Shown here one piece after another: positions 1 to 45,995 of a stretch of 45,995 nucleotides of DNA; the stretch's first letter is position 1, and every line of letters begins with the position of its first letter. This DNA comes from an uncultured bacterium. Lineage in GTDB: Bacteria > Bipolaricaulota > Bipolaricaulia > UBA7950 > UBA9294. The translations under genes and the position numbers were made by a program. The notes beneath the pieces are model-generated. The model saw only the letters and a program-made list of their open reading frames with translations. It was not told the origin of the DNA and searched no databases. The stretch covers positions 1-45,995 of the forward strand of contig CAIMCX010000105.1 in NCBI GenBank assembly GCA_903839615.1. Reading direction: 5' to 3'.

Positions 1-2343
1 ACTGCCGGCACCGGCACGGTCACCTTCGCGCCCGGCGTCACCTCGATGAACGTCGTGGTCCCGACTCTGACCGACGCGGTCTACGACCCGAACGAGACCT
101 TCTCCGTCGTCCTCGCGAGCCCGACCAACGCCTCGATCGCCCACGACACCGGACTCGGGACGATCCTCGACAATGCGGTCATCGACTTGTCTCTCGTCGA
201 AGTCATCAGCGACATGACCCCCAAGGTCGGCGATATCGTGACGTTGACCGTTATGCTATCCAACGCTCCAGGGCTGGCGGAAGCAACCGGCGTATCCGTC
301 AATGTCCACATGGGCGCTGGGCTGGAATTCATGTCGAGCAACCCGTCCCGCGGGTCCTACAGTAGCGCGACCGGCCGCTGGACCGTAGGTTCCGTGTCGA
401 GCGGCGAGACCGTCACGCTGGAGATCAATGCTCGAGTGCGTGCGACCGGCCCTTACACGACCTCCGCCGAGGTGGAGACAGCGGATGAACCTGACGTAGA
501 TTCGGTCCCCGCCAACGCCGCGGTGATTCACGAGGACGACGACGGCGCCGTGCGCTTCGTGCCTCTGGTGCCGCAGGCGGATCTCGCGATCGAAAAGACC
601 GTGAGCAACGCCCGACCCACCGTGGGCGACTTCATCGACTTCTCGATCACCGTCCGCAATGTGGGACCAGATGATGACACCGGCGTTGTGGTGACCGACG
701 GACTCCCGGCTGGGCTCCGCTACGTGACGGATGACGGAGCAGGGAGCTACGACGGAACGACCGGCAGATGGACTGTCGGAGCCCTGGCCGCCGGCGATGC
801 TGTGTCGTTGCGAATCACCGCATTGGTTGAGCAGGCGGCGCTTGGAACGACCATGACGAACGTCGCGGAGACGACGGGAAGCGATCTCGTCGACCCGAAT
901 GCGGCCAACAACCATGCCTCGGTGGACGTTGCCGTCGACGCGGCTGACCTGCTTGTGACGAAGACGGTGGACAATCCGACGCCCGCAGAGGGCGACACCG
1001 TAGAGTTCACGATCACGTTGACCAACCTCGGGCCGACTACGGCGCTGGGGATTTGGGTTTCCGACGTCTTGCCGGCAGGACTCACGTATGTAGGGCACAG
1101 CGGAAACGGCGTCTACGACTCAACCCTCGGCACGTGGATGCTTGGAGCGCTCACAGACGGGCGGTCCGCATCGCTTACCGTCACTGCAACCGTGAATGCG
1201 GGCACGGCAGGATCCAGAATCAGCAACCTCGCTGAGGTCGTCCGGTCGAGCTTGCCTGACCCCGACCCGACGAACAACACCGCCGTGGCTGACGTCCAAG
1301 TGACGACGGCCACGGGAGGAGGGGGAGGTTCGGCGCAGGGCAGTGTCTGCTCGGGCAAAGTCGTCATCAATGAAGTGGCCTGGGCCGGAACCGCCGTGGA
1401 TCCTGAGAGCCAGTGGATCGAACTGCGCAACATCGGTACGGCGCCGGTCGATCTCACCGGATGGACCCTGCGTTGGCGAAAGAAGGTGCCTGTCACGCAA
1501 GACGACTACAGGTGGAGGGAAGTTCACCTCTCCGGCGTGGTGCAGGGAGCAATCGCATCGGCGTGCGAGCTCGCACTCAAGCAGAAGACGGCGGACATCG
1601 AGTTCGTCAAGCGAAACGCGGACGCCGTCTCGTGGCTCGTTGTAGGCAAGTCCGAACAAGACGACGGAAGCTACCTCTTGCTCGAGCGGAAGTCCGACGA
1701 GACGGTCAGCAACGTCAAGGCCGACATCGTCTACGACACGGCGCAGCCGTATACGCTCGATCTCTCTCCGGACGGGGACATCATGCAGCTCGTGGACAAC
1801 TCGGGCGGCGTGGTCGATACGGCCAATGCGTACGAGCCGGTTCAGAACGGCTGGCCGTCCGGAGACGCGACGACGTTCGCCACGATGGAGCGAACGGATC
1901 CGCTCGCTCCAGACACGGCCGGCAATTGGCACACGAACATCGGCGTCATCACCAGGGGAGAGGACGAGACGGGCAGGCCGCTCGTTGCGACCGCTCGCGC
2001 GATGAACTCCGAACCCCTTGACGAGTGGACCCTTTTCGCCGACGTACTCCAGCCGACGCAGATCGTGGCCGGAGCGCAACTCGGGGTGCAGCTCGCCCTC
2101 ACGCAGGCAGACCGCCTCGCAGCGGGCTGGCCGTGGATCCGCGTGACTCAGCTGGCTGCCGACTCTGCCGGTGGGGGAGCAGCTCTCGAACAGCCGTCCC
2201 AATACATGTTCTCTGGGCGAACGGCGCAGGACACATACACACTCGGCATCGACACGACGGGAATGGCGGCCGGAGAGCACTTGGTGTGGATCGTGTTCGG
2301 AGAGGGCAAAGCCGTCCTCGTGCCGATCACGATTCTTCCGTAG
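1..2343 (+). CDS. Large secreted/surface repeat protein, 5'-truncated by the window edge: end of a Calx-beta domain, 3 DUF11-type repeats, a lamin-tail domain (LTD) and an unassigned C-terminal module
   Basis: Frame 1 is open from nt 1 with no stop before the first ATG at 46, so the gene starts upstream. The first ~40 aa (VTFAPGVTSMNVVVPTLTDAVYDPNETFSVVLASP) resemble a Calx-beta C-terminus. Three ~120-aa repeats follow the DUF11 pattern (e.g. ADLAIEKTV..PTVGDFIDFSITVRNVGPD..GVVVTDGLPAGLRYV..TGRWTVGALAAGD). After a Gly-rich linker comes an LTD signature: VVINEVAWAGT..ESQWIELRNIG..VDLTGWTL ... ATMERTDP..NWHT. Confidence 0.8.
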   Translation, partial: TAGTGTVTFAPGVTSMNVVVPTLTDAVYDPNETFSVVLASPTNASIAHDTGLGTILDNAVIDLSLVEVISDMTPKVGDIVTLTVMLSNAPGLAEATGVSVNVHMGAGLEFMSSNPSRGSYSSATGRWTVGSVSSGETVTLEINARVRATGPYTTSAEVETADEPDVDSVPANAAVIHEDDDGAVRFVPLVPQADLAIEKTVSNARPTVGDFIDFSITVRNVGPDDDTGVVVTDGLPAGLRYVTDDGAGSYDGTTGRWTVGALAAGDAVSLRITALVEQAALGTTMTNVAETTGSDLVDPNAANNHASVDVAVDAADLLVTKTVDNPTPAEGDTVEFTITLTNLGPTTALGIWVSDVLPAGLTYVGHSGNGVYDSTLGTWMLGALTDGRSASLTVTATVNAGTAGSRISNLAEVVRSSLPDPDPTNNTAVADVQVTTATGGGGGSAQGSVCSGKVVINEVAWAGTAVDPESQWIELRNIGTAPVDLTGWTLRWRKKVPVTQDDYRWREVHLSGVVQGAIASACELALKQKTADIEFVKRNADAVSWLVVGKSEQDDGSYLLLERKSDETVSNVKADIVYDTAQPYTLDLSPDGDIMQLVDNSGGVVDTANAYEPVQNGWPSGDATTFATMERTDPLAPDTAGNWHTNIGVITRGEDETGRPLVATARAMNSEPLDEWTLFADVLQPTQIVAGAQLGVQLALTQADRLAAGWPWIRVTQLAADSAGGGAALEQPSQYMFSGRTAQDTYTLGIDTTGMAAGEHLVWIVFGEGKAVLVPITILP

Positions 2344-2349
2344 TCCATC

Positions 2350-2387
2350 AACGAGGGGCACGCGCCGCGCGGCACGTGCCCCTCGTT
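2350..2387 (+). terminator. Stem-loop directly after the surface-protein stop (13-bp perfect stem)
   Basis: aacgaggggcacg (2350-2362) pairs perfectly with cgtgcccctcgtt (2375-2387) around a 12-nt loop, 7 nt after the TAG at 2341-2343. No clear U-tract follows. Confidence 0.55.
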
Positions 2388-2414
2388 GTTCCGCCTCCCG
2401 GCGTGCCGTACCAT
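2386..2414 (+). promoter_or_regulatory. Sigma70-like promoter for the fak-plsY pair, probably giving a leaderless mRNA
   Basis: TTGTTC (2386-2391), 17-nt spacer, TACCAT (2409-2414), then only 6 nt (catttc) before ATG 2421. No Shine-Dalgarno fits in that space. Confidence 0.45.
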
Positions 2415-2420
2415 CATTTC

Positions 2421-4277
2421 ATGGGAAGCCAAGCCGATGCTTCTGTTCCCGCCCTCTCCCGCGAGACCCTGCGCCAGTGCGTGATTGCCGGAGCCGAGAG
2501 GGTCATCGCCCACCGAGAGCACCTGAACAAGATCAACGTCTTTCCCGTCCCCGATCGAGACACTGGGACGAACCTCGCCGTCACGATGCGGGCTGTGATC
2601 GCCGGCCTGCAGAAGCCCCTCCCCTCGTTGGATGCAGTGGGAAAGACGCTCGCTGCAAGCGCGCTGGCCGGGGCTCAGGGCAACTCGGGCGTCATCCTCG
2701 CGCAGTACTTCCAGGGACTGCGGGAGGGCATCGGCGACGGCGCCCACGTGACCGTCGACCGCTTCGTCGCAGCGATGCGACACGCAGCTCTCAGGGCTCG
2801 GCAAGCGTTGGCCCAACCGCGCGAGGGCACGATTCTCACTGTGATGAGCGACGTGGCGGAGCACCTCGTTTCCTGCTGCAAGGAGCGCGCCGACGACTTC
2901 CGGACGTTGCTCGACGAGGGGCTGCGCGCCGCGCGGCAATCGCTGGCGCAGACAACCGACCGCCTCGCCGTGCTGCGCCACGCCGGCGTCGTTGACGCAG
3001 GGGCTCTCGGATTCGTCCACTTCCTCGAAGGGATCCGCGACCACCTCTTCCACGAGGTGCAAAGCGATGAGTCAGAGGAGTTCTCCGACGAGGTCGGCGA
3101 AGTCGCTCTCGACGCAGTCTCGGTCGACGAGCCACTGGACTTCCGGTACTGCACCGAAGCCATTGTCCAGGGAGCGAAGCTCGACCCGAACGATCTGATC
3201 GAGCGTCTGTCGGAGCTCGGCGACTCGGTCGTCGTCGCCGGCGAAGAAACGAGCTTTCACACTCACGTTCACACGAATGTACCCGCCCTCGTCTTGGAAG
3301 AGCTGGCCGAGAGAGGCACCGTGTCGTCCCTGAAGACCGACGACATGTGGACGAACCTCCCGCCCTCGAATCTTGGCGCAGCACGCGCCGGAACGGCACT
3401 CGTCACGGACTCTGTGTGCGATCTCCCGATCGAGTATCTCACGAAGAGACGGATCCACGTAGTCCCGTTCCGCCTCGCGTTCGGAGACGACATCGCAGTG
3501 GATGGCGTGGATATCACGCCGCGCCTCTTCTATTCTCAACTAGAGTCGAGCCCGTCGCTGCCTACGACGTCGCAGCCGAGCCCGGCCGACTTTGAGATGT
3601 CGTATCGAGTGCTCGCGCGACGCTTTGCTGACGTCGTATCCGTGCACCTGTCGTCCGACGTTTCCGGTACCACGAGTTCGGCGCAACGCGCAGCTGAACG
3701 CATCTCTCGGGAGACGGGCATGGCGATTCACGTCGTGGATTGTCGAACGGCATCCGCAGGCGAGGCGTGCGTCGTGTGGGCCGCCGCCCGGGCAATCGAG
3801 GGCGGCCTGGATGCAGCGGCCTCTGCCCGCGTCGCGAGAGAGGTGGCAGAAGCAACATCGGTCTACGTCTTTGTCCCGACCGTGAAGTACTTCATTCTAG
3901 GCGGCCGTCTGTCGCCTCTTCAGGGAAGGGTCGCGCAGCTCTTGCACCTCCTGCCGGTCCTGACCGTACGCAACGGGAGAGTCGAGCCCAAGGCGAAGGT
4001 CTTCGGACGGCGAGCTGCGGTCAGTCGAGTTCTTCGTTTGGCGTTGCGCGACGCGAGTTCGTCTCGATCTCCGCTCTTCGTCATCAGCCACTCCGAGGCT
4101 CCCATGTTGGCTCGCAGGCTCGAGAAGGAACTCCGTCGAAGGCATCCGCTGTCCGAGATTCTGCTAGCCCCCGCCGGGTCGGCCCTCGGCACGCACTCCG
4201 GGCCCGGCGGAGCGGCTGTCGCCACCCTGGATGCAGATCTCGTCGATCGCGCGATCGCTCGGGAGTCCCTGTCGTGA
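2421..4277 (+). CDS. Single-chain fatty-acid kinase candidate: FakA-type Dak2 domain and FakA central domain fused to a full DegV/FakB fatty-acid-binding domain
   Basis: ORF 2025-4277 trimmed to ATG 2421; the upstream part is Arg/Pro-rich and overlaps the previous gene and its hairpin. N-terminal Dak2/DhaL motifs: NVFPVPDRDTGTNL, GNSGVIL. Middle FakA/YloV-type motifs: YCTEAIV, GDSVVVAGEE, HTHVHTN. The C-terminal ~285 aa are typical DegV: LVTDSVCDLP, VVPFRLAFG, DGVDIT, TSQPSPADF, HLSSDVSGTTSSA, GTHSGPG. Confidence 0.8.
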   Translation: MGSQADASVPALSRETLRQCVIAGAERVIAHREHLNKINVFPVPDRDTGTNLAVTMRAVIAGLQKPLPSLDAVGKTLAASALAGAQGNSGVILAQYFQGLREGIGDGAHVTVDRFVAAMRHAALRARQALAQPREGTILTVMSDVAEHLVSCCKERADDFRTLLDEGLRAARQSLAQTTDRLAVLRHAGVVDAGALGFVHFLEGIRDHLFHEVQSDESEEFSDEVGEVALDAVSVDEPLDFRYCTEAIVQGAKLDPNDLIERLSELGDSVVVAGEETSFHTHVHTNVPALVLEELAERGTVSSLKTDDMWTNLPPSNLGAARAGTALVTDSVCDLPIEYLTKRRIHVVPFRLAFGDDIAVDGVDITPRLFYSQLESSPSLPTTSQPSPADFEMSYRVLARRFADVVSVHLSSDVSGTTSSAQRAAERISRETGMAIHVVDCRTASAGEACVVWAAARAIEGGLDAAASARVAREVAEATSVYVFVPTVKYFILGGRLSPLQGRVAQLLHLLPVLTVRNGRVEPKAKVFGRRAAVSRVLRLALRDASSSRSPLFVISHSEAPMLARRLEKELRRRHPLSEILLAPAGSALGTHSGPGGAAVATLDADLVDRAIARESLS

Positions 4278-4978
4278 CCCTGGCGCTTGTTCTTCTCCTC
4301 GGCTATCTCGTCGGGGCGTTCCCTTCATCCGTCGTACTGGGCAAGGTGCTGCGCGGGGTTGACGTGCGCTCCGAGGGCAGCAAGAACGCAGGCGCCACGA
4401 ACGCTTGGCGGGTCTTCGGGTGGCGCATCGGGTTGCCCGTCATGGTCCTCGACACCGCCAAGGGAGTCTTGGCGGCGGCCGCAGTTCCCCGCATCCCCCT
4501 CGGCGCGCTCCCTGTCAGTCTCGGCGCCGCCTCGATCTTCTGCGGCATCGCCGCCGTGGTGGGCCACGTGTTCCCTGTCTACATCGGTTTTCGCGGCGGA
4601 AAGGGAGTCGCAACGGCCGCCGGGATGCTCGTCGCCGTCGCGCCGATTCCTGTAGGCATCGCGCTCGGAGTCTTTCTCCTCGCGGTCTCGACGTCCGGAT
4701 GGGTTTCCGTCGGATCTCTCCTCGGCGCGTGGACCGTGCCCGTGGCCGCGGCCTTCATCCCACCGTCACGCGACGGGCTGAGCTACCCTCTCCTCCTGGC
4801 GCTGACGGCAGGACTTGCGGTGTTCATCACAGTGACGCACCGCGCGAACCTGCGGCGCCTGTTTCACGGCGTGGAACCGCGATTCACGCGACTTCAGATC
4901 TGGCGGTTATTCTGCCGCTCGCACCGTGAGTCGCCCGCACCTCCGTCGGAAGAGGGAAGCAGCGGGGCGCACGGATAA
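4274..4978 (+). CDS. plsY: Glycerol-3-phosphate acyltransferase PlsY (acyl-phosphate dependent)
   Basis: ORF 3740-4978 trimmed to GTG 4274, which overlaps the upstream stop (GTGA). Motifs: GSKNAGATNAWR, VLDTAKG, GHVFPVYIGFRGGKGVATAAG, THRANLRRL. The protein is multi-TM. Confidence 0.9.
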   Translation: MTLALVLLLGYLVGAFPSSVVLGKVLRGVDVRSEGSKNAGATNAWRVFGWRIGLPVMVLDTAKGVLAAAAVPRIPLGALPVSLGAASIFCGIAAVVGHVFPVYIGFRGGKGVATAAGMLVAVAPIPVGIALGVFLLAVSTSGWVSVGSLLGAWTVPVAAAFIPPSRDGLSYPLLLALTAGLAVFITVTHRANLRRLFHGVEPRFTRLQIWRLFCRSHRESPAPPSEEGSSGAHG

Positions 4979-4996
4979 CCTTCACCAGAATTGCCT

Positions 4997-5025
4997 TTGA
5001 CGCCCCTTGGCCTCAGGGGTACAAT
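4997..5025 (+). promoter_or_regulatory. Near-consensus sigma70-type promoter for ftsH
   Basis: TTGACG (4997-5002), 17-nt spacer, TACAAT (5020-5025). GAGGAG lies 7 nt upstream of ATG 5049. The alternative ATG 5007 lies inside the promoter spacer (5003-5019), upstream of the -10, so it is upstream of the predicted TSS. Confidence 0.6.
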
Positions 5026-5048
5026 TGCGCTCTGTCGAGGAGTCGATC

Positions 5049-6886
<1,838 letters not shown>

Positions 6887-6890
<4 letters not shown>

Positions 6891-8065
6891 GACGCAACAC
6901 GACGAACGTCGTTCTCCTCGGTTCCACCGGTTCGATTGGGGTTCAGACGCTCGACGTCTTGGCTCGTCTGTCGCAGTCGGGAAGGGAATCCCGCGTCGTC
7001 GCCCTGTCCGCCCGAACGAACGACACGCTCTTGGGGGAGCAGATCCAGGCCACGAGCCCACAAGTCGTGTCACTCAGCGACCCTGCAGGCGCCCAGCGCC
7101 TGCGTCGCCGGTTTCCCGGAGTCACCGTCCTCGACGGAGAAGACGGGCCGGCGAAGCTCGCTTCTCTTGACGATGTCCGCATCGTCGTCAACGCGATCGT
7201 CGGCGCTGCCGGGCTTTCGGCCACTCTCGCTGCCCTGTCGCGTGGGCGCACCGTCGCGCTGGCAAACAAAGAGAGCCTCGTGACAGGCGGAGAGCTCGTA
7301 CGGGACGCGCTCGCAACGGCTGGGGGGCGGTTGCTCCCGATCGATAGCGAGCACAGCGCCCTGCTTCAGTGTCTCGACGGGGGGCGCCGAGACGACGTCC
7401 GACGCCTCATTCTGACCGCATCGGGCGGGCCATTCCTCGGGATGGAACGTGCCGCGCGCGCGGCAGTCACCGCGGCGGACGCGCTTCGCCACCCGACTTG
7501 GTCGATGGGCAAGAGGATTACGATCGACTCCGCCACGCTCGTGAACAAGGCATTCGAGGTTATCGAAGCGCACTATCTCTTCGACGTTCCGTACGAGAGG
7601 ATTTCGGTCCTCATACATCCTGCATCCATCGTGCATTCTCTGGTCGAGTTCCTCGATGGGTCGATCATCGCGCAGGCAGCGACGCACGACATGCGAATCC
7701 CCATCCAATACGCGCTGACGTACCCGGAGCGCGTCGATACGGGTCTTCCTCGACTCGACCTCACGGAGCTTGACCGGCTCGAGTTCCGACGTCTGGATGA
7801 GGAGGAGTTCCCCGCCTTCGGCACCGTCCTCGCCGCTGCGCGCGAGGGAAAGAGCGCTCCGGCCGCCGTGAACGCGGCAGATGAGGTCCTCGTCTCGAGA
7901 TTCCTCCGCGGCGATCTCCCCTTCGACGGCCTGGCGCGGGGCCTCGCCCTCGCTCTCGAAGGATGGCGGGCTGAGTTCGGCGGCAGGGAGCAGCCTCTAG
8001 CCCTCGCTGACGTCCAGTCTGCCGATCGCTGGGCTCGAGCCTTCGCGGGCGCGTTCGACTTCTAG
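6887..8065 (+). CDS. dxr: 1-deoxy-D-xylulose 5-phosphate reductoisomerase
   Basis: VVLLGSTGSIGVQTLDV NADPH-binding N-terminus, LANKESLV, DSEHSAL, NKAFEVIEAHYLF. The ATG overlaps the ftsH stop (ATGA at 6887-6890). Confidence 0.95.
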
Positions 8066-8066
8066 G

Positions 8067-9590
8067 TCAATCGGACGCACTCGGTACGTCCGCCTCTTGC
8101 CCAGGCCGACGCACGAGCTTCCACAGCGGCGTCATCCGCACGAACAGCCCGTAGACGGCCAGGCCAACGAACGTCGGCACCAGGGTTGCCACAAGAGCGG
8201 AGCTTCCAGGGAGGGCGCGAGCGACTCCCCAGACGGCGGTCGCCATGATTGCCGTCCCGCCAACGATGAGGCCGAGGCGAGGCAGGAGAGGTCCCCAAGA
8301 CACATAGCGGCGCAGGAAGAAGAGCAGAATCCCCGCGTCGACGGCACCGGCGGCCGCCGAGGCAAAGGCCAGTCCTGGAGAGCCGAATGGCCCCACGAGC
8401 GCGGCATCGAGGATGGCGTTCGTTGCCATGGATACCACGGCTCCAACGATCGGCAGGCTCGTCCGTCCCAACGCGTAGCAGGCACGGACGCCGAGGTAGT
8501 CCCACCCGTAGGCGAGGAGCCCCAAGGAGAAGGACCCAAGGACCGCCGCCGTTCGGACCGTGTCAGCCGACGTGAAGTGGCCACGCTGGAAGAGAAGGCG
8601 AATGACGTCTCCCCCGATGAGGAGGAAGCCAGTCATTGCCGGCAGCAGGATCAGCGCTGTGGCAGCCATCCCATCGGTGAAGTAGCGGCGGAATCTTGCC
8701 GCGTCGGCCGCCACCGCCAGACGCGGCAAGAGAGCCGTCCCGATGCTCACCGCGAACACCCCGAGAGGCAGCTGAAACAGGCGCATAGCGTATTGGAGCG
8801 ATGCGATGTTCCCGTCGGGAAGGTACGAGGCGAATTTGTTGTCCACGAGAAGGTTGATGTCGGCCATCGCCAGGACGACGACCGCGGGCAGCATGCGCTG
8901 AGCCAGCACAATGACGTCCGGATGGAGAGGCCAGAGATGAAACGAGAACCGGAACCGAATCCGTCGCAACGACGGAAGTTGAGACAGCGTTTGGCCGCCA
9001 GCCCCCACGAGAGCGCCTGCGGCGAGACCATAGATCGGCAGACCCGGCCAATGAGGTGCGGCGACGAGAGCGCCGAGAATGACCCCAACGTTGAACCACA
9101 CCGACGAGAACGACGCGATGAAGAAGCGATGGTGAGCATTCAAGATGCCCATAAACACGGCACCGAACCCGACGAGGGCGATCGATGGGAAGAGCCAGCG
9201 CGAGAGGGACACGGCGAGATGCAGCTTCTCCGCCGGGAAGCCGCTGGCAAGGAACGGGACGTACCAAGGCGCGAGAAGCATCCCAGCCGCGCAGATCACC
9301 GGGAAGAGGACGACGAGAAGGGAAAGGACGTTGCTCGCAAAATGGTCCGCGTCTTCCTCTCGTTCGCGAAGACTCGCGTAGAGCGGAACAAACGCAGTGG
9401 ACAAGGATCCCTCGGCGAGAAGCTGCCGCAGAAGCTGCGGGACGTAGAACGCGATGAGGAAGGCATCGTATGCCGCGGTCGCGCCGAATCGATCGGCGAT
9501 CGACGCATCGCGCACGAGTCCGAGGATCCTCGATGCGGCGACAGCGGCGGCCATCATGAGCACGTCGCGCGCTAGTCCCTTCTTCAGCAT
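8067..9590 (-). CDS. murJ: Lipid II flippase MurJ (MviN family)
   Basis: ORF 8067-9884 trimmed to ATG 9590 (MLKKGLARDV...). The MurJ N-terminus is SRILGLVRDASIADRFGATAAYDAFLIAFYVPQLLRQLLAEGSLSTAFVP, and the protein is polytopic. The start shares 1 nt with the upstream stop (TGATG). Confidence 0.9.
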   Translation of the reverse strand: MLKKGLARDVLMMAAAVAASRILGLVRDASIADRFGATAAYDAFLIAFYVPQLLRQLLAEGSLSTAFVPLYASLREREEDADHFASNVLSLLVVLFPVICAAGMLLAPWYVPFLASGFPAEKLHLAVSLSRWLFPSIALVGFGAVFMGILNAHHRFFIASFSSVWFNVGVILGALVAAPHWPGLPIYGLAAGALVGAGGQTLSQLPSLRRIRFRFSFHLWPLHPDVIVLAQRMLPAVVVLAMADINLLVDNKFASYLPDGNIASLQYAMRLFQLPLGVFAVSIGTALLPRLAVAADAARFRRYFTDGMAATALILLPAMTGFLLIGGDVIRLLFQRGHFTSADTVRTAAVLGSFSLGLLAYGWDYLGVRACYALGRTSLPIVGAVVSMATNAILDAALVGPFGSPGLAFASAAAGAVDAGILLFFLRRYVSWGPLLPRLGLIVGGTAIMATAVWGVARALPGSSALVATLVPTFVGLAVYGLFVRMTPLWKLVRRPGQEADVPSASD

Positions 9591-11218
9591 CACTTGAGGA
9601 CCGCGCCGAGGCTCACCGAGACCGCCACGCGGCGGCCCCAGCGCATGTGGTAGTTCCCCGAGTCGAGCGCCAACTCTGCGGCGCCTCCCGCTTCGAGGAT
9701 GGCAACGTCGCGAGCCGGCACAGGCAGGAGGTTGAGCGCTGCAAGAACGAGAGAGGGCGAGATCTCCCCATCGCTCGAGAGCCTGAGGAAGAACAACCCG
9801 CCTTGCCAGTCCGTGCCGACTGTGCTCCACGGCGACGCCGAGTCCCAGTCGCGGAGGGTCGACTGCCCGTCCCAGGCGAACCATCCTTCAATCGACGCTG
9901 CCTCGGTCAGGAAGCTCTCCGAGGCGCTGGCCACGCTCTCGAACGTCACGCGATCGCCAAGCGTCAGGGCGGCGAGGCGGCTGCGCGCCGCCCCCGACGC
10001 TACGAGGAGCGCCGCAGAGGGGTCCGCGACAACGAATGGCGCATCAAGAATGGAAACCACGACGCTGTCGCGGATGCGGACGATGCGAAAGCCTTCAGGA
10101 AACCCCTTGGCGATGTTGCCCGTGTACCCAGGAGGATAGCCGATGAGCTCGTCAGCTCCGACCGGACGGTCGACGCCGTCGAGCGGGATTCGCGCCGTCG
10201 GCGACACGGCGGAGGCGGCGACATCGGGCACGAGCGCAAGGAAGGAACCTAAGATGTCGATCCCAAGGGCCTCCGACGCACCGTCCCCAAGGGAGTAGGG
10301 AACACCGTCGATCACAACAAGCCCAACGTCCGTGCCGCTACGCGACGAGAGCGCGATGGCAGCTCCTGCCGCGCTCATCGCAGCATTGATCGAGGCTTGG
10401 GTTCCGACCCCTGTCTGGGGAAGAAGAGGACGCACGTCCAGGCGTCCCCGCCATTCCCCGGCCCAGATGTAGGCGACCTGCACGGACTCCTCGCCGGTCC
10501 CGATCTCCCCTTCGAGGAACAAGAGGTTGTCTGCAATCCGCACGCTCGATGTAGAGGAGGCCTGCTCGGAGGCGGTCAGGAACACGGTGTACGCCTCGTT
10601 CGCTTCGACGCGACGCACGGACAACGCTGCCTCTTCGAGAAACTCGATCCGGACCTCGCACGAGCCGTCGCCGATGGTTGTGAGGGTGGCCCGCCCAACA
10701 TCGCTCGGGCCGAAAGCAGCTGCGGCTCCCTCAGACACCGTAAGGCAGTTCGCGAATCGGATGACGGTCTCCCCGTCTTCCTCTCCAACGGAGGTCGGAG
10801 CGAACCGATCGAACCGCATGGCCAGCTCCTCGCCGCTCCGCACGACTTCAACCAGTGTCGCGATCGGCGTATCGACGATCGTATCGTCGCCGCTGCGGCG
10901 TTCGGTTCCCCCGACACGGCGCACGAGTCCCTCGAGAGACGTGAATGCAGTGCCCGATTCCTCGCGCAGCTCTGCAGACGCGAGTTCCTCAGACCCTCCG
11001 CTCCAGCGAAGGACAATCCGCCCGTCGTGCTCGGATGCTTCCACGCCAAGGAAGGGAGCGAAGGCGATCACCGGGACAAGAACGAGATCTCCCTCCACGC
11101 GCGCTGCCGGCTGAGTGGAGACAGGGCGCCCGTTGACGACGATCGCCCCTTGCGCAGTACCCGCGAGTGCGACCATCATGAGGCCGGCCGCAACCCCCCC
11201 CAGCCACCCGCCTCTCAT
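9590..11218 (-). CDS. Secreted protein: N-terminal copper-amine-oxidase-like stalk domain plus C-terminal phosphodiester-glycosidase-like (DUF2233/NAGPA) domain
   Basis: Signal peptide MRGGWLGGVAAGLMMVALAGTAQG. IVVNGRPVS...EGDLVLVPV resembles the CuAO N-terminal stalk. The C-terminus (PWSTVGTDWQGGLFFLRLSSDG..LVLAALNLLPVPARDVAILEAGGAAELAL) resembles the DUF2233 pattern RTAVG..G.L.LVVVDG...L..lGa.dAlNLDGGGS. A strong SD, AAGGAGGAG, is embedded in the last codons of rplI. Confidence 0.6.
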   Translation of the reverse strand: MRGGWLGGVAAGLMMVALAGTAQGAIVVNGRPVSTQPAARVEGDLVLVPVIAFAPFLGVEASEHDGRIVLRWSGGSEELASAELREESGTAFTSLEGLVRRVGGTERRSGDDTIVDTPIATLVEVVRSGEELAMRFDRFAPTSVGEEDGETVIRFANCLTVSEGAAAAFGPSDVGRATLTTIGDGSCEVRIEFLEEAALSVRRVEANEAYTVFLTASEQASSTSSVRIADNLLFLEGEIGTGEESVQVAYIWAGEWRGRLDVRPLLPQTGVGTQASINAAMSAAGAAIALSSRSGTDVGLVVIDGVPYSLGDGASEALGIDILGSFLALVPDVAASAVSPTARIPLDGVDRPVGADELIGYPPGYTGNIAKGFPEGFRIVRIRDSVVVSILDAPFVVADPSAALLVASGAARSRLAALTLGDRVTFESVASASESFLTEAASIEGWFAWDGQSTLRDWDSASPWSTVGTDWQGGLFFLRLSSDGEISPSLVLAALNLLPVPARDVAILEAGGAAELALDSGNYHMRWGRRVAVSVSLGAVLK

Positions 11219-11224
11219 CGCGGG

Positions 11225-11698
11225 CTACTCCTCCTTCTGCGGCGCCTCCTCGTCCACGCGAACGCGCACCTCGACCGAGATGTCCTTGTAGAGCGCGATC
11301 GTGACGGTGTGTGGGCCAAGCGTGTCGATGGCCGCCGACATGTGGATGCGCGATGACTCGATGGCCTCGCCGCACAATGACGCAGCCTGGGCTGCGATTT
11401 CCTCGGCGCGGACGGAACCGTAGAGGCGCTGATCCCCGTGCGCCTTGCGCACGAAGACCAGCGTCTGGTCGACAAGTTTGTCGCGCAACGCGCGCGCCTT
11501 CTCTTCTCGTTTCAGGAGCTCGGCGTCGTGAATCGCCTTTTCCTTGGCAAATCGCGACACGCTGTGGTCCGTCGGCTCCATGGCAAAACCACGCGGGAAC
11601 AGGTAGTTCCGGGCGTAGCCTTCCGCGACGTTCACCACCTCGCCAACATGGCCCAGCTTGTCGATCGTCTTCGTCAAGAGCACCTTAGCGATGATCAT
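11225..11698 (-). CDS. rplI: 50S ribosomal protein L9
   Basis: MIIAKVLLTKTIDKLGHVGEVVNVAEGYARNYLFPRGFA is a typical L9 N-terminus. ATG 11698 is preferred over the adjacent GTG 11701. Confidence 0.9.
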   Translation of the reverse strand: MIIAKVLLTKTIDKLGHVGEVVNVAEGYARNYLFPRGFAMEPTDHSVSRFAKEKAIHDAELLKREEKARALRDKLVDQTLVFVRKAHGDQRLYGSVRAEEIAAQAASLCGEAIESSRIHMSAAIDTLGPHTVTIALYKDISVEVRVRVDEEAPQKEE

Positions 11699-11724
11699 CA
11701 CCTCAGTCTTGCGTCTCGAGCGAG

Positions 11725-11753
11725 ATTGTAGATGGGGGCTGCGACTGCGTCAA
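11725..11753 (-). promoter_or_regulatory. Near-consensus sigma70-type promoter for rplI and the two genes coupled downstream
   Basis: On the minus strand: TTGACG (11753-11748), 17-nt spacer, TACAAT (11730-11725). These are the same hexamers as the ftsH promoter. It lies ~25 nt upstream of the rplI start. Confidence 0.6.
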
Positions 11754-11781
11754 ACTGCTCTTCTGATCGTGCGTAGGCCCC

Positions 11782-12624
11782 ATGGTATACTTGCACCCTG
11801 TGATCAAGCTGGAAGAGTGGGGCAAGGAGCGAGGTCGCGTCCTCCTGATGGGCGTCCTCAATGTGACGCCCGATTCTTTCTTCTCAAGCAGCCGTGTTCT
11901 CTCTCCGCGCCTCGCGCTGGAACACGCCCGGCGCATGGTCGAAGACGGCGCCGACATCCTCGATGTCGGCGGGGAGTCCACGCGGCCGGGCTCAGATCCG
12001 GTGGGCGCGGAGGAGGAACTCGAGCGCGTCATTCCGGTTATCGAGAGGATCCACTCGGAGTGCAACGTCGTTCTCTCCATAGATACGACCAAGGCCATCG
12101 TGGCCCGGGAGGCGCTGGATCGCGGCGCTTCCGTGATCAATGACACGAGCGCTCTGCGGGCCGACCCGGCGATGGCGGCGGTCGTCGCGGCACGCAACGC
12201 GTACGTGATTCTGATGCACATGCAGGGCACCCCGCGCACAATGCAACAAGCCCCGGACTACGTCAACGTCGTGGAGGAGGTCCTTGCCTTCCTCCTCGAG
12301 CGAACGCGCGCCGCAGGGGCAGCAGGCATTCCGAGCGAGCGGATCTTCATCGACCCCGGAATCGGGTTTGGCAAGCGGCTCGAACACAATCTGGCGCTCT
12401 TGCGAAGCATCGATCGTTTCGCTGCGACCGGGTTTCCAGTGGCCGTAGGGGTGTCGCGCAAGTCGTTTCTGGGGGAGATCCTGGCGCTGCCGGCCGAGGA
12501 GCGCCTCGAGGGGACTTTGGCGGTTGAGGCAATCGCGGTCGCGCGAGGAGCGGACATCCTCCGAGTACACGATGTGAAGGAGGGGAGACGAGCGGCAGAC
12601 ACGGCGTGCCTTCTTCGGGCGTAG
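11782..12624 (+). CDS. folP: Dihydropteroate synthase
   Basis: LMGVLNVTPDSFF, DILDVGGESTRPGS, SIDT, INDTSA, DPGIGFGK, RVHDV motifs. Confidence 0.9.
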   Translation: MVYLHPVIKLEEWGKERGRVLLMGVLNVTPDSFFSSSRVLSPRLALEHARRMVEDGADILDVGGESTRPGSDPVGAEEELERVIPVIERIHSECNVVLSIDTTKAIVAREALDRGASVINDTSALRADPAMAAVVAARNAYVILMHMQGTPRTMQQAPDYVNVVEEVLAFLLERTRAAGAAGIPSERIFIDPGIGFGKRLEHNLALLRSIDRFAATGFPVAVGVSRKSFLGEILALPAEERLEGTLAVEAIAVARGADILRVHDVKEGRRAADTACLLRA

Positions 12625-12632
12625 AGACGCGG

Positions 12633-12661
12633 CGCGCCCCTTGCGAACGATGAGGGGCGCG
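12633..12661 (+). terminator. Stem-loop after folP
   Basis: cgcgcccct (12633-12641) pairs with aggggcgcg (12653-12661) around an 11-nt loop, 9 nt after the folP stop. A second small GGGG/CCCC hairpin follows. No U-tract. Confidence 0.4.
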
Positions 12662-12755
12662 TGATGGGGCGTCCCCTACAAACGGTACAGAGGCGCGTTC
12701 GAGCGCGCTTCTGGAGAACCAGGCAGAGGCGCACGGCGTTGCCGCTTGAGGGAGA

Positions 12756-13214
12756 ATGACACTAAGTGTGTTGGAGTTCCTTGCCCATCCGGGCAAGCGC
12801 CTGCGGGTCCAGACTGTGCTCCCGTCTGTTCCGAACGAGACGGAGGATCTTCGAGTCGTCGGTGAGATCCTCCTCGACGGAGAGGCATTCGCTCAACTCT
12901 CGACGCTGTATGTAGATGCGGAGATGAGTACAGTCATCGCCCAGCCATGCGGCCGTTGCGTGAAGCCGCTTGAGGCGCCGTTCTCGCTTCGTGAGTCGTT
13001 CACGGTTTCGATCCCGCCGACTGCGGACGAAGTGGATGTGCGTCCCGCGGCGGTTTCGCTGATCCTGACTGCACATAATCCTCACGTCCTCTGCCGTCCG
13101 GATTGCCGCGGTCTTTGCCCGAAGTGCGGGGCCGACCTGAACGAAGAGCCGTTCCACGCCTGTGCGAAGCGAGATCTCGAAACCCGCAGACTGGGAGACT
13201 TCCTCTCGCCATGA
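12756..13214 (+). CDS. DUF177 / YceD-family protein (large-subunit rRNA accumulation protein family)
   Basis: Size and the two Cys pairs are typical of DUF177 (CGRCVKPLE ... CRPDCRGLCPKCGADLNEEP). The start is uncertain: ATG 12756 or GTG 12768. Confidence 0.7.
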   Translation: MTLSVLEFLAHPGKRLRVQTVLPSVPNETEDLRVVGEILLDGEAFAQLSTLYVDAEMSTVIAQPCGRCVKPLEAPFSLRESFTVSIPPTADEVDVRPAAVSLILTAHNPHVLCRPDCRGLCPKCGADLNEEPFHACAKRDLETRRLGDFLSP

Positions 13215-13714
13215 CGGATCTCGTCGCCATTGGTTTCGACCCTGGGCTCGCCGTGACCGGCTACGGCGTTGTCGAGGCCACCAAGTCCGGTTGGGGTGTC
13301 GTAGCTGGAGGAGTGATTCGCACCCCGAGCGGCCAGCCGCGGTCGGAACGCCTCCGCGACCTCTGCCGGGAGGCCCAGGAGCTGATCGAGGCCTACCACC
13401 CGTGCGGCGTAGCCATTGAAGAGGTGTTCTTCGCCACGAACGCGCAGACGGCCATGCGTACAGCCGAGGCGCGCGGCGCGTTGCTTGTCGCGTCAGGCGA
13501 TGTCCCGGTCCGCGGCTACACGCCCCTGCAGGTCAAGAAGCGAATCACCGGGTACGGAAAGGCGCAGAAGGCCCAAGTGCAAGCGATGGTCCAGCGGCTG
13601 CTGCGCCTGTCCGATCTCCCAAGACCTGACGACATGGCTGACGCGCTGGCCCTTGCGCTCTGCTATCTTCTCGACGCTCGTGGCCCTGAAGGAGTTGACG
13701 ACGTCTACCTATGA
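13211..13714 (+). CDS. ruvC: Crossover junction endodeoxyribonuclease RuvC
   Basis: ORF 13103-13714 trimmed to ATG 13211 (ATGA overlap with the yceD-like stop). Motifs: IGFDPGLAVTGYGVV, AIEEVFF, GYGKAQKAQVQ, DMADALALAL. Confidence 0.9.
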   Translation: MTDLVAIGFDPGLAVTGYGVVEATKSGWGVVAGGVIRTPSGQPRSERLRDLCREAQELIEAYHPCGVAIEEVFFATNAQTAMRTAEARGALLVASGDVPVRGYTPLQVKKRITGYGKAQKAQVQAMVQRLLRLSDLPRPDDMADALALALCYLLDARGPEGVDDVYL

Positions 13715-16463
13715 GGAGTTCCTGAAGCTTCCCCGGCCGTTGGACGAGGGGCAGCTCCTCTTGTTCGACGGGCACGCTCACGCCTACCGCGCGTTCTACG
13801 CGATTCGTGATCTGACGGCTCCCGACGGGAAGCCAGTCAACGCGTTGTTTGGCTTCTGGCGGGCCATCTCGCGCACCTTGCGGGACCATCCGTCCGCCTA
13901 CGTCGCCGCGGTGTTCGACGCGGGCGGAAGGACCTTTCGCCACGATCTGCACGATGACTACAAGGCAACGCGAAAGCCGATGCCGGAAGAGCTGGCGGAG
14001 CAGCTGCCCCTTGTCTTCGAATTGCTCAGGGTTCTAGGAATTCCCGTGCTCTCCGTGGCGGGCGTCGAGGGGGACGACGTTCTCGCTTCGCTCGCGCTTC
14101 GCGCCGCGGCGGCGGGATTGTCCTGTCTCATCTCCACATCCGACAAGGACATGGCGCAGATCGTCGGCGACCGGATCGCTCTTCTGCGACCGAGCGGACG
14201 CGGATCTGGGGACTCCAGTCAACGCCTAGATCGGGACGGGGTCCTCGCCCAATACGGCGTTCGTCCAGAGCAGATCGTCGACTTCCTCGCCCTCGTCGGC
14301 GACACGTCGGACAATGTGCCCGGCGTGCCTACGGTGGGAGAGAAGACCGCCGTGCAGCTCCTTTCCGAATTCGGAACTCTCGACGCTCTGTTGCTGGACG
14401 TTGAGCGAGTCCGAAACGAACGAGTCCGACGCGCTCTCGTTGAGCATGCGGATACGGCACGCCTGGCCCAGAGCCTGGTTCGCCTGCGTACGGACGTTGC
14501 CGCAGGCGACGTGCGAGAGCTGTGCCGACTTCGCGGGATTGACGAGGAAGCCGCGCGGCTCTTCTTCACGCGCGTCGGCTTCCGATCCGCACTTCAGGAT
14601 CTGCCCGCGGCTGTCTCGGAGCCGCTCACGGCCGAGCGTCGCGCCACAGAGTCGCCGACGGAGGCCGCTCCGAACTGCACGTATCGCACGGTGCTCGACG
14701 AAGCGACTCTCGCGGAACTTGTCGAAGCGGTGCGCGAGACGCAGCGTCTCGCAGTAGACCTCGAGACGACGAGCCGCAATCCCATGGAGGCCGCGATCGT
14801 TGGTATCGCCGTCTCGCCACGGCCTCTTCTCGGATACTACATTCCCGTCGGGCACGATGCACTCGGCGCGCCACCCCAGCTTCCGCTGGAACGGGTCCTC
14901 GAGGCGTTGCGACCCTTCCTTGAGTCCGGAAGCCATGAGATCATCGGCCAGAACCTTAAGTACGACGTGACGATCCTCGAACGATACGGAGTCGCCGTGC
15001 GCGGAATCCGCTTTGACTCGATGATTGCCTCGCACCTCTTGAGCCCGGACGAGCGCCATCACGACCTCGCGACCATCGTCAAGACATACCTCAACCAGGA
15101 CACCGTGTCCTATGAGGAGGTCGCGGGAAGGAACGGGTCGTTTGCCGCCGTGCCGATTGATGCGGCAACCCAGTACGCGGCGGAGGATGCGGAGATCGTT
15201 CAGAGGCTCCATCCGTTGCTCACAGCGGGGCTGCACGACTCTAGATTGACGCGCCTGTTTGAGGAGGTTGAGATCCCCCTCGTGCCGGTGCTCGCCCGCA
15301 TGGAACGAAACGGCATTCTCGTCGACTGCGCCGTCTTGGCGCAGCAGGGTGCCGCGCTCCGCCGCGACTTGGCCATCCTCGAATCCGATCTCTACGACAT
15401 CGCCGGTGGATCGTTCAATCCCAACTCCCCCAAGCAGGTTGCGGAGATCCTGTTCAATCGCCTCAAACTCCCCGTAATCGCAAGGACGAAGACGGGGCCA
15501 TCCACGAGTTCCGACGTGCTCGCCGAACTGGCGATCGCTCACCCCCTTCCCGGGAAGCTGATCGCCTATCGCGAGGTGATGAAGCTCCTCTCCACCTATG
15601 TGGAGCAGTTGCCGAAGGCTGTCAACCCCACTACCGGCAGGATCCACACGAGCTACCATCAAACCTCCACCGCGACGGGACGGCTCTCATCGTCGGATCC
15701 GAATCTGCAGAACATCCCGACGCGGACCGAGGTGGGCGGCCGGATCCGCCAGGCGTTCATCGCCGCCGAAGGCTCAGTCCTTCTTGGAGCCGACTACTCA
15801 CAGGTCGAGCTGCGGGTCCTGGCGCACATGTCGGGAGACGAGAATCTCATCTCCGCGTTTGCACGCGGACTCGATCTGCATCGCCTCACTGCGAGCGTCG
15901 TGTTCGGCGTCTCAGAAACAGCGGTCACCGCGCAGCAACGCGACGCGGCAAAGCGGATCAACTTCGGAATCCTCTACGGAATCAGCTCCTACGGCTTGGC
16001 CAAGGAGATCGGGTCTTCGACTGCGGAGGCCAAGGCGTACATCGACCGCTTCTTCTCCGCCTATCCCGGCGTGCGTGCCTTTGTGGACGAATGCGTGCGG
16101 CGAGCCACCGAAGTAGGGTATGCGGAGACGCTGCTCGGCCGGCGGCGGCCGCTGCGCAACCTCGGCGCACGGGACGTGGCCCGCCGCAACTTCGATCGCC
16201 GTAACGCCGTGAACACACCGATCCAAGGGAGCGCAGCGGACTTGATCAAGCTCGCCATGATCGACATCGATCGGCGGATCGCCGCCGCGGCGTGGCCTGC
16301 GGCCATGCTGGTGCAGATCCACGATGAGCTTGTGCTCGAGGTGGATGAAGAGGCCGGCGAGGCGGTGGCTCGAGAAGTCCGCGACGCCATGGAGAACGTC
16401 CTCCCGCTCCGCGTTCCGCTCGAGGTGAAGGTGTCGATCGGCCGGAACTGGGGCGAGATCTGA
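13680..16463 (+). CDS. polA: DNA polymerase I (5'-nuclease, 3'-5' exonuclease and polymerase domains)
   Basis: LLLFDGHAHAYRAFYA (5'-nuclease); LAVDLETTS (exonuclease motif I); RIHTSYHQTSTATGRLSSSDPNLQNIP, ADYSQVELRVLAH, QIHDELVLE (polymerase motifs A-C). There is no in-frame ATG near the N-terminus. GTG 13680 (or TTG 13695) is proposed, overlapping the ruvC 3' end. Confidence 0.9.
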   Translation: MALKELTTSTYEEFLKLPRPLDEGQLLLFDGHAHAYRAFYAIRDLTAPDGKPVNALFGFWRAISRTLRDHPSAYVAAVFDAGGRTFRHDLHDDYKATRKPMPEELAEQLPLVFELLRVLGIPVLSVAGVEGDDVLASLALRAAAAGLSCLISTSDKDMAQIVGDRIALLRPSGRGSGDSSQRLDRDGVLAQYGVRPEQIVDFLALVGDTSDNVPGVPTVGEKTAVQLLSEFGTLDALLLDVERVRNERVRRALVEHADTARLAQSLVRLRTDVAAGDVRELCRLRGIDEEAARLFFTRVGFRSALQDLPAAVSEPLTAERRATESPTEAAPNCTYRTVLDEATLAELVEAVRETQRLAVDLETTSRNPMEAAIVGIAVSPRPLLGYYIPVGHDALGAPPQLPLERVLEALRPFLESGSHEIIGQNLKYDVTILERYGVAVRGIRFDSMIASHLLSPDERHHDLATIVKTYLNQDTVSYEEVAGRNGSFAAVPIDAATQYAAEDAEIVQRLHPLLTAGLHDSRLTRLFEEVEIPLVPVLARMERNGILVDCAVLAQQGAALRRDLAILESDLYDIAGGSFNPNSPKQVAEILFNRLKLPVIARTKTGPSTSSDVLAELAIAHPLPGKLIAYREVMKLLSTYVEQLPKAVNPTTGRIHTSYHQTSTATGRLSSSDPNLQNIPTRTEVGGRIRQAFIAAEGSVLLGADYSQVELRVLAHMSGDENLISAFARGLDLHRLTASVVFGVSETAVTAQQRDAAKRINFGILYGISSYGLAKEIGSSTAEAKAYIDRFFSAYPGVRAFVDECVRRATEVGYAETLLGRRRPLRNLGARDVARRNFDRRNAVNTPIQGSAADLIKLAMIDIDRRIAAAAWPAAMLVQIHDELVLEVDEEAGEAVAREVRDAMENVLPLRVPLEVKVSIGRNWGEI

Positions 16464-16479
16464 CCCACGCGGTGGAGCT

Positions 16480-16510
16480 GGCGACGGCACCCGGTGAAAC
16501 TACCGTCGCC
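16480..16510 (+). terminator. Stem-loop after polA
   Basis: ggcgacgg (16480-16487) pairs with ccgtcgcc (16503-16510) around a 15-nt loop. No U-tract. Confidence 0.3.
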
Positions 16511-16545
16511 GAGCCCGTGTAGGTTCATGAGAAGGGTGGAGGAAC

Positions 16546-17865
16546 ATGGCTAGGCATTGGGGACTTCGCGCAGCGCTCACGGTTGTCGCGTCTCTTGGCC
16601 TCGCCGCCTCGGGACAAGGCACGAGCGTCGCGACGACGGCGGGAATCGCTTCGAACCAGGACGGCACGCCGCGCGTCGTGGTCGCGGCCTTCGATGACCA
16701 AAGCCGCGCCCGAATCGACAACCTCGGCGCCGGACTCGCTGACAAACTTGCGGCGCGGCTGGCTGTGGGCGGAGTCCACATCGTGGGGCGAAGCCAGATC
16801 GAGTCCCTGATGCAAGCAGAGGCCCTAGATCCGACGTCGCCTGAAGGACTTGCGCGCGCCGCGCGAGATCTCGGCGCGGATCTTCTCGTTTCGGGGGTCG
16901 TGGAGAGCGTCATCGTGGATTCGGCGACGCTCGACCTCGGACTCGTTCAATTGGGCAGTGCTGAAGCGCACGTCGCGGCGACCGTCGAACTGATTGACGC
17001 CGTCACAGGCGGCGTGGTGACCGCGGCCGCAGCGGAAGGGACCGCGAAGACTTCGTTCAGTCTATCGTTCGATCTGGGCAACTTCTTCGCCGCGTCCGCC
17101 TCGTGCGATGTCTGCGGCGGCGGCCTGCAATCGGCGGAAACTGCGTACTCGCATGGAGCGCTTGTCTCGTTTGGCTACTCCAACGGGTCACTGGCCGGCT
17201 GGTTCGGGCTTGAAGTCTACGCAAGCGATGGCACCTTTCTGCGTTGGCTCGGATGGCGCTTTGTGCCGCACGGCGGATGCGAGACGTGGACGTGGAACCA
17301 GCGCGATGCCTTGGGATCTCCCGTGCCCGCCGGGATCTACACCGCTCGCCTGAGAGATGGTGACGTGCTCACGGCGGCAGCGAGTTTCCAGATCCGCCCC
17401 AGCCTGACGCTCGTCCTTCCCTCGCTGGATCAGGTCACGACTGGAACATCGGCATTCGACAACAACGTCGTGGGGAAAGCCGTTGACGACGTCGTCGAGC
17501 ACCTCGCCAAGTCACTCCTCGCGTCAATTCTCGCGCTACGAACTGCCGAAGCGGCTCGGGCGTCGACCTCCGCGTCCCTCTCGGGAGCGACGCAGTTGCT
17601 TGGCCAGATCGCGTCGGTGTTGCCCGATGGGCGCGTGACGATCAACCTCGGCGCATCGAGCGGAGTCAGCCTCGGCGACCGCTTCGAGGTCCTCAGCGTC
17701 GACAACCTGGTGTTCGATCGCGACACGCAATCCGTCGCCTCGTATGACGTCGTCGACGAAAGAGGGATCATCGAAGTCGTCGACGTGCGCGAGCGTGCTT
17801 CGACGGGAACTCGGCTTGGCGATTTCGAAGTCCTCGTCGGAGATCTCGTCCGCTTCGCTCCGTAG
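16546..17865 (+). CDS. Secreted multidomain protein of unknown function: CsgG/LpoB-like N-terminal domain, FlgD-Ig-like insert, C-terminal small beta domain
   Basis: Signal peptide MARHWGLRAALTVVASLGLAASG. PRVVVAAFDDQS..LGAGLADKLAARL..GGVHIVGRSQIESLMQAEAL...ARDLGADLLVSGVVES matches the CsgG/LpoB-type pattern. WTWNQRDALGSPVPAGIYTARLRDG matches the FlgD-Ig pattern. SD GGTGGAGGA lies before the ATG. Confidence 0.6.
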   Translation: MARHWGLRAALTVVASLGLAASGQGTSVATTAGIASNQDGTPRVVVAAFDDQSRARIDNLGAGLADKLAARLAVGGVHIVGRSQIESLMQAEALDPTSPEGLARAARDLGADLLVSGVVESVIVDSATLDLGLVQLGSAEAHVAATVELIDAVTGGVVTAAAAEGTAKTSFSLSFDLGNFFAASASCDVCGGGLQSAETAYSHGALVSFGYSNGSLAGWFGLEVYASDGTFLRWLGWRFVPHGGCETWTWNQRDALGSPVPAGIYTARLRDGDVLTAAASFQIRPSLTLVLPSLDQVTTGTSAFDNNVVGKAVDDVVEHLAKSLLASILALRTAEAARASTSASLSGATQLLGQIASVLPDGRVTINLGASSGVSLGDRFEVLSVDNLVFDRDTQSVASYDVVDERGIIEVVDVRERASTGTRLGDFEVLVGDLVRFAP

Positions 17866-17903
17866 GCTCGCTCCCTTCCACGGGTTCGGGTAGACTCACA
17901 GCA

Positions 17904-18362
17904 ATGGGTCTGCGTCGGATCGGCTTCATCGCTCTGCTCGTCATGGGTCTTCTTTGCCCCACGGCATTCGGAGCTGGCCTGCGCTCTGTCGGCGTGCGGG
18001 TCATCCTTCCGATCGGGAAGATGCCGTTCCTGTTCGGAGTGGAGGCGACAACTGACCTCTCGTTCGGACTTGCCACGGGCTCGTTCTTCCTCACTTCGGA
18101 CGGAAAGGCGCTCATCGCGGCGTCGTGCGACGTGCGCCTTGCGGGCAGTCCGCATGTGGGAGGCACGTTCCTCCGCCTCACAACGGGACTCTTCTACTTC
18201 GATCCCACGGCCTTCCTTCCGTCGGTCCTCCTCGGCGGCGGGCTTGCAGTGGAGGCTCCTATCTCATCCGCCTTGGCAATCTGCGCGTCGGGTGAGTTCG
18301 TCTACCCGCTTGCGTTTCCGCTCCCTCTCGTCTCAGCCTCGGGAAGGTGGGTCCTTCCGTGA
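17904..18362 (+). CDS. Small secreted, beta-strand-rich protein of unknown function
   Basis: Signal peptide MGLRRIGFIALLVMGLLCPTAFGAG. The rest has alternating hydrophobic/Gly-rich strand-like segments. No SD is visible. Its stop overlaps the glmM GTG (GTGA at 18359-18362). The overlapping +2 ORF 18070-18840 is Arg-rich junk. Confidence 0.5.
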   Translation: MGLRRIGFIALLVMGLLCPTAFGAGLRSVGVRVILPIGKMPFLFGVEATTDLSFGLATGSFFLTSDGKALIAASCDVRLAGSPHVGGTFLRLTTGLFYFDPTAFLPSVLLGGGLAVEAPISSALAICASGEFVYPLAFPLPLVSASGRWVLP

Positions 18363-19687
18363 CGCAGCGATTCGGGACGGACGGCGTGCGTGGCGTAGCG
18401 AACGAGGACCTCGTTCCCGAGCTCGCGCTGGCGCTGGCGCGCTCGGCCGCCGCGTCCCTGCTTCCGCGCGGTGGGCGTGTCATCGTCGGCCGCGATTCGA
18501 GGACGAGCGGTCCCATGCTCGAGGCTGCGCTCGCCGCGGGGTTCTCCTCTGCTGGCATCGACGTTGGCCTTGCCGGCATCATCCCGACTCCTGCCATCTC
18601 ATTCCTCATCAAGGACGAGGGCGCGGACTTGGGGGCCGTGCTCAGCGCGTCCCACAACCCACCCGAGGACAACGGAATCAAGTTCTTCGGAAAGGACGGC
18701 CAGAAGCTGTCCGTCGAGGAGGAAGAACGGGTGGAATCGGCGCTCGGGTTGGACTGGCCTCCCGCTCGGGGGATCGGGCGCATCGAGACGATCGACGTCG
18801 CGGCGACACGCTACGCTGCTTTCCTCACCGGAACGATTGAGAGCGACGACGTGGATCTGTCCGGGCTTACGCTGGTCGTCGACTGCGCCTACGGCGCGAC
18901 GGGGCCGATTGCGCCTCGGGTCTTCCGCCATCTGGGAGCGCACGTCATTGAGTTGCACACAGAGACGGACGGCACCCGCATCAACGTTGGATGCGGTTCG
19001 ACTCACCTCGACAGCGTCCGCGAGGCGGTTCTGCGCCAGCATGCGGATCTCGGCATCGCCTTCGACGGCGACGGAGACCGCGTTCTTCTCGTTTCGTCCC
19101 ACGGACAAACCATCGACGGCGACCACGTGATCGGCATTGCCGCTACGCATCGAGCGCGCAGGGGAGGCCTCCGACCTCCTCTCGTCGTCACGACCGTGCT
19201 CTCCAATCTGGGGCTTGAGCACTTCCTGCGCGATCGCGGCATCGGCACGATCCGCACCCCCGTCGGAGACCGTCACGTCGCCCAAGCGATGAGGACGCAC
19301 GGAGCACGGCTTGGGGGAGAACCGTCGGGGCACGTCATCTTCGCCGACCACGCTCCGACGGGAGACGGAATCCTCACCGCCGTGCAACTACTCGAGATCG
19401 CGCACGAGGCGGGGGAGTCGCTGGAATGCCTCGCGGCAGCAGTTCCTCTCTACCCCCAAAGCCATGAGAACGTCCCGTGCCCCTCAATGGACGCCGCGAG
19501 AGCGGTACCACTTGAGGAGATCACCCGGCGCGCGGAGGCGAAGCTCGCCGGGCGCGGCCGTGTGATCCTGCGGCCCTCGGGAACGCAGCCGATGGTGCGC
19601 GTCTTTGTCGAGGCTGAGGAGCGAAAACTCGCAGACACCGTCTGCCAGGAGGCCGCGCGAGCCGTCGCAGCAAGCCTCCCTCGCTAG
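18359..19687 (+). CDS. glmM: Phosphoglucosamine mutase
   Basis: FGTDGVRGVAN, active-site SASHNPPEDNGIKFF, AFDGDGDR, GGEPSGH. Start at GTG 18359, or ATG 18347 four codons earlier. Confidence 0.9.
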   Translation: MTQRFGTDGVRGVANEDLVPELALALARSAAASLLPRGGRVIVGRDSRTSGPMLEAALAAGFSSAGIDVGLAGIIPTPAISFLIKDEGADLGAVLSASHNPPEDNGIKFFGKDGQKLSVEEEERVESALGLDWPPARGIGRIETIDVAATRYAAFLTGTIESDDVDLSGLTLVVDCAYGATGPIAPRVFRHLGAHVIELHTETDGTRINVGCGSTHLDSVREAVLRQHADLGIAFDGDGDRVLLVSSHGQTIDGDHVIGIAATHRARRGGLRPPLVVTTVLSNLGLEHFLRDRGIGTIRTPVGDRHVAQAMRTHGARLGGEPSGHVIFADHAPTGDGILTAVQLLEIAHEAGESLECLAAAVPLYPQSHENVPCPSMDAARAVPLEEITRRAEAKLAGRGRVILRPSGTQPMVRVFVEAEERKLADTVCQEAARAVAASLPR

Positions 19688-19689
19688 GC

Positions 19690-21144
19690 CTACGCCGTCT
19701 GCTCGCCGAACGGATACGTCAAGACCGGGTTCCTCGCGGCCTGCGTCTGATCCAGGCGCCGAACCGGGGCCCGCGTCGGAGCGTTGTGCAGAAGCTCCGG
19801 GTGCTCGCGCGCCTCTCGCGCGATCGTTTCGAGGATCTCGGCAAACCGGTCGAGCGACTCGCGGCTCTCCGTCTCTGTCGGCTCGATCATCAGGGCTTCG
19901 CGAACAATGAGCGGGAAGTAGATCGTGGGAGGATGGACGCCGTAGTCGATGAGTCGCTTCGCGATGTCGATCGTCGAGACGTGATCGGGGAATCCTTCTC
20001 CCGAGAGCACGAACTCGTGCTTGCAGCGGCGATCGTACGGGAGCGAGTACGTCTTCTTCAGGCGCTCCTGAAGGTAGTTCGCGTTAAGAACGGCGTCCCC
20101 GCTCACCTCTCGCAGTCCTTCGTCTCCCAACTGAAGGAGGTAGGCGTACGCCTTCACGGCGACGAGGAAGTTACCGTAGAACGCGTGAATGCTGCCGATC
20201 GACCTCGGATGGTCCCAGTCCAGGCGATAGGTTTCGCCAGCTTTCGCGATCCACGGCACCGGCAGGTACTCGACGAGCTTCTCGGACACGGCAACCGCTC
20301 CAGCTCCGGGGCCGCCGCCGCCGTGCGGCGTCGAAAAGGTCTTGTGCAGGTTGAAGTGGAAGACGTCGGCTCCCATGTCGCCCGGACGCGCCCGCCCGAT
20401 GAAGGAGTTCAGATTCGCGCCGTCGAAGTAGCAGAGCCCGCCAGCCTCGTGCACGGCGCGAGCAATGTCAAGGATGTTCTCCTCGAAGATGCCGAGGGTG
20501 TTCGGAACCGTGAGCATGATCCCGGCTACGCTGGAATCGAGCTCAGCACGAAGCGAATCGAGGTCCACCGTTCCGCGCTCGTTTGAACGGATCTCCGTCA
20601 CGGAGAACCCGGCAACGGCCGCGGAGGCGGGGTTCGTCCCGTGCGCTGAGTCCGGCAGGAGAACCCGCGTTCGCCCGGTCTCGCCACGCTCCTCGAAGTG
20701 CTTCTTGAACAGGAACATGCCGAGGAGCTCGCCGTGAGCGCCAGCGACAGGCTGTAGCGTGACGGCGGCCATACCCGAGATGCCCCGCAGGAGCTCCGAC
20801 AGCTCGAACAAGACGCGAAGCGTGCCTTGAGCGAGAGGCTCGTCGGTCCGCGGATGGACATCGGCGAAACCCGCAAGGCGCGCGACGTCTTCGTTCAGTT
20901 TCGGGTTGTACTTCATCGTGCAGCTGCCGAGCGGGTAGATGCCGTCGTCGACTCCATAATTGAGCTTGGAGAGCTGCGTATAGTGGCGCGCGACGTCGCC
21001 TTCGCTCAGGTTGGGAATACGCGGAGCGTTCCTCCGCACAAGACCTTCCCCCAAGACCTCGGCCGGCGATCCGGACGGAACGTCACACGTCGGGAAGATC
21101 CCTCCCACGCCTTCTCGCGGCGGGTAGTCGAATAGAGTCCTCAT
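19690..21144 (-). CDS. gcvPB: Glycine dehydrogenase (decarboxylating) subunit 2
   Basis: ORF 19690-21486 trimmed to ATG 21144 (MRTLFDY..., ATGA overlap with the gcvPA stop). LGSCTMKYNPK, PLP-lysine region FNLHKTFSTPHGGGGPG. Confidence 0.9.
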   Translation of the reverse strand: MRTLFDYPPREGVGGIFPTCDVPSGSPAEVLGEGLVRRNAPRIPNLSEGDVARHYTQLSKLNYGVDDGIYPLGSCTMKYNPKLNEDVARLAGFADVHPRTDEPLAQGTLRVLFELSELLRGISGMAAVTLQPVAGAHGELLGMFLFKKHFEERGETGRTRVLLPDSAHGTNPASAAVAGFSVTEIRSNERGTVDLDSLRAELDSSVAGIMLTVPNTLGIFEENILDIARAVHEAGGLCYFDGANLNSFIGRARPGDMGADVFHFNLHKTFSTPHGGGGPGAGAVAVSEKLVEYLPVPWIAKAGETYRLDWDHPRSIGSIHAFYGNFLVAVKAYAYLLQLGDEGLREVSGDAVLNANYLQERLKKTYSLPYDRRCKHEFVLSGEGFPDHVSTIDIAKRLIDYGVHPPTIYFPLIVREALMIEPTETESRESLDRFAEILETIAREAREHPELLHNAPTRAPVRRLDQTQAARNPVLTYPFGEQTA

Positions 21145-22463
21145 CGCCTTCCCCCCAGGGCGGCAATCATGTGATCGAGTTCGGCACGCGACCGCCGCTC
21201 CGTCACCGCGATCCGGAGCGCGTTCTTGACGCCGAGCGCCTCGAGCTCCGCCGGATCCTCGACAAGGAACCCCATCCGGCCGAGCTTCCGCCGCGCCGCA
21301 TCCGCCGATCCCGGCGTGCGCACGACGAACTCGTTGAAGAACGGAGCGTCGAACGCGAGCCGGTACCCCTTCAGTCGACCGATCTCGTTTGCCAGGTAGT
21401 GCGCCTTGGCGAAGTTGAGTTCTGCGACCTGGCGCAGGCCCTCCGCTCCGACGCTTGCGAGGTAGACGGTCGCCGCCAACGCGCATAGGGCGGAATTCGT
21501 GCAGATGTTCGAGGTCGCCCGTTCTCTCCGGATGTGTTGTTCTCGCGTCTGCGCAGCCATCGTGTAGCCCGTCTTGCCTTCTGCGTCGATCGTGCGCCCG
21601 GCGACGCGTCCAGGGAGCTGCCGCAGGAACTCCATCTTCGTCGCGAAGAGGCCCAAGAGCGGCCCGCCGAACCCCATCGGAAGCCCCAAGCTCTGCCCCT
21701 CCCCGACAACGATGTCCGCGCCGAAAGAGCCCGGCGGCTCGAGCAGTCCGAGGGCGAGAGGATACGTCGCGACGATGAGCAACGCGTCGCCGAGCTTCTC
21801 TTTGAGGCCGCCCAGCGACTCAATCACTCCAAACGCATTGGGAGACTGGACGACGATGGCCGAGACGTTCTCGGGCGTTCGCTCCCAGGCGCAGCGCCCC
21901 GAAACGTCGAACGGCACGTCGACGAGCTCCAGCCCGGCAGCCCAAGCGTAGGTGTTGAGGACGCGCCGGTACTGCGGCAGGAGATTCGCCGCCACCGCAA
22001 CGCGCTTTCGCTTTCGGATCCGCTCTGCCATGAGAGCGGCTTCAGCCAGCGCGGTGGTTCCGTCGTACATCGACGCGTTCGCGATCTCCATCCCCGTGAG
22101 CTCGCAGATGAGCGTCTGGAACTCGAACATCGCAGTGAGCGTCCCCTGACTGATCTCCGGCTGGTAGGGCGTGTACGCCGTGTAAAACTCGGACCGCGCA
22201 AGGATCTGTCCCACGACGTGGGGAGTGTAGTGGTCGTAGATCCCGCCGCCGAGGAGCGAGATCTGATTCACCGCACTATTTGCTTCGGCCGTGCGAACGA
22301 GCTCGCCGAAGACATCGAGCTCGCTCCGCATTGGGAGGCCGAGGGGCTCGCACTTCTCTAGGACCTCGCGCGGGATGTCGGAGAAGAGATCCTCGAGCCT
22401 CGCGCACCCTATGGCATCCAGCATCTGATGGCGATCCGCATCTGCATTCGGAAGGTAGCGCAT
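21141..22463 (-). CDS. gcvPA: Glycine dehydrogenase (decarboxylating) subunit 1
   Basis: MRYLPNADADRHQMLDAIG.., FLGGGIYDHYTPHVV-like segment, YTPYQPEISQGTL, MYDGTTA. Confidence 0.9.
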   Translation of the reverse strand: MRYLPNADADRHQMLDAIGCARLEDLFSDIPREVLEKCEPLGLPMRSELDVFGELVRTAEANSAVNQISLLGGGIYDHYTPHVVGQILARSEFYTAYTPYQPEISQGTLTAMFEFQTLICELTGMEIANASMYDGTTALAEAALMAERIRKRKRVAVAANLLPQYRRVLNTYAWAAGLELVDVPFDVSGRCAWERTPENVSAIVVQSPNAFGVIESLGGLKEKLGDALLIVATYPLALGLLEPPGSFGADIVVGEGQSLGLPMGFGGPLLGLFATKMEFLRQLPGRVAGRTIDAEGKTGYTMAAQTREQHIRRERATSNICTNSALCALAATVYLASVGAEGLRQVAELNFAKAHYLANEIGRLKGYRLAFDAPFFNEFVVRTPGSADAARRKLGRMGFLVEDPAELEALGVKNALRIAVTERRSRAELDHMIAALGGRR

Positions 22464-22477
22464 GGCGGAAGAAGACG

Positions 22478-22858
22478 TCAGGCGATATGCGCTTCGTAGG
22501 CCGCCGCGTCGAGGAGGTCGTTCGCCTCCGACGGGCTCGAGAGCTCAAGAGCGACGAGCCACCCGTCTGCATGGGGCGATTGATTCACCGTCTCGGGGGA
22601 GCTCTCGAGGTCGCTGTTCACCGCAACAACCTTGCCGCTCAGCGGAGCGAACACATCGCTCACGGCCTTGACGGACTCCACCGTCCCCAGGTGACCGCCT
22701 TTCTTCACCACCGTACCGAGCGACGGAAGTTCAACGAACACCACGTCTCCCAGCTCGGCCTGCGCGTGATCCGTGATGCCGACACGCGCCCGAGTGCCCT
22801 CGATCTGCACCCACTCATGCTCTTTCGTGTAGCGAAACGTCGTCGGGTACGACATCAT
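22478..22858 (-). CDS. gcvH: Glycine cleavage system H protein
   Basis: YTKEHEWVQIEG, lipoyl-lysine motif VESVKAVSDVFAP. The AGGAGG SD lies inside codons 2-4 of the longest ORF, so the start is the ATG-ATG pair at 22858/22855. Confidence 0.9.
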   Translation of the reverse strand: MMSYPTTFRYTKEHEWVQIEGTRARVGITDHAQAELGDVVFVELPSLGTVVKKGGHLGTVESVKAVSDVFAPLSGKVVAVNSDLESSPETVNQSPHADGWLVALELSSPSEANDLLDAAAYEAHIA

Positions 22859-22892
22859 GCCTCCTACCACCTACGGGACTTGTACAGCGCGG

Positions 22893-22898
22893 ATTATA
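22893..22898 (-). promoter_or_regulatory. Perfect -10 box (TATAAT) upstream of gcvH; weak -35
   Basis: Minus strand: TATAAT, then ~27 nt, then AGGAGG and the ATG. The best -35 at 17-nt spacing is only CTGAGG, inside the dnaB 3' end. Confidence 0.35.
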
Positions 22899-22917
22899 CG
22901 CTCCGCAGCGAAGGACC

Positions 22918-24327
22918 TCAGCCGCCGGGCGGAGCGCCCACATCCTCCGGCGTGAGCGGATAGAAACTCGCGTACGCCTTGTTGAAGTACGACTTCACTG
23001 TGCCCGGAGGCCCGTGCCGTTGCTTGGACACGATGATCTCCGCCTCGGCGCCGGCGCCTTGTCCCGACGAGTCGGCGGCCTCCGAAGGTTGGGCGTAGTA
23101 GTCCTCGCGGTAGATGAACATCACGACGTCAGCGTCCTGTTCTAGAGCGCCACTCTCGCGCAGATCGGACAGCATGGGCCGTTTCGATTCTCGTCTCTCT
23201 ACGGCTCGACTGAGCTGTGACACCGCCACGACCGGGACATTGAGTTCGCGGGCAAGCTTCTTGAGCGATCGCGAGATGTAGGCGATCTCCTGCTCGCGGA
23301 TGTCGGTGCGAACGCCGGCGTCGACGAGTTGGAGGTAGTCGACGATGATCATGTCGAGTCCGTACTGGGCAGCCATTCTCCTCGCCTTGGCACGAATCTC
23401 GAGCACCGACACGCCGGGCGTGTCGTCGATGACGATGATCGCCTTCTGGAACTTGCTCGCCGCGCTCGCGATGTCTCGCCATTTCGGCGCCGGCACGTAG
23501 CCGCCGCGCAGGCGGTGGAGGCTTACTTTGGCCTCGCCGCACAGGAGCCTCTCCAGCATCTGCTCCTTCGTCATTTCGAGCGAGAAGATGCCGAGCGCGG
23601 CGCGCTCGCGAATCGCAGCGTGTCGGGCGAAACTGAGAGCGAGACTCGATTTTCCGGTGCCCGGGCGCCCGGCCACGATGATCAGATCCGAACGCTGCAG
23701 GCCCGACGTCAGCTCGTCGAGCTCGCGGAACCCAGTTGAGAAGCCACGCAGTGTGTGCTTGTCAGGATCGCGGTGCAATTCCTCGAGCGAGCCGATGTGT
23801 TCGTAGAGGAAATCGTTGACGAGGAAGTAGGAGCGATCGAGGCTCGACTCGGTGATCTGGAAGATGAGCGATTCGGCGCGATCGAGCACCTCGTCGGTTT
23901 CGCTCACCTCGTCGTATCCGTACTCGGTGATCTGGCCGCCCGCCTCGATGAGCGATCGCAGGACGGCCTTCCGGCGGACGATGTCGGCGTAGTACTCGAC
24001 CGATGTCGCCGACGCGGCGCCCGACAAGAGTTCGTTCAAGTAGAGCCGGCCGCCCGCTCGTTCCGTGTCACCCAACTCATCGAGGCGATTCGCCACGGAA
24101 ATGATGTCTGCCGGCTCGCCGCGCGTGAACAGCTCGCGAATCGCGCGGAAGATCACACGGTGCTTCTGGAGGTAGAAGACCTCCGGCGTGAGGCGTTCGA
24201 TCAGGATAGGGACACTGTCAGCAGGAGTGAGCAACGCGGCGCCGAGCAGGAGTTGCTCCGCCTCGACATTCTTCGGCAGTTCGCGGACGCCGTCGCCAGC
24301 AGCAGTGGGGCCATCAGGTTGTTTCAT
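22918..24327 (-). CDS. dnaB: Replicative DNA helicase DnaB
   Basis: ORF trimmed to ATG 24327 (MKQPDG..). NVEAEQLLLGAALL, Walker A AGRPGTGKSS, IIVDYLQL, SQLSRAVE, QRHGPPGTV. Confidence 0.9.
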   Translation of the reverse strand: MKQPDGPTAAGDGVRELPKNVEAEQLLLGAALLTPADSVPILIERLTPEVFYLQKHRVIFRAIRELFTRGEPADIISVANRLDELGDTERAGGRLYLNELLSGAASATSVEYYADIVRRKAVLRSLIEAGGQITEYGYDEVSETDEVLDRAESLIFQITESSLDRSYFLVNDFLYEHIGSLEELHRDPDKHTLRGFSTGFRELDELTSGLQRSDLIIVAGRPGTGKSSLALSFARHAAIRERAALGIFSLEMTKEQMLERLLCGEAKVSLHRLRGGYVPAPKWRDIASAASKFQKAIIVIDDTPGVSVLEIRAKARRMAAQYGLDMIIVDYLQLVDAGVRTDIREQEIAYISRSLKKLARELNVPVVAVSQLSRAVERRESKRPMLSDLRESGALEQDADVVMFIYREDYYAQPSEAADSSGQGAGAEAEIIVSKQRHGPPGTVKSYFNKAYASFYPLTPEDVGAPPGG

Positions 24328-24342
24328 CGCTCGCCGGAGGGC

Positions 24343-24348
24343 ATTATA
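24343..24348 (-). promoter_or_regulatory. Perfect -10 box (TATAAT) upstream of dnaB; poorly spaced -35
   Basis: Minus strand: TTGGGC, 19 nt, TATAAT, then 15 nt to ATG 24327. The spacing is non-optimal. Confidence 0.3.
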
Positions 24349-24420
24349 CGATCGTGGTTGCGGGCTCGCCCAACAGTCGCGGCAGCCACCATTCCTACAG
24401 GAGAAAGCCCAATGCATGCA

Positions 24421-24449
24421 TTGAAGGTGCATTTCGGGCTCGTTATACT
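24421..24449 (+). promoter_or_regulatory. Near-consensus sigma70-type promoter for rpsB-tsf-pyrH
   Basis: TTGAAG (24421-24426), 17-nt spacer, TATACT (24444-24449). Downstream, GGAGGG plus 4 nt precedes GTG 24485. Confidence 0.6.
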
Positions 24450-24484
24450 ACCGCCACATGAAAAGCCAGACCTCGGAGGGTGAT

Positions 24485-25300
24485 GTGGAAGTCCTAACCA
24501 TGAAGGAGTTGCTCGAGACCGGAGTCCACTTCGGGCATCGCACCCGGAAGTGGAACCCCAAGATGGCGCGCTACATCTTCACGGAGCGCAAGGGGATTCA
24601 CATTATCGATCTCGAGCAGACCGTGGACATGTTCAAGAAGGCGTACTACTCCGTTCGCGACCGCGTTGCGGCCGGCGGAGAAGTGCTCTTCGTCGGCACG
24701 AAGAAACAGGTCCAGGGCACGATCGCCGAAGAGGCCCTGCGCTGCGGCGCCCACTACGTCAACCGACGTTGGCTGGGCGGCACGCTGACGAACTTCGCAA
24801 CGATCCGGTTGAGCATCGAGCGAATGAAGAAGATGGAAGCAATGGTCGAGGACGGCACCGTGGAGCACATGCCGAACAAGGAGGCCAGCAAGCTGCGGCG
24901 CGAGTTGTCGAAGCTGCAGCGCAACCTCGACGGCCTTCGCCACATGCAGCGACGCCCTGACATCCTCTACATCATCGACCCGGACGTCGAAGTGAACGCA
25001 GTCCACGAGGCGAATCTCCTCGGGATTCCGGTCATCGCCATCGTCGACACAAACTGCAATCCCGACCCGATTGACTATCTGATCCCGGGCAATGACGACG
25101 CGATCAAGGCGACGAAGCTCATCACCGCGCGCATCGCCGACGCAGTGCTGGAAGGCCGCGAGGGGCGCCAAGACGCCCCGGAGGCGCCTCACGCCGCCGT
25201 GGCAACCGCGGAGCCGGAAGCGAGTGCGCCCGTTGACGAGACGGCTCTCCTGGAGACCCTCGCCGTCGAGGTCAACGTCGAGACCGAAGAGGGGAAGTAA
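24485..25300 (+). CDS. rpsB: 30S ribosomal protein S2
   Basis: (V)[26 protein letters not shown] is a typical S2 N-terminus. GTG 24485 is preceded by GGAGGG; ATG 24500 is the alternative. Confidence 0.9.
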
Positions 25301-25303
25301 GCC

Positions 25304-25897
25304 ATGGCCACCATACGATCCGAGGATGTTCAGAAGCTGCGCCTCGAGACCGGCATCGGGATGATGGACTGCAAGAAAGCGCTCGTCGAAACCGATGGGG
25401 ACTTCGCCCGCGCGAAGCAGCTCCTCCGCGAGCAGGGCCTCGAACTGATGGGCCTGCAAGGGCGCGAGGCGAACGAAGGCCGCATCGAGTGCTACCTGCA
25501 CCACAGCGGGAAGATCGGCGCCATGGTCGAAGTCAAGGCCAACACGGACTTTGCTGCGAAGAGCGACGAGTTCATCCGTTTCGCCCGGGACTTGGCGATG
25601 CACATCGCGGCCTCGAATCCGCGCTATATCGCCCCCGAGGACGTTCCCGCGGCAGATCTCGATGCGGAGAAGCAGGTCTACCGCAGGCAGCTTGAGAGCG
25701 AAGGCAAGCCGCAGAACATCGTCGAGAAGGCGATCGAGGGGCGGATCAATCGGTTCTACGAGGAGCAGTGCTTGGTGAAGCAGGCGTTCGCCAAGGATCC
25801 GACCGTGAAGGTCGAGGGACTGCTTGCCGACCTGCGAACCAAGACGGGCGAGAATATCCGCGTGAAACGGTTCGCCCGCTTCGAGGTCGGGAAGTAG
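25304..25897 (+). CDS. tsf: Elongation factor Ts (short form)
   Basis: VQKLRLETGIGMMDCKKALVETDGDFARAKQLLREQG UBA-like N-terminus; IGAMVEVKANTDFAAKSDEF. Confidence 0.9.
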   Translation: MATIRSEDVQKLRLETGIGMMDCKKALVETDGDFARAKQLLREQGLELMGLQGREANEGRIECYLHHSGKIGAMVEVKANTDFAAKSDEFIRFARDLAMHIAASNPRYIAPEDVPAADLDAEKQVYRRQLESEGKPQNIVEKAIEGRINRFYEEQCLVKQAFAKDPTVKVEGLLADLRTKTGENIRVKRFARFEVGK

Positions 25898-25901
25898 CGG
25901 C

Positions 25902-26594
25902 ATGGCCGCCGCGCCGAGCCGCATCTTGCTCAAGCTGAGCGGCGAGGCATTCAAGGGTCCCGAGGGTGCGTTCTCGCCGATTGCGCTCGAACGCATCGCA
26001 GGGGAGATCGCGCCCATTTCTTCCGGCATCGCCATCGTTGTTGGAGCGGGCAACATCGTCCGAGGGGCGCGAAGCGACCTTCTCGATCGCGTCGAGGCGG
26101 ACACGCTCGGCATGCTCGCGACAGTCTTGAACGCGCTTGCCCTTCGCACGTACCTCGAGGCGCGCGACCGTGACGTTTTCGTTCAATCTGCCGTGTCGAC
26201 CGAGTTGACGGATCCTGTCTCCCCGCGCGATGCGCGGCGCGCCCTCGATCAAGGAGCCGTCGTGATCTTCGCCGGCGGCACAGGAAGCCCCCTCGTTACG
26301 ACCGACACGGCAGCGGCCCTCCGCGCGGTGTCCGTCGGAGCCGATCTCCTGGCCAAAGCATCGAACGTGGACGGGCTCTATGACCGCGATCCGGCTTGCG
26401 ATCCCGCGGCGCGGCTGCTTCGTCAGGTGTCGTTCGACGAGTTCCTGTCCGCGCGCTATGGCGTCATGGACCAGGTAGCCGTGGAGATCTGCCGTGAGCA
26501 TCACCTGCCCATTGAGATCTTCGACTTCGAGAAGACGGGCGCTCTGCGCCAGCTTGCCGAGGGGCGCCGCGTCGGCACGCGCATCGGCGCCTAG
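25902..26594 (+). CDS. pyrH: UMP kinase
   Basis: ILLKLSGEAF, VVGAGNIVRG, MLATVLNALAL, VIFAGGTGSPLVTTDTAAALRA. Confidence 0.9.
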   Translation: MAAAPSRILLKLSGEAFKGPEGAFSPIALERIAGEIAPISSGIAIVVGAGNIVRGARSDLLDRVEADTLGMLATVLNALALRTYLEARDRDVFVQSAVSTELTDPVSPRDARRALDQGAVVIFAGGTGSPLVTTDTAAALRAVSVGADLLAKASNVDGLYDRDPACDPAARLLRQVSFDEFLSARYGVMDQVAVEICREHHLPIEIFDFEKTGALRQLAEGRRVGTRIGA

Positions 26595-26831
26595 CTCCGC
26601 GGTGAAGGTCGAGTAGGCGGGAACCTCGACAAGCACAAGACGGAACCGCCGAGGTCGCAGAGCGAACGAGAGCCTTGTCAACAGCAGCGGAACGAGCGAT
26701 CACGGATCCTGGAGCTTGCCACGCTGCGCGCGCTGGATTCCACCCTCATGTGAGGCCGGCGCGGTGAAACCCGACGCGTTGTAGGTCTCTGCACGCTCTG
26801 CGGTTCGCTTTCCTGATCCTGCCTCCGCCCA

Positions 26832-26878
26832 CTAGACGCGCAGCCTCCGTGCGAGAACGCGTCGCTAGACGCGCAGCC
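26832..26878. repeat. 14-nt direct repeat that duplicates the recG stop region in frame
   Basis: ctagacgcgcagcc occurs at 26832-26845 and again at 26865-26878, exactly 33 nt apart. On the minus strand both copies read ...LRV-TAG in the same frame. Confidence 0.7.
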
Positions 26879-29129
26879 AGCGAATCACGTCTCCGAATCG
26901 CCGCTCGATTACTGCGAGGAGTTCAGGACTCGCTCCTCGCGCGCGCACGGCGCGGGCCGCCGCCTGGGCACGCTGCATCAGATCAACGTCCCGCAGGAGG
27001 TCCGCGGCGCGCAGCTGCGAGAGGAACCCATGCTGATGCGTCCCAAGCAGGTCTCCGGGCCCACGAAGCCGCAGGTCTTCTTCCGCAATCGCGAAGCCGT
27101 CGGACGTGTCGCGGAAGGCAGCGAGACGCTGCTTGGCTTCGTCCGTCCTTGCGTCGGCAAGTGCGAAGCAGACGGCTTCTTGGCCGGCGCGCCCGATGCG
27201 CCCTCGCAATTGATGGAGCTGCGACAGCCCGAACCGATCGGCGTGCTCGATGACCATGAAGTCGGCGTCCTGCACGTCAACTCCAACCTCGACGACCGTC
27301 GTCGAAACGAGAAGCCGGATTCGCCCGGACCGGAATTCGTCCATGACGGCCGCCTTGTCGCTCGTCGAGAGCCGCCCGTGAAGGAGCCCGACGCGGGCAC
27401 CGCCGAATCGTGAGGCCAGCTCCTCCGATACCTGAACCGCCGCCTTCGCATCGATCTTCTCCGATTCCTCGACGAGAGGCAGGATGACATAGCCGCGGCG
27501 GCCTTCGTCGAGGAATCGTTCGACTCGGTCGTAGACTTCGTCCCGCCGACGCTCACCGACCCACTCGGTACGGATCCTCTTCGGGCCGAGAGGGAACTCA
27601 TCCAGGACCGACACGTCGAACTCGCCGTAGAGTGTCAGCGCAATGGTCCGCGGAATGGGCGTTGCACTCATGACGAGCAGATCGACGTCGCGGCCCTTCT
27701 CTTCGATCTGCGATCGCTGCACGACGCCAAACCGATGCTGCTCGTCGATGATGACGAGGCCGAGCGCATGGAACGTCACCGTCTCTTGAATCAGGGCATG
27801 GGTTCCAATCAAGAGGTCGACCCCGCCGGATTCGACGGCCTCGCGAAGCTTGTCCTTCGCCGCAGTTCCGCCGGTCAGAAGGGCGACCCGCACCGGCAGA
27901 CCCTGAAGCAGTCGGCTCAGGTTGGCCGCGTGTTGCTCGGCGAGGATTTCGGTCGGCGCCATCACGGCCACCTGGTACCCCGCCTCAATGGCGTGCAGCG
28001 CGGCGACCACGGCGACGAGGGTCTTCCCCGATCCCACGTCGCCCTGCAGCAAACGCATCATGCGCAAGGGCTGTGAGAGGTCGCTTCGGATCTCTCTCAG
28101 GGCTCGCTGCTGAGCCGCCGTCAGCTGGTAAGGCAGCGCTGCAAGCAACGAATTCGCCAAGCGCCCTGAGTCAGCGTGAATCGTTCCGGCGCGGTCGCGC
28201 GTGGAAAGCAAGAGCCCGACCTGAAGGAGAAACAGCTCCTCAAACGCCAGGCTTCGTCGAGCGCGCTCGAAATCCGCCGGGGTCAGCGGGAAATGGATGG
28301 CGGAGATCGCTTCGGCCTTCGGGAGCAAGTGGTGCTCCGCCGCGACGTCAGCCGGAACGGCGTCGCGTAACGCTCCCGCGTACCGATCGAGGCACTGCCG
28401 TACGAGCGAACGCACGAGTCGGTCCGAGAGTCCTTCGGTGGCCGGATAGATGGGCACGAGGCGGCCTATTTCCTGACCCTCACCCGCCTTCTCCCACACC
28501 GGGGATCGCATCTGCCACTCGCGGAACCGGAACTCGACGCAGCCGAAGAGGTCGATTTCGTCTCCCCGGTGCAGCTGCTTCGCGAGCCACGGCTGATTGA
28601 ACCACGCGGCGAAGAGGAACCCTGTGCCGTCTCCCACGGCCGCCTTCACGACGGTCAAGCCTCGCCCCATGCGTCGTTGCTCGACTGCCTCGACTCGGCC
28701 GCGCACGGCGGCATCCTCGCCCACACGCAGGCTACCGATCGGAACGAATCGAGCCCGGTCGTCCAGCTTCCGCGGTAGGTAGTGGAGAAGGTCTTCCACC
28801 GTGGCAATTCCCAATCGAGCGAGAAGCGCAGCGCGCTTTGCGCCGACGCCCTTCATCTCCGCCACCGGCCGGTAGAGGGCGGCTTCCTCAGCATCGGGCC
28901 GGTCGCCGGCGGTCGGTTGCAGGCGAATGCGCAGGCGGGCTATCGCTGCCTTCCGCTCATCCGGACTGAACTTCGAGTAGCCGTGGATGGACTCGGCCGC
29001 GTCCGGCCAATGGCGTGAGACGAACACCTCGAGGCCCCCGGTCACCGCAAGATCGCCAAACCCCGTTCGCTCTTCCAGGTCGAGGATCTTGCCGACCGTA
29101 TTGCGCGGATCGCTGTTCTCTTGTGGCAT
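26865..29129 (-). CDS. recG: ATP-dependent DNA helicase RecG, with a ~95-aa N-terminal extension
   Basis: ORF trimmed to ATG 29129 because the longer version would run through def on the other strand. KGVGAKRAALLARLGIATVEDLL, wedge domain, LLQGDVGSGKT, DEQHRFGV, MSATPIPRT, HQLRGRIGRAG. Confidence 0.9.
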   Translation of the reverse strand: MPQENSDPRNTVGKILDLEERTGFGDLAVTGGLEVFVSRHWPDAAESIHGYSKFSPDERKAAIARLRIRLQPTAGDRPDAEEAALYRPVAEMKGVGAKRAALLARLGIATVEDLLHYLPRKLDDRARFVPIGSLRVGEDAAVRGRVEAVEQRRMGRGLTVVKAAVGDGTGFLFAAWFNQPWLAKQLHRGDEIDLFGCVEFRFREWQMRSPVWEKAGEGQEIGRLVPIYPATEGLSDRLVRSLVRQCLDRYAGALRDAVPADVAAEHHLLPKAEAISAIHFPLTPADFERARRSLAFEELFLLQVGLLLSTRDRAGTIHADSGRLANSLLAALPYQLTAAQQRALREIRSDLSQPLRMMRLLQGDVGSGKTLVAVVAALHAIEAGYQVAVMAPTEILAEQHAANLSRLLQGLPVRVALLTGGTAAKDKLREAVESGGVDLLIGTHALIQETVTFHALGLVIIDEQHRFGVVQRSQIEEKGRDVDLLVMSATPIPRTIALTLYGEFDVSVLDEFPLGPKRIRTEWVGERRRDEVYDRVERFLDEGRRGYVILPLVEESEKIDAKAAVQVSEELASRFGGARVGLLHGRLSTSDKAAVMDEFRSGRIRLLVSTTVVEVGVDVQDADFMVIEHADRFGLSQLHQLRGRIGRAGQEAVCFALADARTDEAKQRLAAFRDTSDGFAIAEEDLRLRGPGDLLGTHQHGFLSQLRAADLLRDVDLMQRAQAAARAVRARGASPELLAVIERRFGDVIRWLRV

Positions 29130-29149
29130 ACAGGGGACTACTCTATAAT
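29121..29149 (+). promoter_or_regulatory. Sigma70-type promoter for def-fmt; its spacer overlaps the recG start codon
   Basis: TTGTGG (29121-29126), 17-nt spacer, TATAAT (29144-29149). An AAGGA SD precedes ATG 29178. Confidence 0.55.
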
Positions 29150-29168
29150 GCGACGATCCACCATGCAA
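29140..29168 (-). promoter_or_regulatory. Possible recG promoter, face to face with the def promoter
   Basis: Minus strand: TTGCAT (29168-29163), 17-nt spacer, TAGAGT (29145-29140), then 10 nt to ATG 29129. This implies little or no leader. Confidence 0.3.
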
Positions 29169-29177
29169 GGAAAAGCC

Positions 29178-29669
29178 ATGCGTATTCGACAGTTCGGCGA
29201 CCCGACACTCCGCCGCCCGGCGGAGCCAGTGACCGAGATCGACGCGGAAGTCCGCGCCATCTGCGCTACGATGGTTGAGGCGATGCTCCGTGCGAACGGT
29301 GCCGGCTTGGCTGCGCCCCAGATCGGGATCTCGAAGCGAATCATCGTGCTCGACGTCGAAGGCCAATTCCATGTCCTCATCAACCCCGAGCTCGTCCTCG
29401 TCGAAGGCGAGACGGAGGAGCTATCGGAAGGCTGTTTGAGCCTGCCGGGCGTCAGCGCTCCGGTGACGCGGGGAAGTCGAGCGACGATCGCCGGAACGAC
29501 ACTCGACGGCGAGCGAATCGAGATCACCGGAGAGGGTCTCCTCGCCCGCGCAATTCAGCATGAGATGGATCACCTGAACGGCCACCTGTTCATCGATCAC
29601 TTGACTCCGGCGCGGCGAAAGAGCGCCGTCCAGGAGTACAAGAGAAAGCAGAAGCATGAGGAGGCCTAG
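29178..29669 (+). CDS. def: Peptide deformylase
   Basis: MRIRQFGDPTLR, GLAAPQIG, EGCLSLPG, QHEMDHLNG. Confidence 0.9.
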   Translation: MRIRQFGDPTLRRPAEPVTEIDAEVRAICATMVEAMLRANGAGLAAPQIGISKRIIVLDVEGQFHVLINPELVLVEGETEELSEGCLSLPGVSAPVTRGSRATIAGTTLDGERIEITGEGLLARAIQHEMDHLNGHLFIDHLTPARRKSAVQEYKRKQKHEEA

Positions 29670-30589
29670 TGCGCGTCGCCTTCCTCGGAACGTCCCCGTT
29701 CGCCGTCCCCGCCTTGCGGGCGCTCGCCAAGCGGCATGAGATCGTCCTCGTGGTGAGTCAGCCGGACCGACCCGTCGGCCGGCACGCCGTCGTCGCGCCG
29801 ACACCGGTCAAGTACGCAGCGACCGAACTCGGAGCCCCCGTCTTCCAGCCGGAGCGGATCAATCGAGAGGACTCCGTCGCCGCGCTTCGCGCGGCCCAAC
29901 CCGATGTCCTCGTCGTGGCTGCGTACGGTCAGCTCCTCCGTTCTGCCGTATTTGACCTTGCACCGAACGGCGCGATCAATATCCACGCGTCGCTCCTTCC
30001 TCTCTACCGCGGCGCCGCGCCGGTCAATTGGGCCATTGTCCGCGGTGAGACGACAACGGGAATCACGACATTCCGGATCGATGCGGGGATGGACACCGGC
30101 CCGATCTTCCTTCTGCGCCCGCTCGCCGTGGGGCCCGATGAGACCGCCGGTGAGCTGGAGCAGCGGCTCGCCGAGCTCGGGGCTCGAGTCATCCTCGAGA
30201 CGTTGGACGAGCTCGCAGCGGGAACGCTCGCGCCGAGGCCGCAGCCTGAGGGGGAGACGGCCGCCCCTCGGCTCGGCCGTGACGACGGTCGAATCGACTG
30301 GTCTCGCCCGGCGCGCGACGTCCGCAATCTCGTGCGAGGGATGAACCCATGGCCCGGAGCCTGGACGATGCTTCACGGATCGCGGATCAAGATCCATCAA
30401 GCGGCATCGACCGAGATCGGTTCGGGATCGCTCGAGCCCGGGCGCGTCGGGCCCCGCGAGAGCGGACGCCTCCTCGTCGCATGTGGCGACCGCTTGCTGG
30501 AGATTCGGGAGATCCAGCGGGAAGGACGGCCGACAACGTCAGGTCCCGAGTTTCTGAACAGCCTCGTGCGAGGCGACGTCTTCGAGTGA
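29669..30589 (+). CDS. fmt: Methionyl-tRNA formyltransferase
   Basis: (V)RVAFLGTSPFAVPAL, SQPDRPVGR, INIHASLLPLYRGAAP. The GTG start shares 1 nt with the def TAG (TAGTG). Confidence 0.9.
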   Translation: MRVAFLGTSPFAVPALRALAKRHEIVLVVSQPDRPVGRHAVVAPTPVKYAATELGAPVFQPERINREDSVAALRAAQPDVLVVAAYGQLLRSAVFDLAPNGAINIHASLLPLYRGAAPVNWAIVRGETTTGITTFRIDAGMDTGPIFLLRPLAVGPDETAGELEQRLAELGARVILETLDELAAGTLAPRPQPEGETAAPRLGRDDGRIDWSRPARDVRNLVRGMNPWPGAWTMLHGSRIKIHQAASTEIGSGSLEPGRVGPRESGRLLVACGDRLLEIREIQREGRPTTSGPEFLNSLVRGDVFE

Positions 30590-30991
30590 CGGGAACAGGC
30601 CGAGGAGCCCGTTCGACTCGCGGCGACGGTCGAGAGCGATCCCGGGGATGAGGAGTAGCGCTATCTCCGCCGTGTTTGCAACCGTTGCCGCCAGAAGATG
30701 CCCACCGTGCGCGACTCCATCGCGTCCAGCAGTCGACACGTGGCAGTGGACGGCGCGTCCGTCGGCGGACCGTGCGATCGTTCCCTGCATGGAGATGAGC
30801 TCGACGGGGTTCTCGATCTCCTTTTCCTCGTAGGTCCGACCGTTCCAATATCCGAATCGAAGCGCACGCAGCATCCCGATGGCTCCGACGATCACCGCCG
30901 AATCGATGTCAATTTCGCGCAGCGACTGCACGAGATCCTCGCCATCGACGAGGCGTACGATGGCCTCCCTTCCGTTCGTCACGCGGATCAT
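30539..30991 (-). CDS. PPC/DUF296 domain protein (PCC family, function unknown)
   Basis: The ~140-aa pattern EAIVRLVDGEDLVQSL...AVIVGAIGMLRAL...ELISMQGTI......HCHVS.A..DG...GGHL matches the DUF296 layout. Its 3' end overlaps the fmt 3' end. Confidence 0.65.
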   Translation of the reverse strand: MIRVTNGREAIVRLVDGEDLVQSLREIDIDSAVIVGAIGMLRALRFGYWNGRTYEEKEIENPVELISMQGTIARSADGRAVHCHVSTAGRDGVAHGGHLLAATVANTAEIALLLIPGIALDRRRESNGLLGLFPSLEDVASHEAVQKLGT

Positions 30992-31019
30992 TGTCTCACC
31001 TCCGCGGAATCATAGCCGC

Positions 31020-31049
31020 TTGCTCCCGTCGCGCTCGCTCTTCTATCCT
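31020..31049 (+). promoter_or_regulatory. Possible promoter for nth-pncC-flippase-like genes, near-leaderless
   Basis: TTGCTC, 18-nt spacer, TATCCT, then 8 nt to ATG 31058. No SD is visible. Confidence 0.3.
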
Positions 31050-31057
31050 CAGGCATC

Positions 31058-31717
31058 ATGCAGCGGCAAGCGGCGGAATGGATTCGAGACCAACTTGTCG
31101 GCGCCTTCGGGCTGCCCAAGGCGCCCGATCAAGATCCAGTTGAGCTGCTGGTCACGACGATCCTGTCCCAGAACACGAACGACGCGAATCGGGACCGCGC
31201 CTACAGCTCTCTCCTCGCCACGTTCGGCTCTCTCGAGTGCGTCGCCGATGCGAGCGAAGCAGCGATCGCATCGGCCATTCGCGTCGCCGGGCTCCAGGCG
31301 CAGAAGGCGCGCACTCTTCGCGACGCGCTGCGGCGAGTCCGGGCCAAGGTCGGGCGGTTGGACCTCGGCTTTCTCGCGCGCATGTCGCCGGAGGATGCCC
31401 TCTCCTGGCTCGAGGAATCTCGCGGCATTGGGCCGAAGACCGCGTCCATTGTCCTCCTCTTCTCGTTCCGCCGCCCGTTTCTGCCCGTCGATACGCATGT
31501 CGGACGCGTGCTTCGCCGCATCGGCGCCATCTCGGCAAGCGGAGACGCCTTCCGCCATGCAAACGAGGCCCTTCCTCGCGACGCCGGACTCCTCCTCGAC
31601 CTTCACCTCTTGCTCATCCAGTTGGGGCGCACGCTATGCCGCCCGCGCCGGCCAGCGTGCGCGTCCTGTCCTCTTCTCAGGCGGTGCGAGCACGGGCGCA
31701 CTGCAGCGGAGACGTGA
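31058..31717 (+). CDS. nth: Endonuclease III family (HhH-GPD) DNA glycosylase with a 4Fe-4S cluster loop
   Basis: LVTTILSQNTND, HhH GIGPKTASIVLLF, PVDTHVGRV, C-terminal CRPRRPACASCPLLRRC (C-X6-C-X2-C-X5-C). Confidence 0.85.
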   Translation: MQRQAAEWIRDQLVGAFGLPKAPDQDPVELLVTTILSQNTNDANRDRAYSSLLATFGSLECVADASEAAIASAIRVAGLQAQKARTLRDALRRVRAKVGRLDLGFLARMSPEDALSWLEESRGIGPKTASIVLLFSFRRPFLPVDTHVGRVLRRIGAISASGDAFRHANEALPRDAGLLLDLHLLLIQLGRTLCRPRRPACASCPLLRRCEHGRTAAET

Positions 31718-32241
31718 TGCCGATGATGCGGCCTAAGGAGAGTGCGACCGAGCTTGTTCGCGATCTCGCGGAGGCGCTCGCCAAGCGCGGATGGACCCTG
31801 GCGGTGGCCGAGTCGTGCACCGGCGGCTCTCTCGGAGCCGCCATCACCGATCGAGCGGGAAGCTCGGCCTACTTTCTCGGCGGCATTGTCGCCTATGACA
31901 ACCGGCTCAAGCGCGACCTCCTCGGTGTGCCCGACGGGGACCTCGATCGCTACGGCGCCGTCAGCCTTGCAGTCGCAGAACGGATGGCCACGGGATGCCA
32001 ACGGCGAGTCGGCTCCGACCTCGCCGTGTCCATCACCGGCATCGCCGGACCGGGCGGTGCCACTCCGGGCAAGCCGGTGGGACTTGTGTTCATCGGCATC
32101 GCCACCGGAACCGCAGGGCACGCGGAGGAGTACCACTTCTCGGGTGACCGCGCGGACGTGCGCCGCCAGGCTGTGGAAGCCGCGTTGCGCCTCGCGCTTC
32201 ACGCGGCGCGCAGTCTTGATGGGACGCAGAGCTACCGCTAG
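31717..32241 (+). CDS. pncC: CinA C-terminal domain protein (nicotinamide-nucleotide amidohydrolase PncC family)
   Basis: ORF 31237-32241 trimmed to ATG 31717 (TGATG overlap with the nth stop). LAVAESCTGGSLGAAITD..GSS.YF.GGIVAYDN, AVSITGIAGPGG. Confidence 0.75.
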   Translation: MPMMRPKESATELVRDLAEALAKRGWTLAVAESCTGGSLGAAITDRAGSSAYFLGGIVAYDNRLKRDLLGVPDGDLDRYGAVSLAVAERMATGCQRRVGSDLAVSITGIAGPGGATPGKPVGLVFIGIATGTAGHAEEYHFSGDRADVRRQAVEAALRLALHAARSLDGTQSYR

Positions 32242-32250
32242 ACTGCGCCC

Positions 32251-33339
32251 ATGAAGCCCCCGCTGCGCAATACCCTCAATTTCGTCGGCTCGGTCCTAAT
32301 CGGAGCTGCAAGCATTAGCCTTGTTCTCTACTTCGTTGGATGGCGGGCGACGCTTGATGCCATGCGGGCGCTGACCGTCGTCGGCATTCTCGAGGTCTTC
32401 GGAACCGTCGCTCTGACCGTGGGGGCGTGGGTTATCGGTTGGCGAATTATCCTGCGAGCCTACGGAATTCGAACCCCGTTCCGGCGGGTCATCGGAGCGC
32501 GGCTCAGCATGTTCGCCGTGTCGTACCTCACTCCTACCCTCTACTTCGGCGGCGAACCGTTCGGGGCGTTCCTCGTGGCGGACAAAGAGACGGCTCCCCT
32601 GACGCGCGTGTTTGCGACGATCATCGTCGAGCGCTTCCTCCTGGGCGTGAGCTTGACCCTGTTCATGCTGGTCGGCGGCTTCTACGCCGCCACGTCGCCG
32701 GCCATCACGCTGAGCGAGAAGCGCGCGTGCATCGCCGGGCTCGGCTTCATCGCGGCATGGATCCTCATCGGGCTCGTCAACTTCGCCTGGAATCTGAAAT
32801 GGGTGAGCCGGATCATGCGCTGGCTCGGCCGCGTCGTGCCGCGCTGGCAGGAGCGGCTCACGCGAGCCGCGGCCAAGATGTCCGAGACCGAGGACGAGGT
32901 GAGCTACGCCTTCACGCGCCACAGGAAGGCAACGTTCCTCGCATTCCTCGTGCAGATCGTGACGACGGTCCTCACGTTCCTCCGGCCTCAGGTGTTCTTC
33001 GGCGCCTCGCTCGGGATGCGGTTCTCGATCTCGCAGCTCTCGATCATCTACTCCCTCTACATCCTGATGGGTTTCCTCTTCTGGATCACGCCGGGGGGAC
33101 TAGGGACAAGCGAGGCGGCATCCATCGGCATGTTTCGCTTGGTCGCTCCAACGATCACAACCGGGCAGGCCGTCGCCTACTCCCTGACGTTCAAGCTGGT
33201 CGAGGCGGTCTTCGTCGCGATCGGCGTCTGGTACCTCATGCAACGCGGGCTCCATTTCCTCGAGCGGAGGGCGGTCGGGTCGGCCCATCTCGCGGAAGAG
33301 GATCTTCCGAGAAAGGACCGGAATAAGCCCCCGAGCTAG
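32251..33339 (+). CDS. Flippase-like membrane protein (UPF0104 / lysyl-PG-synthase TM-region family)
   Basis: Polytopic (~8 TM) with a family-like layout: N-terminal TM followed by an amphipathic segment, GGEPFGAFLV, IIVERFL. Confidence 0.6.
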   Translation: MKPPLRNTLNFVGSVLIGAASISLVLYFVGWRATLDAMRALTVVGILEVFGTVALTVGAWVIGWRIILRAYGIRTPFRRVIGARLSMFAVSYLTPTLYFGGEPFGAFLVADKETAPLTRVFATIIVERFLLGVSLTLFMLVGGFYAATSPAITLSEKRACIAGLGFIAAWILIGLVNFAWNLKWVSRIMRWLGRVVPRWQERLTRAAAKMSETEDEVSYAFTRHRKATFLAFLVQIVTTVLTFLRPQVFFGASLGMRFSISQLSIIYSLYILMGFLFWITPGGLGTSEAASIGMFRLVAPTITTGQAVAYSLTFKLVEAVFVAIGVWYLMQRGLHFLERRAVGSAHLAEEDLPRKDRNKPPS

Positions 33340-34154
33340 GGAATCGGCGAAAACCGATCCGACGCGAGTGTCGCCGCGCCAAGCAGCCCAAGGAGTCCTC
33401 CCATGAGGGCACCGAGCAGGAGCGAGACCAGGCCGACAGCCACCATGCGTGTCACGTCAAGCGCCTGGCCCGCACCGGTCTCTGAGATCGACAGCCCGTA
33501 GAGCGCGAGAGCGACGGCGAGCAGCACTCCGGCGAGAAACCCGATCAGGAGCCCGGTCACCTCGACCGCCGCAACGATCTGGCGCTCCGAGACACCGGAC
33601 AGCCGCATGAGACGGATCTCATGTCGGAACGCGTAGAGAAGCGTGCGGAAGCCTTCTCGCGCAAAGAGGAGAGCGAGCAGAGCGCAGACTACGAGGCCGC
33701 AGAGAAGCCCGATGCGGGCGTTCGGCGACAGCGCCGTCCCCCCTGAGCCGCTCGCTGATTCCACAGACACGATCCCATTCGTGGCTCGCAGCGCGGCTGC
33801 CAGCCCCGCAACTTGCCCTGCGGAACGGGCAATCACCGTGAAGTGCCCGCCCGTCTGCTCGGACGTGATCTGCTCGGGAAGGCTGTAGTGAACGCTTTGG
33901 ACGTCGGGGCGATCTACGAGTTGAAGGTACGTTGTGTTGATCGACGCGGGGGTGAGTCGGGGAGAGACGTATGCCACGAGCTCGTTCGCGCCGAGACTGC
34001 CCGGCGACACGGCCGACGCGGCCGGAAGTAGGAAGAGCGCAGCGAAGCAGCCAAGGAAGAGGAGGAGAGCCAAGAGCGCGCACGCGAACAGAGTCGCGCT
34101 GCGCACGCGGATCGTGCCGAGGAGCTCGCGCTCGAGGAAGAGGAAGCCGCTCAC
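33336..34154 (-). CDS. ftsX: FtsX-like permease (cell-division ABC transporter membrane component)
   Basis: One TM, a ~100-aa extracytoplasmic domain, then three C-terminal TMs. Start set to GTG 34154, overlapping the ftsE stop (GTGA). The longer ATG 34199 would overlap ftsE by 49 nt. Confidence 0.75.
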   Translation of the reverse strand: MSGFLFLERELLGTIRVRSATLFACALLALLLFLGCFAALFLLPAASAVSPGSLGANELVAYVSPRLTPASINTTYLQLVDRPDVQSVHYSLPEQITSEQTGGHFTVIARSAGQVAGLAAALRATNGIVSVESASGSGGTALSPNARIGLLCGLVVCALLALLFAREGFRTLLYAFRHEIRLMRLSGVSERQIVAAVEVTGLLIGFLAGVLLAVALALYGLSISETGAGQALDVTRMVAVGLVSLLLGALMGGLLGLLGAATLASDRFSPIP

Positions 34155-34804
34155 GGTGAAGTCACCTTCCCGTCCCGAAGTGAGAACGCTCGGTCGCACG
34201 CCGCCGAGCGCGGAATCGGTCCCCGCGTCGCAATCACGAGCGTCGAGCGCCCATCGCGGATCTTCGAGAGCAGCATCCCCACACTCTCCTGCTCGTCCGG
34301 ATCGAGCCCGTCAAACGGCTCGTCGAGAAGGAGCAGAAGCGGCGAGTTGCAGAGCGCGAGCGCGAGCCCAAGCCGGACGCGTTCGACGGGAGGAAGGTCC
34401 TCGGCTTCCGTCGCCCGTTCGCGAATAAGCCCTACGGTCTCGAGGGCCAAGAGCGCCTGTTCGTCCGCCTCCTCCCGATCGTTGCCAAGGACGCGAAGCT
34501 TGAACAGAAGGTTGTCGAAGACAGTCCTCGGCAGCGGGGAGAATCCCTGGGGAAGGAACCCGATCCGTCGGCGCAACTCGAGCGCACGTTCTCGACTCAG
34601 ACGAGCGACGTTCCGCCCGTGCACGAGGATCTGGCCGCGTTGCGGTGGCACCACCGTGCCGAGGAGTCCGAGCAGGAGAGTCTTCCCGGATGACGCGGGC
34701 CCGACAAGGTAGACGGCCTGACCCGGGTCGACGTGAAGGTGGACGTCCTCGAGAACCTTGAGTCCGTCCTCAGTGGAGAAGTGAAGTTCGGAGACCTGGA
34801 TCAT
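34151..34804 (-). CDS. ftsE: FtsE-like ABC ATPase with degenerate signature and H-loop motifs
   Basis: Walker A GPASSGKT, Q-loop FLPQG and Walker B LLLLDEP are present. The signature reads LPPVERVRL instead of LSGGEQQRV, and the H-loop reads IATRG instead of ATHD. The ATG overlaps the prmC stop (ATGA). Confidence 0.75.
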   Translation of the reverse strand: MIQVSELHFSTEDGLKVLEDVHLHVDPGQAVYLVGPASSGKTLLLGLLGTVVPPQRGQILVHGRNVARLSRERALELRRRIGFLPQGFSPLPRTVFDNLLFKLRVLGNDREEADEQALLALETVGLIRERATEAEDLPPVERVRLGLALALCNSPLLLLLDEPFDGLDPDEQESVGMLLSKIRDGRSTLVIATRGPIPRSAACDRAFSLRDGKVTSP

Positions 34805-35682
34805 GCTGGCCTCCGCGCCAGGGCGAAGCGTTCGAGCCCGGCTAGATCCAGCTCCACCGTCACATCCTCGAGCCCGATCTCGGCAAGCAGGCAGGAGACG
34901 CGCTCGCCTTGCCCATGTCCAATCTCGAGGAGAAGCTGCCCGTCTCCCTCGAGATGCTCGCCCACTCCGGAGACGAGCGCGCGGATTTGCTCCATTCCGT
35001 CCGTTCCGCCATCCAGGGCCACGCGAGGCTCGTGGTCGCGAACCTCCGAGGCGAGCCCGTCGATCGCGCCGGACTCAACGTACGGCGGGTTGGACACGAT
35101 GAGATCGAAGCGACCGCTGACGTCCGTGAACCAGTTGCTCTCCTGGAACGCCACGCGATCGGCGACTCCGTTCAGCGTCGCGTTCTCTCGCGCCAAGTCG
35201 AGCGCCTGACGCGAGACGTCCACCGCGACGACGGAGGCGCGCGGGAGGTATCGAGCGAGGCAGACAGCGAGGACGCCGCTCCCTGTGCCGAGATCGAGAC
35301 AGCGAACATCCCGATCCCGGGCGACAAGCCGAAGGGTGCGGTCGAGCAGTTCCTCCGTCTCGCCGCGAGGAATCAACGCATCGCGGCGGACCTTGAATCG
35401 CAGCCCGAAGAACGTCACTTCGCCGATCAGGTGCTGCAGAGGAACGCCCGCGCGGCGTTTCTGAATGAACGTCTTGAACTTAGCGCGCTCGTCCACGGTC
35501 AGAGGCTTGTCGGGAGAGAGGTACAGGTGAAGCCGTTCTACGTCGAGCGCGTGCGCAAGAAGGATCTCGGCCTCAAGACGCGGCTGGATAATCCCGGCAT
35601 CCTCGAAATACCCGCGAGTCCAATTCAACACCTCGCGGATCGTCCACTCGGCAGACAGCGTCCTCTCCCCCCCCACCGGCAC
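34801..35682 (-). CDS. prmC: Release-factor glutamine N5-methyltransferase PrmC/HemK
   Basis: PRLEAEILLAHAL, DLGTGSGVLAV, NPPYV. The longest ORF starts at GTG 35757 and would read through an AT-rich promoter island. GTG 35682 (preceded by GGAGCGG) gives a typical ~293-aa protein. The start is uncertain. Confidence 0.8.
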   Translation of the reverse strand: MPVGGERTLSAEWTIREVLNWTRGYFEDAGIIQPRLEAEILLAHALDVERLHLYLSPDKPLTVDERAKFKTFIQKRRAGVPLQHLIGEVTFFGLRFKVRRDALIPRGETEELLDRTLRLVARDRDVRCLDLGTGSGVLAVCLARYLPRASVVAVDVSRQALDLARENATLNGVADRVAFQESNWFTDVSGRFDLIVSNPPYVESGAIDGLASEVRDHEPRVALDGGTDGMEQIRALVSGVGEHLEGDGQLLLEIGHGQGERVSCLLAEIGLEDVTVELDLAGLERFALARRPA

Positions 35683-35706
35683 CCCGAACAGCCGCTCCGG
35701 CCCAAT

Positions 35707-35735
35707 ACAATAGCGAAAGCTTGTAGCCAATTCAA
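35707..35735 (-). promoter_or_regulatory. Sigma70-type promoter for prmC-ftsE-ftsX
   Basis: Minus strand: TTGAAT (35735-35730), 17-nt spacer, TATTGT (35712-35707). Confidence 0.5.
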
Positions 35736-35749
35736 GCAATGCATATAAT
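35721..35749 (+). promoter_or_regulatory. Sigma70-type promoter for the yacL-like / lipoprotein / ispD string
   Basis: TTGTAG (35721-35726), 17-nt spacer, TATAAT (35744-35749). It interleaves with the divergent prmC promoter. Confidence 0.55.
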
Positions 35750-35807
35750 CTGCGCACTTGCGGAGATCGGGGCCCGCGAGTTGCGTCTCTGTCGCGTGGG
35801 TGCTGCC

Positions 35808-36887
35808 ATGGTCGTTCGAGTTCTCTTTGTCGTGAGCTGTCTCGTCCTCGGGGGTGGGGTAGCCGCCGCGAACCTCGTGCTGCCCGCTGGAATGGGCCTC
35901 ACGTCGTGGGCTGCGAGCACTCTCGCCGGCGCGCTCGTTGGGGCGATCGCGGGAGCCCTTCTCCTCTTGGCGTGGCGACGGCTGTCTCGCGCCTCCCACG
36001 AAGCCATTGCCGTTGTCAGATTCCAAAACGGACTCATCAGCGGAGCTGTGGGAACCCTGGTCGGCTTTGCGCTCCGCTCCGCCGTGAAGGGGCTCTTCCC
36101 GCCCTCCCCCGGCGTCTCGATCGCCGGAGGCATCCTCGTCGGGGGGCTCGCCCTCTTCTCCCTTGGGACAGGCCTCTCGCTTGCCACACCGCTCTGGACC
36201 CAGTCAACGCAAGACGAGGATGCGCGAAGGGCGAGAGCCCGGCAGCGAGCCCTCGGCACAAGCAAGGTCCTCGACACGAGCGTCATTATCGATGGGCGCA
36301 TCGGCGACCTCTTAACCACCGGGTTCATCGAGGGGGAGATTCTGATCCCTGAGTTCGTCCTGGATGAGCTGCAGGGCATCGCGGACTCGACCGACGCTCT
36401 GCGCCGGAGAAAGGGACGCCGGGGCTTTGAGATCCTTCGCCAGCTGATGGAGGACGACCGCGTCGCCATTCGTGTTGTGGCGCGAGACTACCCCTCGATC
36501 GCCGAAGTCGATCGTAAGCTGATTCGCCTCGCGAAGGAGGAGAATGCGGTTCTCGTGACGACGGACTACAATTTGAATCGCGTCGCCCAGCTGGAGGGAA
36601 TCGGGATTCTCAACATCAACGAGCTGGCCAGTGCGGTCAAACCCCGCTTCGTGCCTGGCGAACAGCTCGACGTTGAGATTACCGATCGAGGTGCCGAGAT
36701 CAACCAAGGCGTCGGCTATCTCGACGACGGGACGATGATCGTCGTGGAAAACGGCCGACGCCACATCGGGCGGACCATCAAGGCCACGGTCAAGAGCACG
36801 CTGCAGACCGACGCGGGGCGGATGCTGTTCGCCGAACCGGCGAATGAAGCTCCCCCACGCTGGGAGAAGGAGAGAGAGGCGCGATGA
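35808..36887 (+). CDS. Membrane-anchored PIN + TRAM domain protein (YacL family)
   Basis: Four N-terminal TM segments. PIN domain: KVLDTSVIIDGRI..., VTTDYNLNRVAQLEGI.ILNINELA. TRAM domain: GEQLDVEITDRGAE.NQGVGYLDDGTMIVVENG. Start at ATG 35808 (or GTG 35796), downstream of the predicted TSS. Confidence 0.8.
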   Translation: MVVRVLFVVSCLVLGGGVAAANLVLPAGMGLTSWAASTLAGALVGAIAGALLLLAWRRLSRASHEAIAVVRFQNGLISGAVGTLVGFALRSAVKGLFPPSPGVSIAGGILVGGLALFSLGTGLSLATPLWTQSTQDEDARRARARQRALGTSKVLDTSVIIDGRIGDLLTTGFIEGEILIPEFVLDELQGIADSTDALRRRKGRRGFEILRQLMEDDRVAIRVVARDYPSIAEVDRKLIRLAKEENAVLVTTDYNLNRVAQLEGIGILNINELASAVKPRFVPGEQLDVEITDRGAEINQGVGYLDDGTMIVVENGRRHIGRTIKATVKSTLQTDAGRMLFAEPANEAPPRWEKEREAR

Positions 36888-37378
36888 ACGGACGCTTGAT
36901 CCTTCTAGTTCTTCTCGCCGCTCTATGTGTGTCGATCGCCGGGTGTTCCCTGGGGGGAGACCAAGGACCGGCGTTGACGAGCCTCGAGCCCGCGGTGTCG
37001 CCGGACGGACTCCGCTTGGCCTACGAGTCAGCGGTGGATGGCCGGCTCAAGCTCTTTGTGCGCGACCTCACGACCGGCGCAACGCAGCAGGTGACCACCG
37101 ATGTGACCGACGACTTCTCCCCCACGTGGTCGCCGGACGGAACGCACATCGCCTTCGCCTCGAATCGGGAGAAGAACAACGTGGACATCTACACGTTTGA
37201 TCTCTCGACGCATGAAGTCCAACGAGTGACGACGGGCGCGGGGAGCGACATGTATCCGGCGTGGTCGGCGAACGGCCGGATCTACTTCAACTCCGATGAG
37301 ACGAAGGCTTGGCTCGTGTACTCCATCCTGCCCGACGGGAGCGACCTCGTCCTCGTGACACCGAGCGCAACTCCATGA
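36884..37378 (+). CDS. Small lipoprotein with three TolB/PD40-type beta-propeller blades
   Basis: Lipobox LAALCVSIAG-C. Three PD40-like repeats: SPDGLRLAYES...LFVRDLTTG; SPTWSPDGTHIAFASN....DIYTFDLST; YPAWSANGRIYFNSD. ATGA overlaps occur at both ends. Confidence 0.7.
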   Translation: MNGRLILLVLLAALCVSIAGCSLGGDQGPALTSLEPAVSPDGLRLAYESAVDGRLKLFVRDLTTGATQQVTTDVTDDFSPTWSPDGTHIAFASNREKNNVDIYTFDLSTHEVQRVTTGAGSDMYPAWSANGRIYFNSDETKAWLVYSILPDGSDLVLVTPSATP

Positions 37379-38055
37379 GGACAAGCGCCATTCTCCTTGC
37401 CGCTGGCCGCGGACGCCGCATGGGCCAGGGTGTGAACAAGGTCTTTCTCCCCGTAGGCGGCGTTTCGATTCTCGCTCGAGCCGCCCTCGCATTCGCGCAA
37501 GTGCCGCGAATCGATGAGTTGATCGTCGTGGCCCACCCTGACGAGATGGCCCTCGCCGCCGATGCGCTGCCTCCTCTCGACATCCCGGTTCGCGTCGTCG
37601 AGGGAGGCGCGGAGCGGCACGACTCCGCGCTCGCCGGCGTGACGGCCGCAACGGGGGACGTCCTCCTCATTCATGACGCGGCGCGACCTTTCCCGTCACA
37701 GGATCTGATCGAACGCGTGATCGAGGGCACACTGCGCCATGGTGCCTGCATTCCCGTGATCCCCGTCGTCGACACCCTGCGCCTTGTCAACGCGGACGGG
37801 ACCGCGTCCGGGGATCCCGTCGAACGCGACCGCCTTTCCCACGTGCAGACGCCGCAAGGGTTTCGCGCCGAGATCATTCGACAAGCTCTGGCCGAGTGGC
37901 GGTCAGGAGTCCTCCTTCTGGACGACGCAGCCGCCGTGCTTGCGTGTGGTATCCGCGTCGTCACCGTGGCTGGGAATCCACGGAACCTGAAGGTCACGAC
38001 CCCAGCGGACCTCGAATTCGCAGGCCATGTGGCTGTAGGTTCGCAAGGTACCTAG
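37375..38055 (+). CDS. ispD: 2-C-methyl-D-erythritol 4-phosphate cytidylyltransferase
   Basis: ORF trimmed to ATG 37375. AILLAAGRGRRMG, NKVFLP, HDAARPF, VDTL, QTPQGF. Confidence 0.9.
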   Translation: MRTSAILLAAGRGRRMGQGVNKVFLPVGGVSILARAALAFAQVPRIDELIVVAHPDEMALAADALPPLDIPVRVVEGGAERHDSALAGVTAATGDVLLIHDAARPFPSQDLIERVIEGTLRHGACIPVIPVVDTLRLVNADGTASGDPVERDRLSHVQTPQGFRAEIIRQALAEWRSGVLLLDDAAAVLACGIRVVTVAGNPRNLKVTTPADLEFAGHVAVGSQGT

Positions 38056-38075
38056 AACACAGCCGTCCGCTTGCG

Positions 38076-38104
38076 TTGCCGATCCACTCGCGCCCCGCTA
38101 GAAT
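38076..38104 (+). promoter_or_regulatory. Sigma70-type promoter for the orphan secreted-protein gene
   Basis: TTGCCG (38076-38081), 17-nt spacer, TAGAAT (38099-38104). AAGGAGG lies 5 nt upstream of ATG 38133. Confidence 0.55.
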
Positions 38105-38132
38105 GCTCGCTATTGTTGTCAAGGAGGATTCC

Positions 38133-38822
38133 ATGCTTCGAACGAAGAACGTCGGGTGGTTGTTTGCAGCGACGGCCGTCATCGTGATGCTCGTCGGGAG
38201 CGCCGCGGTGGCAACCGAGCCCATCCAGTCCTACGTCGTAGGAGACACGGCGGCTTGGGTGTTCAACAACCTTACGGGTGTGGACGTGACCGGCATTCAC
38301 GTCGAGTTCGACCGGGCCGTCACGATGACCTACAAATTCGAGATCGGCGGGTACTTCCCGGCGCTCGGTCCCGCGACGGGGACGACGTTTAACTATAACG
38401 GCGGCTCGCTTGTGTCCGGCGGCTGCCTCATTCTCCAGTGGCAGCCCGCAGATGCGCAGCCCACGTTGGTCATGTGGATGAACGGCGCGCACCCGGTCGG
38501 GAAGCCCTACTTCACGACGATTGACCGCCTCGGCTACCTGTTCGGGCAGGGCATCGTCTACCTGCGGCAGGCGAATCCTGCTGCGCTGCAGGCCGCGTTC
38601 GGGCAGTTCTTCGCCGACAACGCCGCCTACTTCACGCAGCTCTCACAGACGCTCGGCATGTCGCTCCAGGACTCGCTCCTGCCGATCATCATGTCGGCTC
38701 CGGCGGAAGGAATCCAGAACTTCTTCAACACAATCATCGGGATGCTTGGAGTCACCGACCTCCAAGGTCTTCTTGGCGGGGCCGTGAACTTCAGCTCGTT
38801 GATGACGGCGCTCGGACTATAA
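38133..38822 (+). CDS. Secreted protein of unknown function (beta-rich N-terminal half, helical Ala/Gln/Phe-rich C-terminal half)
   Basis: ORF 37896-38822 trimmed to ATG 38133, which has a perfect AAGGAGG SD. Signal peptide MLRTKNVGWLFAATAVIVMLVGSAAVA. I recognise no family motif. Confidence 0.7.
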   Translation: MLRTKNVGWLFAATAVIVMLVGSAAVATEPIQSYVVGDTAAWVFNNLTGVDVTGIHVEFDRAVTMTYKFEIGGYFPALGPATGTTFNYNGGSLVSGGCLILQWQPADAQPTLVMWMNGAHPVGKPYFTTIDRLGYLFGQGIVYLRQANPAALQAAFGQFFADNAAYFTQLSQTLGMSLQDSLLPIIMSAPAEGIQNFFNTIIGMLGVTDLQGLLGGAVNFSSLMTALGL

Positions 38823-38846
38823 GAGACATCTTCCTTGAGCAGTTGC

Positions 38847-38883
38847 CGCGCGGGGGGGCGTTGCCCCCTCCGCGTCTTTCTTT
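38847..38883 (+). terminator. Rho-independent terminator for the orphan gene; the hairpin could also serve the converging EamA gene
   Basis: GC-rich stem cgcgcgggggggc / gccccctccgcg with one bulge and one G-U pair, a 3-nt loop, followed by tctttcttt. Confidence 0.65.
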
Positions 38884-38899
38884 GACCGGAAGCTGAGCG

Positions 38900-39979
38900 T
38901 TAGGAGCCCGTCTCATGGGGATGCCGGTGATGCGCGTCCGGGCGGTGTGGATGGGTGTGCACGAGGCTTGTGTGTGTGTGAGCGTGCGCGTGTGCTCCCT
39001 CGGTGGTCTCGGCGTCCGCGTGGGCGTGCTCATGGTGCTCGTCGTGGACGTGCCGGTGCGTGTGGATCGAGGGCTCGTGACCGTGGGAGTGTTCGTGGCG
39101 CTCTCGCATGAGGAGCCACGTCGCGAAGAGGACGAGCGGAAACGCAGCGTACGTCGTGATGGGCGGCCCTTCGCGGAAGATGCACAGCGAGATCGCGGCC
39201 GCGAGGAACGGCGCGGCTCCGAACAACGCCCCCGTTCTGGCAGAGCCAAGCTTCCGCAGCGAACGAACGAAGAACGCAATACTCGCACCGTACGAGACAG
39301 CGCCCAGTGCCAGCGAGGCGAGAGCGGGACCTACCGTTGGGAATGGCCGGCCGAGCGCAAGCGCCAGGAGAAGAGAGAACGCCCCGGCGCCCAAGCCCTT
39401 CAGAATGACGATCGTCTTCGGATTGCGCAGCGAGACGTTGCGCGTGAGGTTGTTGTCGAGTCCCCAAAGGACGCAGGCGCAGACAATCAGGAGAGATCCC
39501 GGCGAGAGACCCCAGGCGCCCGCCGGGCTGATGGACAGGAGGACTGCGCCGACAGTCACGAGCCCGACTGCCAGCCACGCAACCCGCCCGACGGCCTCGC
39601 GGAAGAGAATCGCGGCGAGCCCCGCCGTAGCCGCGGTCTCGAGCGTGAGCAGGAGAGATGCCGTGGCCGCGGGAGTCTTGGCAAGCCCGAAGAGGAGGCA
39701 GAGGGGCGCTGCGACTCCTCCAACGAAGATCGCGGAAACGAGCGAAGGGATGTCGCCACGCTCGAGGCGCGCTTCCTCTCCGCGGCGACCCGCACCAGCG
39801 AGGGCTCCCGCCAGAAGCCCGAGGCAGGCACCAGCTCCCAGGTACAGGAGGCCGGCGAGGACGATCGGGTCTACGTCAGTCAGGAGAAGCTTCGATAGCG
39901 GCGAAGAGAGCCCGAATAGGGCCGCAGCCAAGAGCCCGTCAAGAGCTCCGGATGCCGCCCCAACCCGCGGCGCGGTCAT
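38900..39979 (-). CDS. DMT/EamA-family permease (10 TM) with a 65-aa histidine-rich C-terminal tail
   Basis: Two EamA-like halves of 5 TM each. The tail HEHSHGHEPSIHTHRHVHDEHHEHAHADAETTEGAHAHAHTHTSLVHTHPHRPDAHHRHPHETGS contains 23 His in 65 residues. The ATG overlaps the upstream stop (ATGA at 39976-39979). Confidence 0.8.
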   Translation of the reverse strand: MTAPRVGAASGALDGLLAAALFGLSSPLSKLLLTDVDPIVLAGLLYLGAGACLGLLAGALAGAGRRGEEARLERGDIPSLVSAIFVGGVAAPLCLLFGLAKTPAATASLLLTLETAATAGLAAILFREAVGRVAWLAVGLVTVGAVLLSISPAGAWGLSPGSLLIVCACVLWGLDNNLTRNVSLRNPKTIVILKGLGAGAFSLLLALALGRPFPTVGPALASLALGAVSYGASIAFFVRSLRKLGSARTGALFGAAPFLAAAISLCIFREGPPITTYAAFPLVLFATWLLMRERHEHSHGHEPSIHTHRHVHDEHHEHAHADAETTEGAHAHAHTHTSLVHTHPHRPDAHHRHPHETGS

Positions 39980-42237
39980 GCCTCTTCCTGCAGGAGGGCA
40001 CGGACGCGTGGCGGGTCGAGCGGGTACTTCGTGAGCCGTCGTCCGGTGGCATGAGCGACCGCGCGAGCGACGGCAGCGTGTGCGGCCATGAGCGGCACCT
40101 CGCCGATGCCCTTCATCCCGAACGGCCCTGCGGGGAAGAGGTCTTCAACGAAATCCACGATTGGCTTGAGTGGGACGTCGCGAATCGTCGGGATGCGGTA
40201 GGTCGTGAATCCGTTGACCACGAGGTGCCCGTCTCGGACGCCGATCCCCTCCATCAGGGCAAAGCCGATGCCCTGCGCAACGCCGCCCTCGACCTGCCCC
40301 GTGGCGAGAGCACGATTGAGGATGCGTCCTGAATCATGCACTGCGATGTAGTCGATGACGCGCGTCTCCCCGGTCCGCACGTCGACCTCGACCTCCGCGA
40401 TGTGCGTCGCGTAGGCGTAGACCGGGTATGCGTCGCCGAGTCCGGTCGCGGGGTCCCAGCTCACGGGCTCGGTCGACGCGAAGCCTTCCACCGCAGGGTC
40501 AAGGTTCTCGATCCAGAAGTGATGCGCAATCTCCGGCAGACGATCGGCGATCTCCCGTTTCGGAATCTTGTGCGCCTTCGCGACGTTCTCGATCCGCTCA
40601 CGCAACTTCGCTGCCGCATCGAGGACGGCAAGCGCGCTCATCATCGTGCCGCGCGACGCGACAGTCGGACCGCTGTCGGGAACGCGCGACGTGTCGACCG
40701 GCGCGAGCTGGACGCGATCGAGCGGCACACCAAGGCCCTCGGCGGCGACCTGGAGCACCGCCGTCGTCAGGCCCTGGCCCATCTCGACCGTCCCGATCGC
40801 AACCCCGACCGAGCCGTCCGGCTCGAGCTTCATCGTCGCTCCCGCCTTGTCGAGGAATGGCGCCTTGCCGCCGAGCCCGACGCCGTAGAGGACGCACGCC
40901 ACGCCAATCCCGCGGCGCGTCTCGCTCGACGAGCGATTGTGCGCATCGATCGAGGCAAGGCGCTCGGGCCAATGGGCAAGATCCGCCGCGCGGTCGAGTG
41001 TCTCAGCCACGCCGACGCTCGACGCGACGCAGTGATCCGTCGAGGTGCAATCCCCGGCGTGAAGGACGTTCCGGCGCCTGATCTCCACCCGGTCGATCTT
41101 CAGGCGCTCGGCAAGGAGGTCCATCTGCGACTCGTGCGGGAAGATGACCTGCGGGCTCCCGAATCCTCGGAACGCCCCGTTCGGCACCGTGTTCGTCGCC
41201 ACCGAACGGGCGACGACGCGCACGTTGGGAACGCGATACGGACCCGCCGCCGTGACGAGGCTGCGCCAGAGGACGGCGGACGAGAGCGTCTGGTACGCGC
41301 CCGCGTTGAGGACAACGTCCACGTCGATCCCCGTGATTCGGCCGTCGGCGTCCGCCGCCGTCTTGTAGCGGACCACCGATGGATGCCGCTTGCTGGTTGT
41401 CAACACATCTTCGGCCCGGTCGAGGACGAGCTTCACCGGTCGCCGAGTGGCCCACGCGCCGATCGCGGCAAGCGAGCCAATGAGCGACGGCACGTCTTCT
41501 TTGCCTCCGAACGCGCCGCCGGTGGCGGTGGCCACGACGCGCACCTTGGCCAAAGGAAGGCCGAGAACCTTCGCCACCGCGTTCTGCACGTAGAACGGGC
41601 ACTGCATCGACCCGTAGACGCAGAGCGCACCCAGTTCTTCCGGAACGGCAACCGCACCTTGGGTTTCGAGATAGGCATGCTCCTGGTACCCGGTCTCGTA
41701 GACGCCCTCGACCACAGCCACCGCGTCAGCCACCGCGCGGTCGGCGTCGCCCTTGTCGAGCACCATGCGGTTGAACAGGTTCCCGCCTTCCGCGGCGGAC
41801 GGCACAGCTACAAGCGGCGCACCTGGCTCGAGCGCGGCGAGCGGGTCAGCAACGAACGGCAGGACCTCGTATTCGACGTGCACGGCGGCCGCCGCCGCGC
41901 GAGCCTCGGCTCGCGTTCCGGCAACGACAAGGACCACGGGCTCTCCTACGTAGCGCACGACGCCCTCGGCGAGCGCCGGCTGGTCGTCGACGATCACGTG
42001 CACGATGTTGTCGCCGGGAACGTCGGTCGCCGTGAGCACGGCGACCACCCCGGAAAGAGAACGCGCCGCCTCGGCTTCGATTCCGACGATGCGCGCGTGA
42101 GGGTGCGGACTGCGAACGAGAGAAGCGTGGAGCATGCCGGGGAAGGCGAGGTCGTCCGCGTACCTCGCCTCGCCCCGGACCTTATCGATCGCATCGGGCC
42201 TAGGAACCCCGGCTCCGATGAGCGTCGTACGCTTCAC
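39976..42237 (-). CDS. Xanthine dehydrogenase/aldehyde oxidase-family molybdopterin-binding subunit (no FeS or FAD domain)
   Basis: ORF trimmed to GTG 42237 (TAGTG overlap with the upstream stop; GGGAGG lies 9 nt upstream). a/b-hammerhead N-terminus: GAGVPRPDAIDKVRGEARYADD, HASLVRSPHPHARI. Also GGAFGGKE, AFRGFGSPQ and GIGEVPL. Confidence 0.85.
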   Translation of the reverse strand: MKRTTLIGAGVPRPDAIDKVRGEARYADDLAFPGMLHASLVRSPHPHARIVGIEAEAARSLSGVVAVLTATDVPGDNIVHVIVDDQPALAEGVVRYVGEPVVLVVAGTRAEARAAAAAVHVEYEVLPFVADPLAALEPGAPLVAVPSAAEGGNLFNRMVLDKGDADRAVADAVAVVEGVYETGYQEHAYLETQGAVAVPEELGALCVYGSMQCPFYVQNAVAKVLGLPLAKVRVVATATGGAFGGKEDVPSLIGSLAAIGAWATRRPVKLVLDRAEDVLTTSKRHPSVVRYKTAADADGRITGIDVDVVLNAGAYQTLSSAVLWRSLVTAAGPYRVPNVRVVARSVATNTVPNGAFRGFGSPQVIFPHESQMDLLAERLKIDRVEIRRRNVLHAGDCTSTDHCVASSVGVAETLDRAADLAHWPERLASIDAHNRSSSETRRGIGVACVLYGVGLGGKAPFLDKAGATMKLEPDGSVGVAIGTVEMGQGLTTAVLQVAAEGLGVPLDRVQLAPVDTSRVPDSGPTVASRGTMMSALAVLDAAAKLRERIENVAKAHKIPKREIADRLPEIAHHFWIENLDPAVEGFASTEPVSWDPATGLGDAYPVYAYATHIAEVEVDVRTGETRVIDYIAVHDSGRILNRALATGQVEGGVAQGIGFALMEGIGVRDGHLVVNGFTTYRIPTIRDVPLKPIVDFVEDLFPAGPFGMKGIGEVPLMAAHAAVARAVAHATGRRLTKYPLDPPRVRALLQEEA

Positions 42238-43262
42238 TACAAGCGGCCTCCCATCGTCAAGGTGAGGATCGCCTTTTGCGTGTGGAGGCGGTTCTCGGCC
42301 TGGTCGAGGATCCACGACAGCTTGTTGTCACACACCTCCGGATCCGCTTCATTGCCGCGGTCCACGGGCATGCATTGGAGGAGGTACCCGGGGTCGCCGA
42401 GCTTCTTCTGGCGCTCCGTCGAGTACTTCCAGCTCACGTACTTCTTCGCGATCTCGGCTTCTTTGTCCTTCCCGATCTGGTAGCGATCCTTCGTGAACCA
42501 GTTGCGCGGGAAGACGACGGTCGCCCCGTCGAGCGCCTTGTCGAGATCGTGCGAGATCTCGAACGATCCGCCCGACGCCGACGCGAGGTCGCGGCACTGT
42601 TGCATGACCTTCGGATCGAGGTCGTATTCGGGCGGGTTTGCCACCACGACGTTCATCCCGTACATCGAAGAGATGAGCGCCGTGCCCTGCACCGAGCACC
42701 AACCGCGGATCCACGGGGACCACGCCCACATGATGACGATCTTCTTGCGGTTGACGTCCGCGTCAAGCTTCTCGTGCATCGTGTAGATGTCGGTCAGCGA
42801 CTGGCACGGATGGTTGATGTCCGACGCCATGTTGATGATCGGCACGCGGCAATGCTTGGCGAACTTCTGCATGACCTCGTCCGCCTCGCCGTAGGCGCGG
42901 ATCTTGTCGTCGAGAAGCCGGATGCCGACTCCGTCGCAATACCGCTCCATTGCCTCGGCCGTGTCCTTCACCGTCTCCCCGGCGCCCGGCTTGTCCTCGA
43001 GCGACAGGCGCGTCGTCTGCGGGTCGATGAACTGCGCGTGCCCGCCGAGCTGCGTCATCGCCGTCTCGAACGACATGCGGGTCCTTGTGGAACCGGCGAA
43101 GAACATCATCGCGAACGTCTTGTACTGGAGGTACGGGTGAGGGGAGCGACTGTAGTACGCGCCCTTCATCTGGTCAGTGACCTTCATCGCGATGTCGTAC
43201 TCTTCCCGAGTCCAGTCAATTTCGCTGATCAGGTCACGACCGGCAAGATCGAACCAGCTCAT
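42237..43262 (-). CDS. Divergent aspartate/ornithine-carbamoyltransferase-superfamily protein, 'knotted' AOTCase/SOTCase/YgeW-like, with HCLP replaced by QCMP
   Basis: GSTRTR, HPCQ, IVIMWAWSP.., NVVVANPPEYDLDP, SGGSFEISHD, AENRLHTQKA. The motif at the HCLP position reads LLQCMPVDRG. Strong SD AAAGGAGG plus 4 nt precedes the ATG. Confidence 0.8.
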   Translation of the reverse strand: MSWFDLAGRDLISEIDWTREEYDIAMKVTDQMKGAYYSRSPHPYLQYKTFAMMFFAGSTRTRMSFETAMTQLGGHAQFIDPQTTRLSLEDKPGAGETVKDTAEAMERYCDGVGIRLLDDKIRAYGEADEVMQKFAKHCRVPIINMASDINHPCQSLTDIYTMHEKLDADVNRKKIVIMWAWSPWIRGWCSVQGTALISSMYGMNVVVANPPEYDLDPKVMQQCRDLASASGGSFEISHDLDKALDGATVVFPRNWFTKDRYQIGKDKEAEIAKKYVSWKYSTERQKKLGDPGYLLQCMPVDRGNEADPEVCDNKLSWILDQAENRLHTQKAILTLTMGGRL

Positions 43263-43322
43263 GAAACCTCCTTTGCCAGGAACGCAACCGCCGGGCGTCC
43301 TCTGCGGTTACGCCGGTCCTTC

Positions 43323-44360
43323 CTAGCCCATGATGCAGACCATCATGCCCTTCTGCCCGTGGAGGCGGTTCGCCGCCTGCTCGATGATGACCGAGTTCGG
43401 ACCGTCGATGACCTCATCCGTGACTTCCATGTCGCGGTCGGCGGGGAGGCAGTGCATGTAGATCGCGTCGTTCGTGAGCTTCATCTTGTCCTGCGTCGTG
43501 ATCCAGCTCTTGTTCGCCTCGAACAAGGCCTTCGCCTTCTCCGGATCCATCGGCATCTTGCCATCGGTTGGCTGCACGGTCCACGCCTTCGGGTAGACGA
43601 CGTCGGCGCCCTTGAACGCCTGATCCATGTCGTTCACGATCTTGAACGCCCCGCCATGGCGCTTCGCGAGATCCTTCGACGCCTGGAGCACCTTTGGGTC
43701 GAGATCGAAGCCCTTCGGATGGGCAAGCGTGACGTCCATGCCCATCGTCGCCGCGGCGATGATGCAGCTCTGCGGGACGGCAAGAGGCTTCTCGACCGAG
43801 CCGGAGTACGCCCAACTCATGACGAACTTCCTCCCCTGCAGGTTGTGACCGAGCTTCTCCTGCATCGTCATCACGTCGGCCAGGTCCTGGCACGGGTGAT
43901 ACATGTCGTCTTCCATGTTGATGACCGGGACCTTCGACCAGTGGGCAAACTCGCGGATGATCTGGTTGCCCTTGCCGTACTTCCAGTCGGTGTACTTGCC
44001 GTAGATGCGGATCGCGATCGCGTCGCCCATCTCGGCGAGGACGCGGGCGACGTCGCTGATGCGCTCGGTCGAGTAGGCCTTCTCATCGCCCTTCAGGGCC
44101 GGCGTGTAGACGGCGCCCGGTTGCAGGAAGTGGGCGTGACCGCCGAGCTGCGTCATCGCGGTTTCGAACGAGTTTCGGGTCCGCAGCGACGTGTTGTAGA
44201 ACATCATGTGCAACGTCTGCCCGTCGAGGATCTTGTGCGGCTCGCGGCGGATGAACTTCCGCTTCAGGTCGTGCCCGGTGTCGAGAATGGCATCCAGTTC
44301 GTCGCGCGAGAACTCAAGCCAGGTGATGAAGTCCCGTCCCCTCAGTGTTGTGTTGGACAC
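43323..44360 (-). CDS. 'Knotted' carbamoyltransferase (N-acyl-ornithine CTase / YgeW-like clade), substrate unknown
   Basis: SLRTR (the variant I recall from N-succinylornithine CTase), HPCQ, KFVMSWAYSGSVEKPLAVPQS, MDVTLAHPKGFDLDP, HGGAFKIVNDM, MHCLPADRDMEVTDEVIDGPNSVIIEQAANRLH. GTG start with GGGAGGA 4 nt upstream. Confidence 0.85.
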   Translation of the reverse strand: MSNTTLRGRDFITWLEFSRDELDAILDTGHDLKRKFIRREPHKILDGQTLHMMFYNTSLRTRNSFETAMTQLGGHAHFLQPGAVYTPALKGDEKAYSTERISDVARVLAEMGDAIAIRIYGKYTDWKYGKGNQIIREFAHWSKVPVINMEDDMYHPCQDLADVMTMQEKLGHNLQGRKFVMSWAYSGSVEKPLAVPQSCIIAAATMGMDVTLAHPKGFDLDPKVLQASKDLAKRHGGAFKIVNDMDQAFKGADVVYPKAWTVQPTDGKMPMDPEKAKALFEANKSWITTQDKMKLTNDAIYMHCLPADRDMEVTDEVIDGPNSVIIEQAANRLHGQKGMMVCIMG

Positions 44361-44387
44361 ATTTCCTCCCTCGTTTCTCTATCCTAT

Positions 44388-44417
44388 GGTGATGGCCATC
44401 CGCAGATGGCCATCACC
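44388..44417 (-). promoter_or_regulatory. Perfect 30-nt palindrome (13-bp arms, 4-nt centre) at the carbamate kinase stop; either an RNA stem-loop or a protein operator
   Basis: GGT-GATGGCCATC-CGCA-GATGGCCATC-ACC. The 10-mer GATGGCCATC is itself palindromic and occurs twice. The right arm contains the CK stop codon. No U-tract follows on the mRNA strand. Confidence 0.6.
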
Positions 44418-45366
44418 CCGTGATCGTCGTGCCGGCCTTGCCATCGAGCGCGTCCGTCGCCTTGTCGAGCGAGGTGATGATCGCCTTCTCGCCGCCCGCC
44501 TCGACGAACCGAATCGCGGCACGGACCTTCGGCTCCATCGACCCCTTCGCGAAATGTCCCTCGGCGTGATACTTCTTCGCCTCGGCCACCGTCATGCGGT
44601 CGAGCGCTTTTTCCTGCGGCGTCTTGTAGTAGAGCTTCACCTGGCTCACGTCGGTCAGGATCATGAAGATCGACGCCTTGACGTCGGCAGCCAACCGCTC
44701 CCCTGCAAGGTCCTTGTCGATGACGGCGTCCACGCCCTTCAGGCCGCCGTCCTCGCGTACGACGGGAATCCCGCCGCCGCCCGAAGCGATGACGATCGAG
44801 CGTGCCGCGACGAGCTGACGAATGACTTCCTTCTCGAAGATCTCGACCGGATCCGGAGATGCGACGACGCGGCGCCATCCGCGGCCGGCGTCTTCCTTCA
44901 CGTCGTAGCCCTTCTCGTCGTGCAGACGCTTCGCCTCGTCGGCGGAGTAGAACGGGCCGACGGGCTTCGTCGGATGCTTGAACGCGTCGTCGTTCGCGTC
45001 GACAACGACCTGCGTGACGATCGTGGCCACCGGGATGTCCGGGCGCCCTCCTGCGGCAAAGAGATTCGTCAGGTTCTGCTGGATCATATAGCCGATCAGA
45101 CCCTGGCTTTCGGCACCGCAGACGTAGAGCGGCATCGGTGCCGCGACGTCCTTCCCGACCTCGTTCTGCAGGAGGATGTTCCCCACCTGCGGGCCGTTCC
45201 CGTGCGTGACGACGATCTTGTACTTGCCCGACTCGACCATGTGCGCCAACTGCTCGCAGGTCAGGTGGACGTTCTTCATCTGTTCTTCGAACGTGCCGCG
45301 CTGGCCGGGCTGCAGGATCGCATTCCCGCCCAAGGCGACGACGACGAGTTTCTTCTCAGCTGGCAT
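44413..45366 (-). CDS. arcC: Carbamate kinase
   Basis: KLVVVALGGNAIL, VVTHGNGPQVG, IDKDLAGERLA, GGGIPV. Start at ATG 45366 (SD GAAGGAAGAGAGGA) rather than ATG 45411. Confidence 0.9.
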   Translation of the reverse strand: MPAEKKLVVVALGGNAILQPGQRGTFEEQMKNVHLTCEQLAHMVESGKYKIVVTHGNGPQVGNILLQNEVGKDVAAPMPLYVCGAESQGLIGYMIQQNLTNLFAAGGRPDIPVATIVTQVVVDANDDAFKHPTKPVGPFYSADEAKRLHDEKGYDVKEDAGRGWRRVVASPDPVEIFEKEVIRQLVAARSIVIASGGGGIPVVREDGGLKGVDAVIDKDLAGERLAADVKASIFMILTDVSQVKLYYKTPQEKALDRMTVAEAKKYHAEGHFAKGSMEPKVRAAIRFVEAGGEKAIITSLDKATDALDGKAGTTITG

Positions 45367-45410
45367 CCGTTCCTCTCTTCCTTCACCGCTGGTCTTCGTT
45401 TCGCGCGGCA

Positions 45411-45995
45411 TTACGCTTCCCAGATCTCGCGCATCCGTGTCCAGTGTTCGACCATCTTCGAGCGAGCCGTCTCGCTATCTCTCTCTTCCACCGCCGCGAA
45501 GATCTCACGATGCAGATCGACCACGTGCTGAAGGTCGCTCACGTTCTTCAAGTAATACTGGCGCGTGAACTCCCGATACACCCTGTGGTCCATCGTGTCG
45601 ATCAGCGGTCCGAGCGCGGACGAGATGAGAGCGTTGCCCGATGCCTCAGCGAGGGCGCTGTGGAACGCCTTGTCCGCCTGGAAGTACGCCTCGAAGTCGT
45701 TCTTCGCGGCGAAGCGCCCCATTCGCTTCAGCGCGTCTCTCAGTTTCGTGAGCGCCGAGTTGGCCATCTTCTCTGCCGCCAGCGCCGCAACGGCCGGCTC
45801 GAGCGCCTCGCGAGCCTCCATCACCTCAAGGCAGCCGGCCTCGCTTTCGATCAGCCCGACGGCGTTCCGCTCATCCAGAGGCGATGGCGCGCGCAGGACG
45901 TAGTTGCCGCTTCCCGGGCGCGACTCGATCAGCGCCATCGCCTGAAGTGCGGACAGGGCTTCTCGGATCGATGGACGACTCACGCCCATCTGCTC
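45411..45995 (-). CDS. GntR-family transcriptional regulator with a FadR-type FCD C-terminal domain; N-terminus lies beyond the window edge
   Basis: The frame is open to nt 45995. (E)QMGVSRPSIREALSALQAMALIESRPGSGNYV is the wHTH recognition region. An all-helical ~150-aa FCD-like domain follows. Confidence 0.8.
   Translation of the reverse strand, partial: EQMGVSRPSIREALSALQAMALIESRPGSGNYVLRAPSPLDERNAVGLIESEAGCLEVMEAREALEPAVAALAAEKMANSALTKLRDALKRMGRFAAKNDFEAYFQADKAFHSALAEASGNALISSALGPLIDTMDHRVYREFTRQYYLKNVSDLQHVVDLHREIFAAVEERDSETARSKMVEHWTRMREIWEA

What the first reader, a model, noticed from the sequence alone, without database searches (positions are those of the whole stretch)
38900..45995. 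Candidate undescribed ATP-yielding ureide/N-heterocycle catabolic operon: GntR(FCD), carbamate kinase, two knotted carbamoyltransferases, lone Mo-hydroxylase, His-tailed DMT permease
Six same-strand genes are packed with gaps of 60 nt or less or with shared stop/start nucleotides (TAGTG at 42235-42239, ATGA at 39976-39979), so they look like one transcription unit. A carbamoyltransferase next to a carbamate kinase is the established logic for turning a ureido/carbamoyl compound into carbamoyl phosphate and then ATP. That logic operates in the arginine deiminase, agmatine and oxalurate/allantoin routes. Here there is no deiminase, amidohydrolase, hydantoinase or ammonia-lyase in view. Instead the partners are a xanthine-dehydrogenase-type Mo subunit and a DMT permease. 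The gene set recalls the E. coli ygeW / yqeA (carbamate kinase) / xdh neighbourhood linked to anaerobic purine breakdown. It lacks that cluster's ygeX, ygeY, hyuA, ssnA and ygfK equivalents, and it carries two carbamoyltransferases. By my recollection of the bovine XDH alignment, the Mo subunit keeps GGAFGGKE and an Arg 34 residues before the AFRGF phenylalanine. That is the Glu/Arg pair typical of purine hydroxylases. I cannot assign the substrate, and I know of no described pathway with this composition.
Basis: partly seen in the sequence, partly recalled or inferred. Interest (0 to 1): 0.75.

Follow-up and report, generated by a model that had tools for sequence, protein, structure and literature searches.

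The report
Two-carbamoyltransferase ATP-yielding ureide breakdown operon
A Bipolaricaulota bacterium carries a tightly packed operon (regulator, carbamate kinase, two unusual carbamoyltransferases, a lone molybdenum hydroxylase subunit, a permease) that most likely is a new variant of the recently discovered anaerobic uric-acid/purine breakdown route, one that could make ATP from both urea-like groups of the intermediate instead of one.

Summary
In detail: six minus-strand genes (GntR/FCD, carbamate kinase, CTase CT1, CTase CT2, XDH-type Mo subunit, His-tailed EamA permease) are packed with gaps of 60 nt or less or overlapping stop/start codons. The organism is Ca. Bipolaricaulota, and GntR-CK-CT1-CT2 is syntenic in all related loci. 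The window cuts the cluster. In the closest relative (L097, same gene order) a HyuA-like dihydropyrimidinase lies just upstream of GntR, next to a divergent CBS/OASS-like PLP enzyme. CT1 passes NCBIfam's N-acetylornithine CTase cut-off. However, it lacks that enzyme's three specificity residues, has no arg neighbours, and groups with YgeW, the diureidopropionate CTase of the 2,8-dioxopurine (reductive urate) pathway described in 2025. In Chloroflexota and Actinomycetota, YgeW-like CTase, CK and the same PLP enzyme sit with SsnA, XdhD, YgfK and HyuA. There the slot next to the YgeW-like gene holds either YgeY or a second CTase. CT2 is a narrow, Bipolaricaulota-restricted clade. Best reading: the ATP-yielding lower module of a reductive purine pathway with two phosphorolytic decarbamoylations. 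No SsnA, YgfK, XdhD or Fe-S/FAD subunit genes were found nearby, so the substrate is unproven. Verdict: new variant of a known kind.

The parts
45411..45995 (-). GntR-family regulator with FCD ligand-binding domain; its N-terminal ~44 residues lie outside the window
   Evidence: Pfam FCD 100 bits and partial GntR HTH. It is 89% identical to the full-length 235-aa protein of L097. A GntR gene heads the CK-CT1-CT2 block in every relative whose upstream DNA is available.
44413..45366 (-). Carbamate kinase (YqeA/ArcC type), 317 aa; an alternative upstream ATG at 45411 overlaps the GntR stop (TAATG)
   Evidence: NCBIfam TIGR00746 arcC 435.8 bits, cut-off 358. 47.6% identical to E. coli YqeA. Homologues are 316-318 aa.
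43323..44360 (-). CT1: knotted carbamoyltransferase, sister group of YgeW (diureidopropionate CTase), with AOTCase-like long 80's and 120's loops
   Evidence: OTCace_N+OTCace. NCBIfam AOTCase 320 bits, above the 288 cut-off, but YgeW models score only 163-174 against cut-offs of 453-500. E. coli YgeW is its best E. coli match (176 bits, versus ArgI 141). NJ bootstrap: CT1+YgeW clade 80%, CT1+AOTCase 4%. It has the YgeW-type loop SWAYSGSVEKPLAVPQ and the equivalents of YgeW S200/K203/K270; AOTCase Glu92/Asn185/Lys302 are Thr/Pro/Glu.
42237..43262 (-). CT2: divergent knotted-type carbamoyltransferase of a clade restricted to Bipolaricaulota
   Evidence: OTCace_N+OTCace, with no NCBIfam cut-off reached. 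STRTR and HPCQ are invariant; HxLP is [QH][CV]MP; the loop is Trp-rich (WAWSPWIRGWCSVQ). All named relatives are Bipolaricaulota. Genome scan: identity falls from 54% to 40%. Among 1.84 billion representatives only one full-length protein exceeds 50% identity. AF2 model pLDDT 93; the best PDB match is knotted AOTCase 3kzk (TM 0.89, rmsd 1.9 A) versus P. furiosus OTCase (TM 0.84, rmsd 3.0 A).
39976..42237 (-). Lone molybdopterin-binding subunit of the xanthine-oxidase family, 753 aa, GTG start overlapping the CT2 stop (TAGTG)
   Evidence: Ald_Xan_dh_C, MoCoBD_1 and MoCoBD_2. Best NCBIfam hits pucD/XdhB/XdhA are all below cut-off. Closest PDB entries are bovine XO and R. capsulatus XdhB. Gln767, Glu802, Arg880, Phe914 and Glu1261 are kept; Phe1009/Thr1010 are Gly/Lys. 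It is not XdhD type, which has Gln/Asn/Tyr at 802/880/914. No 2Fe-2S motif anywhere in the window.
38900..39979 (-). EamA/DMT permease with a His-rich C-terminal tail; ATG overlaps the Mo stop (ATGA)
   Evidence: Pfam EamA, two repeats. Present only in the closest relatives: L097 76%, L011 70%, fragmented in L001. The tail has 23-24 His in the last 70 residues in all three intact copies (window, L097, L011).
38848..38875 (.). G+C-rich hairpin between the permease stop and the convergent + strand gene 37896-38822; probable end of the transcription unit
   Evidence: Terminator-like hairpin with 11 pairs, 9 of them G-C. The T-run follows on the + strand only, so termination of the minus-strand operon here is inferred, not shown.

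Best explanation
The window holds the distal six genes of a Bipolaricaulota catabolic cluster. In full, the cluster reads [PNPOx-like / NTPase_1] <- [CBS/OASS-like PLP enzyme] <-> [HyuA-like dihydropyrimidinase] -> GntR -> (M20 peptidase in some genomes) -> CK -> CT1 -> CT2 -> Mo subunit -> (permease).

It most likely encodes the lower, ATP-yielding part of a reductive purine/urate degradation route of the 2,8-dioxopurine type. The proposed steps are:
1. The cyclic amidohydrolase opens a ureido-substituted hydantoin or dihydropyrimidine to 2,3-diureidopropionate.
2. CT1, the YgeW relative, phosphorolyses one ureido group to carbamoyl phosphate.
3. CT2 phosphorolyses the second ureido group. 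This is the step that the hydrolase YgeY performs in E. coli.
4. Carbamate kinase converts each carbamoyl phosphate plus ADP into ATP, CO2 and NH3, giving up to 2 ATP per molecule.
5. The PLP enzyme converts the resulting beta-substituted alanine (2,3-diaminopropionate or albizziin) into pyruvate.

The XDH-type Mo subunit would act upstream on the purine ring. The GntR/FCD protein would control the cluster in response to a pathway metabolite, and the permease would import substrate or export product.

Shown here: the gene identities, packing, synteny, phylogenetic placement and active-site residues. Inferred: every substrate, the division of labour between CT1 and CT2, the role of the Mo subunit, and co-transcription.
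For: (1) Family calls and operon-like packing.

(2) GntR-CK-CT1-CT2 is conserved in all Bipolaricaulota loci at 54-94% CT2 identity. The Mo subunit follows CT2 in most of them.

(3) L097, the closest relative, has the identical gene order including the permease (CT1 94%, CT2 91%, CK 91%, GntR 89%). It continues upstream with a 459-aa amidohydrolase and a divergent 491-aa PLP enzyme. The L010 copy of the amidohydrolase passes TIGR02033 D-hydantoinase/dihydropyrimidinase (402 bits, cut-off 393) and is 38.5% identical to E. coli HyuA.

(4) CT1 groups with YgeW rather than AOTCase (80% versus 4% bootstrap) and shares YgeW's proline-rich loop motif and three of its proposed substrate residues. YgeW plus YqeA were shown experimentally to make ATP from 2,3-diureidopropanoate (bioRxiv 10.1101/2025.04.24.650524; PMC12507026).

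(5) In Chloroflexota, Actinomycetota and other loci (L016-L047), a YgeW-like CTase (40-48% identical to CT1), CK (46-50%) and the same PLP enzyme (42-72% identical) are clustered with several pathway genes: SsnA (529 bits, cut-off 444), XdhD-type Mo enzymes, YgfK, a HyuA-like amidohydrolase and 8-oxoguanine deaminase.

(6) In those loci the slot directly upstream of the YgeW-like gene holds either a pseudo-ATCase (16 loci) or a YgeY orthologue (7 loci; 36-53% identity). Both occur together only in L045. This suggests that a second CTase can stand in for the ureido-hydrolase.

(7) No YgeX orthologue occurs in any locus; the PLP enzyme and/or a ThrC-like protein is present instead. The PLP enzyme's sequence and model resemble cystathionine beta-synthase / O-acetylserine sulfhydrylase, which act on beta-substituted alanines.

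(8) The Mo subunit keeps the purine-hydroxylase residues Glu802/Arg880/Phe914/Glu1261.
Against: No SsnA, YgfK/UacX or XdhD-type enzyme is present in the 46-kb window or within 10 kb of the cluster in any Bipolaricaulota locus. The source of diureidopropionate is therefore unaccounted for.

The Mo subunit is of the classical XDH type, not the uric-acid-6-dehydroxylase (XdhD) type. It has no Fe-S or FAD partner genes nearby.

CT1 fails the YgeW NCBIfam cut-offs, lacks YgeW's extra helices and 240's-loop insertion, and has Glu rather than Gln at the YgeW Q98 and Q160 positions.

Some Bipolaricaulota clusters carry an M20 peptidase in addition to CT1 and CT2 (L093/94, L012, L013, L015). This weakens the simple idea that CT2 replaces YgeY.

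The dihydropyrimidinase and the PLP enzyme are not in the window itself, and they are absent next to the cluster in L004-7 and L008.

The phylogeny is NJ only, with moderate support (80-84%). No enzyme of this cluster has been assayed.
Confidence: 0.48

Rival explanations
1. Reductive pyrimidine or generic hydantoin catabolism with phosphorolytic decarbamoylation. The dihydropyrimidinase opens dihydrouracil/dihydrothymine (or 5-substituted hydantoins). CT1 and CT2 then phosphorolyse N-carbamoyl-beta-alanine and N-carbamoyl-beta-aminoisobutyrate (or N-carbamoyl amino acids), and CK harvests ATP. The two CTases would serve two substrates rather than two ureido groups of one molecule.
For: The upstream amidohydrolase in relatives scores best as dihydropyrimidinase/D-hydantoinase (TIGR02033). 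A PNPOx-like flavin/deazaflavin oxidoreductase lies in the divergent operon and could serve as a ring reductase. The absence of SsnA means that only one ring-opening enzyme is visible.
Against: The PLP enzyme is CBS/OASS-like and so suited to alpha-amino acids with a beta leaving group, not to beta-alanine. Its orthologues, and the relatives of CT1, are clustered with purine-specific genes (SsnA, XdhD, YgfK, 8-oxoguanine deaminase) in other phyla. The Mo subunit keeps the Glu/Arg pair of purine hydroxylases.
Confidence: 0.2
2. Allantoin/allantoate route. The amidohydrolase acts as an allantoinase. One CTase cleaves allantoate (diureidoacetate) to ureidoglycine plus carbamoyl phosphate, as proposed for the Rubrobacter UGTCase. 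The other cleaves a second ureide such as oxalurate or ureidoglycine.
For: Allantoate also carries two ureido groups. A CTase+CK+allantoinase module has been proposed before (PMC4016543). An XDH-type Mo enzyme would make urate.
Against: The amidohydrolase scores below the allantoinase cut-off (291 bits, cut-off 358) but above the hydantoinase cut-off. No uricase, HIU hydrolase, OHCU decarboxylase or ureidoglycolate genes were seen in any locus. UGTCase belongs to the pseudo-ATCase lineage, not the knotted lineage of CT1 and CT2. A beta-eliminating PLP enzyme has no obvious role in this route.
Confidence: 0.08
3. Arginine-related metabolism. CT1 is an (acyl)ornithine carbamoyltransferase, as NCBIfam would name it. 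Together with CK it either degrades citrulline or N-acyl-citrulline for ATP, or supplies carbamoyl phosphate for arginine synthesis.
For: CT1 exceeds the NCBIfam N-acetylornithine CTase cut-off (320 bits, cut-off 288). It is about 40% identical to X. campestris AOTCase, with the same long 80's and 120's loops and the Glu144/Lys252 equivalents.
Against: The three residues that define AOTCase specificity (Glu92, Asn185, Lys302; PMC4581275) are Thr, Pro and Glu in all eight Bipolaricaulota CT1 sequences. CT1+AOTCase monophyly gets 4% bootstrap. No arg gene neighbours the cluster in any of about 20 loci, and CK is always adjacent.
Confidence: 0.07
4. A pathway for a different, still unknown diureide or N-heterocycle (not purine-derived) that merely reuses homologous parts.
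For: SsnA, YgfK and XdhD are absent. CT2 differs from CT1 and YgeW at nearly every proposed second-substrate position (Ala/Trp/Gly/Arg). The accessory genes vary between genomes (M20 peptidase, alanine racemase, permease, solute-binding protein).
Against: All conserved parts have their closest characterised or context-linked relatives in purine clusters.
Confidence: 0.15

Closest known systems
E. coli / Clostridium sporogenes 2,8-dioxopurine (reductive uric acid) pathway cluster: xdhD-ygfM, ygfK, ssnA, hyuA, ygeW, yqeA, ygeY, ygeX (bioRxiv 10.1101/2025.04.24.650524 = Nat Microbiol 2025; PMC12507026)
   Same: It has a knotted CTase next to a carbamate kinase, giving substrate-level ATP from a ureido group. 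A HyuA-type cyclic amidohydrolase is present, but only in the closest relatives, just outside the window. A xanthine-oxidase-family Mo enzyme lies in the cluster, and a fold-type-II PLP enzyme sits at the end of the pathway. Identities to E. coli proteins: CK 48% to YqeA; CT1 34% to YgeW (its best E. coli match); amidohydrolase 36-39% to HyuA.
   Different: There are two CTases instead of YgeW plus the hydrolase YgeY. No SsnA or YgfK/UacX is present. The Mo subunit is of the classical XDH type (Glu/Arg/Phe), not the XdhD type (Gln/Asn/Tyr), and lacks fused or adjacent Fe-S and FAD modules. A CBS/OASS-like PLP enzyme replaces YgeX. The regulator is GntR/FCD rather than the sigma-54 activator YgeV.
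Chloroflexota/Actinomycetota SsnA clusters with pseudo-ATCase + YgeW homologue (pseudo-ATCase subgroup 2 of Nocardioides sp. JS614, PMC4016543; Chloroflexota variant noted in PMC12507026)
   Same: Two adjacent CTases plus CK and the same 490-aa PLP enzyme (up to 72% identity). A HyuA-like amidohydrolase is often present.
   Different: Their second CTase derives from ATCase (HSLP motif, unknotted lineage), whereas CT2 is a knotted-lineage paralogue. They also carry SsnA, XdhD/XdhABC with Fe-S and FAD subunits, 8-oxoguanine deaminase and a ThrC-like enzyme, none of which was found in Bipolaricaulota loci.
N-acetylornithine carbamoyltransferase (X. campestris AOTCase, PDB 3kzk)
   Same: About 40% identity to CT1. 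It has the same long 80's and 120's loops. It is the best structural match to the CT2 model. NCBIfam would file CT1 under this name.
   Different: The specificity residues Glu92/Asn185/Lys302 are absent. CT1 has a catabolic context (CK neighbour, no arg genes) and a separate phylogenetic position.
Arginine deiminase / agmatine deiminase pathways (catabolic OTCase or PTCase + carbamate kinase)
   Same: The same energy-conserving logic: phosphorolysis of a ureido compound, then CK makes ATP.
   Different: No deiminase is present. CT1 and CT2 belong to the knotted group, not the OTCase/PTCase clade. There are two CTases and a Mo enzyme.
Ureidoglycine carbamoyltransferase module of Rubrobacter xylanophilus (PMC4016543)
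   Same: A CTase plus CK plus cyclic amidohydrolase within a purine-degradation cluster; the substrate is a diureide (allantoate).
   Different: UGTCase is a pseudo-ATCase. Its cluster contains uricase, HIU hydrolase and allantoinase, which belong to the oxidative route; none of these is seen here.

Membership tests
Transcarbamylase superfamily (CT1, CT2) | Three carbamoyl-phosphate-binding motifs SxRT, HPxQ and HxLP (PMC4581275) | tested here: met
   CT1 has SLRTR, HPCQ and HCLP. CT2 has STRTR and HPCQ (invariant in 39 family members), but its third motif is QCMP in the window copy ([QH][CV]MP across the family), so that motif is only partly kept. Both Pfam domains score well above cut-off.
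Knotted transcarbamylases (AOTCase/SOTCase/YTCase group) | Proline-rich loop plus extended 120's loop; C-terminal trefoil knot | tested here: inconclusive
   CT1 has the loop SWAYSGSVEKPLAVPQ and a long 120's loop. CT2 has a loop of equal length but rich in Trp with a single Pro (WAWSPWIRGWCSVQ), and a long 120's loop. Both fall in the knotted clade (98% bootstrap). The CT2 model matches knotted AOTCase best (TM 0.89). The knot itself could not be computed because model coordinates are not returned.
N-acetylornithine carbamoyltransferase (CT1) | NCBIfam equivalog NF003384 score above cut-off | tested here: met
   320.2 bits, cut-off 288. CT2 scores 218.6 and fails.
N-acetylornithine carbamoyltransferase (CT1) | Specificity residues Glu92, Asn185, Lys302 (X. 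campestris numbering; PMC4581275) | tested here: not met
   These are Thr, Pro and Glu in all 8 Bipolaricaulota CT1 sequences. Trp77, His180 and Arg298 are also replaced, by Pro, Ser and Asp.
N-acetylornithine carbamoyltransferase (CT1) | Placement inside the AOTCase clade and location in an arginine-biosynthesis gene cluster | tested here: not met
   CT1+AOTCase monophyly 4% bootstrap, against CT1+YgeW 80%. No arg genes in any locus; CK is always adjacent.
YgeW-type carbamoyltransferase (YTCase; diureidopropionate CTase) (CT1) | NCBIfam equivalogs TIGR03316 / NF005538 above cut-off; extra N- and C-terminal helices and a two-helix insertion in the 240's loop | tested here: not met
   162.8 and 174.1 bits against cut-offs of 500 and 453. 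CT1 is 345 aa versus 396 aa and lacks these insertions in the alignment.
YgeW-type carbamoyltransferase (CT1) | Sister or nested phylogenetic position, shared loop motif and substrate-site residues, gene next to carbamate kinase | tested here: met
   80% bootstrap for the CT1+YgeW clade. The S200, K203, K270 and E344 equivalents are kept; Q98 and Q160 are Glu. CK lies immediately upstream. This shows relatedness, not identity of substrate.
Carbamate kinase | TIGR00746 arcC equivalog above cut-off | tested here: met
   435.8 bits, cut-off 358.25, covering the full length.
Xanthine dehydrogenase (classical, purine-hydroxylating) | Active-site residues Gln767, Glu802, Arg880, Phe914, Phe1009, Glu1261 (bovine numbering) | tested here: inconclusive
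   Five of six are kept; Phe1009 is Gly (Ala in L008) in all six Bipolaricaulota copies. All NCBIfam XDH equivalogs are below cut-off (best is pucD, 547 bits against 784).
Xanthine dehydrogenase holoenzyme | Two [2Fe-2S] clusters and an FAD module, either fused or encoded by adjacent genes | tested here: not met
   The protein has no Fe-S or FAD domain. No 2Fe-2S subunit motif occurs in the window or in Bipolaricaulota loci L001-L015, although the same scan finds it in 9 loci of other phyla. The rest of the window is housekeeping genes. Partners elsewhere in the genome cannot be excluded.
XdhD / XdhAC 2,8-dioxopurine dehydrogenase | Orthology to E. coli XdhD (fused Fe-S domain; Gln/Asn/Tyr at bovine positions 802/880/914) | tested here: not met
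   28% identical to XdhD versus 33% to XdhA. It has Glu/Arg/Phe at those positions, whereas the XdhD-type proteins of L028, L029 and L033 have Gln/x/Tyr.
2,8-dioxopurine (reductive urate) pathway gene cluster | Presence of SsnA, YgfK (or UacX), HyuA, YgeW, YgeY, YgeX together with the Mo enzyme | tested here: not met
   In the window only the YgeW relative (CT1), the YqeA-type CK and a Mo subunit are present. A HyuA-like gene occurs in the closest relatives only. SsnA, YgfK, YgeX and true YgeY are absent from the window and from all Bipolaricaulota loci. So it may work like that pathway's lower half, but it is not a full member cluster.
GntR family, FCD subfamily | N-terminal winged HTH plus C-terminal FCD domain | tested here: met
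   FCD 100 bits; the HTH is partial because the window ends; the 89%-identical L097 protein is full length.
DMT superfamily (EamA) | Two EamA repeats | tested here: met
   Pfam EamA with two stretches, 90.8 bits. The substrate is not testable with these tools.

The most novel reading that the evidence does not exclude
Bipolaricaulota may run a self-contained anaerobic N-heterocycle (purine-type) fermentation that needs neither SsnA, YgfK nor XdhD. In this reading a classical-type Mo hydroxylase subunit works with non-canonical electron partners. A PNPOx-like reductase and a single hydantoinase/dihydropyrimidinase dearomatise the ring system and open it. Two knotted carbamoyltransferases then convert both ureido groups into carbamoyl phosphate, doubling the substrate-level ATP yield compared with the E. 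coli pathway. One of these CTases (CT2) would be a previously unrecognised family with an altered HxLP motif.
Probability: 0.15. Interest if true: 0.8.

Novelty: new variant of a known kind. Interest (0 to 1): 0.6.

Why it matters
The reductive urate pathway was worked out only in 2025, and only for gut Proteobacteria and Firmicutes. This cluster suggests that uncultured, deep-branching anaerobes such as Bipolaricaulota use a re-tooled version of it. It also suggests that replacing a hydrolase with a second carbamoyltransferase is a recurrent way to gain an extra ATP per purine. That swap is seen independently as a pseudo-ATCase in Chloroflexota/Actinomycetota and as CT2 here.

It gives two concrete enzymes to test, which bears on the open question of which ureido group YgeW-type enzymes attack (PMC12990295). 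It exposes a likely systematic misannotation, since CT1-type proteins pass the NCBIfam N-acetylornithine CTase cut-off. It also flags a Mo hydroxylase subunit with an intact active site but no visible electron-transfer partners.

Tried and rejected
An exact-sequence look-up of CT2 in the assembly index found nothing, so the window's own contig could not be extended. Relatives were used instead.

A greedy longest-ORF gene caller failed on high-GC loci by picking shadow ORFs. It was replaced by a GC3-minus-GC2 score. That caller still mis-called CT2 in the window, so the ORF listing coordinates were used there.

One tree-building script timed out and was split into steps.

I first considered that CT1 is a true AOTCase, as NCBIfam says. 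I rejected this on residues, phylogeny and gene context.

I considered that the AIRS-domain gene next to the cluster in L008 might be SelD, which would point to a selenium-dependent Mo hydroxylase. It is ThiL.

I considered YgeX-type diaminopropionate ammonia-lyase as the identity of the PLP enzyme. There is no YgeX-level similarity; the matches are cysK/CBS-like only.

Rfam found no riboswitch or other RNA family in the window or in L097, L093 or L010.

The candidate operator motif found in relatives is absent from the window, because the promoter side lies outside it.

Tong et al. 2023, on the genes of the Rabinowitz purine fermentation, is not held in the library. That pathway could therefore not be compared.

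No paper links Bipolaricaulota with carbamate kinase, and the two papers that mention both Bipolaricaulota and xanthine dehydrogenase were not opened.

Full report
**1. What is in the sequence**

ORF listing and the minus-strand sequence show six consecutive minus-strand genes at 38900-45995:
- A GntR/FCD regulator at 45411-45995. Its N-terminus is cut off by the window end.
- Carbamate kinase at 44413-45366. An in-frame ATG at 45411 overlaps the GntR stop as TAATG. The ATG at 45366 has a purine-rich ribosome-binding site and gives the 317 aa typical of homologues.
- CTase CT1 at 43323-44360, with a GTG start and a 52-nt gap.
- CTase CT2 at 42237-43262, with a 60-nt gap and an AGGAGG ribosome-binding site.
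- A molybdopterin-binding subunit at 39976-42237. Its GTG lies inside TAGTG at 42235-42239.
- An EamA permease at 38900-39979, with ATGA at 39976-39979.

Pfam and NCBIfam confirm each family. A G+C-rich hairpin at 38848-38875 separates the permease from a convergent gene. The rest of the window is housekeeping: FtsH, Dxr, MurJ, L9, FolP, PolA, PGM, GcvPA/GcvH, DnaB, RecG, Fmt, a PIN-TRAM protein and IspD. It contains no XDH Fe-S or FAD subunits and no MoCo genes.

**2. Organism and synteny**

All named homologues of CT2 come from Candidatus Bipolaricaulota. In about 20 related loci, with 54-94% CT2 identity, the order GntR-CK-CT1-CT2 is invariant. The Mo subunit follows CT2 in most of them but not in L004-7. 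The permease occurs only in the closest relatives.

The window cuts the cluster. L097 (GCA_040961015.1) has the same order IspD - hypothetical - EamA - Mo - CT2 - CT1 - CK - GntR, with 76-94% protein identity. It continues with a 459-aa amidohydrolase on the same strand, then a divergent 491-aa PLP enzyme followed by an NTPase_1+PNPOx fusion. L093/94 and L010 show the same upstream arrangement; L095 and L015 keep the PLP enzyme but lack the amidohydrolase. The L010 amidohydrolase passes the D-hydantoinase/dihydropyrimidinase equivalog (402 bits, cut-off 393) and is 38.5% identical to E. coli HyuA.

**3. The two carbamoyltransferases**

*CT1.* It exceeds NCBIfam's N-acetylornithine CTase cut-off (320 bits, cut-off 288) and is about 40% identical to X. 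campestris AOTCase. However, the residues that define AOTCase specificity, Glu92/Asn185/Lys302 (PMC4581275), are Thr/Pro/Glu in all Bipolaricaulota CT1 sequences. No arg gene is ever nearby. Among E. coli proteins its best match is YgeW (176 bits, versus ArgI 141).

In a bootstrapped NJ tree CT1 is sister to the YgeW clade (80%). CT1+CT2+YgeW is supported at 84% and the whole knotted group at 98%. CT1+AOTCase appears in only 4% of replicates.

CT1 shares YgeW's proline-rich loop motif (SWAY-x-S-xx-KPL-x-VPQ) and the equivalents of YgeW S200/K203/K270. It has Glu at the Q98 and Q160 positions, lacks YgeW's extra helices, and keeps AOTCase-like long 80's and 120's loops. It is therefore a distinct subtype, related to YgeW but not a member by NCBIfam criteria.

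*CT2.* It is 39% identical to CT1. It keeps STRTR and HPCQ but has [QH][CV]MP in place of HxLP, a Trp-rich version of the loop, and different residues at almost every second-substrate position (Ala/Trp/Gly/Arg).

The family is narrow. In the species-representative genome scan, identity drops from 54% to 40% outside Bipolaricaulota. Among 1.84 billion 50%-identity representatives only one full-length protein exceeds 50%.

Its AF2 model (pLDDT 93) matches knotted AOTCase best (TM 0.89, rmsd 1.9 A), ahead of the sequence-closer unknotted P. furiosus OTCase (TM 0.84, rmsd 3.0 A). 'Knotted' is thus supported by the sequence signature and the fold match, but the knot itself was not computed.

**4. 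Link to a known pathway**

Two 2025 studies established the 2,8-dioxopurine (reductive urate) pathway. The steps are:
- XdhD/XdhAC reduces urate to 2,8-dioxopurine.
- YgfK reduces 2,8-dioxopurine.
- SsnA and HyuA open the two rings, giving 2,3-diureidopropionate.
- YgeW phosphorolyses one ureido group, and YqeA makes ATP from the carbamoyl phosphate.
- YgeY hydrolyses the other ureido group.
- YgeX converts diaminopropionate to pyruvate.

The genome scan with CT2 also brought in loci from Chloroflexota, Actinomycetota, Verrucomicrobiota, Sumerlaeota and an Asgard archaeon (L016-L047). In these, a YgeW-like CTase (40-48% identical to CT1; 57% in the Asgard locus) sits with:
- CK;
- the same 490-aa PLP enzyme (42-72% identical to the Bipolaricaulota one);
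- a ThrC-like enzyme;
- a HyuA-like amidohydrolase;
- SsnA (529 bits, cut-off 444);
- 8-oxoguanine deaminase (722 bits, cut-off 532);
- XdhD-type Mo enzymes and YgfK.

These are variant urate clusters of the kind mentioned for Chloroflexota in PMC12507026.

In these loci the gene slot immediately upstream of the YgeW-like gene is occupied either by a pseudo-ATCase (16 loci) or by a YgeY orthologue (7 loci, 36-53% identity). Both are present only in L045. The pseudo-ATCase next to a ygeW homologue had been seen in Nocardioides JS614 without a function being assigned (PMC4016543). The alternation suggests that a second CTase can take over YgeY's step. That would turn the second ureido group into carbamoyl phosphate, and so into ATP, as well. 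No locus has a YgeX orthologue. The PLP enzyme resembles CBS/O-acetylserine sulfhydrylase by sequence and by a moderately confident model, pLDDT 75. This chemistry suits a beta-substituted alanine such as diaminopropionate or albizziin.

**5. The Mo subunit**

Its nearest solved relatives are bovine XO and R. capsulatus XdhB. It keeps Gln767, Glu802, Arg880, Phe914 and Glu1261, but has Gly-Lys in place of Phe1009-Thr1010 in all Bipolaricaulota copies (Ala-Lys in L008). E. coli XdhD and its orthologues in L028, L029 and L033 have Gln/x/Tyr at positions 802/880/914. The window protein is therefore not an XdhD-type urate dehydroxylase.

It has no Fe-S or FAD domain. A scan for the 2Fe-2S subunit motif finds that motif next to Mo subunits in nine loci of other phyla, but finds nothing in the window or in Bipolaricaulota loci L001-L015. 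How this subunit passes electrons is unexplained.

**6. Most likely mechanism, and its weak points**

The best-supported reading (confidence about 0.5) is as follows. The window encodes the regulated, ATP-yielding lower module of a reductive purine-type pathway. CT1 and CT2 remove the two ureido groups of diureidopropionate, or of a close analogue made by the upstream HyuA-like enzyme. CK makes ATP, and the divergent PLP enzyme finishes the carbon skeleton.

Weak points:
- No SsnA, YgfK or XdhD occurs in the window or within 10 kb of the cluster in any Bipolaricaulota locus.
- A Bipolaricaulota-specific M20 peptidase, only about 26% identical to YgeY, co-occurs with CT1 and CT2 in some genomes.
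- The amidohydrolase and PLP genes are absent beside the cluster in L004-7 and L008.
- Nothing has been assayed.

The rivals are a reductive pyrimidine/hydantoin route, an allantoate route, acyl-ornithine/citrulline metabolism, and an unknown diureide. They are listed in the rival explanations with their evidence.

**7. Novelty**

The logic and most of the parts are known, so this is not categorically new. Several things are new: a YgeW-sister CTase subtype that current models mislabel as AOTCase; a narrow CT2 clade with an altered third motif; a two-CTase layout built from knotted paralogues, parallel to but independent of the pseudo-ATCase solution; and a lone classical-type Mo subunit. In the literature I could search, I found no description of this composition or of two-fold phosphorolytic decarbamoylation.

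**8. Verdict**

Classification: new variant of a known kind. Interest: 0.6.

Noticed in passing
L097:8459-8477 and 9925-9943; L093:5990; L010:5496; L008:7122; L004:7134 (not in the window): A 19-bp motif, GCTATCATGCTGYCAGACC (up to 4 mismatches), recurs in the promoter-side intergenic regions: between the amidohydrolase and the PLP gene, between the amidohydrolase and GntR, or just upstream of GntR. It appears in Bipolaricaulota clusters that share as little as about 61% CT2 identity with the window. It is a candidate operator for the GntR/FCD regulator. There are 0 matches in the window, versus 0.01 expected by chance.
   Followed up: partly
L096:7306-8126 and L003:9615-9881 (complete genome CP070725.1): In this closed Bipolaricaulota genome the cluster is split between two sites about 790 kb apart. 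One site has PLP<->GntR-CK-CT1 (274 aa, truncated). The other has an 88-aa CT1 remnant, CT2 and a shortened Mo gene (568 aa). This looks like a rearrangement through CT1, with decay of the cluster.
   Followed up: partly
L001:1544-1996 and L002:1181-1633: A 150-aa PDDEXK_3 (nuclease-like) gene is inserted between CT1 and CT2 in a 90%-identical relative. In L012 the same gap holds an M20 peptidase gene instead. The CT1-CT2 junction therefore tolerates insertions.
   Followed up: no
window 38900-39110 (C-terminal 70 residues of the permease): The tail has 23 His in 70 residues, in HxH/HxxH runs. It is conserved in L097 (23 His) and L011 (24 His), even though the protein is only 70-76% identical overall. 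This suggests metal binding. The relevance to a pathway with Zn/Mn amidohydrolases and a Mo enzyme is unknown.
   Followed up: partly
L097:11473-12483; L010:2971-3966; L093:1977-2947; L096:11476-12415; L004:16980-17612: An NTPase_1/DUF2478 P-loop protein and a PNPOx-like (F420/FMN PPOX-class) protein, fused or adjacent, follow the PLP gene in most Bipolaricaulota clusters. They could act as a ring reductase or a cofactor-maturation factor. No such pair was seen in the Chloroflexota clusters.
   Followed up: partly
L095:3971-5110; L004:15908-16894: An alanine-racemase-family gene lies next to the PLP gene in L095 and about 5 kb from the cluster in L004-7. This is interesting because the R (D) configuration has been proposed for the ureido intermediates of the urate pathway (PMC12990295).
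   Followed up: no
L031:15288-16757, L028:13183-14655, L024:11077-12546 versus Bipolaricaulota L010:3971-5452: The 490-aa PLP enzyme is 66-72% identical between Bipolaricaulota and Anaerolineales/Acidimicrobiia. That is far higher than for the neighbouring CK (44-50%) or CT1 (43-48%). This suggests lateral transfer or very strong constraint. The family is large (8000 or more candidates) and is named only 'cysteine synthase' or 'PLP-dependent enzyme'.
   Followed up: partly
L017, L019, L020 (about 5000-7400): FolD and an 8-oxoguanine deaminase (722 bits, cut-off 532) head the Chloroflexota urate-type clusters. This points to 8-oxoguanine as an entry substrate there.
   Followed up: no
L018:2332-5049 and 8830-9903 (Promethearchaeota MAG): The closest non-Bipolaricaulota relative of CT1 (57% identity) is in an Asgard archaeon contig. 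It lies about 4 kb from an SsnA-like amidohydrolase and a ThrC-like PLP enzyme.
   Followed up: partly
window 42000-45000 versus 39000-42000: The CK-CT1-CT2 stretch is 62% G+C, against 68% for the Mo and permease genes, and CT1 has GC3 of 0.91. Spurious 715-aa shadow ORFs (40336-42483 and 42276-44423, + strand) overlap the real genes.
   Followed up: no
window 37896-38822 (+), 16546-17865 (+), 24494-26149 (-): Several sizeable ORFs have no Pfam match. One is the 308-aa protein convergent with the permease. Their function is unknown and they appear unrelated to the cluster.
   Followed up: no

Follow-up and report, generated by a model that had tools for sequence, protein, structure and literature searches.

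Anciently diverged knotted-type carbamoyltransferases in a conserved Candidatus Bipolaricaulota operon that looks like a reductive uric-acid cluster

Within the window (the whole stretch of 45,995 nt analysed here), two adjacent minus-strand genes encode carbamoyltransferases of the knotted (AOTCase/YgeW-like) type that diverged long ago, here named CT1 and CT2. They belong to a GntR-kinase-CT1-CT2-XDH-transporter operon that is conserved in Candidatus Bipolaricaulota and looks like a local version of the anaerobic cluster for reductive uric-acid (2,8-dioxopurine) degradation. The reading to which we give slightly better than even chances is that both are active enzymes, phosphorolysing two different ureido compounds in a uric-acid-type operon with a carbamate kinase. 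If this is true, two ATP are conserved per purine instead of one, a doubled yield.

Organization of the carbamoyltransferase locus

The features of the locus, in window coordinates, are the following:

45411..45995, minus strand: GntR/FCD-family transcription regulator (Pfam FCD 1.3e-28, GntR), first gene of the operon, 5' end cut by the window end
44413..45411, minus strand: carbamate kinase, arcC type (TIGR00746 arcC 435.8 bits, cutoff 358)
43323..44360, minus strand: CT1, knotted-type carbamoyltransferase, 345 aa, with motifs SLRTR, HPCQ and HCLP and a YgeW-like loop WAYSGSVEKPLAVPQS
44133..44171, minus strand: SFETAMTQLGGHA stretch of CT1
43443..43454, minus strand: HCLP codons of CT1 (CAC TGC CTC CCC), the motif being invariant in 120 orthologue clusters
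43263..43322, minus strand: CT1-CT2 spacer of 60 nt, containing a small hairpin (AACCGC...GCGGTT); a ribosome-binding site, GGAGG, lies 5 nt ahead of the CT2 start codon ATG
42237..43262, minus strand: CT2, knotted-type carbamoyltransferase of an uncharacterised subfamily, 341 aa, with STRTR, HPCQ, QCMP and a Trp-rich loop WAWSPWIRGWCSVQGT
43035..43073, minus strand: SFETAMTQLGGHA stretch of CT2
42366..42377, minus strand: QCMP codons of CT2 (CAA TGC ATG CCC)
39976..42237, minus strand: xanthine-dehydrogenase-family (XDH) molybdopterin-binding subunit, about 753 aa (Pfam Ald_Xan_dh_C, MoCoBD_1, MoCoBD_2)
38900..39979, minus strand: EamA/DMT-family transporter with a His-rich C-terminal tail (Pfam EamA 1.2e-25), last gene of the operon
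38848..38875, no strand assigned: GC-rich hairpin, found by consensus scan only

The initial annotation had described the two ORFs with the same coordinates and lengths, which are confirmed on the minus strand, and all strings that it quoted were located: SLRTR/STRTR, HPCQ in both proteins, MHCLPADR in CT1, LLQCMPVDRG in CT2, WAYSGSVEKPLAVPQS, WAWSPWIRGWCSVQGT and the shared 13-aa SFETAMTQLGGHA. The absence of the DxxxSMG motif from CT1 and CT2 also holds.

The operon genes are joined by stop/start overlaps without terminators between them, including in the CT1-CT2 spacer. The carbamate kinase is 47% identical to E. coli YqeA, and its true start is likely the second Met, at about 45366, with orthologue matches starting at residues 14-16. 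The XDH-like subunit most likely begins with the GTG at 42237-42235, sharing 1 nt with the CT2 stop TAG and preceded by GGGAGG; orthologue matches start at residues 26-31, and the overlap of the long XDH ORF with CT2 is only apparent. This subunit is under every NCBIfam cutoff, and no Fe-S or FAD partner subunits were found within the window, which counts against the favoured reading. The transporter, also present in the closest relatives, has an ATG overlapping the XDH stop (ATGA). Its gene converges with the one at 37896-38822, and the hairpin in the gap between the two likely marks the operon end. Among relatives, the CT1-CT2 spacer is an insertion hot spot. The initial annotation had overlooked the decisive context of the gene pair, an apparent catabolic purine-degradation operon with a carbamate kinase.

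Family assignment and ancestry

CT1 and CT2 share 38% identity along their whole length (BLASTP, E = 1e-81), and both contain the Pfam domains OTCace_N and OTCace (136 and 119.8 bits in CT1, 134.2 and 94.6 bits in CT2; gathering cutoffs about 29-30). Their earlier description as duplicates holds in the sense of diverged paralogues, but not in that of a tandem or recent duplication: an exclusive CT1+CT2 clade was recovered in 0/200 bootstraps, with other relatives standing closer to each of the two. The DNA coding for SFETAMTQLGGHA is the same in CT1 and CT2 at 35/39 nucleotides; this site lies within the most conserved stretch of the superfamily, where the CT1 orthologue clusters have SFEAGMTQLGGHA in 107/120 and a CT2-like version in only 5/120. 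The 13-aa identity is thus lineage-specific and no sign of recent duplication.

The AlphaFold models (pLDDT 86.1 for CT1 and 93.5 for CT2) both have N-acetylornithine carbamoyltransferase (AOTCase) as best fold match (TM 0.87-0.91), which is the sole, indirect support for a trefoil knot; these models agree with the earlier proposal of a knotted, AOTCase-like type, neither protein being a classical OTCase. Compared with P. furiosus and E. coli OTCase, both proteins have an extended 120's loop and an inserted 'proline-rich' loop after beta6, the latter being Trp-rich with a single Pro in CT2. CT1 and CT2 are both below the cutoffs of the OTCase model TIGR00658 (238 and 205 bits, cutoff 281) and the PTCase model TIGR04384 (213 and 189 bits, cutoff 500), and in the tree both are apart from SMG-bearing sequences, so that neither is a standard OTCase or PTCase. 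The YgeW models NF005538 and TIGR03316 also gave scores far below cutoff (174 and 102 bits, cutoff 453). The AOTCase equivalog NF003384 (cutoff 288) is passed by CT1 with 320.2 bits and failed by CT2 with 218.6; CT2 is under every curated NCBIfam cutoff. Databases label the proteins as AOTCase or ornithine-type, and the NCBI model calls CT1 an AOTCase.

The NF003384 score of CT1, its best solved relative, the database names and an ArgE/DapE-type deacylase in four loci would fit a reading in which CT1 is a genuine N-acetylornithine/N-acyl-ornithine carbamoyltransferase and CT2 an unusual ornithine-/citrulline-type one, serving arginine/citrulline metabolism, either anabolic or as (acetyl)citrulline fermentation with the kinase. 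This is quite improbable. AOTCase specificity is defined by Glu92, Asn185 and Lys302 (PMC4581275), but CT1 has T, K or P (in a loop without Asn) and E at these positions, and CT2 has G, G and E. CT1 grouped with AOTCase in 0/200 bootstraps, DxxxSMG is missing from both proteins, and one complete genome has lost CT1. Neither arginine-biosynthesis genes nor arginine deiminase were found in the window or the loci, where the neighbours are kinase, XDH-like, hydantoinase and SsnA genes. At the SOTCase succinyl anchors His176, Arg178 and Arg278, CT1 has S, S and D, positions placed only by offset from AOTCase (H180, K182, R298), which suggests that CT1 lacks these anchors.

The QCMP motif and the CT2 active site

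HCLP is kept in 120/120 CT1 orthologue clusters and conforms to HxLP, while CT2, with QCMP, departs from HxLP at two positions and retains the Cys and the Pro. The initial annotation had seen QCMP as standing in place of the catalytic HCLP motif, and CT2 possibly as a regulatory pseudo-enzyme. A CT2 that no longer catalyses but regulates or scaffolds CT1, its activity lost via HCLP->QCMP, would be in line with the two deviations and the position of CT2 under all curated cutoffs. The motif, however, varies within one orthologous group: among 115 CT2 orthologue clusters, 70 have Q and 44 have H at the His position, the Met is present in 115/115 and the Pro is kept. Since the clusters with H have the same pocket, the Q represents a late change in an already distinct family. 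HCMP and HVMP were found in the deeper clades, and among 112 sampled relatives the Leu position is M in 18 and the His position N, D or Q in 6. The possibility that the Q and M are common neutral variants is therefore upheld as to their being common, in relatives that are not characterised enzymes.

The side chains of HCLP make no direct substrate contact, the main-chain oxygens and the cis-proline being what matters, and the family review allows 'some variations' of HxLP, such as NCLP (PMC4581275). The Leu replaced by Met is one whose part is played by the main chain. The Q and H codons differ only in the third base, and the Q of QCMP would have arisen by a third-base change from an ancestral H, fixed in one subclade without abolishing function. 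Judged from these alignments, QCMP appears to be a tolerated lineage-specific change; the constant traits of the CT2 family are the M for L in the motif and the pocket Ala, Trp, Arg and Arg.

The carbamoyl-phosphate site is retained in both proteins, with SxRT, the beta4 Arg (R118 in CT1, R115 in CT2) and HPCQ near-fully conserved in the 120 CT1 and 115 CT2 clusters. In CT2, STRTR, R115, HPCQ, C297, P299, R302 and R325 are kept in 106-115 of the 115 clusters, C297 being V in 9. Purifying selection on CT2 (dN/dS 0.04-0.16) is as tight as on CT1 (0.06-0.27), with 0.06-0.21 for the carbamate kinase. From this we infer that both CT1 and CT2 are catalytically competent, and give the pseudo-enzyme reading very little chance.

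Second-substrate pockets

The two families have different invariant residues in the pocket for the second substrate: E150, S188, K191 and K258 in CT1, and A146, W184, R186 and R253 in CT2, the latter four together with W255 being invariant across the 115 CT2 orthologue clusters. At the substrate residues proposed for YgeW (Q160, S200, K203, K270), CT1 has E, S, K and K (3/4 alike) and keeps the KPL(A/S)VPQ loop of YgeW, and CT2 has A, W, G and R (0/4 alike). Of the readings listed in the initial annotation, that of two different second substrates is the one that these residues favour.

It is unlikely that CT1 and CT2 join into a mixed trimer or hexamer for one YgeW-equivalent step. Each active site borrows the 80's loop from the adjacent subunit (PMC4581275), and because the sites lie between subunits a hetero-oligomer would form hybrid pockets. 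In addition, the helix and the start of the 80's loop are identical in CT1 and CT2 of this lineage, the two genes are nearly always adjacent and co-conserved, and their dN/dS values match. However, each protein has a complete site of its own, relatives of CT1 and of CT2 occur singly in other contexts, and in one complete genome CT1 is cut to an 88-aa fragment and CT2 is intact. The 13-aa identity is confined to the lineage, and a hetero-oligomeric transcarbamylase catalytic trimer is not described in the family review (PMC4581275).

Conservation of the operon and proposed function

GntR, kinase, CT1 and CT2, followed by XDH and the transporter, are found in essentially all loci with enough flank, among 35 GTDB loci and further contigs, with GntR upstream of the kinase in 24 of the fetched loci. 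Contigs of relatives spanning kinase, CT1 and CT2 are also present in wetland and sediment metatranscriptomes. The operon matches the reductive uric-acid cluster in what it contains in related loci: bona fide SsnA, a hydantoinase resembling HyuA, a reductase resembling UacX and, in some cases, YgeY. SsnA is above the equivalog cutoff of 444 in two separate clades (L049, 521.7 bits; L054, 500.7 bits), directly upstream of kinase-CT1-CT2. The related loci also encode a D-hydantoinase (TIGR02033 401.8 bits, cutoff 393; 38.5% identity to E. coli HyuA), and an F420-dependent LLM oxidoreductase, reported for Chloroflexota clusters (PMC12507026), occurs in a related cluster. In the closest relatives, an SsnA-like hydrolase accompanies a UacX-type protein that is DHO_dh/PreA-like, although in the window's own clade this hydrolase reaches 225 bits, below the cutoff of 444 and against the favoured reading; the window ends before that region. 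The uric-acid pathway genes are not all together in any single locus. A bona fide YgeY (530 bits, cutoff 321), with a third, YgeW-like carbamoyltransferase, was found only in L006 and L011, between CT1 and CT2, a YgeY-like gene being absent from the window and most loci. In four other loci (L017, L033, L034, L038), an M20 hydrolase of the ArgE/DapE type separates GntR from the kinase. A true YgeX (diaminopropionate ammonia-lyase) was not found in the loci, which have only thrC-like and cysK-like PLP enzymes.

We propose that the HyuA-type hydantoinase would make 2,3-diureidopropionate, from which CT1, with its YgeW-like pocket, may take off one ureido group and CT2 the other, in place of the hydrolytic YgeY step. 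In this catabolic direction, CT1 and CT2 would convert ureido (N-carbamoyl) compounds to carbamoyl phosphate, from which the carbamate kinase would form ATP, NH3 and CO2. Each enzyme probably releases one carbamoyl phosphate for ATP, and both ureido groups are probably those of 2,3-diureidopropionate; the substrates of CT1 and CT2 are guesses from gene context, as is which enzyme would take which group. The formation of ATP from 2,3-diureidopropionate by YgeW and YqeA has been reported (bioRxiv 10.1101/2025.04.24.650524; PMC12507026), with the pathway papers disagreeing on the ureido group that YgeW removes (PMC12507026 vs bioRxiv 10.1101/2025.04.24.650524) and ureido-group phosphorolysis being thermodynamically weak (PMC12507026). 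Because four loci have the M20 hydrolase and L006 and L011 have both YgeY and a third carbamoyltransferase, the replacement of YgeY by CT2 is no clean either/or.

The same neighbours could belong to a pyrimidine or hydantoin operon, in which a dihydropyrimidinase working with the PreA-like reductase would supply each enzyme with its own substrate, N-carbamoyl-beta-alanine for one and N-carbamoyl-beta-aminoisobutyrate for the other (or further N-carbamoyl amino acids). The amidohydrolase scores above the cutoff of TIGR02033, the dihydropyrimidinase/D-hydantoinase model, the closest relatives carry the DHO_dh/PreA-like gene, and their SsnA-like protein scores about equally on deaminase and chlorohydrolase models. 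We nevertheless hold this to be improbable, given the true SsnA in the operon of two clades, the true YgeY in L006 and L011, and the XDH-family subunit translationally coupled to CT2. A single ureido group per pyrimidine would also leave two conserved enzymes unexplained, and the same enzyme families are found in the published purine pathway (PMC12507026).

Comparison with known systems

The uric-acid-type reading has its closest counterpart in YgeW (YTCase) of the E. coli/Clostridium reductive uric-acid cluster, which shares the knotted-type signatures, the nearby kinase, XDH, SsnA and HyuA homologues, and the proposed chemistry, ureido phosphorolysis of 2,3-diureidopropionate feeding ATP synthesis. 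However, YgeW is only 33-35% identical to CT1/CT2 and has additional helices at both termini and a long 240's insertion that CT1 and CT2 are without. Its Q160 corresponds to E in CT1 and to A in CT2. There is one such enzyme per operon in the YgeW systems, and here there are two, usually without YgeY. The Xanthomonas campestris AOTCase (PDB 3kzc/3kzk) is the best solved sequence relative of CT1 (E = 4e-69); its E144 and K252 are kept in CT1 and are A and R in CT2, whereas E92, N185, K302 and W77 are not conserved. AOTCase belongs to an arginine cluster, while CT1 is in a catabolic context and outside the AOTCase clade.

The ureidoglycine carbamoyltransferase (UGTCase) of Rubrobacter xylanophilus (Rxyl_2847) is likewise misannotated, is encoded next to a carbamate kinase in a cluster for purine catabolism, has a variant HxLP, and acts by phosphorolysis on allantoate, a diureido compound (PMC4016543). 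It differs in being a single enzyme of the unknotted ATCase branch, with H(T/S)LP, in the oxidative allantoin route. The catabolic ornithine and putrescine carbamoyltransferases of the arginine and agmatine deiminase pathways also work with a carbamate kinase, from ureido compound and phosphate to amine and carbamoyl phosphate and then to ATP, but CT1 and CT2 are without DxxxSMG or the PTCase loop motif, and the deiminase gene is absent. Finally, the M20 hydrolase YgeY, which acts on the second ureido group in E. coli, takes the step proposed for CT2 with an unrelated fold; it works by irreversible hydrolysis and gains no ATP.

Organization of the carbamoyltransferase operon

Two carbamoyltransferase genes lie in tandem on the minus strand of the window, the upstream copy with the HCLP motif (CT1) and the downstream copy with QCMP (CT2), followed by a xanthine-dehydrogenase-family molybdopterin subunit (XDH) and a transporter.

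43323-44360, minus strand: CT1, complete ORF, 345 aa
42237-43262, minus strand: CT2, complete ORF, 341 aa
39976-42237, minus strand: XDH subunit
38900-39979, minus strand: EamA/DMT transporter, last operon gene

CT1 and CT2 have both Pfam carbamoyltransferase domains and are 38% identical over their full length (E = 1e-81). The strings quoted in the initial annotation were all found, including SLRTR in CT1, STRTR in CT2, HPCQ in both, MHCLPADR versus LLQCMPVDRG, the segment WAYSGSVEKPLAVPQS of CT1 versus WAWSPWIRGWCSVQGT of CT2, and SFETAMTQLGGHA common to both; a sequence check also agreed that DxxxSMG is absent from the two proteins.

In minus-strand order, the operon comprises a GntR/FCD regulator truncated at the edge of the window, a carbamate kinase (435.8 bits against the arcC model, cutoff 358), CT1, CT2, XDH and the EamA transporter. 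The genes are closely spaced, and GGAGG sites are present in both spacers (52 and 60 nt). XDH starts at a GTG that shares 1 nt with the stop codon of CT2, and the ATG of the transporter overlaps the stop codon of XDH. No terminator-like sites were seen between the operon genes, and a hairpin is located 3' of the transporter gene. The 60-nt CT1-CT2 spacer contains a small hairpin without a T-run (AACCGC ... GCGGTT, about 43283-43306, minus strand). No sigma-70-like promoter was found in the scan, a result that is uninformative for this phylum.

The kinase, CT1 and CT2 (42237-45411) have the highest third-position GC of the window (0.86-0.90 versus 0.73-0.85 elsewhere) and a low first-position GC, a pattern that could correspond to expression-linked codon bias or to a different history. 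The remainder of the window encodes housekeeping genes (FtsH, Dxr, MurJ, PolA, DnaB, RecG, Fmt, IspD and others). Fe-S or FAD partner genes for the XDH subunit were not found anywhere in the 46-kb window. The C-terminal ~70 residues of the transporter are extremely His-rich (HEHSHGHEPSIHTHRHVHDEHHEHAHADAETTEGAHAHAHTHTSLVHTHPHRPDAHHRHPHE), and this tail may bind metal.

Conservation of CT2 and its QCMP motif

Of the 115 full-length CT2 orthologue clusters, 70 have Q and 44 have H at the first motif position. The second position reads C in 106 clusters and V in nine, and M and P are constant. The HCMP and HVMP forms belong to deeper clades with 54-69% identity to the CT2 of the window, and Q to the clade whose identity is about 71% or higher. 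Since Q is restricted to the nearer clade and H is found in the deeper ones, Q represents one derived third-base codon change, CAY to CAR, and this distribution indicates that it arose inside a CT2 orthologous group that was already distinct. Similar substitutions are present in the wider family, with N, D, Q, L or Y at the His position in 8 of 112 representatives and M at the Leu position in 18 of them. An NCLP variant is on record, and the HxLP side chains make no direct substrate contact, the main-chain oxygens and the cis-proline being the acting elements (PMC4581275).

The carbamoyl-phosphate ligands of CT2 (STRTR, R115, HPCQ, R302, R325) are kept in 113-115 of the 115 clusters. Its dN/dS within its clade is 0.04-0.16 (from 14 of 16 orthologues, dS being saturated in two), compared with 0.06-0.27 for CT1 and 0.06-0.21 for the kinase. 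These conserved ligands and the low dN/dS make a decaying or non-catalytic CT2 unlikely; the decaying-pseudogene reading was rejected on the dN/dS values, and a CT2 that acts as a pseudo-enzyme, as the QCMP motif had first suggested, is very improbable. The initial view of QCMP as a lost catalytic motif does not hold, because H and Q both occur in one orthologous group with the ligands conserved. The Q-for-H change by itself matters little.

By sequence, CT2 is nearest to the Pyrococcus ornithine carbamoyltransferase (OTCase, E = 1e-52), with N-acetylornithine carbamoyltransferase (AOTCase) second, and it scores under every curated cutoff. Compared with AOTCase, it carries Ala in place of Glu144, Arg in place of Lys252 and a Trp-rich loop, and the three features are invariant across the CT2 family.

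Identity of CT1

Among solved structures, CT1 is closest to the knotted AOTCase (E = 4e-69), which is also the best fold match of the AlphaFold models of both proteins (pLDDT 86.1 for CT1 and 93.5 for CT2; TM 0.87-0.91, rmsd about 2 Å). Knotted members are recognized by two insertions, a loop added after beta6 and a longer 120's loop (PMC4581275), and both are present in CT1 and in CT2. CT1 reaches 320 bits with NF003384, the NCBI equivalog model for AOTCase, and so passes its cutoff of 288; however, of the residues that define AOTCase (Glu92, Asn185 and Lys302; PMC4581275), CT1 has Thr for Glu92, Glu for Lys302 and a loop without Asn at the Asn185 position, while Glu144 and Lys252 are retained. 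The CT1 loop WAYSGSVEKPLAVPQS matches WAYSPSYGKPLSVPQG of YgeW, the knotted catabolic enzyme of Escherichia coli, and CT1 keeps S200, K203 and K270, which have been proposed as substrate residues of YgeW.

Public MAG annotations give CT1 the name N-acetylornithine carbamoyltransferase and label CT2 as an ornithine carbamoyltransferase. Lacking the defining residues, CT1 probably bears a wrong name. A role of the pair in arginine or acetylcitrulline metabolism, as these names imply, is decidedly unlikely, and no arginine genes were found in the rest of the window. A standard OTCase or putrescine carbamoyltransferase (PTCase) reading was rejected from the curated profile cutoffs and the tree, and the ureidoglycine type (UGTCase) was rejected for CT1 and CT2.

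Ancestry of the pair

A neighbour-joining analysis of 44 sequences with 200 bootstraps recovered CT1 and CT2 as monophyletic groups (200/200 each), an exclusive CT1+CT2 clade in 0/200 and a CT1 plus AOTCase grouping in 0/200. Because the tree is based on distances only and its sequences were selected for their similarity to CT2, its deep branching is uncertain. CT1 has closer relatives than CT2, including P0269 (51%) and P0250 (46%) and a third paralogue (45%), and CT2 is slightly nearer to P0244 and P0243 (42%) than to CT1 (38%). A recent tandem duplication was rejected, given the lack of an exclusive clade and the closer relatives of both elsewhere.

The 13-aa identity between the two proteins (44133-44171 in CT1 and 43035-43073 in CT2) is lineage-specific, with 107 of 120 CT1 clusters reading SFEAGMTQLGGHA. 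In this stretch 35 of 39 nucleotides are identical; however, about 31 are already expected from the amino-acid constraint and a GC3 near 0.9, so that gene conversion is not demonstrable from this count. A very short CT2-to-CT1 conversion is a possible origin of the identity.

Distribution and synteny in relatives

CT1 and CT2 have more than 115 orthologue clusters each (60-96% identity), and the named sources are nearly always Candidatus Bipolaricaulota or Acetothermia; the exact DNA occurs in freshwater-sediment metagenomes, while a look-up of the identical CT2 sequence gave no record. The order GntR, kinase, CT1, CT2 is held wherever the flank suffices (35 GTDB loci and further contigs), with one locus, L001, as the sole exception. 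The QCMP copy thus essentially always adjoins an HCLP copy, and the pairing pointed out in the initial annotation was borne out by the survey, except in CP070725. A mixed CT1/CT2 oligomer has also been considered for such a pair and is unlikely. In relatives the CT1-CT2 spacer is an insertion hot spot, with lengths between 12 and 934 bp.

L002:1544-1996: 150-aa PDDEXK_3 gene inserted precisely in the CT1-CT2 spacer; also at this position in L003, L008, L009, L012, L019, L030 and L035 (eight loci of different lineages)
L006:7753-9976 and L011:3-1893 (two Ca. Bipolaricaulis MAGs): YgeY and a third carbamoyltransferase between CT1 and CT2
L001, complete genome CP070725.1, 9615-12820: CT1 as an 88-aa C-terminal fragment beside BamA, regulator and kinase gone, XDH truncated to 568 aa, CT2 still intact

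The operon appears to be decaying in CP070725.1. The two Ca. Bipolaricaulis loci have three carbamoyltransferases per operon; their YgeY is bona fide (530 bits, cutoff 321) and the third paralogue is YgeW-like, with HPMQ, HALP and Gln at the Glu144 position. The nearest 50%-level relatives, P0269 of CT1 and P0263 of CT2, sit in unrelated biosynthetic clusters, so the CT1-CT2 pairing is specific to Bipolaricaulota; these contexts carry no information on function. The distant CT2 relatives P0241 and P0243 are on contigs under 2 kb without usable context. P0244, a CT2 relative from outside the phylum with HVLP, adjoins an M20 hydrolase, which by analogy would be a YgeW/YgeY-like pairing. Environmental metatranscriptome contigs of relatives cover the kinase, CT1 and CT2, one of them spanning the CT1-CT2 junction, and are weak evidence of expression because DNA carry-over is possible.

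Genes for a proposed purine fermentation

The pathway genes in related loci are the decisive evidence; the window ends inside GntR, its own upstream genes being outside it, and the upstream gene content described here comes from the loci of relatives. The reductive pathway of uric acid, also called the 2,8-dioxopurine pathway, uses the enzyme families XdhD; YgfK, UacX or an F420 reductase; SsnA; HyuA; YgeW with YqeA; YgeY; and YgeX (PMC12507026; bioRxiv 10.1101/2025.04.24.650524). In it, HyuA produces 2,3-diureidopropionate, of which YgeW phosphorolyses one ureido group, leading to ATP through the kinase, and YgeY hydrolyses the other (PMC12507026; bioRxiv 10.1101/2025.04.24.650524). Judged by similarity, the gene families in the Bipolaricaulota loci are those of this pathway. 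Two deeper clades have SsnA, a thrC-like PLP enzyme, a cysK-like PLP enzyme (L049 only), the kinase, CT1 and CT2, with SsnA over the equivalog cutoff of 444 in L049 (521.7 bits) and L054 (500.7 bits). L049 also has an F420-dependent LLM oxidoreductase. In L054:1-4745 (minus strand; HCMP clade), a Bmp-family ABC transporter is divergent from the operon of SsnA, PLP enzyme, kinase, CT1 and CT2. The Bmp family binds nucleosides or purines; the transporter in the clade of the window is EamA instead.

In the clade of the window, a D-hydantoinase (TIGR02033, 401.8 bits, cutoff 393), 38.5% identical to E. coli HyuA, is encoded just upstream of GntR beside a conserved 490-aa cysK-like PLP enzyme. In the closest relatives (CT2 94-96% identical), the hydantoinase and GntR genes are separated by AOR-like, SsnA-like hydrolase and DHO_dh/PreA-like genes. 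A pyrimidine or hydantoin pathway, to which the hydantoinase could also be assigned, is improbable. The aldehyde-ferredoxin-oxidoreductase-like gene occurs in the cluster of these close relatives. The fold-type-II PLP enzyme of 490 aa (L039:3971-5452, minus strand; L049:6498-7964, plus strand; 14 other loci) is only distantly like cysteine synthase and is conserved next to the cluster in two clades, with 68-76% identity between them. No true YgeX was seen in the loci, and this uncharacterised enzyme may catalyse the final beta-elimination.

No YgeY-like gene is within reach in most Bipolaricaulota loci, and with two carbamoyltransferases present, the simplest reading is that each takes one ureido group. 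Here it is tentatively proposed, as a possibility, that Bipolaricaulota use the anaerobic 2,8-dioxopurine pathway in a modified form: both ureido groups would be phosphorolysed by two dedicated carbamoyltransferases, YgeY would be unneeded and two ATP would be obtained per purine. CT1, with its YgeW-like pocket, would remove one ureido group of 2,3-diureidopropionate and CT2 the remaining one, and the two carbamoyl phosphates would give two ATP through the single carbamate kinase. The CT2 substrate would be albizziin, 3-amino-2-ureidopropionate or another diaminopropionate with one ureido group, with x-C/V-M-P, NMA, the W-x-R loop and FPR(N/G)W as putative specificity signature. These assignments are predictions from gene context and sequence. 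An ArgE/DapE-type M20 hydrolase is encoded in four loci; together with the two that have YgeY and a third enzyme, they indicate that CT2 and a hydrolase can coexist.

The literature searched contained no link of Bipolaricaulota or Acetothermia to carbamate kinase or carbamoyltransferases, no description of this pair or of a two-carbamoyltransferase version of the pathway, and no report of purine fermentation in Bipolaricaulota. The current names of CT1 and CT2 in public MAGs probably amount to a systematic misannotation, which would falsely credit steps of arginine biosynthesis and mask a purine fermentation. The transcarbamylase catalogue has been called incomplete by its reviewers (PMC4581275), and if the two-carbamoyltransferase variant holds, one or two substrate specificities would be added to the family, that of CT2 being new. 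The anaerobic uric-acid pathway, itself a recent discovery in gut bacteria, would also gain an energy-conserving version, and its range would come to include a phylum of sediments and the subsurface that is widespread and barely cultured.
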